NCBI GenBank assembly: GCA_025603075.1
Contig: MU626353.1
Location: 17,302 to 81,301 of the forward strand
Source of the DNA: Neoconidiobolus thromboides FSU 785
Taxonomy: Eukaryota; Fungi; Entomophthoromycota
DNA: 64,000 bases
Direction of reading: 5' to 3'
Positions 1 through 64,000 of this stretch are shown here, piece by piece. The translations under genes and the position numbers were made by a program. Position 1 is the first letter of the stretch, and each line of letters opens with the position of its first letter. Below the pieces are notes generated by a model. It was not told where the DNA came from, did not search any database, and saw only the letters and a program-made list of their open reading frames with translations.

Positions 1-50
1 AATAGCGCTTAAAAGATGGAAAAAGTAATGAAGTCAAAAAAATACCCTAT
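1..50 (+). mobile_element. 105-bp MITE, right half (cut by window edge). Strand convention: + = GGGGATGTATTTTTGTG end first
   Basis: AATAGCGCTTAAAAGATGGAAAAAGTAATGAAGTCAAAAAAATACCC matches the 3' half of the consensus. Confidence 0.8.
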
Positions 51-73
51 TTGTTTTCTAGTTTTTTTAAAGC

Positions 74-178
74 ATATGGGAGTGTTTTTTTTGGCTTCAT
101 TACTTTTTCCATTTTTAAACACTATTTGAGTGGAAAAATTGTTAGTAAATTCTTAAACATAAAAATACATCCCCATAT
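74..178 (-). mobile_element. 105-bp MITE, full length
   Basis: ATAT-GGGAGTG...CATCCCC-ATAT. Confidence 0.9.
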
Positions 179-821
179 AATCCTTAAGTTTTACCGAAAT
201 TTGATCTAAAATTTTATCCTTAAATGAACAGTTAATCATTATACAATTATACCCTGACAACTCTAAAAATAGCCTATATTATATATGGTACTTTCAGAGC
301 CAATATTCCTTTCTTTTGATAGTGATCGGTCTATTTTTTTGTTCAAAATGATCTCGTAGACACTTTTTGTAAAAATAGCTGCAAAAGTGATCCAAAAATA
401 TTTCAAGAAATTAACTTGTAGTGTATAAAAGGTATATCTTACATACGTTCTACATGTATTATGTAACTTAACACTACTTTCAGAAGATTTTGTTTAGCAT
501 TTTGCTCTTTTATTGAATACTAAAGAACTATACCTTTTTGAGCTATATTTATCTAGGGCTTAACTCAATGCTTTGTATTTTGAATTTTGTTTCTTGAGCT
601 TATAAAAGTTACAATTTGATTCAATAAAGTAGCCAAGAACTCATACATTCCTATTGACTAATACTTTCATACTATAAAGGCACTTTAAATAAAAACATCT
701 TGGTTTAAATTTTGTTCAAAGAATGAGGTTTATTAAAAACTACTTTGTATCGATTTTTATAATTTTATCAGCAATAAGGCTGCTTATCTAAAAATCGTTC
801 TATCACTTTTTTGTATTTCAA

Positions 822-926
822 GTGGGGATGTTTTTTTTGGTTTCATTATTTTTTTCATTTTTTGAGCACTACTTGAGTGGAAAGATTGTTAGTAAAATTC
901 TTATACAAAAAAATACATCTCCAAAT
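822..926 (-). mobile_element. 105-bp MITE
   Basis: AAGT-GGGGATG...CATCTCC-AAAT. Confidence 0.85.
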
Positions 927-1542
927 AGTATTTTGCAAAAATTGATTTTTTGCTTGTTTAAAAAACATACATCAACAGAAATAAAGATAATCAAGTGCTG
1001 AGAACAATATATCAGTAGTATATTAAACTTAGTTGTAACTCATTTGTAATTACATTTACTTTAAAAATGGCTTTCATTTATATTGAATTTTATGATTCAA
1101 ACAATCTATAAAAATTTTAGTATAGCTATTAACATAATGCTATCTGCATAAATACTTGTTAATAATTTAAATTTAAATGTTTCAGATTGATCATAGAAAA
1201 TAGCTTAAGGAGTTTCAATCATAAAGCAGCAAGTTTATTGCATTATAAGTCTATTTTATTAACCAAATGAAACACTCATTTTATCAATATATCATCATCT
1301 TAGTGATAATAAAACTAGCAACATATATTGCCTACACCTTTCAAACCAAATACGTTCTCCTTGAAATTAGAATATTAACTTCAATTTAGATTGCTGTTTT
1401 AATTTTTATTAACTTCAAATAATCTAGATTAAATAAGATAAAGTAGAAAAATAGGGTTAATTAAGGTGATGTGGTGTAGTAAAAAAAATGAAAATAAAAC
1501 TATAAATAAGGATAAAATGATTGTAGTTAAAATAAATTTCAA

Positions 1543-3513
1543 ATGTTAAATACATATACTATTGTGAGTTATTTAGCAACAGTTACTTTGTCTTTTTGGA
1601 TTTATAAGGTATATTAGTCAGTAAATAAATCTAAAAATTAAATAACATATAGGTTATCAATGCCATCTTTTTTCATCCATTGAAAAATGTTCCAGGACCT
1701 TTAATTTATCAGTTCTTTCCGCTTATTTTTATGGTAGATAGAATCACTGGAGGCTATCATATTACTTCCTTGAAACTACATAAAAAATATGGCAAGGCAG
1801 TAAGAACAGGTAATTTTTATACCGATTGAATAAAAAATAGCAACTAATAGCCGTATCCAACTTTTAGGCTGGAATTCAGTATCATTTTCGTCAAAAGAGG
1901 CAACTAAGATTATTTATTCTACTTATACCTTTAGAAAAAGTATAGTTTATGAAGGCTTTCACGTTTCTGGGGAAACCACTTTAGTAACTAGGTATTCTAT
2001 TATTGTCATTTACTCATAATTAGCTAAGTTATTCTATAGGGATCGTGACTTTCATAGAAAAAGAGTAAAAAAACAATTAACTATAGAATGAGTATTTATT
2101 TTATTATGTATTTATTAGAAAAGAATCGTTGGTCCAAGTTATTCCGAGAGTTCCATAGCTTCTTTAGAAGCTTTATTTAACGAAAAAGGGGTACAAAAAC
2201 TTATCGAAAAGATTAAAGGGTATAGTTCACCAAACCAGAGCATCGATTTGGAAGTTGTCTTTCATTGTCTAACTCTGGTATGATTTGATGTTATTTTTAA
2301 TGTCACGAAGCTAGTCAAAGCTAAAGTTCAATTCATAGGATATCATTGGTGAATTAGCTTTTGGTAGATCCTTTAATATGATTGATAATGGCTTTCATCC
2401 GGTTTTAGGTTGGATTAAAGATTACTTATTTTATTCAGCATTGGTAATTACACACTGTATAAATATAACAAGAATATACTTAAAATTTAGAGAGGCTCAT
2501 TGACGTTCTTGCGATCTTATGTTGATTCGGGCACCAAGCATCTATATGAAGTAAGTGTTAATATAAAAGTGGTTCTATATTGTAACTAAAATAAAAATAG
2601 TTTGCCTACGAATCAATTGATAGTGCCAAAACACATAAGAACCGTAATACTATTTTGGAGTCCTTTTTAAACGCTGTAGATCCAGAAACTGGAGTTAAGT
2701 TAACGAGCAAAGAAGTAGCCGAAGAAAGCATGCTACAAATGTAATTTCTATAAGTAATTTATTCGAATTTCATTAAATTTTAAAGATTCGCTGGTACCGA
2801 TACTACTGCAAACGCCTTAATATGGTAGGAAGACAATATCAATATGAACTATGATTAACCTCTTTTAGGACATTTTATTTGTTGTTAAAGAACCCTGATA
2901 AATACAACAAATTAAATGATGAGATTCTGAAAGTATTTCCAGATAAGAATAGTATCACCTATAAAGATTGTAAGAAAAAATGCCAATATTTGAATGCTGC
3001 AATCAATGAAAGTATGCGTATTTTTCCTTCAGTTGCAGGTACCTTAACAAGAGATACACCAAAAGGCGGAAAAATCATCGAAGGACACTTTATCCCAGAA
3101 GGAGTAAATAAATCATCAAAATTCAACTTTAAAATTTTAAAAATTATATAGACAATAGTAGGAACTAGCACATATGCAATGCATAATTTAGAAGAGCATT
3201 TTGAAAATCCAGATTTTTACTTACCTGAAAGGTGGTTAAATGCAAAAGATGATTTTAAAGAAAACTTTATCCCCTTTTCAATTGGTCCAAGAGCTTGCTT
3301 GGGCAGAACGTAATTTAATTTAGTATTTTCCATTTCATAACTTAAATGTTATTTAGTTTAGCTATGATGGTATTGACTTTGACTACTGCGTCATTGATAC
3401 GTAACTTTGAGTTCAGTTTAGTTGATGAAAAATTAGTTTTAAACTCAAGCTATCATATAGTATTAAAGCCTTATAATGGCAAATTATTGGTATGCTCTAA
3501 AATTAGAGAATAA
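1543..3513 (+). CDS. Cytochrome P450, about 12 exons
   Basis: Spliced by hand. N-terminal anchor MLNTYTIVSYLATVTLSFWIYK, FFHPLKNVPGP, I-helix AGTDTT, ExxR (ESMR), PERW and heme motif FSIGPRACLG are all present; introns are short GT-AG. Confidence 0.95.
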
Positions 3514-3875
3514 ATATCATTAAAGTATATAATATTTTATAGTGTTGTTTATCATTTTTTAAGAGATTTATTAGTTTGAAGTAGTTATCCTAGGACTTTA
3601 AAGTCCTTCATTTAACTAAATTAAGCTTTTTAGAAAACACAACACAAAAGCATTAAAATGTGAATAAATCCAAAAAGCATAGTTTTAGTTTGTTTTTGTG
3701 TTTTAAATCAATTTAGAACCTTAAAATGTCAAAAATGAAACTACGCTTACATTGAAAATAGTTACTTAGTTTGAAGTATAATTATGTAAATGCTTCACAA
3801 ATAAATATTTACTTTGAAATGAAAGATATACTAAAGAGATACATTCTTATAAGTTATTTATTCATAAATAAAAAG

Positions 3876-4118
3876 TTAACAGTTGTTTGGGTTATAGATA
3901 TCGATCCAACTACTAAAGGTACATTTACCGTTTGAGAGAATGTCATAGCAATCCCATTTTCCATTGTTCCAAGTCCAGCATCTTGGGCAACTATAGCCAT
4001 CGTAGCAAAAGTTCCCGCCATTTCCTCTATCACATCGCTCATTATTTGGATTTGGACAACGTGACACTACAAAGGGAAGGATAAAAGATAAAGCAAAGAT
4101 TGATTGAGTGAATTTCAT
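3876..4118 (-). CDS. Small secreted cysteine-rich protein (80 aa, 8 Cys)
   Basis: Signal-peptide-like MKFTQSIFALSFILPFVVS followed by a compact 8-Cys, Trp/Tyr/Asn-rich domain; no introns. Confidence 0.8.
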   Translation of the reverse strand: MKFTQSIFALSFILPFVVSRCPNPNNERCDRGNGGNFCYDGYSCPRCWTWNNGKWDCYDILSNGKCTFSSWIDIYNPNNC

Positions 4119-6197
4119 ATCTATTTAACTTGATTTTAATAAAATATAAATGATTATCTCTACAGTATTTATACTATTTTATTATCTTTTAAGTTATATA
4201 ACATTTTTAAGTGATGTTTATTGTATCATATTTATAAAAAGAATATATTTATTATTATTATTAAACAAAGTTATTTTTAACATGATATTCTAATAGTATT
4301 TCAGCTATTAGACTTACGTAGATGGAATATTATTAATTAATTTGTTTATTTTGTGCTAAATTTTACTAATTTTAATTTTAAATTTAAACAAGCATACTCT
4401 TTTGTTGTTATTTTTAAAATGCATAATTAATTTAGAATTTGTTTTAACTATAATTACTTTTTTCTTTATATTTGAAATCTTCAAGTAAACCGATCGTAGA
4501 AGATAGATTAGATCGGAGAGTTATGAAGATCTGCACATTCTCTCATGTATTGTAAGAAGAAACAAAAGTAATTTCGATTGTCCCTATTAGAAAACACATT
4601 GAATGGCTATTAACATAGCCATTAGTCTAATCTTATTGGTCAAAGCATATTTTATTAAAATAGAATAGGCTTTATTTAAAGCTGCTTTTTTTATTGTGGG
4701 TTTAATATCAACAAATCCTTTTGACATATTCTATTTTTATTCTATCTATCCATTTAATATGCACCTATTAGTAGGCCTTCAATAAGAAATTCAAAGGAAT
4801 TAGACAATTTTTTAAATCAATTTTCATGTGGATTAAGTTTTAAGTAATTTTACTTATTAGCTGACATTAAAGATATAAATAACTGTATTTCTAATTTTAA
4901 ATCAGTCAATTTATCATTTAGTTTTCTATCAATGCTGTACGAGATTTGTGCTATTTATAAAATTAACTTATAATTTTTTTATACATGGATACTTGGACTC
5001 AAATATTTATGTTGCTTCTTGCTATATTCAGCCTTTTTAAAATACTGCTTATCTTTCTGGTGAATTTATAACCAGTGCTGGATTATAAATAACTCATGCT
5101 AAGTATAATAAAATTACTGTTAATGAAACTATCAATTAAGGCATTGACAATTCCCTGTTATTTTACTACCTGGTTTCTTATTATAGCCCTTTCACAGTTT
5201 CACTGTTTTCTTTCTAACCTTAAGCTGGGAAGATAGAAACCAAAATCCTTTGCTTCTTTTCAGAATAAATCTTTAATTTTATCTATCACCATGTTTTTAT
5301 TAAAATAAAATCCTTAAGTTTTAAGACCTTTCAAGGTATTATACATATATATTACCTCCTTAATAGACTCTTTAATAATCATCTATTATGTTATACCATT
5401 CTTACTGGGGTGTTCATAGCTTTGGTTTTCAGGACAGAGTCGAAACTATAATATCAATCCATTACTTCATTTAAGTACCATTTCTAACTTAACATACAAA
5501 CTCTATACTAATAAGTACATATATTCATAAATTTCTTATAGATTAGTAGTAGCTGCGAACTAAAAAGACAAATATTACAAAATATGAAAGTAAACATTAT
5601 GATTTTTTGTTTTTAAAATATTTTTATTTAAAAATATCTTACACGTTTAATGACCATACCTTGTAAAAACCAAAGCATGGCCTCAGAGGTGTAACGTTTG
5701 CTCGAGGCGTTGTTTAAAAAGCCTACAATCATTATCTAATTGGTACTAGAGTACAACCCATGATGAATAGAGATAAGTTGGAAAAAATAGACTTAATCTA
5801 TTATGACCAACAAACTTCTAAAGTTCTATTATTGAGATTTCAGTCTATTTAATAAAACCCCGATTTTTTTTTGACATTTTAAGTTTATGGGATTGAAGTT
5901 CAAACTTTAATTAGTTACATAATAATAGAATTGTGTTAAAAATAATATAATCAAAGTTAATAATTTCTTAAAGGCTATTTATAGCCTTTGAAATAACATT
6001 TAACTGTATGTAATTTATTTAACAACATAAATATTAAACTATTAAATTATTTATCATAGACAGGCTAATTTACAAAAGTATACTAAGTTTGAAGACCTGT
6101 TTTTTCACATCACTTATTTTAATTGGACCAAATGTTTAGGATTTAGATAAAAGCTATAAAATGAAAACATCATTTTTTTAAAAAAAATTAATATAAA

Positions 6198-6573
6198 ATG
6201 TCAAAAGCAACAAACGCAGCTACCGTATTAGGAGGAGGATTTGTATTTTGGTTAGTGGTATTATTGAACTGGGTTCCATTGCCAATATCAGAAACTTTTT
6301 TAACCAAAGTATGGCCAACAGTAAGTGTTTTTATTTTTAGATGATTAAATTTATCAAAATTAGCTTCCATTTGTAGCATTAGTAGGATTCGCTTCTTATT
6401 CTTTAGTTAACATTGGCTATAGCTTAATCACATTCCGTGACTGCCCAGAAGCTCATGAAGAATTGATGAAGGTAAACAACTATATTTTTTATTTAATAAA
6501 TTAAATACGAATTGAATAGGAAATTGATGTTGCTATCACTGATCTTCGTTCTAAAAACGTTACTGTTGATTAA
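6198..6573 (+). CDS. DPM3: Dolichol-phosphate mannosyltransferase subunit 3
   Basis: Exons 6198-6320, 6364-6471, 6520-6573; two hydrophobic segments, then GYSLITFRDCPEAHEELMKEIDVAITDLRSK. Confidence 0.9.
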
Positions 6574-7436
6574 ATAAATTTTAAAAGTATAAAAAGAATG
6601 TAAATTTATACAAAGCTCAAGATGCAAATGTATTAAAACATAGTTTGGTAATTTTGTATAGGGATCAATCAGTATAAAGGCTTATTTTAAATTTAAGTTA
6701 TAATTACTGACAAATTTTTAGCTGATGCTCTAACCAGGATGGATAAGTTATCAAAGCCCATATTAGGAAAACTTTTATTTCAATTATAATAAATAGTCTT
6801 AATCAATTTATTACTATCAGTAACTATACATTTAATATTCAATTTTAACTTCGTCAAACGTTATAAATAACAATTAATTATCAACTTACATCTAAATTTG
6901 TATTTTGATTTAATATTGCAACAATAATGAGACAATTTATGTGCTGTATTTGGTGATATCAGTAAGTAGAGTAGTGAGTTTCCATTTATTTTTTACATGT
7001 GATATTATTCTGTCTTTAGATGCAATTAAATTTTGTGCATTTGTTTAGGAACTTTGTATATTTAAGTTAAAGAACCTCTATACTTATTTAATTCTTAAAT
7101 GAAACCGTTTGTTATAACCTTAATGTTTCTAAATAAAAACAATTTAAACATCTTATTTTTTATCATAATGAATTATTTGAATAACAAACAATCGATGTAT
7201 TAGGTTAATCCTTTAGAAAGTTGTCTTAGTTATATTTAGACAGAATTAAATCCAAACATAAAGAAGCTTATTAAGCTTTCAAGATACTAAAATTTTATTC
7301 ATTTTAGCTTTAATTATAATTATCAAGTAATGTTTAAATGAAACTTCAAATATAGTATGACCAAAATGACCAAGTATAGATATGGTGATATATTTTTTGT
7401 TTAACAATTTTGCTAACAATTTTCTTACTTAAATGA

Positions 7437-7480
7437 TACTTAAAAATGGAAAAAGCAATAAACTAAAAAAACACCCTTAC
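7437..7480 (+). mobile_element. MITE fragment (3' half)
   Basis: TACTTAAAAATGGAAAAAGCAATAAACTAAAAAAACACCC. Confidence 0.55.
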
Positions 7481-8291
7481 ACTGTTTTTATTTTGATATG
7501 AAAAATACAAAAACACATTAACATCAAAGTGTGACAATATAGTCCTTTAAATTTTAGTTTTAAATTAGCTTTTTATGCTATGAGATTATAATAAACAGTA
7601 TTATCTTTAGGAATTCCAATATAATTTTTAAATTAGTTAGATTATAGTATCACTACAAGTTTGTAAAGATTACTCACTAAAACAATGTATATTTGATAAG
7701 AAGTCTTTAAAGTACTTGTTAAAAGAATAGTGTTCAAGGTATCAATAAAAGTAAAACCAATCAGAAGAGTGACCTATATTCTAACTAAATTAAAAGTTTG
7801 ATAGTTGTATTATAGCCAAACTATAACAATTTTATCATCCGCTTTATTGCATAATTGTGATTTAAATTTATATATTTAAAATTTTATTTGAAAACTAAAA
7901 TGTATGAAAAGAGAAATAACTAAAAAGTATAATAGACTAAATTAAAAATTAAACTCCCTGAAAACATAATAGGATAGCTACATAGATAAAACCGAAATAA
8001 AATAACTGCATAATAAATAAAATAAAAGCAGTGTTTTGTACAAATAAACAAAATTGAATAGCTTTTATTAAAATTTAAACCAATATCAGTCAAGTCATAA
8101 GTATTGGAAAAAAGAATAAAATAAGTATAAAAGTATAAACCCGATATTATGAGTCAAAAATACACAGAGTTAATACAGATAATAAATTATAAAAATAATT
8201 GAAACTAACTTTAAAAAGTTATAGAATCTTCCAGAACTAAGTTAGAGTAGTATAAAATAACTATATACCAAAACACAAATTGAAAAATAAA

Positions 8292-9663
8292 ATGGTATTA
8301 AATAATGATAATTTAGTATCGGTTGAAGATAAAAAAGAAATGAATAACTCAAAATATAGCTTGGTAATTGTAGCTTGTAGTTTTTTAATGCAAGCGTGTA
8401 CCTTTGGTACTACCATAAGCTATGGTGTATTTATAGATTATTATTCCAAAGTAGTGTTTCCTGATAGTGAATATAGTATAATTTCGCTAATTGGAATTAT
8501 AGCGCCCGCCTTAATAGCCTTCACTTCACCATTGGCTGGTAAACTGGCTAATAAAATTGGTTTAAAAAAAGGGATTCTTATTGGTACTACTTTCATTACT
8601 TTAAGTTATCTTCTAGCTTCATTCTCGTTTAAGGTAGTTCATTACTATTGTTAGTGTTAAATAATATTTAATTTTATAAATAGGTTTGGCATTTGTTATT
8701 GACCCAAGGAATTATGTTTGGCATTGGCGGTGGATTAGTTTTTGTACCAGCTAATGTAATTGTTAGTCAATGGTTTACTAAAAACCGTGGATTAGCATTA
8801 GGGATAGGTACAGCTGGATCTGGTATTGGGGGTATGGCGTTTAGTGTTTTAAATGGGTATTTGTTACCCCAAGTAGGATTTGAATGGACTTTAAGATATA
8901 ATTGTATTATTTTATTTTCCTGTTTAATAGTTTCAATCCTTTTACTTAAAGAAAGGAAGCCTGACAGTGATAATACTGCAAACAATAATAAGATCAATAT
9001 TGTAGCTAAACCTGAGAGCAAAAGGAGAATGCTTTTATCAGGAAAGTTTTTATTATTTTCATTATCAAATTCACTTTTCGTTTCAGCCCATTTTATCTCA
9101 TTATATTATTTACCACCCTATGCGATATCAATCAATTTAACTAATGAGCAAGGGGCTGCATTAGTAGCTATATTAAGTGCATCGAATGCAGTAGGAAGGA
9201 TAATATTTGGTTTTATTGGTGATAAATTTGGTCATCTAAATATATATATCATATCTTTAGCATTAACTAGTATATTAATGATATTATGGCGGTTTTCATT
9301 TAATTATGTAGCTTTAATATTTTTTTCTATTTTATATGGACTTCCTTCTGGTGGATTAGCCACACTATTTCCTTCCTCTTGTGCTGAAGTATTTGGTATA
9401 TTTTAATATTACTTTAGTTTTTTAATCACTTATTATACTTATTAGGACTTGAAAATATGGCAGTAGTGATGGGATACGCTTATGCACCTGCCGGATTAGC
9501 TGAACTGGTGGGTCCACCAATAGCTGGATTAATATATGATTACACTTTGGATTATAGTAATCTTACCTATTATGCAATGGCAATATTCTTAGTGAGTACT
9601 TTTTCATCCTATGCCGTCAAAACGTTTTATTTAAAGAAAAGCACTATAGATAGCATTGCTTAA
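8292..9663 (+). CDS. MFS monocarboxylate-transporter-like protein (MCH/MCT family), 3 exons
   Basis: ORFs at 8280, 8693 and 9457 join through short introns; many TM helices; motifs QWFTKNRGLALGIGTAGSGIGG and GRIIFGFIGDKFG. Confidence 0.9.
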
Positions 9664-10430
9664 ATTAAACTTTATTTTAAAACAAATATTATGAGTTAAA
9701 TGTAATTATTTAATTTACGAAAAATTTATATTCTATTATTATTTTAATGAAATTCAAAGCTTTTTATCGTACTTTTTTGCTTCTAGAGTTATAAAACAAG
9801 TTTTTTAAATTTTATAGTTATTTTATACACCATTGTTATTATTATAAAAATATTTTAAAAATAAGAATTTATTAAACCTAGTTTAAATCTAAAACTCCAA
9901 TACATCTGAGTTTAAAAAACTCCTTTGCTTTAGACAACTAACTAATCCCATAAACATAAAAACTTTATCTCTTGACTAAGCAGAAATTACCAAAAATAGT
10001 AAACTTTTATCGTCCAACGTATTTTCTTTTGTCCTGATAATAGACTTATTATAATAATAAGTTTATTGCTGAAAGTACTAAGAAGGAGTGGAAACGAATG
10101 ACGGATAATGTTCTATATTTTCAATGGAATTAATTATTCTATATTACGGTTCACATTTTGAAAATTATAAATTTGAAACTCTTATAATATTTGAATTCAA
10201 AGATTTGAAGTTAAATATTGAACAATAAAATTTTAAGTTTTGCATGTGCGTACAAAGCAGTATATGCGTCTGTATTGTAAGTTCACTTAATAGTAGTACC
10301 CTTGCTAATAGAGACTAAAAATTCAGTATTAGCAATATTAAAATTCAAGTTCTAATACAAATGAATTCTATTAACTGTTTCAATTCCAATCGATATATGA
10401 AAATACAAGCCAAAAAAACTTTGGTACTAT

Positions 10431-10520
10431 ATAAGGATATATTTTCGAGTTTTACTAATAGCTTTTCCGTTCAAATAATGCTCAAAAAATAGAAAAAGTG
10501 ATGAAGCCAAAAAAAATATT
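10431..10520 (+). mobile_element. Degenerate MITE
   Basis: TTTTACTAATAGCTTTTCCGTTCAAATAATGCTCAAAAAATAGAAAAAGTGATGAAGCC. Confidence 0.7.
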
Positions 10521-10728
10521 GCTAATATAGAAGATTGATTGCTTAAATTTTTAAATTACATTTTTTCAATAAATCTAAACTATGAAAGTAAAAGGTTATA
10601 ACAGTATAGCTTTTACTTTAAGAGATACCCTGATATTTTATAAAAAATAGGATGTTGCAATTAAATAAATTGATAAAATATTTTATAGTTTAATTAATTT
10701 AATTGAATTTAATAAATTTTATTTTAAT

Positions 10729-10835
10729 ATATGAGAGTGTTTTTTCGGTTTCACTATTTTTTCTATCTTTTAAGCGCCATTTAAGCGGAAAATTTGTTAG
10801 TAAAATTCTCAAACACAAAAATATATTCCCAATAT
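10729..10835 (-). mobile_element. 105-bp MITE
   Basis: ATAT-GAGAGTG...TATTCCC-AATAT. Confidence 0.85.
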
Positions 10836-11041
10836 TAAATAAAAAATAATAACAATAAAAAACTTGTTTTTATAGAATTTTAAGCAGTTTTTAACATAAA
10901 ATATTTAAAGGTTGGATAAAAGAATGAAACAAAATTAGACATCTTTGATTAATATAAAATTGGTTAGTAAATGTACTAAATTTGAAATAGGCTTATATTT
11001 TTATAATAGATTGAAAATATTTTAATAATTTAAATAATTTT

Positions 11042-11145
11042 ATTTGAGGATGTATTTTTGTATTTGAATTTTACTAACAAGTTTTCCACTCAAATAGCGT
11101 TTAAAAGATCGAAAAAGTAATGAAGCCACAAAAACATCCTCATTT
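11042..11145 (+). mobile_element. 105-bp MITE with ATTT/ATTT flanks
   Basis: ATTT-GAGGATG...CATCCTC-ATTT. Confidence 0.9.
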
Positions 11146-11440
11146 TATTGCTTATATCAACTACAACCTTTATAATGATATTTATTATTGATTTTTAACA
11201 CTAATAAATAATAAAGTAGTTTTCAAATTAATTTTATAATTAATTTTATGCACTGCTGTTTGCCAAAATTATTAAAATATGAGAAACCAATTTAATATTA
11301 TTAACTAAATATCAAATGATAGAATATAAATAAAACAATATTAACATTGTAAATAAATAATAAATAATAAATAACAATAATATAAATTTATTGTAAAGAT
11401 AGGTGTATAATTTGAATATGACTCATAAAAATCTTTCAAC

Positions 11441-14400
11441 TTAAGCAAATCTTATTTTAAGTGTAATAATTTGAAACGGTTTAAACTTAAGTTGAATTCC
11501 TTTATCTTTTAAATGTTCGATAATATTTAAAGGCATCACATCATCTTCCAAAATATTAGAAAGTTGAACATCAATTACTGGAATATTAATAATAAGTAAA
11601 GGATTACTATGAGCCCCAGCTGATTCATAAAATCTCAAAATAACAGCATTATTATCATCTTCTGCAATTTTGACCGTTTCTAAAATAACACTATCCGTTG
11701 TATCAAATTTATTAGGTTTTAATTGAAATAAATGAATATTTTGATTGTTGCTAAATATTTCCATATTGGATTTACTTTTATGTGCTTTTAAAGGTGAGTT
11801 AAATGCATGTGCATATTTTGGTACATTAGCATCTGAGAAGGTACCGCCATGAGGATATAAAGTATACTTAAATTGATGGTTACCAATATCGCAATATTTA
11901 TCAGGTGACTTTGGACTACGAATTAAAGATAATCTCATTGTTGAACCGTGAGTTGCAAACCCATATTTACTATCATTAATAACTGATAATCCATAACCAG
12001 TTTCTTGTAATGTAGCGAATTTATGTGAACACACTTCAAATTTAGCTAAATCCCAACTAGTATTAAAATGAGTTGGTCTTCGTATAATCCCAAATTGAGT
12101 TTCATAGATAGCATGGTCCGATCTTAAATTGGTATTAAATTCTACTTTTAAAAATTTACGATTTTCATTCCAAAATACATTTGTATCAAATTCAATCATT
12201 TTAGATGTTGCTGTTAATTTGATAATTTGTTTCATAGAAGAATTGTTACTCAATTTATAATCTACTAATATAGAACTAACCAATGGTCCTTGGTCTTCAA
12301 TATTTATTAAATGTCCATGACATAAATCATATTTTTCTAAATGATATACTTCTGCGTCCCACGCATCCCAATATAATGGTACATCTTCATATATTTTAAA
12401 TAAATTAGCTAATTTACCTTCTTCAATAACTTCTCGATTATGCACAAGATCGAGTAAACTAATAATTTGTCCAGTAGAATTGATAACTACTTTGATATAT
12501 CGATTACGTAAGATATAAGTACCATTGGACGCAATGTATTCTAAACTAACTTTATCTTCTTCTTTAGTTGCTTCAATAGTAACAGAATCCGATAAAGTTA
12601 ATGGTGCAGCTTTGTCAACTTCAACATAACCAAATTGTTTATTTTTAGATATTTGCATGCCGGGTTTAATATCCTTTTCATTTTCTAATGGGATAGTAAC
12701 AATTTCAGAACGGTCCCAAGCGGATGGATTTAATATTTTATAATCAAAAGTATCAAATTCGTTGGAATCACCTAATATAACTTTAGCTGCTTTTTTAATC
12801 AATTCCTTTCCTTTTTTATCTACTTCTTCATAAAATTTAATAGCATCTTCATAAACTAATCCAATTGAGGAGCCTGGTAAAACATCATGAAATTGATTTA
12901 AACAAACTAACTTCCAAAGATGGGTTAATTCTTCGTGAGGATATTGAGCATTTGCTTTGACTCTAGCTAATGTCCAAAACAACTCTACTTCTCTTAATAA
13001 AAATTCACAATATCGATTATATTTTTTAATAATAGCATGGGAGGTATATGTACCACGATGCAATTCTAAATAGAGCTCACCATCCCATTCAGGTAGCTCG
13101 TTGACTTCATCTAAATTGGCAATTTCATCATAAAATTCTAAGGCATTTCCCATTTTTACTTTAGGTAATCCTTCTACATCTTTGAGTCGGTTCATTCTTT
13201 CGATCATTGATGGTAAAGGTCCACCTCCGCCATCTCCATTACCAAATAAATATAGACCTTGATTAGCAATGGCTTTATCTTTATTATTTGATACTGAATA
13301 TAAAATCTCTTCAATGTTTACTTGTGCATTGTAAGTATCACCTGGAGCCATATGAGCTAATACTCTAGTACCATCAATACCTTTCCAAAAGAAAGTAGTA
13401 TGTGGAAATTTATTGATATTATTCCACGATAATTTTTGAGTAAAAAAATAATCCATTTTAGCTTCTTTAATAATTTGAGGTAATTGAGCAGAATAACCAA
13501 AGGTATCAGGTAGCCAAAAAATTCGACATCTTTTACCAAATTCTTTTTCAAAATATCGTTGTCCTAATAAGAACTGTCGACAAAATCCTTCTCCAGAAGG
13601 TATATTACAATCCATTTCTACCCAAGTACCACCAATTGGTAAAAATTGTTTTTTTTCTACCTTTTCACAAACTCTTTTAAATAAAGTTGGATAAAGTTGT
13701 TGTAGCCATTCAAATTGTTGAGCTTGAGAACAGACAAAAGTAAATTCAGGATATTTTTCCATTAATTGAAGTTGAGTGGACCATGATCTAGCTACTTTAC
13801 GTTTAGTTTCATCATAAGGCCAAAGCCAAGCAGTATCAATATGACAATGACCAACTGCAACAAGAGTATGATTATTAATCGGACCAGTAGAGCTTAAAAA
13901 GGCAGAAGATAATTCAAAACATTCCTTCAAACTATCTTCATTTCTTTCTTCCCTTTGAAATGTATTCATAATTTTATTAGCTACAAATAAAGCTCTTTCC
14001 TGACGATATGATTTCTCTGGTAGTTTTTTTGCCATATCTCGAATCAATTGAAAATCATAAAAAACCTTAAAAGCCATTTTATTAGGTATAGCTAACTCGG
14101 CCATTCGAATTGGATATTCTCTTTCTTCTGGTGGGCCAATTAAATAAGGCCCAGTACCAAACAATCCATTACACGCCATTTCTAAATAAAATTCAAAGAC
14201 TTCTCCTCCTTTACAAGATTCAGTTAACACATATTCTAACCTCTGATTTCCTCCCCCTTCCCCTGTTAATGCTTGAATAGGATCTCCATCAGTAGAATAA
14301 ATTAATACTTCTGAATCCGAGTTCCAACGGAATTGCACTTCTTCTCCTTTCCAATCTTCAGGTACCCTAGCTGTAATATGAAACCAATGAGTTGCCTTTA

Positions 14401-14718
14401 TAAAAAAAGCATTAAAATCATATAAAATTTAAATAATAAATTCAATCTTACCCAACTAGGACCAAATTTTCTACCTACATCCGTTTCAGCAAAGATATTT
14501 TTAATGGCTTCTGAAAATGGAATACGATTTAAATTAGGTACTGGATAATGTTTTATTTGAATGTGTCCTTTTCCGGAGATTTTGGATTTGTATAAATAAG
14601 GGATTAAGCTAACATCCGTAAATTGATTTCCATCGGATAAAAATAAATCCAATCGGGATTTTGTGATTGAGGCATGTTTATGCATCTTTCCAACGTTCTT
14701 TACACTTTCCTGATACAT
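11441..14718 (-). CDS. AMS1: Glycoside hydrolase family 38 alpha-mannosidase (vacuolar/cytosolic type)
   Basis: One 56-nt intron at 14396-14451; GH38 motifs GHCHIDTAWLWP, FWLPDTFGYS, LYLELHRGTYT, NQFHDVLPGS. Confidence 0.95.
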
Positions 14719-15077
14719 CTTTCAATTGAAAAATTAGTTTTTGAAAAATGCAAGTTTTGAAATTTTATTCAGTAGAATAATGACGTGGGATTTAAATTGA
14801 CATCATTAATTATTAGGGTCATTTGGGGGTGACTTTAAAACTTAAAAGTTGATATTCTTTTTAAATTTATGTGGAAAGGAACAATTTTAGTTTTAAAGCA
14901 ATAATTGCTTTCCTTTGGGCAATAATCTTCGCTATAATAATGCCCAAAATATAAAATAAAGATTAAATAGTATTGAATTTAAATAATATATTTTTATTGG
15001 TGTAATTGTTTGTTATATATTATTATAAAACAATTCAACCTAATCTTTATAATTAATTAATATGCCTTTAATAAACA

Positions 15078-15182
15078 ATATGGGAGTGTTTTTTTGGTTT
15101 CATTATTTTTTATATCTTTCAAGCACTATTAAGTGGAAAATTTGTTAGTAAAATTCTTAAGCACAAAAATACATCCTCATAT
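15078..15182 (-). mobile_element. 105-bp MITE
   Basis: ATAT-GGGAGTG...CATCCTC-ATAT. Confidence 0.9.
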
Positions 15183-16056
15183 TATTTATTATAAAAAAAC
15201 AAAAACGATTTTTTATAATAAATAGCTTTTTCTGATAATGAAATTTTGTTTAAATTATTATAATTATATATATAAGGCAAAGTAAAATAAACTTTTTATA
15301 AAAATTAGTATTTAGTAGCTAAAACTAAAAGCAGTTTAATTAATTGACTATAAATTAAAAGACCTTAGTTTATATAACTAAGATAAACTTAAATCAATAA
15401 GGATAGTTTACAATAAGCTATAAAATAAATAAAACAGAAAACATCACTATAAAATATTGCAAAACTTAATAATTTTATTAAAAAGTATAATATTTTAATA
15501 TTTTAAAAGCTTTAAGCTATTGTATTAAGAAAAAATTATATTTTAACTAGATGACTGTGTATAAAAAACATAGCAGTTATTTTTTATTGTGATCACTAAA
15601 TATAAACATTAAAATATAAAAATGGTGTTTTTTGTAATTAAGTGGGAAAGTTTTTTATACCAAAGCTAAATAAAAACTCTGAATTAATTATACTTGAATT
15701 TAAAAATATAATAACTCTTAATAATAAAATTACCTGAAGCTACTTAAATTTATTATATAAATTACAATTAAGTTAATCATAAAATTGTAACTAATTTTAT
15801 AAACACTTTAAGTGGTTATTATGTAATTAAATATAAATGTAGTAAAGCAATATTTCAAACTTTATAATTTTATTTGATATTAGTTAATTTATTACAAAAT
15901 TAACTAATAGGCTGTAAAACTATAATAGTGAGTATAACTAATTAAAAAAATAATCTCAGTCAATAGTTAATTTAGGTTATAAAAAATAAAAACTCTAATA
16001 AAAATCAGGTATTATAAACAATAATTTAGTGTGGTAATCTAAAATTATAAAATAAA

Positions 16057-16749
16057 ATAAGTTTAAAAACAAAGCAATCTATTAATAATAAATATAAGGC
16101 ACTATTTAACTATAATAAAGGTATCATAAAATAATATGAATATAGATATAAATATAAATGCATATTTATAAAAAAAGCAATAACATAACTAGAAATAAAA
16201 CAATTATAAATATAATAGATAAAAATAAAATTATTATAAATTATTTGAGTTTAAAAAAGATAAAACAAGGCGAGTTTATAGTTTTAAAGTATTTTATAGT
16301 ACTTTTATATCTTTTGATTTGAACTTGAGTTAAAAAATTTTAAAGCTTAAACATTCAAGGTTTAGTGTTTTTTATTACTGCTCACATTTGACATCTTGAT
16401 TATTTATTAAAAAATCTATAGTGCTTTTAAAAAGCTATTATAACTAAGAAATTGTTTAAATTTAAAAACAAACATACTCTAAATTTCAAAAAACATGATA
16501 ATATTAGATTACCTTTTTGTTAGACTGCTATTTTAATATTTGAAAATTGCAAGACTTTATTTTATTCCCAAAAATAATCTGATAAAGTATTTATATTAAT
16601 GTGTCTAAAAAGATATTGAAACAGTTCAAGTATATTAGTGAGGTTGATTTACCATTTTATATATATCTTTGATTGCGTTTACTATGGACGGCGAAAGCAA
16701 TATCATTTATGCTTTTAGTGCTTCCGTTACTAATGATCTTTGGCATTAA
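16057..16749 (+). pseudogene. Full-length pseudogene of the LOR/scramblase-like family (48479 type)
   Basis: Hand translation is collinear with 48479..49141: (ATA)SLKTKQSINN..., VYSFKVFYST...S*KILKLK, FKNKHTLNFKKHDN, KQFKYISEVDLPFY...FTMDGE. Start codon lost; contains stops and frameshifts. Confidence 0.85.
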
Positions 16750-17157
16750 TAATAAATCTAAATATTTTTTTAAACATTTTTTTAAACATAATACTATGAG
16801 ATACATCTTTTAGAACTTTTCGACTCATTTTTTGGTTCAAAGTTGTATAGAGACGATAACATTATCATAGCTATAGTCTCAACAATATATATTAGGTCCA
16901 GATGTAAAGTAAATATTCTAAACTGTTGCTTGGTTTGTCTATCTTGTCACTTTTTCTATCTAAACTGTAGCCGCTTTTCAATCATTGTATATCTGAATTT
17001 AATAACTAAATATTTATAATAAAAATTAAAGACGCTGAACAAGATTGAATAAAAACAAAACACCAATAGGTTTAAAATTTATTAGATATTTAATTATTAG
17101 AATAAAAACACTATACTATTTAATATTTCTTACACTATATCTTTAGTTTTTGATTAC

Positions 17158-18588
17158 CTATTCCCTTACATTTTCAGATAATCTTTCAGTTACATCTTTT
17201 GGCAATATAGTATCGGGTTCAAAAATACTCCCTTTAAACATACAACAACTATCACATAGAGAAACATATTTTCTAGCATGTTTGAAGTAATGCTCACAAT
17301 GCTGACCATCCCCAATTTTGTTTTGGACTTTTATTATATTCTTAATAACATCTGAATTTTCACCATGTGCTAATTTATTGACTCCAGATTTTAAGGCATT
17401 GAAAAATAATTCAATTGGGCTTAAGAACACTGAATATTCAGGTAGTTTTAATATAAATGAAAACGAAGATCTAATGGCTTCTTTTAGCTGATCAGAAATG
17501 GCGTGAGTATTTGTACTGTTAAACACATAGACAATCTGTTTATGTCTATTTTTCGAATATAAATCATACATAAAGTAATCAAAATCTTCTTGGTTACTGG
17601 TGTTGGTTTTTGTCTTATCAACTATTCTATAACTTACAATCCCAAATTCTGATATAGCCCCAATATAATTAACGCTTTTAAGGGTTGATCCTGGCGTCAA
17701 AATAATTCTCTGTCCTTCAGATCCATCTTCATTTTGATTAATAGTATGACGATTAAAATAAACCTCATCAATATAAATAAATTCGCGCGGCAGTAATCTT
17801 TTGTATTCTTCAGCATATCGTTTTCTTTTTAAAATCATTTCCTTGTCATTCCATATGTTTCGAATTTGAGCACTTTGCTTATAAGTAATATCCAGCTTAT
17901 TTTTAATATTACATATTGTAGTTTTGGATATATCTATCTGCTTTTTTAATAAAAAGTCCCTTATGTGTTTTATCATGGTATCATGATTTCTTGATATATA
18001 ATCATAGATAAGGTCGGTAGTTTCTTCATTTACTTTTTTATAATTACCATATTTCCTTAAATCACCAAGATCAAGATTAAGAGCCATCTTCTTCTTTTTT
18101 CTATAGACCCTTGCTATAAAAGCCTCATACTTTATATTTAACAAGTCGGCACCAAGTTTAGACGAAATCTTCCCATCCAAAACGTTTTCAAAAATCAAGT
18201 CGGCGTTGATTTTCTTAGCTAATTTATCATCTGGCTCTTCTGCTTTCTTTTTACGCTTTGATAACTTTACTTTTCCTAATCTAGATGATTTATTAAATTC
18301 AATCATCTCTTTATTGATATCAGTTATCATTCTCTTCAGCTTATTGTACTTTTCTTCAAGTTCAGGATTTGTACTAAATAGCCTCAAAGTCTCAGATTTA
18401 GTAAGAACACTAGTGCTATCTCCATTATATAACTTTAATTCGCTAATATCCCCTCTACTTATGACAACTAGCTCATTACCTGGAATGCTACATTCGTTAT
18501 TTCCATTATCAAATTGATTCCCATCATTTAACTGGCTATTATCTTCAACTTCGTTAACATTGTCAATAAGCTTCCTAATTTCATCCAT
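17158..18588 (-). CDS. IS630/Tc1-mariner transposase-like protein, catalytic triad D,N35E (probably inactive or domesticated)
   Basis: Two HTH-like regions, then FIYIDE...VFNSTNTH...LPEYSVFLSPIE; intact 476-aa ORF; no TIRs found. Confidence 0.85.
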   Translation of the reverse strand: MDEIRKLIDNVNEVEDNSQLNDGNQFDNGNNECSIPGNELVVISRGDISELKLYNGDSTSVLTKSETLRLFSTNPELEEKYNKLKRMITDINKEMIEFNKSSRLGKVKLSKRKKKAEEPDDKLAKKINADLIFENVLDGKISSKLGADLLNIKYEAFIARVYRKKKKMALNLDLGDLRKYGNYKKVNEETTDLIYDYISRNHDTMIKHIRDFLLKKQIDISKTTICNIKNKLDITYKQSAQIRNIWNDKEMILKRKRYAEEYKRLLPREFIYIDEVYFNRHTINQNEDGSEGQRIILTPGSTLKSVNYIGAISEFGIVSYRIVDKTKTNTSNQEDFDYFMYDLYSKNRHKQIVYVFNSTNTHAISDQLKEAIRSSFSFILKLPEYSVFLSPIELFFNALKSGVNKLAHGENSDVIKNIIKVQNKIGDGQHCEHYFKHARKYVSLCDSCCMFKGSIFEPDTILPKDVTERLSENVRE

Positions 18589-18655
18589 TATAAACTTAAA
18601 AAATAAAAGGATTTTTTATTTATTTTCCGAATATAATATTTGAATCGATAGAGAA

Positions 18656-18690
18656 CTATTTAAATTACGTAATCGTTGCATTTAAATGAA
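18656..18690 (-). promoter_or_regulatory. Conserved bipartite palindromic motif upstream of transposase-like gene 1
   Basis: CTATTTAAATTACGTAA-N6-CATTTAAATGAA, identical at 23366-23400; 68 bp from the ATG. Confidence 0.65.
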
Positions 18691-18961
18691 GCAAATGATC
18701 TGTTAAAATATTAGCTTTAACCCAAACGAAATTTGCAATAAGATTTCGAATTAAATGAATTGCATGTAAAGATAACAATTTCATTATTCACTCACCTATA
18801 AAGATCGAAGGTTTAGGACTAGGTGTGAAATTCTATCAGGTCTTTAGAACTTTAAAGCTTACTAATATGCTTGGCTGATAAAAGGAAGCCAAAAGAATTC
18901 TAACCAAGGAATATACATTATCAATTAAAAGTATATGCACTGTAATCTAGAATTTAGAAAA

Positions 18962-19140
18962 ATGAGTTTATAAATAAAAAGACTTATTAATAACGTATAT
19001 GAAGTATCACCTAGCTATAAAGATATACTGGGTAGTAGCAAAAGTATCAGAGCATACTTATAAGAGGTAGTAATATGACTGAAAATGGAACAATATTTAA
19101 ATACTCAACAAAATTTTACTATAAAACAATTTGATTTTTA
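18962..19140 (+). pseudogene. 5' fragment pseudogene of the LOR-like family (48479 type)
   Basis: MSL*IKRLINNVYEVSPSYKDIL...GSNMTEN vs MSLETEKPFNNQLEAPPSYNDTL...GSSNMADN; upstream ~100 bp is also homologous. Confidence 0.7.
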
Positions 19141-19263
19141 GCTTAAATATGTTTTTACATTAATTGTTTACCTAATTTTAATTGTTTATTGAAAAAATTT
19201 ATGTTAAAAGTGTAGTAACCATAGTTTTCTCAGAGGCAATTTGTTGAAATAGTGTAATACTTT

Positions 19264-19366
19264 ATATGGAGATGTATTTTTGTGTTTAGAAGTTTTACTA
19301 ACAATCTTTCCACTCAAATAGTGCTTAAAAGATAGAAAAAGTGATGAAGACAAAACACTCCTATAT
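19264..19366 (+). mobile_element. 105-bp MITE
   Basis: ATAT-GGAGATG...CACTCCT-ATAT. Confidence 0.9.
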
Positions 19367-19802
19367 GTTTAAGTTTAAGCTCAAATTTAATTCTTTATTC
19401 AGATTTTAGCTTAAGTTTTTATTTGGAGTTACTTCGTTTGAAAATAATAATTCAACAATAGAACTTGATTAGGAAATTGAAGGGCGGCATGCAGCGGTAA
19501 ACCTACGTAAAAAACATGTGTAACAAATGAGCTAGAACTTTGTCACTAAAAGCTCAAACCTAGTCAAGCCCAATGTTAAATAAACCCTTATAATTTTATT
19601 TGAAATTAATTAATCCAATTAATATTAATTAAATGAGTAGTTTAATCGCAATTGATGGTAGGAATTAGTTAAAGAAGTAGGTTCATTAATAGTTTATTTG
19701 GCCAACAAAAAGAAGCCTAAGGTGTTCTAATTAAGAATACAAATACTAGAGTTAAAGACATAAAAGATAAAGCTAAAAAAGCAGAAATTTAGAGATAGCA
19801 AA

Positions 19803-20437
19803 ATGAGTCTAAAAATAAAAAAGACGTCTTAATAGTGGATACAAAACACACTCTTTCTATAATGAGGCACTCGAGAAGGATAAAAGTATTAATGCACACT
19901 TACAAGGAAGTATAAACATGGTTAGATATGAAACAACTACATACACAATAAATAAAAATGGGCTTATCACAAGATCATTTGAATTTATAGTTTTGAAGTG
20001 TCTTTTAATACTTTAAAATATCTCGATTTATACTTAGGTCAAGATATATTAGAATCAAAATATCAAAAGTTTGGGCTTACTATTGTTAGTACTACTTAAG
20101 ATCTTATTTATTATGAAAAATCCCAGAACGCCACCACCAAAAGGTTACCATGGTTAAGGAAGGTTTTGAGTTTAGAGATACATATACTTTAAATCTTAAA
20201 AAACACGATAATAGTATGGTAACTTTTTATTGGAGTTATGATTTGTTAGAAACAAGTAGACTTAGTTTCTAAAAACAACTGTTATTTGAATGAAATATTT
20301 AAAATTTTAAAAAAAATACTTTAAGATAGTTTAAGTATACTGATGAAGTCGATTTACTTGTCTACTTTGTATCTTTAGCTACCCTTATTATAGATATTAA
20401 GACTAAATCTTCTCTAGCTACTACTTTTATTAATTAA
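19803..20437 (+). pseudogene. Pseudogene of the LOR-like family (48479 type)
   Basis: YTINKNGLITRSFEF, VSFNTLKYLDLYLGQDIL, KVTMVKEGFEFRDTYTLNLKKHDNSM, FKKNTLR*FKYTDEVDLLVYF; internal deletion, frameshifts and stops. Confidence 0.9.
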
Positions 20438-20590
20438 TTTTAATAACTTATCTATATATTAATTTTTGTATGTATTAAAAACAGACGTGATAACTTACAT
20501 TTAGTTTCAAATTCTTTCAATTCTCTTTCTTAACATTATCATACCAACTTTATAGCTTATCATCATAAGGGAAGTTTTCAAAGTTTGAAG

Positions 20591-21205
20591 TTATGCAACT
20601 AAATGGTTTCTCCTCTTTACTGTTTTTGAATTATTTAATACAATCGTTGAAGTAAACAACAATATTTACAGATCATATTCGTCAACAGTTATATGCTGAT
20701 TTACCACATTCGTTGAAAATAAATGAAATTTGAACCCTAAAATCAAATAATACTTATTATTAAACATATTCCAATCAGTCACATATTTACTTCTTTCCCA
20801 TCTAGACTCTGTCGTTTTATTCTAATGATCGATTAAGTAAATACAAAATACTAGTTTATTACAAATGGTTTTATTATTTAGCTTAATGGCCGAATATTTA
20901 TTGGTATTAATGAAGCAAATGATTTCCCATGTTGTAGAAAAAGTCAGAGATTACACTTTTTTAGCTTCAAAACAGTGGTGATTGAAATGCTCCAAAATTC
21001 TCCTGATCTGATGCCTGCCTTGCTAGTGTATTTCGCTCCCTTATCTTTTCTAAGTTGAATTGTTTTTCGCTAAAGCCAGTTGTTTTTATTGTGTAAATTT
21101 TGGCTTTAGTTTGATTCTCGCGATTGTTAACAGGTATCAAAGCTGGTGTATCTGCTTCCTTACAACTTTATTGTAGGCTAGTGGGGTCACTAATTCATTT
21201 GTCAT
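20591..21205 (-). pseudogene. Pseudogene of the LOR-like family (51568 type)
   Basis: KIYTIKTTGFSEKQF, TTWEIICF...KYSAIKL, VVNQHITVDEYDL*ILLFTSTIVLNN vs ASYTVTVEGFFEKQV, NWEIITF...RYSAITL, TLNQYYIIEEEDLNIFLFTLSIIIVDN. Confidence 0.85.
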
Positions 21206-21848
21206 TTTTATAGTTAGTCTTAAGTTTACTTGGCTTACCTTATATACTCTTTTTTAGGGTTTCCTATTAGAAGTTTCAATTTCTTTATTTGTCGATTTTT
21301 AAGTTGTACTATAAACCTACTGCAATATAAGAATGGGTGTTATCAATTTTAGTGTTATGGAATTTGATAGTTGTGTTGTAATAGTAACATTTTAGTATTA
21401 TTTCTAAAAAATAGTCACTATAGCACACCATTCGATATTTATATTTTATTATTACTAGGAAGAGTAATCTAAAGATAACTATTAAAAGGTAGATTAAATA
21501 ATTCATAAAGTAATCTTATTATATATAAAGAGTAGTGATTAAATTATACAAAAATAACTACTCCATTATACCTATAGCTTCAGCTCTTACAAATTGTGTT
21601 TAGAGTAAATTAAATACTTCAACTTGCCATTTGTTTTATTGATCTTGCTACTTGTTCTATTTGAATCTACTCCTTTTTCAAGCATCATGTACCTAAGCTT
21701 TACAATTTGATATTGTAATAAGAAATCAAAAATGAAATGAAATGAAATAGAAACAAATAAAATTGATAACTTTAAAATTTAATAAACTCATTTATTAATA
21801 AAGCATGAATAATCTTATACTAAATCTCACTCAGGTATTCATGCTTTG

Positions 21849-23297
21849 CTAATTTTTGTTTAACAACTCACTTACATTTTCAACTGATCCTTCTGGCTGA
21901 TCTTTTGGTAACAAAGTATTGGGTTTAAAAATATTCCCTTTAAGCATACAACAATTTTCGCATGCAGAAATATAACTTTTTGCATGTTTGAAGTAACCAT
22001 CACAATGCTGAATATCCCCAACTTTATCCTGAACTTCTAATATACTTCTAATAATATCTGAATTTTCATCGTATGGTAGGTCATTAATTCCAGCTTTTAA
22101 TGCATTAAAAAACAATTCAATTGGGCTCAAAAACACAGAATATTCGGGTAAAGTTAATATATATGAATTAGAGGACTTAATCGATTTTTTTAGAGCATTA
22201 GAAACTACATGGGTATTTGCACTATTAAATACATAGACGATTTGTTTATCGCTATTTTTTGAATACAAATTATCCATGAAGTCATCAAAGTCATCTTGAT
22301 TATTGTTAATAGTTTTCGTTTTATCAACTATTTTATAACTTTCAATCCCAGATTCCGATACAGCTCCAATATAGTTAACGCTCTTGGGAGTGGACTCTGG
22401 CGTTAAGATGTATTTTTGTCCTCTGAATATACCATCTTCGCTTTCGTTGATAGTATGACGATTAAAATAAACCTCATCAATATAAATAAACTTATATTTC
22501 ATTAATTTCTTGTATTCTTCGATAAATAATTTTCTTTTTAAGATTATTCCTTTATCATTCCACATCTTTGAAACCTGGGCTGCTTGCTTATAGGTAATAT
22601 CAAGCTTATGCTTAATTCTACTTAACGTAGCTTTGGATATATCTATTTGCTTTGTTAATAAAAAATGTCTTACTTGCAATAACGTGGTATCATGGTTTCT
22701 TGATATAAAGTCATAGATGAGGCCGTTTGTTTCTTCATTTGCTTTTTTATTCTTCCCATTCTTTCTTAAATCATTAACTTCAACGCTTTCAGTCATCTTC
22801 TGTTTAGTTCTACAAACCCTTTTATGAAAAGTATTATAACTTAGGCCTAGTATATCGGCACCAGTTCTAATTGAAATTTTTCCATCCAAAACACTTTTAA
22901 AAACTAAATCGTCACCAATCTTTTTGGTTAGTTTATTGTCCTGCTTCTCTAATTTCTTTTTACGTTTCAATATCTTTGTTTTTTCTGATCCAAATAAATC
23001 ATTAAATTCACGCATTTCTTTATTGATATCAGCTACCATTCTCTTTAATTTAGTATACTTTTCGCTAAGCTTGGGATTTGTACTCAATAGCTTCGAAGCC
23101 TCAGATTTGCTAAGAACATCGGAGCCGTTTTCACTATATAACTTCAATCCATCAATTTTCTCTCCAGTTGAAATATCTACTCCATGAACTGGGATGTTAT
23201 CCTCACTACCTCCATCATCAAATTGGTTCTGGTCAGATACTTGGTTAGAATTCAAGATTTTGTCAATATTATTTGTAGGCTTGGTATTATCTTCCAT
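21849..23297 (-). CDS. Second IS630/Tc1-type transposase-like paralog, D,N35E
   Basis: Paralog of 17158..18588 (roughly two-thirds identical in the core, by eye); FIYIDE...VFNSANTH...LPEYSVFLSPIE; the ATG at 23297 is homologous to the start of copy 1. Confidence 0.85.
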   Translation of the reverse strand: MEDNTKPTNNIDKILNSNQVSDQNQFDDGGSEDNIPVHGVDISTGEKIDGLKLYSENGSDVLSKSEASKLLSTNPKLSEKYTKLKRMVADINKEMREFNDLFGSEKTKILKRKKKLEKQDNKLTKKIGDDLVFKSVLDGKISIRTGADILGLSYNTFHKRVCRTKQKMTESVEVNDLRKNGKNKKANEETNGLIYDFISRNHDTTLLQVRHFLLTKQIDISKATLSRIKHKLDITYKQAAQVSKMWNDKGIILKRKLFIEEYKKLMKYKFIYIDEVYFNRHTINESEDGIFRGQKYILTPESTPKSVNYIGAVSESGIESYKIVDKTKTINNNQDDFDDFMDNLYSKNSDKQIVYVFNSANTHVVSNALKKSIKSSNSYILTLPEYSVFLSPIELFFNALKAGINDLPYDENSDIIRSILEVQDKVGDIQHCDGYFKHAKSYISACENCCMLKGNIFKPNTLLPKDQPEGSVENVSELLNKN

Positions 23298-23365
23298 TAT
23301 GAAATTTTCATAAATAAAAAGATTGTCATTTATTTTTCTCAAACAACTTTTGAATCAACAAAAAC

Positions 23366-23400
23366 CTATTTAAATTACGTAACCATCACATTTAAATGAA
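23366..23400 (-). promoter_or_regulatory. Conserved bipartite palindromic motif upstream of transposase-like gene 2
   Basis: CTATTTAAATTACGTAA-N6-CATTTAAATGAA; 69 bp from the ATG. Confidence 0.65.
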
Positions 23401-23420
23401 ACAGCTGATAAATTGTAAAT

Positions 23421-23470
23421 ATTTGGGGATATTTTTTCTACTTAAAAAGTTTACTAACAAATTATCTAAC
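23421..23470 (+). mobile_element. MITE fragment (5' end)
   Basis: ATTT-GGGGATATTTTTTC...TTTACTAACAAATT. Confidence 0.55.
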
Positions 23471-24126
23471 TTCATTTTATTAAAAAGTGGACAAAGATAT
23501 ACAATAAAAAAGGCGCTCTCATTTCCTTTACATTGATGAAAATTTTCAGATTAAAACTTTAAAATGATATATAAAATTGACAAATTGCCCTTATTTATTA
23601 TAAAAAACTATATAAATTGTCATAAAAAGATATAATTTATTAAAGTTATAAATTTTTTATTCAGCTTTAGTACCACTATTTTTAAAAAAACTGCGAAGTC
23701 TTTTGTAAAGGCGTCTAAAGCTTTTATAAGCATCTAAGGTAATATGATTTAAAAGAAAAAGAATTGAGATAATGGATATTAACAAACATGTTAAAATTAC
23801 TTTTTATTAACCTTGGTTTTTGTATTAATAACATTAAAAATTTTAATTTTAATGCTAAACAAAATGGTTAAAATGAGCCTTTTCAAGCTTCTAAAATTCA
23901 AATTTTGTCCTTATATTAAAGACTTATATAAAAATTAATATAAAAGTTACTTACCTTGCTTATCATTTAAATATATATGTCGATTTTTAAAAAAATTTGC
24001 TATATGAGTTATTTTTTATTTGATTTAATAAAGTAAATAAATAAATTTTAAAAGTTATACTGAATAACTTTATAATAAAACTATCTTTGTAAAAGTAAAA
24101 TGAAATGATAGGAATTAAATAAAAAT

Positions 24127-24217
24127 ATTTTGGGATATTTTTTTGGCTTCATTACTTTTTCCCTTCTTTAAGCCCTATTTGACCAAAAAGATTATTAATA
24201 AAATTCTTAAAATACAT
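24127..24217 (-). mobile_element. MITE, truncated
   Basis: GGGATATTTTTTTGGCTTCATTACTTTTTCCC...AAAATTCTTAAAATACAT. Confidence 0.8.
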
Positions 24218-24373
24218 TGTTTATTAACTGTAAGAATTAAGCTAAGATGCTATTTATTAAAGCATATTTGTAATACCTGATTAAAAATTTTAATATGACC
24301 AGATTAAATCAGTATACGCAAATTTATAAAGGCAAGTATTTGTATTAAAATAATAAAGCTTTGATTTAATAAT

Positions 24374-24474
24374 ATATAGGGATGTATTTTTTTAAGAATT
24401 TTACTAACAATCTTTGGACTCAAATAGCGCTTAAAAAAACGGAAAGTAATGAAACTAAAAAAACATCCCCGTAT
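24374..24474 (+). mobile_element. 105-bp MITE
   Basis: ATAT-AGGGATG...CATCCCC-GTAT. Confidence 0.9.
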
Positions 24475-25045
24475 ATTAGAGGAGGTTTTGAAATATATAT
24501 TAATATTTTTTACAATTAAAAATTATTACTAAAGCATTTCAGTATTAAGTTTTTTAATAATTAAAAATCAAATATACATATCGGCAAGATTTTTTTATAC
24601 CTTTTGCTAAAAGTCAATAATATTGCATTTTTATAATGTTATAATATAAGATTTAAAAATAGTAAGTTGGAAATCATTTTAAATTATCTCCACAAATTTT
24701 ATAATTGTCTGTGCTCTCTTTACTAAGATCTATTATTTTGAAAATACCCCCGTATAAACCATAAACACCTCATAAAATGATGTTTAATTTTAAGTCCTTC
24801 TGACGAAACTTATAAAGTCTATTATTCATTGTAAATTGCTATTTCTGTGATCGACTACTATTTAAACTCATTAAATTTATTAATCAATTATATAAAGTTC
24901 ATAAAACTAAACTGTAATTTCTACAACAACAATTTATTACAAGACGTAGGAGAAGATAAAACTTAACTTATTTAAAAACAGGATAAGATTTGGAATTAAA
25001 TAAATAGCATGCAAAAAGATCTAAAATTCGATTCCTTATCCCTTT

Positions 25046-26034
25046 TTAGAGATCAAAGATTTCTGGTAAAATTTCTGGAAGTTCTAAAATAGAAGATATA
25101 GCTAAATGATCCCCATCTTGTTTAGGATTGTTCTTTCCTGTGACGAGGATGGTGGTCCAGCCTAATTGTTTGGCTGCATCTAAATTTTTCTTTGAATCAT
25201 CTGCAAAGAAACATAATGTTGGGAAATTGACTCTGGCTTCTTTCATCGCTTTTTCATATGCTGGAAGTTCTGGTTTACATGCAAAGTTGGGCTCAGTGTA
25301 ATCGCAGTAAGTTACGCCTTCAAATAAATCTTCTATGCCTAAAATACGGAGTACTCTTTCAGCATGCTAAGGTTATAAATGGATTAATGTATGTTTTTGT
25401 TAATAAAAAATAAAACTTACAATTTTATTAGCATTGGTAAAAGCCCAGCGTCTCATTTTGATTTTTAAAAGCATGTTCCTTAAATTTGGATCATATTTAA
25501 GTAAAGATTCAAGAGGTAAAGATTGGTCAACGTTTTCATCTAAGGAATTTGTCAATATTAAAGTAAAATAAATAAATAAAAGTATGTACCATAATGAACT
25601 GGATCAATATCTAAAAAAGTTAAATTTTAGTTTGATTATTTAAATAAAAGCATATTAAACTTACCATGATGTTTAATAAAACCACGGATAGCAAGTCCAT
25701 ATTCACGATAATAAGAATAAGAAATTTGTTCTACTTTGTCTTTTGGGAGTCCAATGAATTCGCCATATTGGGCTATCCTAAAAATTAATATAAATAAAAG
25801 CTCTATTATAGTACATCACAAATGTGAAGTATTTTAATGATCAATAGGAAGTACTTACTTTTTAGACATGATATCCGAAATACCAGAACTAATATCATAA
25901 AGACAGTTATCAATATCAAAGAAAAAGATGGCATTATTATTTTTTAACCCAGTAGATAGAAATGGTACAGTTAAATTAGAATTAATAGTACAAGCAGCAG
26001 CTGTAGTATTGATGAGATCAGAGGTAGTAAGCAT
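25046..26034 (-). CDS. SDT1: Pyrimidine 5'-nucleotidase, HAD superfamily (SDT1/PHM8-like), multi-exon
   Basis: FFFDIDNCLYD motif I, YGLAIRG, FTNA, CKPELPAYEKAM, FADDSKKN; short introns. Confidence 0.85.
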
Positions 26035-27104
26035 AGTTGCGATAAATTAAAGTATAAAATAAAAACAGAAAAGATATAAAATAGAAATAAAATTGATGGA
26101 TATAAAAAATAGGAAAAAGCAAATAAGTGTATTTCGCATCCTTTATATACTTTTTTTTCCCAAATTTATTAATAATAGTTGATATTAGTCACCCCCTTAC
26201 CTGTCCCCAAACAGCCTAAAATTTAATACTGGATTTAAGTTCCATTTTTAAATGAAATTATCCTTTTCAAAAATAAACTTAGAAGTTTATTTTATTAAAA
26301 TTAAGCCAATCAGACTGTTTATTTAGCACCACGTTGATTTCATCGTTCTAAATTTGATCCTTTTTTACTAATCATCCGTTGTAAAATCCAAGCAATGACA
26401 TCATGTGTGAAAAAAGAGTGACTGTTTTTTTATATCAATATCGAAAATTATTTCCGTAGTTAAAGAATATTAAAGTTGTATAAACATAAAGTTGTGTCTT
26501 TTTTCCGGTTCATTTTACTTGATTATAAACATTTAATAGTTTATCCTAAATAAATTAATTGAATTAAATAATCAATTAAGCTTATTTTAATGTTTATTCT
26601 AGCTTAATATTAAATTTATAAACTATTAATTTATTGTTGCATATAATAATCCTTATTCAAAAGCTTAAGCTTTTTTAATTGCTTAAAGTTCATCCTTTTA
26701 TTTTTCAAAAAAGTCAAAATTCTAGATCATTTCTATTAAGTTTTATATAAACAACCATTTAAATATTATGGCTAATATATTACTATAAGTTTTATTTAGT
26801 AATAAATTAAAACTTAATTTATTGAAAAAGAGGGTCTAATTATAGTTAACAAATGTATCAAAAATATAAAATTGATTTTATTACTTAAAAAAATGAAAAA
26901 TAGTTTTATATTTAATTTATTTCATAATACATATATAAACAAATTTATTGATTATCATAAATTAATTTCATTATTAAAATTATAAAAAGCAATTGTTTTA
27001 TTAAAGGCATATTAGCCGCAGATCTTATTATTTATAAGCATAGCTTAAATACTATACTCTAAAGTTAATTATAAATAATAATTATTTAAAAACAATTGAA
27101 TCAA

Positions 27105-27521
27105 TTACTTTTTAATAAAATAACATACAAGCACTAAAGTATCATTTACATTGTTATGCTTAAGTTTGCCAACTATTTTAAAAGTTCCCATTTCATCTTT
27201 TACTAAGTTATTCCAATCAAACTCCATCTGTTGATACTCTGCTATTAGATAATCCACTCTTTTTGTAGATTCTTGATCATATATTAAAAACTTAATATAA
27301 CCCTCTTTTCTAATTAATACTTCAATTTTAGCTAATAGATTATAAATATAAGCAATACATCAATCAATGATATATAGATTACCATGAATCATTATAGCAA
27401 TGATATTTTCCTTATAAAAATAATGCTCGATTAATGGTGTTTGTAGCTTAAGTTGTAGTATTTGATGGATTGTATTGAATTTTTTGAGTTTGGCATCTCC
27501 AAAGTTCGAAAATTTGAGCAT
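27105..27521 (-). pseudogene. Unknown ~138-codon reading frame broken by one TGA
   Basis: ATG at 27521 stays open to TAA at 27105 except for one in-frame TGA; no family recognised. Confidence 0.4.
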
Positions 27522-28430
27522 TTTATAAAAATAGATGAATGAACTATTTAGTTTATAAACATAATGTTACAATGCATTTTAACAACCTTTTAATTTAATA
27601 TAATGTAATATGTTAATAGTAGTATGTTTATGCAATTAACATAAATGCATTAAAAACATTGCTGCATTTTATAAAATAACATGATGTTTTTATATTGTAA
27701 AATAAAATAAAATTACATGTGTAATTCTAGTGATGATAGCTATAACAATAAAGCGAACTTATTATATTTTTTATTTTTATCATGTTCCTTTATCATTTTT
27801 TAAATATTTTGTCCCATTTTTGTATAAATTTAATTTTTATAAAATATAAAGCAGATCTTTAGTATTAGCTTATATAGAAAATTAAACTAAAAGTATTAAT
27901 ACATTCTAATGAAGAGTATACTGGAAAAAGAAGGAATTATTTAAAGACGAAAAAAATAAAAGTTGATCTATTTAGAATGGGAGTAAAGAAATGCTCTTTA
28001 AACAATAGATCTTTTGAAATGCCCCAAGGTCATTAAGTATAAAGTTGAAGAAGGTTGTTTTATAACCGACTTCTTTCATTTGAGGGAAGAGCGAAGAAGA
28101 TAACAGAAGTAGAATATGGCAATACTTTTTTGTATGAGGCAGTTATAAAGAAAGTTAGAATCTACAATAGAAATAAAATGACTAAATTTTTAGTATTTCA
28201 AAAATCACTGTTCATTCAGCATTTATTGACTTGATAATAAATAAACAGAAATGAGAGATATGGTTAGAAACCTAAAATTACTACAAACTAAAGGTTATAT
28301 GTTTATCAAATCTTTGTTATCTTCCTTTTTTTAAAAGTACGTTATTTTCAATAATAAAATAAATAGACGTAGAATGAAAAATAATAAGAATGTCGTCTTT
28401 TTCATACTCATTGCCCATTTTTAGCGCAAT

Positions 28431-28521
28431 AGTAGAGATGTTTTTTTTCACTTTCTCCATTTTAGGTACTATTTGAACAAAAGCTTATTAGCAAGATTCT
28501 TAAAAAGATATATCCCCAAAT
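28431..28521 (-). mobile_element. Degenerate MITE
   Basis: AGAGATGTTTTTTTTCACTTTCTCCATTTTAGGTACTATTTG...TATCCCC-AAAT. Confidence 0.75.
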
Positions 28522-28747
28522 TTTGAAAAAATTTTCGGCAAATATTCTTTGATAAAAAAACATATCTGTAAAAAATTCATTACTATTTTATATTTCAAAG
28601 TAATAATGATTTTATTTTATATAAAAATTAATATACCAAAAAATAATAATAGATATATAAAGTATTTCATTTGTTTATATGGAACGCTGTTAAAAAATTA
28701 TTTATTTAACTTAAAGAACACACACTAAACTTACAACTTTAATCAAT

Positions 28748-28848
28748 ATATGGGGATGTTTTTTTCATCACTTTTTCCATCTTTTAAGCGCTATTTGAGT
28801 GGAAAAACTGTTAGTAAAATTCTTAAACACAAAAAAACATCCTCATGT
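28748..28848 (-). mobile_element. 105-bp MITE
   Basis: ATAT-GGGGATG...CATCCTC-ATGT. Confidence 0.9.
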
Positions 28849-29146
28849 CATCATCGTTTAATAACACAGAGTCCTTTTTTATAACAAGTTTAGTATTACT
28901 GTTTATAAATCACAATATAAGGTAATAGTATAGCTATATTATGACACAAACAAATGCAAGTAAACAATATATATATCAAATCACTTAACTTATTTAACTA
29001 CTTATTTTAATGTATTTTAATTCAAGGAGTGTAGTTTCCTTTTATACAAAAACTAAGATACAAAATCAAGCTATATAAAATAATCTATATTGCTAAAACG
29101 ATAAAAGAATAAAAAAGTTGAAAAAAGTGTAAATAAACAATAGGAA

Positions 29147-29875
29147 TCATTCATTTTTATCTTCACGATCCAATTGATTTAAAAGGCCATCTAATTTAGC
29201 ATGAAAATGGGATTGAGATAATTTACCTTGATCATCAAAAAAAGTAGCAAAATTCCAAGTTTCAGTTACTTTTTTGAATTTTGGTTGTTCTGGTAAAGAA
29301 TCTGGAAACTCATAAACGAAGGATACTTCATAAAGTGGTTGGCCTCCTGCATCTACTTTATGATGAGATTTGAAGGCATATTCTCCCTAAAAATGATAAA
29401 AAAGATTTTAATTAAGTTATTATTAAATACGTATTCTTTTAAATTACCTCTTTCCCAGGTTTTTTACCAAGATATACTGTTTTCCCTTGCATAAAATAAG
29501 TCCATAAAAACATAAATCCAGAAATTATAAAATAGCTAGTTAATCCCTATTACTATCTTGTAAATCTAAAAACAAATAAAAACTTACGAGCTACTTGAAA
29601 ACAAAGATACATAACGAACTGTTTTAAACTCTTTCTTATAAGTTAATAAAAAATCAGCCAATGCTATAATGGCTCCAAGGTATCCAAATATTAACTTCAT
29701 ATCAACAAACATATGATTCTCAACCCATCCTTTAGAGGTATAATACTATAATTCTATGTTTAATTGAGTGACTTTCTTTACATTATTAAATTACTCTTGC
29801 TACTTCTTCATCAGCTGCCACCTTAAGATCCAATAGATTATATTTTTCGACTGGCTTAATTTCTATATCACTCAT
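29147..29875 (-). CDS. SPC2: Signal peptidase complex subunit 2, multi-exon
   Basis: YNLLDLKVAADEEV, FVDMKLIFGYLGAIIALADF, two TM segments, C-terminal FATFFDDQGKL. Confidence 0.8.
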
Positions 29876-30099
29876 CAATTCATCATTCTTATATTATTAT
29901 TAATATAGTTATTTATTTTACCTTCCATCTTTAATAATAATTTAACAAAAGTTCTCTTTTTCTCAACTTATTTATCTTCTACATCACTAAAATCCATGAA
30001 TCTCATTTGTTAAAATTTCCAACAAATTAAAAATAGCAATCCAATTTATTTCATTTACAGTTTTTAAAAAATAGCAGTTTTCAAACATCAATCCTTAAT

Positions 30100-31119
30100 A
30101 TGGAAGCAATAAGAAAGAATTTGCCATCCCGTAACACATCGATTTTTTTCAGTATTGTATTTGGTCTGATAGCTTTAAAACAATATGATAAAAGAGAATG
30201 TATTAATCAACGTCAATCACTTTCTTCAGTAGTAAATTATTTAGCTGAAAGGCCATTAGAGTATAACCAATCACCTGACAAATATGTTATCTTTTTACAT
30301 TCACCTGAGAATGAATTAGACGCTTATTATAAAGCTAAAGAATATTTTAATAGTTATATAAAAGTAAGTTTTTTTTTGAAATTCATACTATAATTTAGTT
30401 TAATAATATATATAATCTATTAGCCAGTATGGGACGCGGCAGCTATTGATTATGATATTGTCATGGAAAAAGATGGTGGTGAGATCCAGAGATATGTTTA
30501 TGAAGAAATTAAAAAGATGCGATTACAACCAAATGGAGTCAATTTAATCGATAAAGAAGGCTCGCCTATCCTTGGTTGGGTAGCACTTGGTAAAGAAGCA
30601 TTTGGTAAGTTATTATCAGGAATACATGATGGAGCTAGCGTATTTGATCCAAACATTGAAATTGGTAGAATCGAAGAAGAAGAAGTACAAACTTTAGACC
30701 AACTTGAAGAAAAAAAAGAAAAAAAAGTAGAAAAACCAAAAGTTATACCAGCTCAACAGATTACTAGCTTACTTACTAAAGACACACCAAGGAAAGATAT
30801 TGAAGTACCAAATACATTACCTAGTTTAGGTTACATTCGTTTTCATCATTATATCGGGTTTACAAGTACTCCTTTGAGAATTTTTGAATGGTTTATGGAT
30901 CGTAAATATGTCAAAGATATTGGTCAAGAAGCTACTGTTCCTTTAATTGGTAATGTTAAACAACTAAATTTACCAGGAGATTATTTCGAGTATTCAAAGA
31001 GAGATTTGAGAAGTAAAAAAATACCCCAAATTAAAAAAGAAGACTTGGAGTTCGTTAAGGAATTAGATGGAAAAGTTAATATATATTGTAACGATGAAGC
31101 TAAAGCTGAGCAAAATTAA
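30100..31119 (+). CDS. TIM54: Mitochondrial TIM22-complex subunit Tim54
   Basis: LPSRNTSIFF...YDKRE, KEYFNSYIK|PVWDAAAIDYDIV; intron at 30364-30423; divergent from SPC2 across about 225 bp. Confidence 0.85.
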
Positions 31120-31499
31120 AATAGATTAGAAGTTGATTAAGAAGGTTTATCATATTTTATTTTATTTTTAATTGGGTCTGTATTGTACATAGGTAGCTTT
31201 TTATTTTATTATTACTTTATTTATACAATCAATAGTTAGAGTATTTTGATTTAATTATAGTTTATTTTAATAGTAAATTATATTAAAATGAATTTAAATA
31301 TAATTATACGATTCTAAAAGCAATAATTTTTTCAACTAATTATATTTTTAATTATAAGCTCAATTTCTATTTATCAAACATACAAAGCAATACTAGTAAT
31401 TAAAATTTTCCTGTTTTTTATTGTTTCATATAATACAATATTGATAAACAAGTATCCAACTTTATTTATTGAATATGATTATCATTAAAAGAGCTCATC

Positions 31500-32385
31500 T
31501 TTTCAATTATAGTATCATCTTATCTTTTATAGCACTAAAATCCATGGATTCCATTTGGTAAATTAAATCAAAAATTTTAATAATGATTCAATTTATTTTA
31601 TTAGCCATTTCCTTTTAAGAAATACCATTTCAAAAGTAATATATATTCTGTTCAATTTGTAACTATGGAGGAAGAGATTCTAGACTTATACTATATTTTA
31701 TGCTCTATGACAGATGAATAACTTAAAATAATTCAACAAGATATATATAACAACTTGGATGAAATATTAAGGCCAGCTTTTTACTATGTAAAAGATAAAT
31801 TTATCAATGCTAATTATAATGAAATATTATCAGACACGAAAAACCTTAATAATATAGAATGTCAAATAGAGTTGTATTTTTAATAGAAAATAAAAGCATA
31901 GATGAAGTTATCATTTTAGTTAATAATGAAAGCAATATTTTGATATTTGAATCCGGACATGAAACTATGGTAGAGATAGCTTTACATATAACTACTAGTA
32001 ATTTGTCTATTGATGATATACTTGATAAAGTAAAGGATGGATGGTATTAAAAAATATATATTAACTTCAAAACTTAATCCTCCATATCAAAGCAATAAAG
32101 AAGAACCCACAACCATCTAATATGACTACATTTTTCAGTATTATATTCAGCCTTATAACTTTAAAACAATACCATAAAAGAGAATTTATCAATCAATAGC
32201 AATTGCTTTCTTCTGTAAACTATCTCGATAAAAGACCTTTATAAATAGTCAACCAGGTTTACCAAGGAAAAATATTGAAGTGTCAACTATAATACCTAGT
32301 TTAGACTATATTTGTTTTCACTGTTATATTGGATTTACAAGTACTCTTTTAGAGGTTTTCGAGTATTTTATGAACCTTAATAAAT
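31500..32385 (+). pseudogene. Decayed partial duplicate of the TIM54 promoter and coding region, with an insertion and an internal deletion
   Basis: 31500-31650 resembles 29950-30100; 32083-32240 resembles TIM54 exon 1; 32255-32385 resembles 30785-30905. Confidence 0.8.
31707..32050 (+). pseudogene. Unknown degenerate coding segment inserted in the TIM54 duplicate
   Basis: MTDE*LKIIQQDIYNNLDEIL..., then a frameshift into the 63-aa ORF at 31859; no family recognised. Confidence 0.35.
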
Positions 32386-33255
32386 GACTATGGTGCTTTT
32401 ATTAATTTAAAGTTATTATAAAAAATAGAGTCTATTTTTATTTGTAAACTGTAAAGTTATCGCAATTTTTATAGGATTAAATAAAAATAGATAATATCTA
32501 TACTTTTTTGTAAAATAAAACTAACAATAGTACAGTATAACAGACCTGGTCCAAGTCACAAGGATTTGAAAGCTGTTAGGAAGCTTGAGTATTTTCCAAG
32601 TGTGGTTTTATTATTCAAGATACAAAATTTGAGCTAAGAAAATTTTAAGCAAATTGCATCCAAAACTATAATTCAACAATTGCTATTTTTAGTAATCCAG
32701 CTCAAAGCAATTATTAAAAAAGTAAGGAATTTAACTTATAATTTTTTGGACTAACTTCATTTAAATCGAATTAGCATATAAAACAATATAATGATATATG
32801 CATATATTATTTACTTTTTTACTTTTCTTATATGACTTTTTTATATTTAATTAAAACTCCGAATATAAAGCAAGGCTATATTAATTTGATTTGTTGAATA
32901 TAATCAAAATAAATGTATGGGCTTTCTACTAACATTTTCGTTTTTTAGCTTTTAGGATCTAAGTTGTTAATAAAATTAAATTCAGAATGTTAATTTAATG
33001 CCTGTTTAAATTCAATCACTTGAAAGGTAGACCATTCTTCAATTGAAATTAATTGACTCAGAACTTTTGAATAATTGTTTTATAAATTAGTCTATAAAAT
33101 TTCAGAGTTAGGTCATGATGAAGATTGCTCAGAACTTCAAATTTCAAATAATTGGTTATTGAGTTAACTCAGCTTTTTAAGGTTTTTTCAAAACTTGATA
33201 ATTTTAGTTCAAATCTGTTATAATTTAAATACTCTATAAGATTTTCCATTGTAAT

Positions 33256-33348
33256 ATATGAGGATGTATTTTTGTTTAAGAATTTTACTAACAAATTTTC
33301 CGCTTAAAAGGTGGAAAAAGTAATGAAATCAAAAAATCATCCCCATAT
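33256..33348 (+). mobile_element. MITE with an 11-bp internal deletion
   Basis: ATAT-GAGGATG...CATCCCC-ATAT; one CGCTTAAA direct repeat is collapsed. Confidence 0.9.
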
Positions 33349-33761
33349 TATAACCAGAACGCAAGTAATTAAAGTGAAAGAAGATGAATTAAAGGTCCTT
33401 CTATTATAGCACTTTATAGTAAATTGCGTAATAACTAGAACATGGACAGTTCAAAGAGCTCTTTTAATGAATATTTATTACTTAATCACTATATAAGTAA
33501 CCATTACTAATTCAACAAGCAATTATTATTATCTCAATTATGTCTAATTTTACATAAAGTATACTAAATTTCTACAATTATCTAAACTCAACAATCCAAA
33601 CATAGGTTCTTAAAACTTTCCAGCATAATTGAAATTTCTGAATAATATTTACCAATCAAAATCATTGAACTAGGGTCTCAATCAATTGCACATTTTAAGC
33701 AAAACTATAAAAACAAAACAAATCACTTTCAAAACAAAATTAATAATTTTTTATAACAAAA

Positions 33762-34625
33762 ATGAATCCTAATAATCCCAATCGAAATGATGGTTATGGT
33801 GTATATGAACCTATACCACAACATGTTAATCCACCAGGCTATTCTGAGTCTAATACAAATACTAAAAAGTATAATTCATCGCAACCTAACGATTATGTTG
33901 ACTATCCACAAACTAATGTCAATAACAGCAGTGCTCCAAGTGCTGATGATTTTTTATATGGTTCATCAGTAGCCGATTGCGATATCAGTATCCGACACGC
34001 CTTTATATTTAAAGTATATTCTATTTTAACCGTTCAATTATTAGCTACTGCTTTTTTCAGTATATTATTTTCTTCTGTAAACTCAATTCAATTATTTTTA
34101 TTTCGAAATGTATGGATAGTTTATGTATCAATGGGATTAACCATTGTAAATATGATTTTGCTTTTATGGAAACGTCATAGCTATCCTTTGAACTTTGCAT
34201 TATTGAGTAGTTTTACAATATTGGAAAGTGTGGGTTTAGGGGTAACTATTTCATTTTATAGTCAATTGGTAGTACTACAGGCCTTAATATTAACCCTTGG
34301 TATTTTTATTGTATTAACATTAATTGCTTTACAATCCAAATACGATTTTACTAGCTGGCAACCATATCTTGGTGTTGCACTTTGGATTGTTATATTATTA
34401 TCGTTTGTTCAGATTTTCTTCCCATTTGGTTCTACTTTTGAATTATTTATTGCTATTGGTACTGCTATCTTGTTTTGTGGCTATATTTTAGTCGATACTC
34501 ATATGCTTATGAGTCGACTTAATCCAGATGAATATATTGTGGCTTCAGTAGAACTTTATTTGGATATTCTTAATTTATTTTTGGCTATATTAAGGATTCT
34601 TGGATCTTCTAATGATAGGGATTAA
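33762..34625 (+). CDS. BXI1: Bax inhibitor-1 / TMBIM family membrane protein
   Basis: IRHAFIFKVYSILTVQL, about 7 hydrophobic segments, YILVDTH, DEYIVASVELYLDILNLFLAILRIL. Confidence 0.9.
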   Translation: MNPNNPNRNDGYGVYEPIPQHVNPPGYSESNTNTKKYNSSQPNDYVDYPQTNVNNSSAPSADDFLYGSSVADCDISIRHAFIFKVYSILTVQLLATAFFSILFSSVNSIQLFLFRNVWIVYVSMGLTIVNMILLLWKRHSYPLNFALLSSFTILESVGLGVTISFYSQLVVLQALILTLGIFIVLTLIALQSKYDFTSWQPYLGVALWIVILLSFVQIFFPFGSTFELFIAIGTAILFCGYILVDTHMLMSRLNPDEYIVASVELYLDILNLFLAILRILGSSNDRD

Positions 34626-34818
34626 TAAGTAGTATTAGTTTATTAAAGTATCATTTTTATGCTTATTTGTATCATTTTATTTTATAATTTTTATTCTGTT
34701 TTTTAAACTAGTTGCATAAATTAATTATAATTAAGTAGTATTCTTTTGCAATGACTTCTAAAAATAAACTTTTGAATTTTAAATTATTACTTTTCTGCCT
34801 TTTTGACTAAAATCAAAA

Positions 34819-35968
34819 ATGACCATTTCAACTAGCAATAATCAAGAAACAATAACATCTAGGTCTGTTACAGGAGGTAAGTCACATCTCATATTAAAAG
34901 TAACAAATTGAGCACTCAGCCATAATTTTAAAAGAATCCGACAGTGGTATCATTGATCTCAGCAATCACAGTTCCATTCCTTATAGGGAAGGTTTTATGA
35001 AATATCGAAATTCAATAACAAAAGAAACTTTAAGGGCTCATTTAAGTCAATTAACTTCATCTTCCAACAACGCTTCAATTAAAGAAACTATAAAACCTAG
35101 TCAATATGGAGAATATAGTAGGAATCGAACCTTTTTTGGCTCAGCCGTAGTATCTAAAAATGAACTTTTGGATCCATTTGAAAAGAAAGAAGGAATGGGA
35201 GGAGTGAAAGAAGAGATAAAAGAAAATAAATTAATGAAAGGAGAAGAATTTTTATCATTTGAAAAAGGTAATTAATAGATATTAGAATAAAGTCTTTATT
35301 ATTGATATTGATTTATTAGTATTTGAAGAAAGAAAATCGAAATTATCTCAATTAGATAAAAAAGAAGAAGTTAAATTAAAAGTTATTGACCCTAAATTAA
35401 AATATTTAATTATTGGTTATATATTGATTATTTTATTTAGTGTATTAAAAGCAAGTTGGTGGTAAGTGAAATGAATTAGTTATTATTGTTATTACTAATT
35501 ATATTATTATTTATATTATTATTTATATCAATAATATATTATTTTTAGTTACCTTAGTTCTAATAATACTAAATGCATTGATGGGCCATTTTATACTGGT
35601 AAGGAAAAATTATTATTTATACTGGAATTGAAAATAATGATAATTAATATTTTATTTATATATTAGTTATATTATTATTCTTATTTTACCCATTTTTATT
35701 ATTGTATGTTCAAGGTTACTTTGAATTACAAAATTTAAAAAAATTATACCCATTTTTATTTGGCAGTAAGTGATTGATTTATCTTTTGTATTGAGAAATT
35801 AATCTTTTATTTTATTTATAGAACCTAAATTAGAAATAGTTAAAAAAGAACCTAGTGAAAATGGTAAGTATTGAAACATTTATTAAGATAAATATTTTTA
35901 ATTTTATTTTAGAAAAAATAATTGCTAATTCCAAATCTTTAAATGCCTATTTTAAAAATCCAGTATAA
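34819..35968 (+). CDS. Hypothetical hydrophilic protein with several small 3' exons
   Basis: ATG at 34819, GT-AG introns, the 92-aa ORF at 34997, last exon KIIANSKSLNAYFKNPV*; exon structure is approximate. Confidence 0.55.
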
Positions 35969-36249
35969 ATATTAATTAAAACATAAAAAACAAAATGTTT
36001 TTTTTTTTTAGAAATCTATATTCTATTCTACTCCATTCTATTGATTAATATTTATTAATAAATATTAAAAATAAAAGTTGAAATTTAAATTATATTACTA
36101 TAATAAAAATTTACAAGCTAATTTTTAATATTTATTAATAAATATTATATGAAAAAGTTGAATTTCAATAGAAAGATATCAAATAGTTTTATTAAACTTC
36201 AAAATAAAAAACTAATAATCGAACTTTATCTTAACCCTTTTCTCTTTTT

Positions 36250-39200
36250 TTAAATCATAGCCATAGTAGAATATAACTTATTATCGTAAGCCGAATAAGT
36301 TAATGCCAATTTAGTTAACATATAGGGAATAGTAGCCTCTGGAGAATTTGGATTTTTACTTCCCATCTCTAAAATTTGATGATAAGTTTCTAATGATAAT
36401 TTCCACAAAGTTGCTTTTTCCGAATCGGTATAAACGGTAGCCGTCCTCATATAATGAGTTAAAAAAGTCACTTCACCGACAAAAGTACCTGGTAATATAG
36501 ATTCCATTGTATATTCAACTAAAGATTGAGTGGATGGATCCATAGTTGGAATTTTAACTCGAAGTAAACCATTTTCAAGTATATAAATAGCATCCGGTTT
36601 ATCACCAGATTTCCATAATATATCATTAAAATTATATTCCACTTTTTCAAAATATTGAGCTAATTGATGTAAGGAAGGATAGTTTACATCTTCAATTTCT
36701 TGAAATGCTTGTAATAATAAACCTAAAGGTTGGCGTGCATTTTTTATCAATGATGAAGTTTCATGAACTGAAAGTAATAAGTTAATATTCAGATTTTATA
36801 TTATTAATATTAAAATTTTACTTTGTGAATAAACTTTGATTGCTGCTTCTTCAATTTGTCGATTACGTGGTGAAGATGAATAATCAGCTTCAAGTAATGG
36901 ATAAGTACCAGAAGTACCTAAAAGAAAAGAATTATTATTATATAATCTAATCTATTTTAATAGTAAAATTAAATTACCTAAATGAGTTGATAATCTAGAA
37001 GATACTTGATTATTTTGTTTAGCTAATTGATAAAAATTGGATAATAAAGTATTTTCACACCATTCTAATGCTTGATTACATTTTTCAAAATATTTAACAT
37101 AACCTTCATTATTGGATGACCAAATACCTGCTTTTCTTAATGCACTACCAGTATCCGAATCTAATGTTACTCCAGATATTACTAAATAAATACTATTGGA
37201 AGATAATCGATACAAAATTCTAGAGAAAGCATCCGTAGCTGAAAAATCAATACCACCAACTAATGTAAAATCTAATATAATAAATCGAATTGGTGCTGTA
37301 CGATGTCGATGTCCTTTTAATATTTGAGATATGGAATGATCTAATTGATGAATTGTACCAAAAAACATAAAACCTTGTAATGTAATTAATTTCACTTGAT
37401 TACCAACAGTTTCTAAAAAGGTTCTTTGATGATATAATCGACGTACTGTTGATGTAACACATGTACCATCAGAAATAGTTTTAATTGGTGATCGATGAGA
37501 ATAAATTAATACAAAAAACATACAAGCTAATACAATTCCAAAAAATATACCTTCAATAAATCCAACAAATCCCATTGTTAATACTATCAAAACAATAGTA
37601 ATATATTCTAAGGGATGTACTATTGTATATGTATCATATACTGCTTCTTTAATCAATTCAATACCCATATGAAATATTAATGCACCAACTAATGGAGTTG
37701 GTATAAATCCTACTATAGATGGTCCTAATAATAATATAATAAAAGTACATAAAGCTAATAATAACCCAGCTACTCGACTACCACCACCAGATCTTATAAA
37801 TATTACTGAATTTGAATAAATTAAATAATTTTGTACAGAACCAAATAAGCCAGAAGTTAGATTAGATATACCATGTCCAACTAATTCCCTATTAACATCA
37901 ATATCTTGAATTCTAGTACTTACTGCTAAAGCAGGTACATTAATTGGTACGTGTAATATACCAAAAAAAGTTAATGCAAAAATAGCAGGAATGACTTTAG
38001 GTAAAGTTGACCAAGATATTAGATAAATATTAAAATTTAAATAAAAATCATAAAAAGGTTTGATTGGTGTTGGTAATGGGAACAACCAACCAATTTGTCT
38101 TAATGTATTTAAATTGCCATTCAATAAAAATACAAACATATAAAATACAATTGGTATTAAAAAGAAAAAACAGGGCGTAACTAAAGGATGTTTGATTATT
38201 CTTGTAGCTATTTGTAATATTAAGGATAATACTAATGAACTTGTCCATAAGGGTAATAATTCAACTGAAAAATAACTTGCCCATATAGACCAATCAAAAG
38301 TGGGACTCAATTTAGTAGTCAATTCCATAGCGGTAGCTAATAAAAATACACCCACACCACCAATACAACCAATTAATATATGCCTTGGAAAAAATTCCAT
38401 TAAAGAACCTAATTTATACCAACCTAAACCTAAAAATACAATTCCAGTAACAATAGTACTTAACGCATATGCTACCATAACTGTTGGTATAACATATTGT
38501 TTACCAGCTTCTCCTAAATCATTTAATATAATATTACATATAATATGTAAAAAAGGTACAACTTCAATCATAAAACCACCATTACCACCTCCAAATCTAG
38601 AGCCTCCACTAGCATAAATTAATTGAGCAATAACAGTACTTAAATAAATAAAATGTTAATATACATTATATATAATTTATAAAAAATTAAAATTATTTTT
38701 TTATCTTACCTAACTAAAAACATAGATATACCATCTGGACCAAAATCTGAAAACATAGGTAAAGCAGTTGGAAAAATAATAATACCAAAAGAAACAGCAT
38801 CTAATACATTTAACATAGTACCAATTAATACAGCAGGAATAGACATAAATCCTGTTTTAAAACAATCAATAATAAACTCTTTTTCTAAGAAGTTAGTATT
38901 CTTATAAACTTCATTGTAAATCTTAATAAATGCATTATCAGTTTCCATTACAATAGTTTCTCCATCTTGTTTTTTACTTTCTATTGAAGAATAATTATTA
39001 TTATTATTATCATTATTATAATTGCCATTATTTGGAAGTAAATGTGAATTTTCATGAACTGATATAGGTCTTGAATTCACTACCATTTGTTCTATTCCAT
39101 CTTTAATTCCTAACATAGGTGACATTGGTCTTGAATTATTAGTTGAATTTAATGGACTATTTTTACGACTTTCAATAATTTCTTGTTCAAAATCTTCTTC

Positions 39201-39715
39201 ATCTGATTTTTCTAAATCTTCCTCTATTTCATTAATAGTTGGGATATTATTGCCCATATGAGAATGAAATGAACCTCTACCAATACTACCAGCTCGTTTA
39301 TCAGTACTAATCAATTGTGATAAATTGGATTGAAATTGTTCATTATTGAAATCTTTTCCAAGGGAAATACTAGAAGTGTGATGAATTATATCTTCAGTTA
39401 CAGCCATTAAACCTTGATTGGCCAAAGCTAATGTTTGATTACGAATACTATCACCATCTTGGGTGTAGGAAGCATTATCTGTCAATAGAATAATTAGTTA
39501 AAATATTAATTGAATAGAAATTGAAAATAGTTAGATTTACCATCTTCTGAAGGAGTAGGACGATATAAATTCGAATAATAAGAACGAGTAAATGAAGAAG
39601 ATAATCGATTATTTTGTAATGAATCATAACTTTGAGATTCTAAATCCGTGGGTAAATGTTGATTTAAATGATGAGGACTTTTAGATAGTAAAGTTCGTCC
39701 TTTATCTTGACTCAT
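36250..39715 (-). CDS. VSB1: SulP/SLC26-STAS-cNMP-binding membrane protein (Vsb1/YGR125W-like)
   Basis: PAVLIGTMLNVLDAVSFG, FFGILHVPINVPAL, ELVGHGISNL, STAS motif TLQGFMFFGT...LDFTLVGGIDFSA, cNMP domain GTFVGEVTF. Confidence 0.9.
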
Positions 39716-40890
39716 TTTTTTTAAAATATTAATTTAAAAAATAAAAATAAAAAAGTAATAGTGGTTTTTTTAGCTATTTATTCAAGTTGATAGATTTTAT
39801 AGACCAATTAAATAATCGATTCGGGATTTATTTTATTTAAAATGTGGCTTCTAAATTTTGATAAAGAAAATTGAGAATAATGTTTCAATTTCTTGGAATA
39901 AATGGGGACTAGCATTCTATTTATTACAATAAAATAGAAAGCTTTATTAAAATATTAAAAAAATCGTTTATTTTATATAAAAGTTAGCACTTTATAAATG
40001 AACATATTAATTTTTAAACTGTTTTTCCCTTTTTCCCCTTTTTTTAACTCATCTCCATTATTGTTATTTTTCTAGTCCTTTTAGTATAAATCATATAAGA
40101 AAACTTCAATGTATTATGATAATAAAGAATTTAAGCTGGTTGTAAAATCTAAATAAAATAGAATCTAAAATCAGCTGATTAAAAATAAAATCAATGTGGT
40201 ATTTTTTGATAATAATTTCGATTTATCCCTTTAGAATCTAAATTATCCGAAGAATCATAGGAAATTAAGGTTTTAAAACATAACAAAAGGAACAAGTAAA
40301 GAAATACAACAAGATTCAAATATATAAGATCAAGATGTATATACAATTCTAATAAGTCTAATACTTATTCTTTTTGATGACCCATTAATATTATTGATAT
40401 TTGATTTTATTTAATTTCATTGTTTTATAATTTATTGAGAATTCAATCTTAATGAAATCAAAAAGATTATTGAAATTACTATATTTGTATAAAAAAATCT
40501 TGAATTTACGCCACTTTTTTTTTCCAGTTTTTGATGTTTATTTTTACAACTATTGAGAGATAACAATAATGATAATAAAATAATAAATTCAAATTAATTA
40601 TATAAAACATTAAATTCATGATATTTAATTTTTAAAAGCATTTTTATTATAAATAATTAGATTTTATAATCATTGCTTTATTTTTTTCAGCCTAAATAGT
40701 ATAATTTAAGCTATCGGAAGTATTTTATATTTTCGACAAAATAAAACTATTATCTTATTAAATTTGCAGTATAACAATACAAGTGGTAGATAAGTTTTGT
40801 TATTTATTGATATTCAATATAGGTCAAAGTTTTATCTAATGAGTAAGAGTAGGGTTAAAATTGACAATAAAGTTTAATATCAATATTTTA

Positions 40891-40994
40891 CATTGGGGAT
40901 GTTTTTTTGGTTTCATTACTTTTTTCATTTTTAAGCACTATTTGAGCGGAAAGATTGTTAATGAAATCCTTAAACACAAAAAAACATCCCCAAT
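40891..40994 (-). mobile_element. 105-bp MITE (first of a triplet)
   Basis: CATT-GGGGATG...CATCCCC-AATT. Confidence 0.9.
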
Positions 40995-41027
40995 TATTTA
41001 TTTATTAATCAAATTCCAAGTATTTGA

Positions 41028-41128
41028 ATGTGGGGATGTATTTTTTGTTTGGTGATTTCACTAATAATTTTTCATCTTAAATTGCACTTAAAAATGGGAA
41101 AAAAGAAATTAAAAAAACAGCTTCATAT
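41028..41128 (+). mobile_element. 105-bp MITE (second of a triplet)
   Basis: ATGT-GGGGATG...CAGCTTC-ATAT. Confidence 0.8.
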
Positions 41129-41231
41129 GGGAGTGTTTTTTTTGACTTGATTATTTTTTTCATTTTTTAAGTGCTATTTGAGCGGGAAATTTATTAGTAA
41201 AACTCTCAAACACAAAAATACATCCCCATAT
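41125..41231 (-). mobile_element. 105-bp MITE (third of a triplet), sharing ATAT with the previous copy
   Basis: ATAT-GGGAGTG...CATCCCC-ATAT. Confidence 0.9.
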
Positions 41232-41600
41232 CATTTTATTCATTGATATAAAAAAGCTTACTTTTTTGCATTTCCATCTTAAATCGAAATCAACTTTCTG
41301 GAGAATTTAAAAAATTCTGAGTTTTCCAATTAAGAAATTTAAATTGTCAAGTTGACCCATTTTCAATAAAGCTAAATAAAATATCTATTCAAAATCAAAA
41401 TAATGTTTCAAAGAAACATTATTTTATTGAAACTGGATAATATTAATTGTAAATAGTTTCTAATTAGAATTGTTTTTTATTTTTTGTTTTGGAATAGTCA
41501 TACAGACAGTATATATAAGATCGTATATGATTCTAAAAAAGTATTACAAATAAATAGTAAACTCAAGAGCAAATAACTAATCAGTAAATAAAAACTCAAT

Positions 41601-42260
41601 ATGACTTCCAAATCAACTGAATACATTTCTAATTCTCATGATACTCCCTTACTCCATTTTTCAGGAGCTTCTTTAACATCTAATCCAATGTCACCCCAAT
41701 ATCCTTGTGGAGATCAAGAAGCTAAGGCCACTATTATTTATCCAATATTAAAAACTGGATGTGTTATAAGAAGCATGGAGCTTACATATAAAAAAGATGA
41801 GAAAGTGGATAAAGCTTATAAATCAACTTATTATTCTTTGACTACTGAATTAATGAATGAGAAGAATCAATTGTTGATGAAATTGACTAAAGCGGAGTTT
41901 GAATTATGGTATACAAACTATAATATTTACTATTTAAGCGAGGGGAATGAAAGCAATGGGTATAAGGAAATCAGATTAATTAAAACAACAATTCAGATAT
42001 TTCCTTGTTACACATTAAAAATGATTAAAATTGATGGGGAGATCCTAGAATTTGATTTTAAATCATTAAATTTAATGTGTTTTTCATGGGGAGTTTACAA
42101 TAAAAGTACAGGAAGGGAAGTTTTAAGATATGAGAATAATTATTTCAAAGGGGGGAAATTGATTCTTTTCGAGGACTCAGGTATGTTAGATGTATTCTTT
42201 TTAATCATTTCCTTCCTTGCAATTCATTATGAACCATTTCGAAGTAAGATGGAAAACTAA
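41601..42260 (+). CDS. LOR/tubby-C/scramblase-like family member 1 (219 aa)
   Basis: Intronless; beta-rich core and C-terminal hydrophobic helix DVFFLIISFLAIHYE; closest to the 55242 gene. Confidence 0.75.
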   Translation: MTSKSTEYISNSHDTPLLHFSGASLTSNPMSPQYPCGDQEAKATIIYPILKTGCVIRSMELTYKKDEKVDKAYKSTYYSLTTELMNEKNQLLMKLTKAEFELWYTNYNIYYLSEGNESNGYKEIRLIKTTIQIFPCYTLKMIKIDGEILEFDFKSLNLMCFSWGVYNKSTGREVLRYENNYFKGGKLILFEDSGMLDVFFLIISFLAIHYEPFRSKMEN

Positions 42261-42308
42261 ATTAGGTTTTATACAAGTAGTCAACACTACTTATATTTTG
42301 TGGATGTG

Positions 42309-42348
42309 AAATAAACAAATAAACAAATAAACAAATAAACAAATAAAC
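42309..42348. repeat. (AAATAAAC)5 tandem repeat
   Basis: Five perfect 8-mers. Confidence 0.9.
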
Positions 42349-42718
42349 TATAGCTATCTTTTATATGCTTTTTTATGAGTGATGATCTATCTATAAATTG
42401 TTTGTTTAAAATTGTTTTCAACTCATCAGTAATAAGTATTAATATAAGTCAAATAAAATATCTGATTATTAATAGATTATAAAAATAATTTTTTGAACTT
42501 TTTTAAATTACCTTATGCAAACTTTAGAAATTATTTTTGTTGATAATTTTTAATAATATAAACCAAAACTTTATATCCCTAGTTTGCTTTTTATTTGTAA
42601 TAACTATAGAGCTAACTAAAATCAGAAAAAAAATAAACAATTATATAAATCCTGGTATAATATTTTTAATAATAATATGATTAACATGAATTAGAAAATT
42701 ATAAATATATAAAACAAG

Positions 42719-42813
42719 ATATGGGGATGTTTTTTCTGATTTCATTTTTTAAGCGCTATTTGAGTGGAAAGATTGTTAGTAAAATTCTTAAACAAAAAAA
42801 CACATCCCCATTC
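42719..42813 (-). mobile_element. MITE with internal deletion
   Basis: ATAT-GGGGATG...CATCCCC-ATTC. Confidence 0.85.
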
Positions 42814-43056
42814 TACGACCCATTTGTTTAATGTCGTAGTATTTTATAATTTAGGGATATTTTTTATTTTAAACAAAAAGATCAATAGATCCTTTACGCC
42901 ATTATAACTCTATTGGGTCCTAGCTAATAGACTATTAAGAGATGATCCATGTTGAAGCTCTTCTATAATAATGGTATTTATGCTTTGATAAATTAAAATA
43001 ATAGCCTAATTACAAGAAATAGAGCTAAAAAAGTCCCAAAAAAAAGTTGTAACAGC

Positions 43057-43075
43057 TATATATATATATATATAT
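43057..43075. repeat. (TA)n microsatellite
   Basis: 19 bp of alternating TA. Confidence 0.9.
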
Positions 43076-43377
43076 TTAAATTGCCTACCCAAATGAGGAT
43101 ACAGCGCAACGTTTATGTAAACCAAACCTCAATACTTTGTCTATTTTGTTGTATAAAAATAGTTAATATCATAGTATTCATATTTTTAAATACTTGAAAG
43201 CGTAAAGATGACAGAGTGTTCTTAAGATTATGCCTTCAACACTAAAGCTGTTTAAATGCTATTTTATAGTAGATTGATATATATTTCATATATAAGGATA
43301 CTTTTTATCTAGTATTGCTCAAATTTTAAGTATATATTATGTTATATCATAATCAGATCAAATATGGATTGATAAAT

Positions 43378-43481
43378 ATATGTATATGTTTTTTTTGGCT
43401 TCATTACTTTTTCTATTTTTAAGCACTATTTAAATGGAAAAACCATCAGTAAAACTCTTTAAAAAAAGTACATTCCTATAT
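43378..43481 (-). mobile_element. 105-bp MITE, degenerate left end
   Basis: TTTTTTGGCTTCATTACTTTTTCTATTTTTAAGCACTATTTAAATGGAAA...CATTCCT-ATAT. Confidence 0.85.
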
Positions 43482-43839
43482 ATTGTTTGAACTTAATATC
43501 TCATATAGTCCATTTTGCTTTACGTCTAAATTTTAATCAAAGTCATAATTTTTAGTATCCTTATAATAGATATGATAATATACAATAAAGTAATTTATTA
43601 AAGTTGTCAAGTATTAAAAGGTGCAAACTTAGGGATAAGTGTGATGTTAATAAAAGTTAGAAATATTGTATTTTAAAGATTATTTTGTTATGTTGAGTTT
43701 TCTATTTTTTTTATTTTTATAGATATAAATTTAAAAAAAAAACCAAAAGCTGAGTATTAAAATAAAAAGAACTTGTAAATATTTGATTCGATTATTAACA
43801 CTTAATTATTTATCCTGACTAAATCTATATTAGTTTCAC

Positions 43840-44290
43840 TTAAATGCCTCACTGTATTTCTCCTGATGGTTGGGCTCTTCATAGGCTTTTTTTAGAATTA
43901 CCAGTTTTCTGCTTTATCGAAATTTATTAACATCCTTTTATTTCTCTTTTTTACCTTTGTTCTTACGTGTTGCATTTTCTAGTACCCTTACTGCTTTTCC
44001 ACCATTATCTCTGACTTTGAAAACCATTATCCGATTCACTGGCCTCTGGGCTCCATATTGATAGTTTAGCGCTCTACATTCAATCAACCCAATAACATTT
44101 CATTGCTTCCCAATTCCATCCCTTATTCTATTGTTAGAAGCCTTTTCGAGAAAAAGGTAAAAAAGATTTTATTTCACCTCTCCGACTTCTTATAAAAGTA
44201 GGAATTTATCAAACTCAGCTCTTATCTTACTAGGTGGTTTTCTCTCAATAATTTAGTCTCTTAATTTACTAACTTAATTTTCTATTGTTT
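43840..44290 (-). mobile_element. Possible Ty3/gypsy integrase relic
   Basis: VFKVRDNGGKAVRVLEN...ILKKAYEEPNHQ resembles the Hx4H zinc-binding start of the integrase; contains stops. Confidence 0.4.
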
Positions 44291-45227
44291 TTAGTTGATA
44301 AAAGACTTAAAGCTACAGCTCTTTGAAAAAAAAATTATTATTTTATAGTAGCTTACTACATAGCATATTTTTTATAATTTGCTTAAAAAATATATGTTAT
44401 TTTATTAATTCGCAAAAGTTGAAGATGAAAATAATTATACGCACTGCTAAATTTAAATGATTCTACCTTTATTAAAAGTTATTCGATATGACTATAGCAT
44501 ATTTAATGTGTAAATTAAACTTATAAACAATTTACGCTATAAAAAACGCCACTTCTAATAATATTATTTGAGCTATTATAACAAAACACTAGAGGGTTTT
44601 GGCATTGAGTACATTTAACAATTTTAGTCATTTGACGAGAGATTGAGCTTCCAAAAACTTTATTATCTAAATAGCTATAAGGAGAAATATTCGATTGTTT
44701 AGGTATTGTATTTCAAAATGTTACACTACTTTGTAAGGTAATTCAATACGTTTCAAAAAGTTTATTACATCTTTACAAACCAGAGCGGCGAATTTAAATT
44801 ACTTATTTACTATTTAAAGTCAGCTCAACTTGACAAGCTTTTACAACTGTTAAAATTCAAATTCCGACCTTAAAATATCTTTGTCAGTAATTGTCAGATT
44901 GTATTTTTTTAAAGGCTAAATCCCTTGAGCTTTAGTGAGATTTATCTCTAAACTTTTACTTCTAAACGAACAGTTAATCCGCTGAGCATTTGAACTTCAT
45001 CGGTTCTAAGGTTCTAAAAAATATGGTTGAACTAACACTCAAAACATTGAAATAAAGGCTAACTTTTCAGCCAACAAAAAATAGCAATTTGAGTAAAAAA
45101 TTGGTTTTTTGCTCAATTTTGAAATTTCAATAGAAAATCGGTGAATATAAGTTTGACCACAAGCTTTTCTAAATAGAAATCATCTAAAAAATCTCGAAGG
45201 CAAAGGACTATAAATACAAATAAAAAC

Positions 45228-46046
45228 ATGAGTTTAAAAATTACAAATAATATAAACATAAATATGGATAAAAAAGAAAAAGTCGGTTTTAATAATAATA
45301 ATTTAAATGAATTTGACAATAATCTAAATGAGTTCCTGCCTAGTTATAATGAAAGCTTAACCCCAGAGTCAAGTACAAGAGGAATAATAATGAATACAAA
45401 CAATTTTCCAGAACCAAATATAAGAGCCCCAGGGATAGATATGAATAGTTTTATACAGCCAAATTCAGAAGATTCAGGAATGAATATAAATAACTACAGG
45501 TTAATTCAAACTAGATATGATGTTAGCATAGATGGGCTTCGTAAGAAAAAAATCGGCTTCAAGGATAACCAAACTGGACAAGTATACAATTACAAAGTTA
45601 CAGAAAAAAAAGCTAAATATAGAGGAGATAGTAGAAAAACAGTGATTAAACTTAAGCGTAATAAAAAATTTTCAAAGACTGGTAACTGGATGATAGACTG
45701 TAAGAAGAAACATGAGGGAAGATATAAAGATATAACATTATTTAAAGATTCGGTTAATTCAGTTCCAAGGTATACTATGGGTTTTAGAAGATCAGATAAT
45801 CAAATCATGAATCTATATTGGACCACGGAATCTATCATGAATAATAATTGGTGCTTATTTGATGTTAATTTTAATAAGCTTATGGAATATAACATTCAAA
45901 CATTTAAACATAATTCTTTAAGCCAATTCTGTTTTATTGATGAAGTTGACAAACAACTTTTTTTATTGGTTTTAGCTTTTGTTATCGTAAATTATGGATC
46001 TGATAATATGGGAGATTCCTCTAGTGATGATAGTGACAGTTCTTAA
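45228..46046 (+). CDS. LOR-like family member 2 (272 aa)
   Basis: LPSY motif; DNQTGQVYNYKV, NLYWTTESIMNNNWCLFD, IDEVDKQLFLLVLAFVIVNY; closest to the 48479 gene. Confidence 0.8.
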   Translation: MSLKITNNININMDKKEKVGFNNNNLNEFDNNLNEFLPSYNESLTPESSTRGIIMNTNNFPEPNIRAPGIDMNSFIQPNSEDSGMNINNYRLIQTRYDVSIDGLRKKKIGFKDNQTGQVYNYKVTEKKAKYRGDSRKTVIKLKRNKKFSKTGNWMIDCKKKHEGRYKDITLFKDSVNSVPRYTMGFRRSDNQIMNLYWTTESIMNNNWCLFDVNFNKLMEYNIQTFKHNSLSQFCFIDEVDKQLFLLVLAFVIVNYGSDNMGDSSSDDSDSS

Positions 46047-46416
46047 TTTAGTATTTTAACCATTTATATTAATAAATTTCCTTATATACAGTATCAAATA
46101 AACGTTTGAGCGTTCAATATCCCTATTTCATAAATGTATAGTTGAAGCAAGATATGATTAAGATAAATAAAACAATAAAGTAGTTATATTATACTATCAA
46201 TAAACTACAGTTATTTTAATGTATTGTATTTAGTCGTGTTGTCATTTTACATTATAGAACCTTAGATCCAAAAATAAACTTATAATTTAAGTCATAAATA
46301 AAAAGCTTGTTTATTCCAATCAGCTGAACAAACAGGGATACAAACAACAACTTAAAAACTTTAAATCCATGGTTAACTATTTTTGATTTATAATATAAAA
46401 CCAATCTTAAATTTAA

Positions 46417-47049
46417 ATGAGTAGTGCTGTAGAATCTGCTTCAAACTTGCCAATTGATATTAACCATCCTCCGCGTTATAGTATGGTACTTGAAAATGAT
46501 ATTGAAATCCAACAAACAGAGGAAGAGGAATTCGAAAACATAATAGAACCAACTAAATTTCAACTTAGTAGATCGAAGTATATTAGAAGGGAAGTATGTT
46601 GCACCAGTCTAGATGAAAGTCAGGTGTATTATATAAGTGTAGTAAAAGAATCAGCTAAGTTGATAAGTAAAGAAAGGCAAACAATATTAAAATTAAGTGA
46701 GATTAAAAGTGGTTTTCGAGGGACAGCATGGAGAATAATACCTATCTACGAGGATTTAATAGATACCTTAGAAGTACTATTTGGGATGAGTAAGTTTTCT
46801 GAGATCGATTCTCTTGACGTTAAGATTATAAAGAGAGATGGAAACGTGTTCAAATATCAAGTAGCCAAAAAAGCTTTCTCTTACACTAGATATAAATTGA
46901 TTGATATAAGATATCCAGAACAAAAAGTATTGGAGTTTCGAACATCTTTATTTGGTCCTAATTCTATTAAGTTATATACTCCTGTAAGCAAGGAGGATTT
47001 CGAAATACTTCTTTTAGCTATTATTTTTTTTGTTACATATAAAAATTAA
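46417..47049 (+). CDS. LOR-like family member 3 (210 aa)
   Basis: PPRY motif; C-terminal SKEDFEILLLAIIFFVTY. Confidence 0.75.
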   Translation: MSSAVESASNLPIDINHPPRYSMVLENDIEIQQTEEEEFENIIEPTKFQLSRSKYIRREVCCTSLDESQVYYISVVKESAKLISKERQTILKLSEIKSGFRGTAWRIIPIYEDLIDTLEVLFGMSKFSEIDSLDVKIIKRDGNVFKYQVAKKAFSYTRYKLIDIRYPEQKVLEFRTSLFGPNSIKLYTPVSKEDFEILLLAIIFFVTYKN

Positions 47050-47131
47050 CATTGATTTTTATTTGTAATATTTTAGTCTAGTTATTAATAAAGTAAACAT
47101 CAAACAATTTAAATCCCGATTTTCGATAATC

Positions 47132-47230
47132 AAATAGAGATGTGTTTTTAAGAATTTCAGCAACGATTTTTCCACTCAATAACACTTAAGAAACAGAAAA
47201 GTGACGAAACCAAAAAAATATGCCCAATAT
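47132..47230 (+). mobile_element. Degenerate MITE
   Basis: AGAGATGTGTTTTTAAGAATTTCAGCAACGATTTTTCCACTCAATAACACTTAAG...TATGCCC. Confidence 0.8.
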
Positions 47231-47759
47231 TAAAATATACAACTTTAGTATTTGACTATAATTATTAATAAACTCATGGTGACAGAGTTTTTATAGCTTT
47301 ATAAGTTAAAATAAATATAGTTCATTCTATTTTTTAAAAACACCTAATATTGACTACTTCTTTTCTGATTATACTAAAAATTGAATCAATTCTAAAAGTG
47401 TGTATTTAAAAAATACACTGTAATACAATGAGAAGCAGCAGACATTTATACTATTTAAACTAACCTTAGGGAACTAATACTAATTATAATGTCATCAAAT
47501 GAAGAAAATGAATAAACAAATTTGTTTGTTTAACTAATAAATCGTTTGCTATTTTATTATTATTAAAGTATAATTAAAGCTAAGTAAAATAATACTTTCT
47601 TAATAGGCGAATTAATCCAATAGCTCATAAAATTTCTCAAAAGCAATACTTTATTAATATACTTTAAATATATAACTTTTATTTATCACTTAATAGATTC
47701 TGTTAGAGTCTTTCAAATACTTTAATTTCTAAAAAAAAGCAAGCATCAAAATTAAAATA

Positions 47760-48330
47760 CAACCAATCCCTTCTCTTCCTCTAGATCTCGTTAACTGAGT
47801 CAGTCCCAAACTCCCATTAGTATATGGTGCTTTGCCCACTTAGCTCCTGCTTCTTTTTCTACCATTTCACGCTTTAAATCTATTCAAGCTTTTTGTTTTC
47901 GTTGCTCCGCTTTGGGCCTTGCACCTCTCCATATATCTATTTGATGCCCAGTAGCTATTACGCTCTGAACTGCATTTTCTCTTCCCTTGGTTTAAACTTC
48001 AATCTATTTTCGTATAATTATTCTTTTACTCCGTTTTTTCCTCAAATTATGAGGTACCCTCCTTTGATTAGAGCCTTTGTCCTGTGAGCAGGATTACTGG
48101 CCATACACAAAAGTTTCACTGATTCTTAAGTTGGACTCATCACCTTCCTATACCTTTCTCTTCAACCCCATTACTCTGCCCATTCAATTGAAAACCCTAT
48201 AGAAATTGGAATAAAAATGGACCTCATTTTGTCATCCTCAATCTACAAAAGACAAATGGGGTCTAGACTTAATATCTATTCTTCCAAAAAGGCCCATGAA
48301 ACGTGAAGTCCCTAGAGCTAATTGACTTTG
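47760..48330 (-). mobile_element. Possible LTR-retrotransposon integrase core relic
   Basis: GC-richer island; QSNGVEEKG resembles the integrase PQSNGxxER motif; many stops. Confidence 0.3.
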
Positions 48331-48478
48331 GTATTAATATACTTTAATTTAGCTAATAAAATACTTGGGCCATAAGCCTTTCAAGAGAAAAAAAAATCAA
48401 AGTACAGGTTATGATATTTTATTATAACATATAACTTAATAAAAAATAAATATTAGAGTATTTGGATAGACGATAAAA

Positions 48479-49141
48479 TCAAGATCCACCACCACTAGAA
48501 GCAGCACGTCTTCTACGCTCAGCGTCCATAGTAAGAGTGACTAAAAATATAAGATATATAGGTAAATCAACTTCATCAATATACTTAAATTGTTTTAAAG
48601 TATTCTTTTTAAACATATTGATATGGTATTCCAATAATGGTTGATTTTGAGAGTCAAATAAGGTCCAATTGTTTCCAAGTATTGAAGTAGTAGTCCAGTG
48701 GAGATTTGCCATAGTATTATCTTGTTTTTTGAGATTCAATACGTATTTATCTCTAAATTCAAACGTTTTTTTAACCATGGAAACCTCTTGATAACGTTCT
48801 GAGTTTTTTACCAAATAATCGACATTCCATCTAGTAGTTGTAAAAGAGAACCCCTGGCGCTTTAACTTTAAAATTTCTTGACCTGAGAGTAAATCAAGGA
48901 ATTTAGAAGTATTATAAGATACTTTAAAATTATAAGTCTCCCCAGTTTGATTATTTTTAAAATCAAACATCTTCTTAAAGCATCCTCTTTTACTTACTGT
49001 ATATGTAATTAATTCATTGTCAGCCATATTACTACTCCCTTGAAACTGGGAACAAATATCCGTATTATTCTCCAATGTATCATTGTAGCTAGGTGGTGCT
49101 TCAAGTTGGTTATTAAAGGGCTTTTCAGTTTCTAAACTCAT
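48479..49141 (-). CDS. LOR-like family member 4 (220 aa)
   Basis: PPSY motif; YTVSKRGCFKKMFDF; ILKLKRQGFSF; IDEVDLPIYLIFLVTLTMD. Confidence 0.8.
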   Translation of the reverse strand: MSLETEKPFNNQLEAPPSYNDTLENNTDICSQFQGSSNMADNELITYTVSKRGCFKKMFDFKNNQTGETYNFKVSYNTSKFLDLLSGQEILKLKRQGFSFTTTRWNVDYLVKNSERYQEVSMVKKTFEFRDKYVLNLKKQDNTMANLHWTTTSILGNNWTLFDSQNQPLLEYHINMFKKNTLKQFKYIDEVDLPIYLIFLVTLTMDAERRRRAASSGGGS

Positions 49142-50090
49142 TTTATTTTTCCTTAAAATCCTAAATTTCTCAATTTATTTATATCTTTGATTACAATGTA
49201 TATATTCTTAATTAGAACTCTTATTTCTCTTTTTTAGCCAAATAGATCATTATTTGGGGCCTATCTTCATTTTAACTAATTACTATTGATTACAATTATA
49301 CCGCTTTATTTATTTAGTTGTAATAGGCCATTAGATTATTCCTAACTTTTCTTTACAGATTCATCTTCATATAATTTATATAGTTAGCTAGAGATAAATA
49401 ACTGCAATGCTATAAAAGAATTTACAGAAAAATAATTTTATTTTCAGAGATAGAAAAAACATACTGTTGCAACTAATAACTCTCTTACTTTCATGTCCAT
49501 GAATTTATAAAGAAACATCAAGAACGATCTAATAAAATATAGCATTAAATTCAATCATAAAAGCTTATTTTTGATAAGCTTCTAAAAAATACATCCCTAT
49601 TTTTGAAGCTTTATACTAAATAAGGTCTTTGATTAAAACCTACTCCTTAGACCTTGTTGATTATGATAAAATAACGGGCAAAGATACAACTTAGGTTGTT
49701 GTAATGACATAATATTACGCGCAGCTTTGTTGCTTTAGCCAATCATAATCCTTTCGGTTTTTCTTACCAAAGCTCAATTAATTTATGACTAGCAGCTTCT
49801 CATCAAAAATACTCAGTAATATTTATAGTATAATCGATAAATTTAAAAATGGTTTAAATTTTAAAAAAACTCTAATTCTACTTTTCGTCCCATTTCCTAT
49901 CTAACGCGAAGTTCTTAGTAAACCATTAAATAAAACTGGGCAAAAAAACATTTTAATAAGTTATCTAAAATTAAAAGGGCAAATATTTTTGTAATCAGTA
50001 TTTAATTTGGAATTTCTGCTGAAAATCAGAATTGAGCATTTAAAAAGTTCTTTAACCCATATGTGGGAGGGGGACCATCTTAATTTTTAA

Positions 50091-50142
50091 ACCTTTTTCT
50101 ATTTTTAAGCGCTATTAAGTAAAAAATGCTAAAATTCTAAAA
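50091..50142 (-). mobile_element. MITE internal fragment
   Basis: CTTTTTCTATTTTTAAGCGCTATTAAGTAAAAAATGCTAAAATTCTAAAA. Confidence 0.55.
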
Positions 50143-51122
50143 AGCCTATTTTGAATAATAATTTAAGTGGCCTATTCTCATACTTATTATTAAAAATGTA
50201 TCTGTGATTTAAAATCCTAAACAATAACAATAAAAAACAATTTAAAATCAAAGGAAAAATAAAAATTAGAGTTTTTTAAATAACATATTCATTGTTTCTG
50301 TTTTGAGATCTAAAAATATTGAAAATTCAAGCTCTTTTTGGAACAAACGTTTATTTATTTCAATACAATCTTTAAATAAGATGCTCAAAGGTAACTTAGC
50401 TTTATAATCTCGATTATTAAGGCTTATTCTAACCAGAGAAATAGATATTTTAAAAACAATGTTACAAGTTTTACATAAATATAAGGTAAATGTGAATATT
50501 TGTATGTTGTATCATGGCTTTTAGTTAGACAGGTTGTCTAAAATATACTCAAATATAGTTTTAATTTCATTATAGTTACATATACTTAAATTGAACTTGT
50601 TTTAATAAAAAAGTTAGTTTTTTTATTTATATTTTAAATATTAATATTCAAATATAATATAGCACATGAAATGATACTATAATGAATTACTAATTTATAT
50701 ATACATGAAAATATTTTGTAGTATGTACCCAAAGAAAAGCTTTAATTTTATTAAAAATAAAAATTTGGTAGAAGGTTTAAATGTTCACACTACTTACCCT
50801 ATTCTATAGTTGGGTACAATTATTTAAAGCTGAATCCTATACAGCTTTACTTAGCCAATTCTAAATCGGGTACTAAAGCACTCAATATTCTTTGAGTATC
50901 GGATAGCTAATTATTCTCTCTTCTCCCCCTCCTTCCTCTTCATTTCCTCCTCCTACCTTTTCATTTAACTATTCTCATTATTTTCTTCAATAAATAAAGA
51001 CACTTTATGATGTAGTTTTCAAGACTCAAAAACCAAAATATATTATGATAATACCACTTTTTATTCCTGTGATTTTTTTATAATTGTAGATTAAATTTCG
51101 AAATCATGCTAAGATAGTGATT

Positions 51123-51227
51123 ATATGCGAGTGTTTTTTTTGACTTCACTATTTTTTCATTTTTTAAGCGCTATTTAAGCGGAAAATTTGTTAGTAAATT
51201 TTTAAACACAAAAATACATCCCCATAT
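51123..51227 (-). mobile_element. 105-bp MITE
   Basis: ATAT-GCGAGTG...CATCCCC-ATAT. Confidence 0.9.
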
Positions 51228-51567
51228 GTTCATCCTACTATTAAGAACTTTTGATAAATCTTGCTGAAATTGTTTATTAGTGAATGCTAATATTAGTATT
51301 AAAGTACAATAACCTACAGTTTAGCATTACAAACATTATTATGCTTTGCTAATGATATTTATATTAATTTTATAGTAGCCTTAAATACTTTTTTTAAATA
51401 GACAAGTTATAAATATTTTTTAGAGATTGTAAATTAAATTAATTGTTCTAATCTAAACATTATACCTGATCTTATTAATTAATTTCAAAATATTTATGTA
51501 ACACAGAAAATTTAATATATAAACAAATAAATAACACTCAAATATTTTAAATTTGAAGATAAACAAA

Positions 51568-52188
51568 ATGATTTCAAAAATTTTTCAAAGTATTATGAAC
51601 AAAATGCCTTCTCAAGAATCTAAAAATTCCACTTCAGACTTAGAAGAATATTTTGACCTTATTGGACTAAGAAAACCAAATCTCAAAGTGGCCAGTTATA
51701 CAGTAACGGTAGAAGGATTCTTTGAGAAGCAAGTGGAATTGGTAAACAAACAAAATGGTTTATCATGCAAAAGTATAATTTCAATCGAGGAAGCAAAATA
51801 TTTCAATAGATACAACTTATGTATGCTAAAATTAAATCAATGCAATTTCTCAAAAAGGATTACAAATTGGGAGATAATTACTTTTAATTGTTGTTCCAAA
51901 AGATATTCAGCTATTACGCTCGAATCCAAAACCTTGAATTTAGCCTTACTTTATCTTATCACTATGAATAAAAGGAGTGGAGAAATTATTAGGTACATAT
52001 GGATTCCAGCGCAATCTGGTTTTAAATGGACATTATTGGATTCTCGGTCATGTAATAAACTTTTGATATATAATGCTTGTTCAACCAAGGTGCATACTTT
52101 AAATCAGTACTATATTATTGAAGAAGAAGATTTAAACATTTTTTTATTTACTTTATCAATCATTATTGTTGACAATAAAAGCAAATAA
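51568..52188 (+). CDS. LOR-like family member 5
   Basis: First ATG at 51568; YTVTVEGFFEKQVEL; IEEEDLNIFLFTLSIIIVD. Confidence 0.75.
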   Translation: MISKIFQSIMNKMPSQESKNSTSDLEEYFDLIGLRKPNLKVASYTVTVEGFFEKQVELVNKQNGLSCKSIISIEEAKYFNRYNLCMLKLNQCNFSKRITNWEIITFNCCSKRYSAITLESKTLNLALLYLITMNKRSGEIIRYIWIPAQSGFKWTLLDSRSCNKLLIYNACSTKVHTLNQYYIIEEEDLNIFLFTLSIIIVDNKSK

Positions 52189-52720
52189 CGTTCAAAGGGC
52201 TGGTTTGAATCAAAAATATTATAGCTTTTTGGTCAGAGGATTTATCAGTATGTATATAGCTGTTAATTTCACTGTTAAATACTAAAGCATAGCTTTTGAA
52301 ATTGATTAATTACAATAAAATGCTTATTAAATGTGATGATTTTTTATATTGAATATACGTATTCTTTGATTAAGTATTAAAAAACTATTTACAGAAGTCA
52401 CTTGTTAATAATACGATACTATAAACCATAATAATTTCAAGTGTTATTTTATTTAAGTATCTTTTACTATTAATCTAGATTGCGAATTGATAACCTATAG
52501 GATAATGTATTCTTAACTAAATGCTATTATTATCCTAATTGCAGGATAAATTTATAACCATAACTTCTAAAATAGTGGCCAGATAAGGTTTTTTACCTTG
52601 GCGTTTATTTTAAATTTTATAAGCGTATTTATAGATGGCATTTTACTGCTTCAAAGATAGGTTTATAGAACGTTTATAGAACGTTAGTTAAAAATAGGTA
52701 AAATTAAAACTATTTTATAC

Positions 52721-52825
52721 ATATAGGGAGGTTTTTTTGATTTCATTACTTTCCTGTTTTTTAAGTGCTGTTTGAATGGAAAAATTGATAGTAAAATTCT
52801 TAAACATAAAAATATATCCTCATAT
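52721..52825 (-). mobile_element. 105-bp MITE
   Basis: ATAT-AGGGAGG...TATCCTC-ATAT. Confidence 0.85.
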
Positions 52826-52969
52826 ATTTGTCAAACTATATGCCCCTGAAATGAGTATTTTTGGCTTATCAATTTGCTTTCAGAGGTAGTAACTTAACTT
52901 TAAATATTTGAAAGACATCTTATAAATAAATCTAAACACTATTCTATCAAATCTAGTATTGGTAATATA

Positions 52970-53077
52970 ATATGACGATGTATTTTTGTGTTTAAGGATT
53001 TTACTATCAATCTTTCTGCTCAAATAGCGCTTAAAAGATAGAAAAAGTAATGAGACCAAAAAAACGCACCCTTATAT
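52970..53077 (+). mobile_element. 105-bp MITE
   Basis: ATAT-GACGATG...GCACCCTT-ATAT. Confidence 0.85.
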
Positions 53078-53352
53078 ATCTTAACAAAGTTAACTAAAAA
53101 ACATTTATAGTTTATTATAAAGTATTCATAATAATTTAATACTTATTTCACCTTCTTTTTATTGATAAAGTTTGAAAAATATCTCAAAAATCCATTTGAG
53201 CTCGTAAAAGCTATAATCATTTCATAGTTCTTATTTTTTCTGAAATTACTATTTATAACACTTGGAATTTTGCACCTTGATTTAAAATAACAATTCACCG
53301 CACAATCAGATATAAATAGTTAAAAAGAAAAAGTGAGATAATTTTCTATAAA

Positions 53353-53988
53353 ATGTTCAAAAGTCTTGATGTTAGACATAGTGATTTACCACCAAGTTAT
53401 GAAGAAATCACTCAAAATCAAAACTCAATAGGCAACGGTATTGAGAGTTCAATCAAAGATTTTAAACCTCAGGAATTCAAAGTAAAATATCAATCTGTAT
53501 TATCAAATAAAATAAAATTTAAGGGTGACAAAAATTACCAAATAGTAGTGGAAGTACATTCTGGTAAAGCCAAGCTTTTAAACAACGATCTGAGTAAACA
53601 TCTTTCATTAGAATACAAAAAAGGACTATCAAAGTCAACAGATTCCCTTGCTTGGGAAATAACCAAAAATAAACAAGTTGCAAAGACATATGAATCAATT
53701 ATAATGTTTAAGGAGTTAATTAATAAAGAAGCAAACTACATCATCCAAATGAAAGCCAAGGAAAATAAAAAAGTTTATTTAACATTGGAGCGTATTGAAA
53801 ATTCAAAAAATGACTGGGTGTTGTATTATAAAATCAATCCGAGTCTAGTGCTCTTATTATATTCAACCAATTTAGTAGCAGCTGACAGTTTAACTCAATA
53901 CTTTAAAATGACCGCTGAAGAGTTAGATGTGTATTTGCTTTGCCTGGCTTTCGTAATTAATAGTCATAAAAATAAGGACGTGTTGTAA
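53353..53988 (+). CDS. LOR-like family member 6 (211 aa)
   Basis: PPSY motif; TAEELDVYLLCLAFVIN. Confidence 0.75.
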   Translation: MFKSLDVRHSDLPPSYEEITQNQNSIGNGIESSIKDFKPQEFKVKYQSVLSNKIKFKGDKNYQIVVEVHSGKAKLLNNDLSKHLSLEYKKGLSKSTDSLAWEITKNKQVAKTYESIIMFKELINKEANYIIQMKAKENKKVYLTLERIENSKNDWVLYYKINPSLVLLLYSTNLVAADSLTQYFKMTAEELDVYLLCLAFVINSHKNKDVL

Positions 53989-53999
53989 TACAAGACTAT

Positions 54000-54330
54000 A
54001 TTCGCTCTTTCCTAGGATTGCTGTCATTAATAAAAGACGAATGTAGTCTTCCATACCGTATAAGATTACTGTTTAACGTCTTATTAGATGATTACTAAAT
54101 TATATTCTGACTACTACACCCTCATTTATGAAAATCCATGTACTATCTCTGATAACTGGATTTTTTAATGTTCCCTTTTATTTAAATAAAGTTACTATTA
54201 ACATCTGTTCAACCCCATATTTACAAAGAAAATCACTGTTGTAATACAGAACTTTGTTTAATGGTTTAATAAACTTCAAATCTATACTAAATATTTAAGA
54301 ATTTTCTCACTATGTTACTATTTAAGTATC
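54000..54330 (-). pseudogene. Possible highly decayed LOR-like 3' remnant
   Basis: DSTWIFINEGVVVRI*, KTLN, GMEDYIRLLLMTAIL resemble the family C-terminus across frameshifts. Confidence 0.35.
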
Positions 54331-55241
54331 AAAATAATATGATCACAGCAAACAGCCCATTACTTGGTTAAAAAAAACAGTTGAAATATATATGATCAAA
54401 TATTATATATATGACTAAACATGATTATGCTGATAATACAATACTTCTATTTGAATTAATTATCGAAATATCGAAATAATCTAGGTTGATAAGAGTGTAT
54501 TATTTTACGATAAATCTAATAAAATGTGTATCAAAATATAATTTATACTAAATTCTATCAAATAGGATTTATTTTTTTACCTCTTTGTTTTGAGTTTTAT
54601 TAAATTTCTTAAGCGACTACATGTATCACTTTTTATTTACATACACATCTAACTTTTTATATATTCTGCTTTTTTTTGTTTTATACCAAGCTATTAGCTT
54701 TGATGCTACCCTCGTGTAAAATTAATGGTAAACGGTAAGCGTTGGCGCAGTCGAACTTTAGCTCATAAACTATGTTCAAGATGTGTCTTATATTTAAACA
54801 AAAGATGCAAGCTATTGGTATTAATATTCATTTACAAAATTTGTTGCCTTTTTTCCTCCATGTTGTATTTTGTTATAGAGTCTTGACTGACATAATAAAT
54901 CCTTTAAGTTATTTATATCAAAATCGAAGTATAATTTGATCTTATTCTACACTGATTATAAAGTCCATTTAGCCTCCATCTGATCACTCAAAACTGATAA
55001 ATTTTTCATAATTTATAAAACTATTGATATTATAGCGCGTAATCTTAAGTAATAAGATTATTCTCTTTTACAATGACGCTTCTTTCAGTTTTGTAAAGTT
55101 TCTTTTTATTTAAGTTGGCCCGAAAATAAATTGAAATCTAAACGAAAATAAAAACTAAGTGGTCACTTAATAGACAAAAAAGTATAAATAGGGTCGTATT
55201 AAGATGAAATAAATCAAAAGATTAAAAAACAACTTTATTAA

Positions 55242-55889
55242 ATGAACAAACAGCCAGAACAATACTCTCTAGTACTTTCAAATAAAACTATGCCTGGTTA
55301 TGAGGAGACACCATCGCATTACGGAAGCAACAATCCACATAGTGAAAAAAAAGAATTGATTAACTATACTGTTAAAAAATCAGGGTGTGTAATGCGAAAT
55401 GTAACCATTAGTGACGACAAAAAGAGCATCACCTATATAAGCAATGTATTTATATTAACTGCTGATTTATTAAATGAACATGGGGAACCAGATTTAAAAA
55501 TTTCCCGTAGCAATTTTATACTATGGTACAGCATTTGGGATATTACCTATTTAAAAAGGGAAAATAAGGTTTATGACGATATAAAAATGGTTAAAAAAAG
55601 ATTTCAAATAATTCCAAGTTATACTATTAGAATGCATAAAAATAATGGCGAAATAAGCGAATATGAATGGTATCCGACTTCCTTTTTTTGCTGTTGTTGG
55701 GCCCTTTATAAAAAGAATATGTACGATGATAAGATTTTACAGTATAACAACCGCTTGTTTAAAGATAGCGAGTTATTTCAGTATAGATACATTGACCCGG
55801 ATGATTTGAGAATTTTCCTGTTAACAATTTCCTTTCTTACAATTCACTATGAGCGTCCTAATCATCAATCTAGCGTTATCTTTTACTAG
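55242..55889 (+). CDS. LOR-like family member 7 (215 aa)
   Basis: YTVKKSGCVMRNV; Cys cluster FFCCCW; IDPDDLRIFLLTISFLTIHYE. Confidence 0.8.
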   Translation: MNKQPEQYSLVLSNKTMPGYEETPSHYGSNNPHSEKKELINYTVKKSGCVMRNVTISDDKKSITYISNVFILTADLLNEHGEPDLKISRSNFILWYSIWDITYLKRENKVYDDIKMVKKRFQIIPSYTIRMHKNNGEISEYEWYPTSFFCCCWALYKKNMYDDKILQYNNRLFKDSELFQYRYIDPDDLRIFLLTISFLTIHYERPNHQSSVIFY

Positions 55890-56190
55890 CTTATTTGTTG
55901 TCATAGAATATACTAAATATGAACAAACTCACTATGTATATTAATAAATTGTATGCCAATTTAATCAAGGCTAAGATTTTATGTATGTTTTTCAAGTATA
56001 CGATGGGAGAAACCCACTTTAAGATTTATTAATTATTGATATTAAGGAAACCAAATAATATGATTATTTGATAATAAAATTTTAAATAGTAAAACTCTTC
56101 TCCTTTTTAATTTATATATTTCGTATAGTAAATAAAACATGAATAAAATTTTAATCATTATATCAAATATTTACAAAAAGATATACTCTA

Positions 56191-56890
56191 TCAAATTAAG
56201 AAGATGGACGAAAGTTTAATCAAAATTATGGTTTTAGTCTTATCATTCTTTTTAGTTTATGAGGATGAATAATCGTATTTGTAATAAAGATAATTTATTG
56301 TGTTAGATTTTAATAAGGTATGGGGATGTATTATGTTTAAGAATTTTACTAACAAATTTTCCATTTAAATAGCGCTTAAAAAATGGAAAAAATAATGAAG
56401 TCAAAAAAAACACCCCCATATCATCTCGATCTTCTATATTATAAAGGTAGAATTGGTCTGGTAATTTATTTACCGATTTCTGAATATACTCTGAAATTAC
56501 ATCCTGACTATTGGTAACTTTAATAATGTAAGTAAGTGGAGACTTAAAGCTTATCCTAGTTACTTCTATCTCCTTGATTTCCGGAGTTGTTGGTGAATTC
56601 AATAAGATATCCCATCGAATATTCTTTAAACTATATTTAATGTTTTTCGATGTTAGTTCAGCTTCTTCTTCCTGATTATGATATTTAGCACTTAATGTTT
56701 TTATGTTGACTTTGTATTTGATAATCCCATCTTCATTCACAAGTTTAAAATCTCTTCTTAAGATGTCATAGCGTTCAAGGATATATTTATTTATATAGTT
56801 AAGGTTCGGTCGATTTAACTTGGAGTAATTTAAGTCATTAGAGTCTACACCTTTATATTTAATTTAAGATATTCTTCTTAAAATGTTCAT
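56191..56890 (-). pseudogene. LOR-like pseudogene disrupted by a MITE and two stops
   Basis: ATG at 56890, TAA at codon 9, ILRRDFKLVNEDGIIKYKV; removing the MITE restores EDRDDILLK. Confidence 0.8.
56318..56421 (+). mobile_element. 105-bp MITE inserted in a coding sequence
   Basis: GTAT-GGGGATG...CACCCCC-ATAT. Confidence 0.9.
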
Positions 56891-57353
56891 CTTCAATTAT
56901 GTCAACTTTGATAAAAATGAGTTATTGAGCTGAAACATTCAATTGAAGTAAATAACTGTTATGTACTTTCGCGTAAATATGAAATATCAATGCTCGGAAT
57001 TGGTTTATAAATTAAATATTCTATATAGAAAATTAATAAATTTGTTAAAAAGCCCAAAGCTAAATTGTATTTTGCTTAATTTAATTTTTCCAAAATTTTA
57101 AAATGTGGCTAAAACAGGTTACTCCTTTTCGCCATATATATTTAAAACAGATTATTGAAATAGTACAAGTAGTTATGAATTCTACTAGAGTCATATCATA
57201 AAATTTAGAATTTAGAGTGTGGATCTGTTGAATTTTCTATCAAGATTAGTATACTTTATAAAAATTAAAAAAGTCGTAAATTCGAATATAGCCCCATCTT
57301 ATAAGGTCATTTATACTTGAAATATAAAAATCGATAAATAGATAATATTTACT

Positions 57354-57989
57354 TTATTCATGAAATACGATAAAAGATAACACTAAAAGGAATGTCTTAA
57401 TAATACCTTTAGATAAGTAAGAATATTGTACAATATTTCCATTACCACAAGTGTCAGCTTTATATTTCAAAATAATATCCTTAGATTGACCCTTAGGATA
57501 AATGTATAAACTGGTTGAAATAGGGAATGCTTTGAATATTTCGTACTCTACAAGGTTTCCACAAAGGTCGTATAGTACAATGTTATAAATTGTTTCATGC
57601 TGGAAATCCTTTTTGACTACTTCGACAGAAGGATAAAATTTAGTGTTATTGATTGTATACAAAATGACAAGGTTTCTTTCAGTACAATACCTATTAGCAT
57701 AATTTAAATCCATTACTTCAAAATTGTCATCAGTCAATTTTGCTCCTAATGCATCCACTTTTACACTATATACTGCTCCACTCTCCTCATTTAAATATCG
57801 AAAGTTTCTGTTTAAAAATCCATGTCTTAGAACAACACAATGGCCTTTATATTCAGACACAGTGATTGGGGAGGATGAATAATCGATACTAAGTTCAACT
57901 TCCTTAAAGTTTATGTGACATCTAGGTCTTGATATGGCACTTTGGTAGCTAACCTTTGATAAAGGCAAAAGCTGGCAATCGGAATACAT
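57354..57989 (-). CDS. LOR-like family member 8 (211 aa)
   Basis: VLRHGFLNRNFRYLNEESGAVYSVKV; GIIKTFLLVLSFIVFHE. Confidence 0.75.
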   Translation of the reverse strand: MYSDCQLLPLSKVSYQSAISRPRCHINFKEVELSIDYSSSPITVSEYKGHCVVLRHGFLNRNFRYLNEESGAVYSVKVDALGAKLTDDNFEVMDLNYANRYCTERNLVILYTINNTKFYPSVEVVKKDFQHETIYNIVLYDLCGNLVEYEIFKAFPISTSLYIYPKGQSKDIILKYKADTCGNGNIVQYSYLSKGIIKTFLLVLSFIVFHE

Positions 57990-58919
57990 TTTGGCTTAAA
58001 GTACATAAATTTATAAAAAAAGATAATAGATAGACTAGAAATAAACTAAACTATTTATACTCTCAGGTTTTAAATATACTACTTTATGTACTTTTAAGAA
58101 TAAATAGATTATAAGTAAGAATAATCCTTAAGAATTAAAATTTGACTTTATTTTAATATGAAATTAATGTTTAGTTATAATTCATATAATAATATTTAAT
58201 TAAAAATGCACCATTTATATTTTTATTAAACAGATTTTCTAGAATAGAAGTTTAATTTGGCTACGCATGGCTTAAAGTGAGAAAATAAAAAATCTATCAA
58301 CCTATTTAAGCAATTGTGTATGAATGATTCCTTGATGTGAATCCCTGGATTGGCATCCAAGGTTATTTTAATTATCTTTTATAGGCCCCGAAAGGGTCAT
58401 CTAGCTTGGTTGGTATAATTGAAAAGAAACTTAGAATCAAAAAGCTATTCAAAAACATAGCTTTAAATCGTCATTCAATAATACTATTTGCCTGATATCT
58501 TAATAATTCGTTATGGGAACACCATTTAATATAAATAAGGCTGTTGATTTTAAAGTAGTTTTAAATAAATTAAAGATACAAGGCTAAAAAATACAAAGTT
58601 TAAAATTTCTCACAAAAATAATATTCCAAATATTATTCCTCAGGTTTTTCAAGCTACTTTAAGTAACTTAAACAAAGGATATATATAAGGCAAAATATGA
58701 CCATTAATAATACTAAATGTAATAAACACTTAATTTTTTTTTATAAAATATTAAAGTCTATAGCTATCATTTTGAAATTAATTAATAATAGTATACCTTT
58801 AATTTCTAAATAAGTGAAAAAAACCTATACTGATTAATATTATCTCTAAACGGAATGTGATTAAGTAGTGACTAAAATAAAACCTGCAATAAAACGTAAA
58901 CTCTGTTGAAAGTACCAGC

Positions 58920-60445
58920 TTATTCGATTCCTAAAGTAGAATGAGATTGATGCTCTGGACGATGAGTAGATTCATAATCCAAGTGTACAAAAGCCCTTTC
59001 AACTTCAGGAATAGTTTCAAGCTTTTCCTAGATATCAAATTTAGTCTTTAGAGCTATAGATATTACTATAAGCATACTTGCAAGGTCTCCCCAATATCAT
59101 GACTTTCATGTAGTGGAGTTTGAGGATGTAAGACAATATCAACTTCAACAAATACATTGTTTCCTAAATGATAGGCACGACATGTATCAACTTGAACAAT
59201 TCTTTCATCATGAGTAACAGCTAACTATTAATTTGTAATTATAGAAAATGATAAGATTTACCAAGATAAGTCAATCTTTGAAGGAAATTTGGATCAGCAG
59301 ACTTTCCAACAATCAAATCAATTTGTTCTAGTAATTTGTTTTTTAGGATGGCTATTAGTTTATCAAAATATTAATACCTAAAGCAGTTGAAACCCAAGAG
59401 CGTAAAATAATAACAGCTACTAACAAACAACCTATTGGATCAATCCACCAAGCAAGTCGATGCCCTGTCACGTTGTTTAAACAATAGTTTATTGATTATA
59501 AAAAGATAATTACCCAAGATACTCATCGAGAGACCAAAAATATTTACGATTATATCGTTACGATGATCAAGTGCTAAGATTTTGGCACTAGGATATTGTG
59601 AAATTGCAATACAATAAATATATAAAAACATCTTTGAAACTAATTATTGTAAATTTTGCATTTTAAAAGTATGGATTTAAATACCTAATGCAAAAACAAC
59701 ACATAAAATACTAACCATATCAAGAGAGATAGCTGCCTCTTCAGAAGATAAAGCTTTTATGCCTTCAATCTTGGAATAAAAAAAAATTAAAATATAAATT
59801 TTTTCACTTAATATAATACCATAAGTTGAATGGAAACAGTTGACATTAACGATGAAAAAACAATGATACCAGCAGTTTCAAGTCTTGACTTTCCCTATAA
59901 ATATTGTTCATACTCACATTACTTATTATTTGATTATTCTTACTGTCGGATATTTAAAGTGATTTTTTCTTTCTGCAGCTTTCCCAGCTAACAAAAGAAT
60001 GACACTAGATAACAAATCCATAAATGCATCTGCCATTGTAGCAAATAAACTTAAAGACCCGGTCCTTAAGGCTGCATATAATTGTAATAAAAACAAAAGG
60101 ACATTAGCAGCTACTGAGCCATAAATTGCAATTTTGAGCTTTAAAAGAGTCAGTTTTAATGATAATATAAACAAAATTAAAAACCTTCAAAAGATTCTCA
60201 CTATCATCTTCTGGGGGAACAATTGGAGCCAATAATTCATCAATCAAGTCGTTTTGTTTTAAATAAAATGAATGAGAGGTGTGTTTCCCATCACGTTTTA
60301 ATTGTTCTAACTCTTGAATTGATTTTCTTTTAGTTAATAATTGTAAAGGATCATTGACTGCAGTTAAATTGCTATCGTAAGACTGTCTGTTACTTCCTTC
60401 TTCAAGTAATCGTTGATTTGCATTTGATCCACTATTAGATTCCAT
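58920..60445 (-). CDS. Cation diffusion facilitator (Mn-CDF/MTP-like) metal transporter, multi-exon
   Basis: [25 protein letters not shown]-terminal [17 protein letters not shown]. Confidence 0.9.
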
Positions 60446-61515
60446 TATAAAGTAAAAAAGTGAATTACATTAATTTAAACTTTTTTATGCAAACACAAAT
60501 TTTATTTATTGAAGGAATAATTCAAAATTAATCCTAATTTAGACATTGACACAAAATGAAATAATTAGATTTAAAACAATTTGATATCACTTGTTGAGGT
60601 TTTAGTCTTTAATTTAAAAACGATTTGATATCATTTAGGCTGAAAAAAACAAAAAAACAATAATCAAGGTCAATACAAAATTTTTATAATTGTATATTTG
60701 CAATTGAACATCTTGATATTCAATATAGAATGAACTATATTTATCAAAATTCTTTACTATGAAAGATAAGGTTGACTCTAAAATTGATATTTAAAATTAT
60801 AAATTGTTAATTTCTTATCATAAAATAATAATTTATAATGTAATTTATTAACTAACATGCATTATCAGATTAAGTATTTAATTACTTTATCAGTTTATAA
60901 AAAACTATAAGCATAGATTTACACTGTTAAATAGTTTAATTCAAAATTAAAACGTTATTCTCTTTTTTTTTCTTTTTTTAACAAGTTATTGATTTTTTTT
61001 CCAGTCTTATTTTGTTCAAAATCTGCAAACTATGTGTAGGCTGCATCAAAATAGTCAGTTTTTATTTTGAATTTAATATACAATAATATATAAAACATGT
61101 TTTCACTTGTTACTATATAGAAATGTTAAAATTGGTTTCATTTTACTCAATTCTTAAATATCTTGTATTTTAAAAATCTTACTCCACATTTTATAAAATA
61201 TTTTTTTAATTACAAAAGCACCTAACACAGTTTTAAAGTATTTTTATGCAATATAAACGATATAATGATAATCTTTATTTATTATTATAACCACTTGCTT
61301 TTTAATTATTTATTAATTTAACTGTCAATAATTTGAATGATATTAATATTTAGTAATTTATTTTTGCCATTTAACAGAATGCTTACTTGCTTAGTAAATA
61401 TTAGAATTTTTAAATTTCTCGAATATTAAATAATAATGTAATTTATTAATAATAATTAAATTGTTAGCTTTATTATGTTTACAAACAAAAATCTCAAATT
61501 TTGAAATTAATCAAT

Positions 61516-61619
61516 ATTTGGGGATGTATTTTTGTGTTTAAGAACTTTATTAATAGCTTTTCCACTCAAATAGCGCTTAAAAAATGGAAAAAGTAATAAA
61601 GTCAAAAACATCCCCATTC
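61516..61619 (+). mobile_element. 105-bp MITE
   Basis: ATTT-GGGGATG...CATCCCC-ATTC. Confidence 0.9.
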
Positions 61620-62763
61620 TTTATTTTATCTAGTGCTTTAAAAGCATTTTTGTTAAAATTTCTTTTAAAAAATGAATCAACTATATTTTTTTACAATGCT
61701 TAGTAAAAAAATTAAAGTCAATATTTAAGTTACTATTTGATCTATAAAATTTTTAAATACATAATATAAAAGCTTTTAAAAGTTAAAATAATCTCCTATA
61801 TCTGTCTATTTACTAATTTTTATACTTTTCAAATAAAAGCTTTTTAAATATTAAATCAATTAAATAGTTTCTTGTATATACTGAGCTATGACTTAATATT
61901 TTGAATAGTTAATTAAAGTAGACTTTGCTTATTAGTTTATCATTTTTTAAATATAAAGTACTAAACTTCAATACTGATATAGCTTGTTTATTACAATAAT
62001 TCACATTTATCAGATTTGGTCTTGCTTTTGTTTTCATGCTTTATCTAGAGTTTACATAACTTTTTCTTTTTATTAAAAGATTTTTCTGTTTTTATTTTAT
62101 TCTTTATTCCTGTATTTATTTATTTTTAAAAGAATTTTAAATTGCGTATTAGGCATACATATTATATAAATCTGTTTCTTTGGTTGCATTTCTAAAATTA
62201 TTTGATATTGTGAAATATCGCTCTGTCAGCTCCATGATTGATTATAGCATAATAATCATTTAAGTTGTTATGTTCTCAAGTTCGGAGACAATCAACCCAT
62301 GCTCTTATTTTGATTTCCTATGGGAATTTCTAACTTCATCTCAAAGAATATTATCCTCTCTTTTTAATATCGATACTTCTCTGAGTATAAAAGAGATTTT
62401 AGAACGTAGCAACTCGAGGCTTTTTAATGAAATTATTCCTTGATATTGTATTGTACCTTTAATAAAGCCATTAAATCTTTGTGATAATATTTTGAGTAGA
62501 TTTTGCAGTAATACTGTCTATTCGATTTGTCTTACATAGTCCATAGCCTATTACATGCTATCCTTCCTAATTCAAGTCTATCTTAGTCACATAAACTAGA
62601 ACCTTTCGACTTACAGCTAGTCAACCAAGCAAGAACTGCTTTTGATTCTAATCATTGAGTACCAGATTTTGTAATATATATTTAAAGAGTATTAACTTAG
62701 CTACTGCTTTATTTTTCAACTTATTGGAAATATTCATTACATACTATTTTTCTACTTTTAGTT

Positions 62764-62869
62764 ATATGGGGATGTATTTTTGTGTTTAAGAATTTTGCTA
62801 ACAAATTTTCCGCTTAAATAGTACTTAAAAGATGGAAAAATGATGAAGCCAAAAAAAACATCTTTATTT
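62764..62869 (+). mobile_element. 105-bp MITE
   Basis: ATAT-GGGGATG...CATCTTT-ATTT. Confidence 0.9.
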
Positions 62870-63533
62870 AATAAAAATGAGTCTTTTAAATTTTTTCAAA
62901 TTTAATTGAGCTTTTTAAATTTAATCAGTTACATAAGGACTTACAAACTTACTAACTTAAAAATTAGATTAATTTTTTAAATTCTGAAATCAATTTAGAC
63001 ATCCCTATATAATAAGTCTCTTATATTTTTTCAATAGTATTTTTGTTGTAACTTATGGACTTTTTTATGTTTATAAGTAGTTGTATTTTAATTGAACTAT
63101 AGAGTAGGAACATCTTTTCGATTTATGTTTTGACCATCTTTTACTTCAACATAAGGATAGAAAATATTAGAAAGATGTCAAAACAAAAAATGTTTATACC
63201 TAAATTTATTTAAGTTATTGTTATAAGATATATCATATAAAAAATCAATAAATAGAATATAATTTTTTTAAAGTTTTTAATTTTGGTATTTTTATTTAAA
63301 TTTATGTCACACTTTCTATTTAATAATCTTATTAAAAAACAGTTTTTTAGCATTTTGTAGCAAGGGTAAAGTGATGCATTTACCTAACTAAAAGGAATAA
63401 AAAGCTTACTCTCAATCATTTTCATTATGCAACAAACACCTTAAATTGATTATATAATATCGTTGTTTATCATAGTTCAATTAAACCTTTTTTAAAATCG
63501 GAATTCAACCTTCTATCTTATATCATGTTATAA

Positions 63534-64000
63534 CTAAATCCAATTTCATATAACAGACAACCAGCTTTTGATTTACCTACTTCCGGTAATTTAAAAATAG
63601 CTTTGCACTCAGGCTTTGGTGGTCGTTCTCACATAAAACCAATATTAGAAATTGGTCAAGTTTTGCATAAAAGAGGACATGAGGTGACTTATATAGCTTT
63701 AGAAGACAACATGCCCTTTATGAGTGGGTATACTTTTAATAATTATACACTTGGCCCAGCTATGATGACTTCAGAAGAGATACGAGATATCATGAGCTTA
63801 AATTTATCAAATAAGAAAAGAGAGTTTGATCCAATGCGAAGGATCAGTACTTCATTGATACCTGTGGTGGAAAGATCTTATTCAACATTGTACCAACCAT
63901 TGATCAAGTATTTAAAAGAACATAAGCCGGATATGATAGTATGTGATTTTGCATCTCACCCTTGTTTAGATGCTTCAAGGAGCTTAGGTATTCCATTGAT
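63534..64000 (+). CDS. UDP-glycosyltransferase N-terminal domain (runs off the window; 5' end unresolved)
   Basis: KIALHSGFGGRSHIKPILEIGQVLHKRGHEVTYIA...KPDMIVCDF. Confidence 0.75.

Follow-up and report, generated by a model that had tools for sequence, protein, structure and literature searches.

The tubby C-terminal/LOR/scramblase superfamily is defined by a closed 12-stranded barrel around a central C-terminal hydrophobic helix, which Bateman et al. (2009; PMC2639001) argue to be buried. Four of its families are the closest described relatives of the genes presented here. LOR proteins (formerly DUF567, PF04525), including LURP1 and the structurally solved At5g01750 (PDB 1zxu), are about 200 aa long, occur as multigene families and carry an acidic stretch before the C-terminal helix. 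Phospholipid scramblases (PF03803; PLSCR1-4 and Aim25) have the same barrel-plus-helix fold, also with an acidic segment before the helix, and a disordered N-terminus with PPxY/LPxY motifs. In PLSCR1 these motifs mediate the binding of NEDD4-2, which recognizes PPxY/LPxY and of which PLSCR1 is a substrate (PMC12368045), while the WW domains of Rsp5 bind PPxY (PMC2171029). Tubby/TULP C-terminal domains (PF01167) share the fold, and DUF6593 (PF20236) is a fungal, tubby-C-like domain of similar size. No paper in the literature searched mentions DUF6593, and it therefore gives no functional guidance.

A divergent gene array in Neoconidiobolus thromboides

The analyzed window is a stretch of 64,000 nucleotides of contig MU626353.1 of N. 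thromboides FSU 785. Between its positions 41601 and 57989 there are eight intact, mutually homologous genes of 194-272 aa, in both orientations. The first-pass annotation, made from the sequence alone, had placed eight open reading frames there and given their sizes as 210-272 aa; their number and positions stand, as does the upper size, and the lower limit is 194 aa, the length of copy E counted from its ATG. Copy A (41601-42260, + strand, 219 aa) matches the family profile at 1.5e-59 and is 36% identical to G. It is followed on the same strand by copy B (45228-46046, 272 aa when read from its first ATG; the model in the database begins at M55) and copy C (46417-47049, 210 aa), which forms the longest branch of the family tree. 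Copy D (48479-49141, 220 aa), the first member to be modelled, lies on the - strand, and copies E (51604-52188), F (53353-53988, 211 aa) and G (55242-55889, 215 aa) on the + strand; the mechanical reading frame of E reaches upstream to a TTG at 51553. The array ends with copy I (57354-57989, - strand, 211 aa).

Pairwise BLASTP identities among the copies range from 36-37% over approximately 175 aa (A/G and B/D) down to about 20%, and the family profile, made from these same sequences, matches every copy at 1e-52 to 1e-77. The alignment revealed common motifs, i.e., Y-x-V-x3-G, T-x-W-x-I, W-x-L and D-x-x-D-L followed by the hydrophobic helix, which bears out the common layout and mutual homology proposed in the first-pass annotation. 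Inspection of the sequences for hydrophobic segments found no signal-like one at the N-terminus of any family member, in agreement with the predicted lack of a signal peptide.

A profile search run exhaustively against 1.84 billion proteins retrieved only the 12 genes of this genome and one further protein, which comes from a sequencing run; the family comprises only 11 clusters among 1.84e9 representatives, all but one from GCA_025603075.1. This supplies the genome-wide copy count that the first-pass annotation had proposed as a check: 12 intact genes (eight of them in the array), accompanied by at least four dead copies. Another proposed check, a match to Pfam LOR (PF04525) or Scramblase, turned out negative, as none of the nine copies gave a LOR, Scramblase, DUF6593 or Tub match to Pfam-A by hmmscan even at E<=1. 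The family profile likewise had no match among PDB sequences, and 1zxu was not retrieved. The lack of any family HMM match indicates a new sequence family rather than a recognizable LOR, one that, as far as the databases show, is most likely restricted to the species or genus. It also appears true, within the literature searched, that no such array has been described in fungi.

Predicted fold and N-terminal PY motif

Two divergent members, D and I, were modelled with AF2 on a 13-sequence alignment. The model of D (pLDDT 78.7 overall, about 90 in the core) has 12 strands and a helix at residues 192-219, and that of I (core pLDDT about 90) has 12 strands and a helix at residues 194-210; in both, the closed barrel surrounds the central C-terminal hydrophobic helix, as is characteristic of the superfamily. 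In the Foldseek search of PDB with the model of D, tubby (1i7e) and At5g01750 (1zxu) ranked top. With VIA-align, At5g01750 gave a Z of 12.3 and tubby/TULP1 gave 10.7-12.4, whereas the unrelated rows that came next reached 7.5-9; the value of 12.4 to tubby/TULP1 was obtained with the model of I. The alignments behind the Z scores of 10.7-12.4 (to 1zxu, 1i7e, 1c8z, 1s31, 3c5n and 2fim) take in the C-terminal helix; that of the D model to 1zxu extends through model residue 208, helix included. The top matches in AFDB Swiss-Prot were LOR1-17, PLSCR2-4, Aim25 and tubby, and LOR, Scramblase, DUF6593 or tubby proteins made up nearly all the neighbors found across AFDB Swiss-Prot, AFDB clusters and Atlas. 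Because the models combine a 12-stranded barrel with the helix, and their best solved matches are At5g01750 and tubby/TULP1, the assignment of the family to the tubby C-terminal/LOR/scramblase superfamily, already made in the first-pass annotation, is right at the level of the predicted fold.

In all 13 aligned members the uncharged run of the C-terminal helix is only 10-13 aa long, so this helix probably lies buried in the core of the barrel rather than spanning a membrane.

The N-terminal segments, modelled with pLDDT<50, carry a PY motif, [LP]PxY, in 7 of the 13 members, always at the same aligned position: B (LPSY at residue 37), C (PPRY), D and F (both PPSY), D2, P0010 and P0011. Its tyrosine is retained in 12 of the 13, and only two other columns of the alignment reach the same level of conservation (at least 90%). 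The remaining six have a degenerate motif or none, e.g., PLLHF in A, the non-canonical MPGY in G, and no PY motif in E or in I, the most highly expressed copy; Rsp5 binding is therefore not the common function of all copies.

Dead copies and transcription

The ninth copy, H, is broken. Its body (56422-56863, - strand; profile positions 31-159), whose nearest paralog is P0010, is separated from a C-terminal piece (56171-56272, + strand; profile positions 169-203) that carries the acidic motif, the hydrophobic helix and the stop codon and is inverted relative to the body in this assembly. A MITE of 103 bp (56319-56421) is inserted at the break; at least 20 related MITE copies were found within the window by blastn, and the depth in the DNA runs climbs at the MITE to tens of thousands. 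H is disrupted by the MITE and a small inversion. A contig present in runs X4 (DNA) and X6 (RNA) joins 56420 to 56164 on opposite strands, i.e., it shows the un-inverted, MITE-free arrangement. Other samples contain a second haplotype that diverges by 8-10% in F, G, H and I; H, broken in the reference, is apparently intact and expressed in it.

A further three dead copies are located between 16.2 and 21.2 kb. The first (16232-16663, + strand) is a decayed D-like pseudogene, recognized by blastx pieces in two frames (31-39% identity to D) and weak colinear profile pieces. The second (19819-20434, + strand) is a frameshifted D/D2-like pseudogene with colinear profile pieces in three frames, 42-45% identity to D/D2 and 71% nucleotide identity to D2. 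The third (20609-21167, - strand), a frameshifted P0011-like pseudogene identified by profile pieces and similarity searches, is flanked by two DDE_3 transposase ORFs (17158-18588 and 21849-23342). No further relics were found in the array spacers at significance. The one to two pseudogenes of the first-pass annotation thus cover H and its own inverted C-terminal piece and miss these three.

Transcription was examined in runs X5 and X6 (RNA; the label 'RNA?' was guessed). F is represented by an X5 contig of 827 nt, colinear with 53370-54174 at a depth of 193 and with 0 differences; G, transcribed at a low level, by a contig colinear with 55247-56019 at a depth of 9; and I, the most abundant transcript of all copies, by a contig at a depth of 2550. 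These colinear contigs show that the three transcripts are unspliced, and the spacers are at zero depth. The H body lies inside the 3' part of the I transcript, as the X5 contig covering 56384-57982 is colinear and gap-free. For the B-C stretch, 74-96% of the words were present in RNA runs of two studies, and X5 contains 96% of the sampled words. The last 189 nt of E were absent from the X5 and X6 RNA contigs.

Candidate functions and comparison with known systems

The explanation toward which we lean, with modest confidence, is a species- or genus-restricted family of LOR/scramblase-type barrels tied to Rsp5 and grown by birth-and-death. Its products would be small cytosolic proteins composed of a disordered tail of about 40 residues, the 12-stranded tubby-like barrel and the short hydrophobic C-terminal helix, an architecture shared with plant LOR proteins and animal phospholipid scramblases. 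The ancestral tail may have carried [LP]PxY as a ligand of the WW domains of a Nedd4/Rsp5-type ubiquitin ligase; given such a tail and a buried helix, the proteins could be peripheral membrane or lipid-binding barrels acting as Rsp5 adaptors or, by analogy with PLSCR1 and NEDD4-2, as substrates of Rsp5 ubiquitination. The array would have expanded and contracted through tandem birth-and-death of the ordinary kind, at an end of the contig that is rich in transposons; gene death by frameshifts and by MITE insertion and inversion is seen directly. The lineage restriction, pseudogenes and transposon insertions fit this mode of evolution. The first-pass annotation had spoken of rapid duplication, divergence and loss: the losses are real, but the closest paralog pairs (D/D2 and E/E2) have dS of 0.8-1.6 and dN/dS of 0.18-0.38, and the duplications are therefore old and under purifying selection.

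The same values weigh against the view, put forward in that annotation, of a diversifying defence, antiviral or non-self-recognition repertoire in an arms race, which we regard as unlikely. A highly divergent, species-restricted tandem array with pseudogenes, transposon insertions and a second haplotype in which H is apparently unbroken would suit such a repertoire, and two distant superfamily members, LURP1 (PMC8624885) and PLSCR1 (PMC12003403), act in immunity. However, the recent diversifying selection expected of an immune repertoire was not seen in the closest pairs, and the listed haplotype differences in H, a copy already dead in the reference, comprise 14 synonymous and 18 non-synonymous ones (omega roughly 0.4). 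Moreover, effector, NLR, HET and nuclease domains are absent from the copies, none of the neighboring genes is of these types, expression is constitutive in ordinary culture RNA, and no link to infection, viruses or non-self was found. Classification of the family as a defence system is thus not supported by anything found here.

It is similarly doubtful that the proteins are true Ca2+-activated phospholipid scramblases, functionally equivalent to PLSCR1 or yeast Aim25. PLSCR2-4 and Aim25 are among the structural neighbors, and the N-terminal PY motifs and the acidic D-x-x-D-L stretch just before the C-terminal helix, where PLSCR1-type scramblases have an EF-hand-like Ca2+-binding loop, recall PLSCR1, but PF03803 finds nothing even at E<=1, a LOR protein rather than a scramblase is the best solved match, and the hydrophobic helix is too short for a membrane span. 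Whether the PLSCRs themselves scramble lipids is disputed (PMC3590573).

Even less probable is a haplotype-polymorphic repertoire of Rsp5-linked barrels whose copies would recognize different lipids or foreign ligands and whose live members would vary among strains, as the two states of H might suggest; this would constitute a new fungal recognition or defence system. We give slightly less credence still to a role as nuclear regulators that are reversibly tethered to membranes, which has been proposed for tubby and PLSCR1: the proteins share the architecture of the superfamily, disordered N-terminal tail included, and the barrel has conserved basic patches (LKLKR and VKK), but no NLS or DNA-binding feature was seen, the tails are short (about 40 aa), lacking activation-domain-like length, and the hypothesis itself is unproven for LOR proteins. 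The interleaving of the family with four dead copies, MITEs and DDE_3 transposase ORFs might suggest decaying duplicates without function that hitch-hike in a region rich in transposons. This is very improbable and already largely refuted by eight frames that have stayed open although stop codons are frequent at the 25% GC of this DNA, dN/dS well below 1, strong and specific transcription with silent spacers, and confident predicted folds.

At the level of the predicted fold, the superfamily gains a family that is an orphan in sequence and restricted to one species, an early-diverging fungus pathogenic to insects. At present this is a well-documented annotation of hypothetical proteins rather than a new mechanism. 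As the functions of LOR and PLSCR proteins are unsettled, a small, highly expressed fungal family with a clean PY motif could serve as a simple system for testing the connection between the barrel and Nedd4/Rsp5.

Among the known systems, LOR is the best solved structural match, and LOR1-17 dominate the Swiss-Prot AFDB matches; the N-terminal PY motif, the restriction to one fungal species, as far as the databases show, and the lack of a sequence match to PF04525 or 1zxu distinguish the fungal family. DUF6593 is structurally close, also with no HMM match; an Atlas DUF6593 cluster (141 members, mostly Zoopagomycota) gave a TM of 0.62 by model and 0.77-0.79 by matched structure. Tubby domains align over approximately 150-168 residues including the central helix, but at about 260 aa they are larger, their loops are elaborated, they possess a defined PI(4,5)P2 site, and they show no sequence match to the fungal family. 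Compared with PLSCR1, the fungal tail is much shorter and not proline-rich, with one [LP]PxY at most per member, and the hydrophobic helix is shorter. Across the alignment, no Cys-rich palmitoylation motif of the PLSCR1 type is conserved (G alone has CCC, and the columns that hold the CC pairs of C and E are not homologous), nor was a proven lipid-binding site found. With these differences, the PY-tail-plus-barrel architecture of animal PLSCR1 recurs, as predicted from the models and the aligned motif, in this fungus.

Content, Expression and Surroundings of the Array

The window is very AT-rich (GC of 21–31%), and its region 41601–57989 carries, on both strands, eight intact ORFs of 194–272 aa (A–G and I) and one truncated ORF (the broken copy H). 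All-against-all BLASTP comparisons gave 36% identity over 175 aa for A and G and 37% identity over 174 aa for B and D, and linked the remaining copies by weaker but consistent mutual matches. The family profile matched each copy at 1e-52 to 1e-82, which is expected by construction, since this profile was built from the same copies. The array of eight intact ORFs in both orientations, proposed in the first-pass annotation from the sequence alone, was thus confirmed by the ORFs, BLASTP and the profile. The common layout ascribed to its members was likewise seen in the alignments, with Y-x-V-x3-G close to the first strand and, besides T-x-W-x-I and W-x-L, a D-x-x-D-L motif that leads into a hydrophobic helix.

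The neighbouring genes (8693–14338 and 30463–39485) are of ordinary housekeeping types, encoding an MFS transporter, a GH38 alpha-mannosidase, a Tim54-like protein, a Bax inhibitor-1 protein and a sulfate permease adjoining a cNMP-binding ORF, and among them no obvious functional link to the array was found.

Transcription was analyzed using the sequencing run labelled with the source organism (X5), which behaves as RNA, i.e., its depth is zero in the spacers 54400–55200 and 52000–52400, the depth of the DNA runs in the same spacers being 25–40. RNA contigs covered F with its 3' tail (53370–54174, depth 193), G (55247–56019, depth 9) and I together with the H remnant (56384–57982, depth 2550). 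All three are colinear with the genome and gap-free, which indicates that these genes are transcribed without splicing. The database gene model P0004, in which I is fused to H through introns, was rejected as the main transcript, because the dominant RNA contig is colinear with the genome. For the B–C stretch, 74–96% of the sampled words were present in RNA runs (two studies), and for the D–E stretch 50% were present; the last 189 nt of E were absent from the RNA contigs.

Family Size, Duplications and Selection

An exhaustive HMMER search of 1.84 billion representative proteins with the family profile returned 11 clusters in total, eight of which are the window's own genes and one of which (P0012) is derived from a sequencing run. 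The other two, P0010 and P0011, together with a D-like/E-like pair (D2 and E2), are localized on three other contigs of GCA_025603075.1, which gives 12 intact family genes in the N. thromboides FSU 785 genome. Within the databases searched, no relatives were detectable in any other named species, and querying a word index with the profile of 13 sequences (E ≤ 10) yielded no further members. The loci of these paralogs (L001–L003) were also considered as orthologous loci of another species, with the tree as one of 1:1 orthologs, but this was rejected: an exact sequence look-up placed D on contig MU626353.1, and thus the window in the same assembly, so the loci are paralogous and the family tree is a tree of paralogs. 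On its own contig, P0011 adjoins a cluster of four Lipase_3 genes (L003:13479–20618).

The closest pairs within the family are D/D2 (59% aa identity) and E/E2 (61%), and contig MU626368.1, which carries the D2/E2 pair, keeps the same divergent head-to-head arrangement as D/E in the window, so that both pairs derive from one segmental duplication. For D/D2 and E/E2, dS was 0.8–1.6 and dN/dS 0.18–0.38 (in all other pairs synonymous sites are saturated), which shows that the duplications are old and were followed by purifying selection. The first-pass annotation had suggested, from rapid duplication, divergence and loss, an arms-race function such as defence; these values are not what an arms race of recent date would leave, and no positive support was obtained for a defence or arms-race function.

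The window's last base is the end of contig MU626353.1, and its final stretch (63532–64000) is a fragment of a glycosyltransferase-28-like gene, 98.3% identical in nucleotide sequence to the end of MU626368.1 (L001:1–469), while the D/D2 and E/E2 pairs beside it are just 69–73% identical. This end match could be explained by a recent duplication, by gene conversion or by a break of the assembly within a gene present in two copies. Moreover, the region 61262–62054 shows 71–74% nucleotide identity with the start of MU626363.1 (L002:250–1160), and P0010, which is the closest paralog of the H body, lies about 2.3 kb further along that contig, in a layout that parallels the I/H position in the window. 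This suggests a second old segmental duplication.

Dead Copies, Mobile Elements and a Second Version of the Array

The family profile also matched three dead copies lying outside the range originally delimited, at about 16232–16663 (+), 19819–20434 (+) and 20609–21167 (−), each broken across several frames and resembling D/D2 or P0011. They are interleaved with two DDE_3 (Tc1/IS630-type) transposase ORFs of 476 and 497 aa, recognized by a domain match (17158–18588 and 21849–23342, both on the minus strand), which flank the pseudogene cluster. Within the array, where one or two pseudogenes had been claimed, only H is demonstrably dead; blastx and profile searches of the spacers revealed no further significant relics, giving only hydrophobic or low-complexity matches (E of 0.08–5). 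Gene death in the family is real, as exemplified by H and the three relics with frameshifts.

The H body of the reference (56422–56863, minus strand) runs up to a MITE of 103 bp (56319–56421), and the C-terminal piece of the gene lies inverted at 56171–56272 (plus strand). This MITE belongs to an abundant family of approximately 100-bp elements whose ends contain GGGG/CCCC, with at least 20 related copies besides 56319–56421 (e.g., 74–177, 823–903, 41125–41230, 51131–51198 and 62783–62860). Contig depth reaches 10^4–10^5 over this element, and also over 52600–53200, in both DNA and RNA sets.

In two runs from other samples (X4, DNA, and X6, RNA), 56420 is connected straight to 56164, with a change of strand, within a contig, which corresponds to an H arrangement that lacks both the MITE and the inversion. 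Across 52000–57999, the array genes occur in these runs in two versions of similar depth, of which one is near-identical to the reference and the other 8–10% divergent (differences of 51/517 in F, 20/233 in G, 47/512 in H and 29/351 in I). Among the 32 listed differences in H, 14 are synonymous and 18 non-synonymous (omega of roughly 0.4). The two versions could be explained by heterozygosity, by a mixture of strains or by duplication of the array.

Predicted Fold and the Terminal Features

The affiliation with the tubby/LOR/scramblase fold, also put forward initially, is supported by structure predictions. The AlphaFold2 model of D, based on the 13-sequence alignment, has a mean pLDDT of 78.7, which rises to about 90 over the part starting at residue 45, and places twelve strands before a C-terminal helix; an identical topology was predicted for the divergent copy I. 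The top Foldseek matches in the PDB were mouse tubby (1i7e) and the Arabidopsis LOR protein At5g01750 (1zxu). A second structural aligner gave, for D, Z scores of 12.3 to 1zxu and 10.7–11.4 to tubby/TULP1, followed by 7.5, and for I, 11.9–12.4 to tubby/TULP1, the next, unrelated row scoring 9.0. Reviewed matches in the AlphaFold DB were LOR1–17, PLSCR2–4, yeast Aim25, tubby and Bacillus subtilis YxjI, and the cluster library and ESM Atlas added LOR, Scramblase, DUF6593 and "tubby C-terminal-like" entries.

At the sequence level, Pfam hmmscan (E ≤ 1) gave no LOR, Scramblase, DUF6593 or Tub match for any copy, only noise at E > 0.06, and the family profile retrieved only a chance match among PDB sequences. 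Judged by sequence, the copies thus appear to belong to none of these single families. Within the literature searched, LOR studies concerned plants only, and no paper on DUF6593 was found.

Every member ends in a hydrophobic stretch with an uncharged run of 10–13 residues, which was considered too short for a tail anchor. The C-terminal helix corresponds, in the structural alignment, to the central one of 1zxu and, following Bateman et al. 2009 (PMC2639001), may be read as a buried barrel core rather than a membrane span. No cysteine clusters are conserved across the family alignment. The N-terminal ~40 residues are predicted to be disordered (pLDDT < 50) and are hardly alignable; at one aligned position there, 7 of the 13 members carry [LP]PxY, whose tyrosine occupies one of just three alignment columns with a conservation of at least 90%. 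In A, E, E2, G, I and P0012, this motif has degenerated or disappeared.

In the best-supported reading, the array represents a family of LOR/scramblase-type barrels that is specific to its lineage and evolves through tandem birth and death, with an ancestral PY motif tied to Rsp5-type ligases. The family identity is well supported, and within an already known superfamily this expressed family is a real member that is an orphan by sequence, which is useful for annotation. Judging from the motif, the N-terminal PY would link the barrels to Rsp5-type ubiquitin ligases, as adaptor or substrate. The WW domains of Nedd4-family ligases bind PPxY/LPxY, PLSCR1 being a NEDD4-2 substrate with such motifs (PMC12368045), and the same PY recognition is known for the fungal Rsp5 (PMC2171029).
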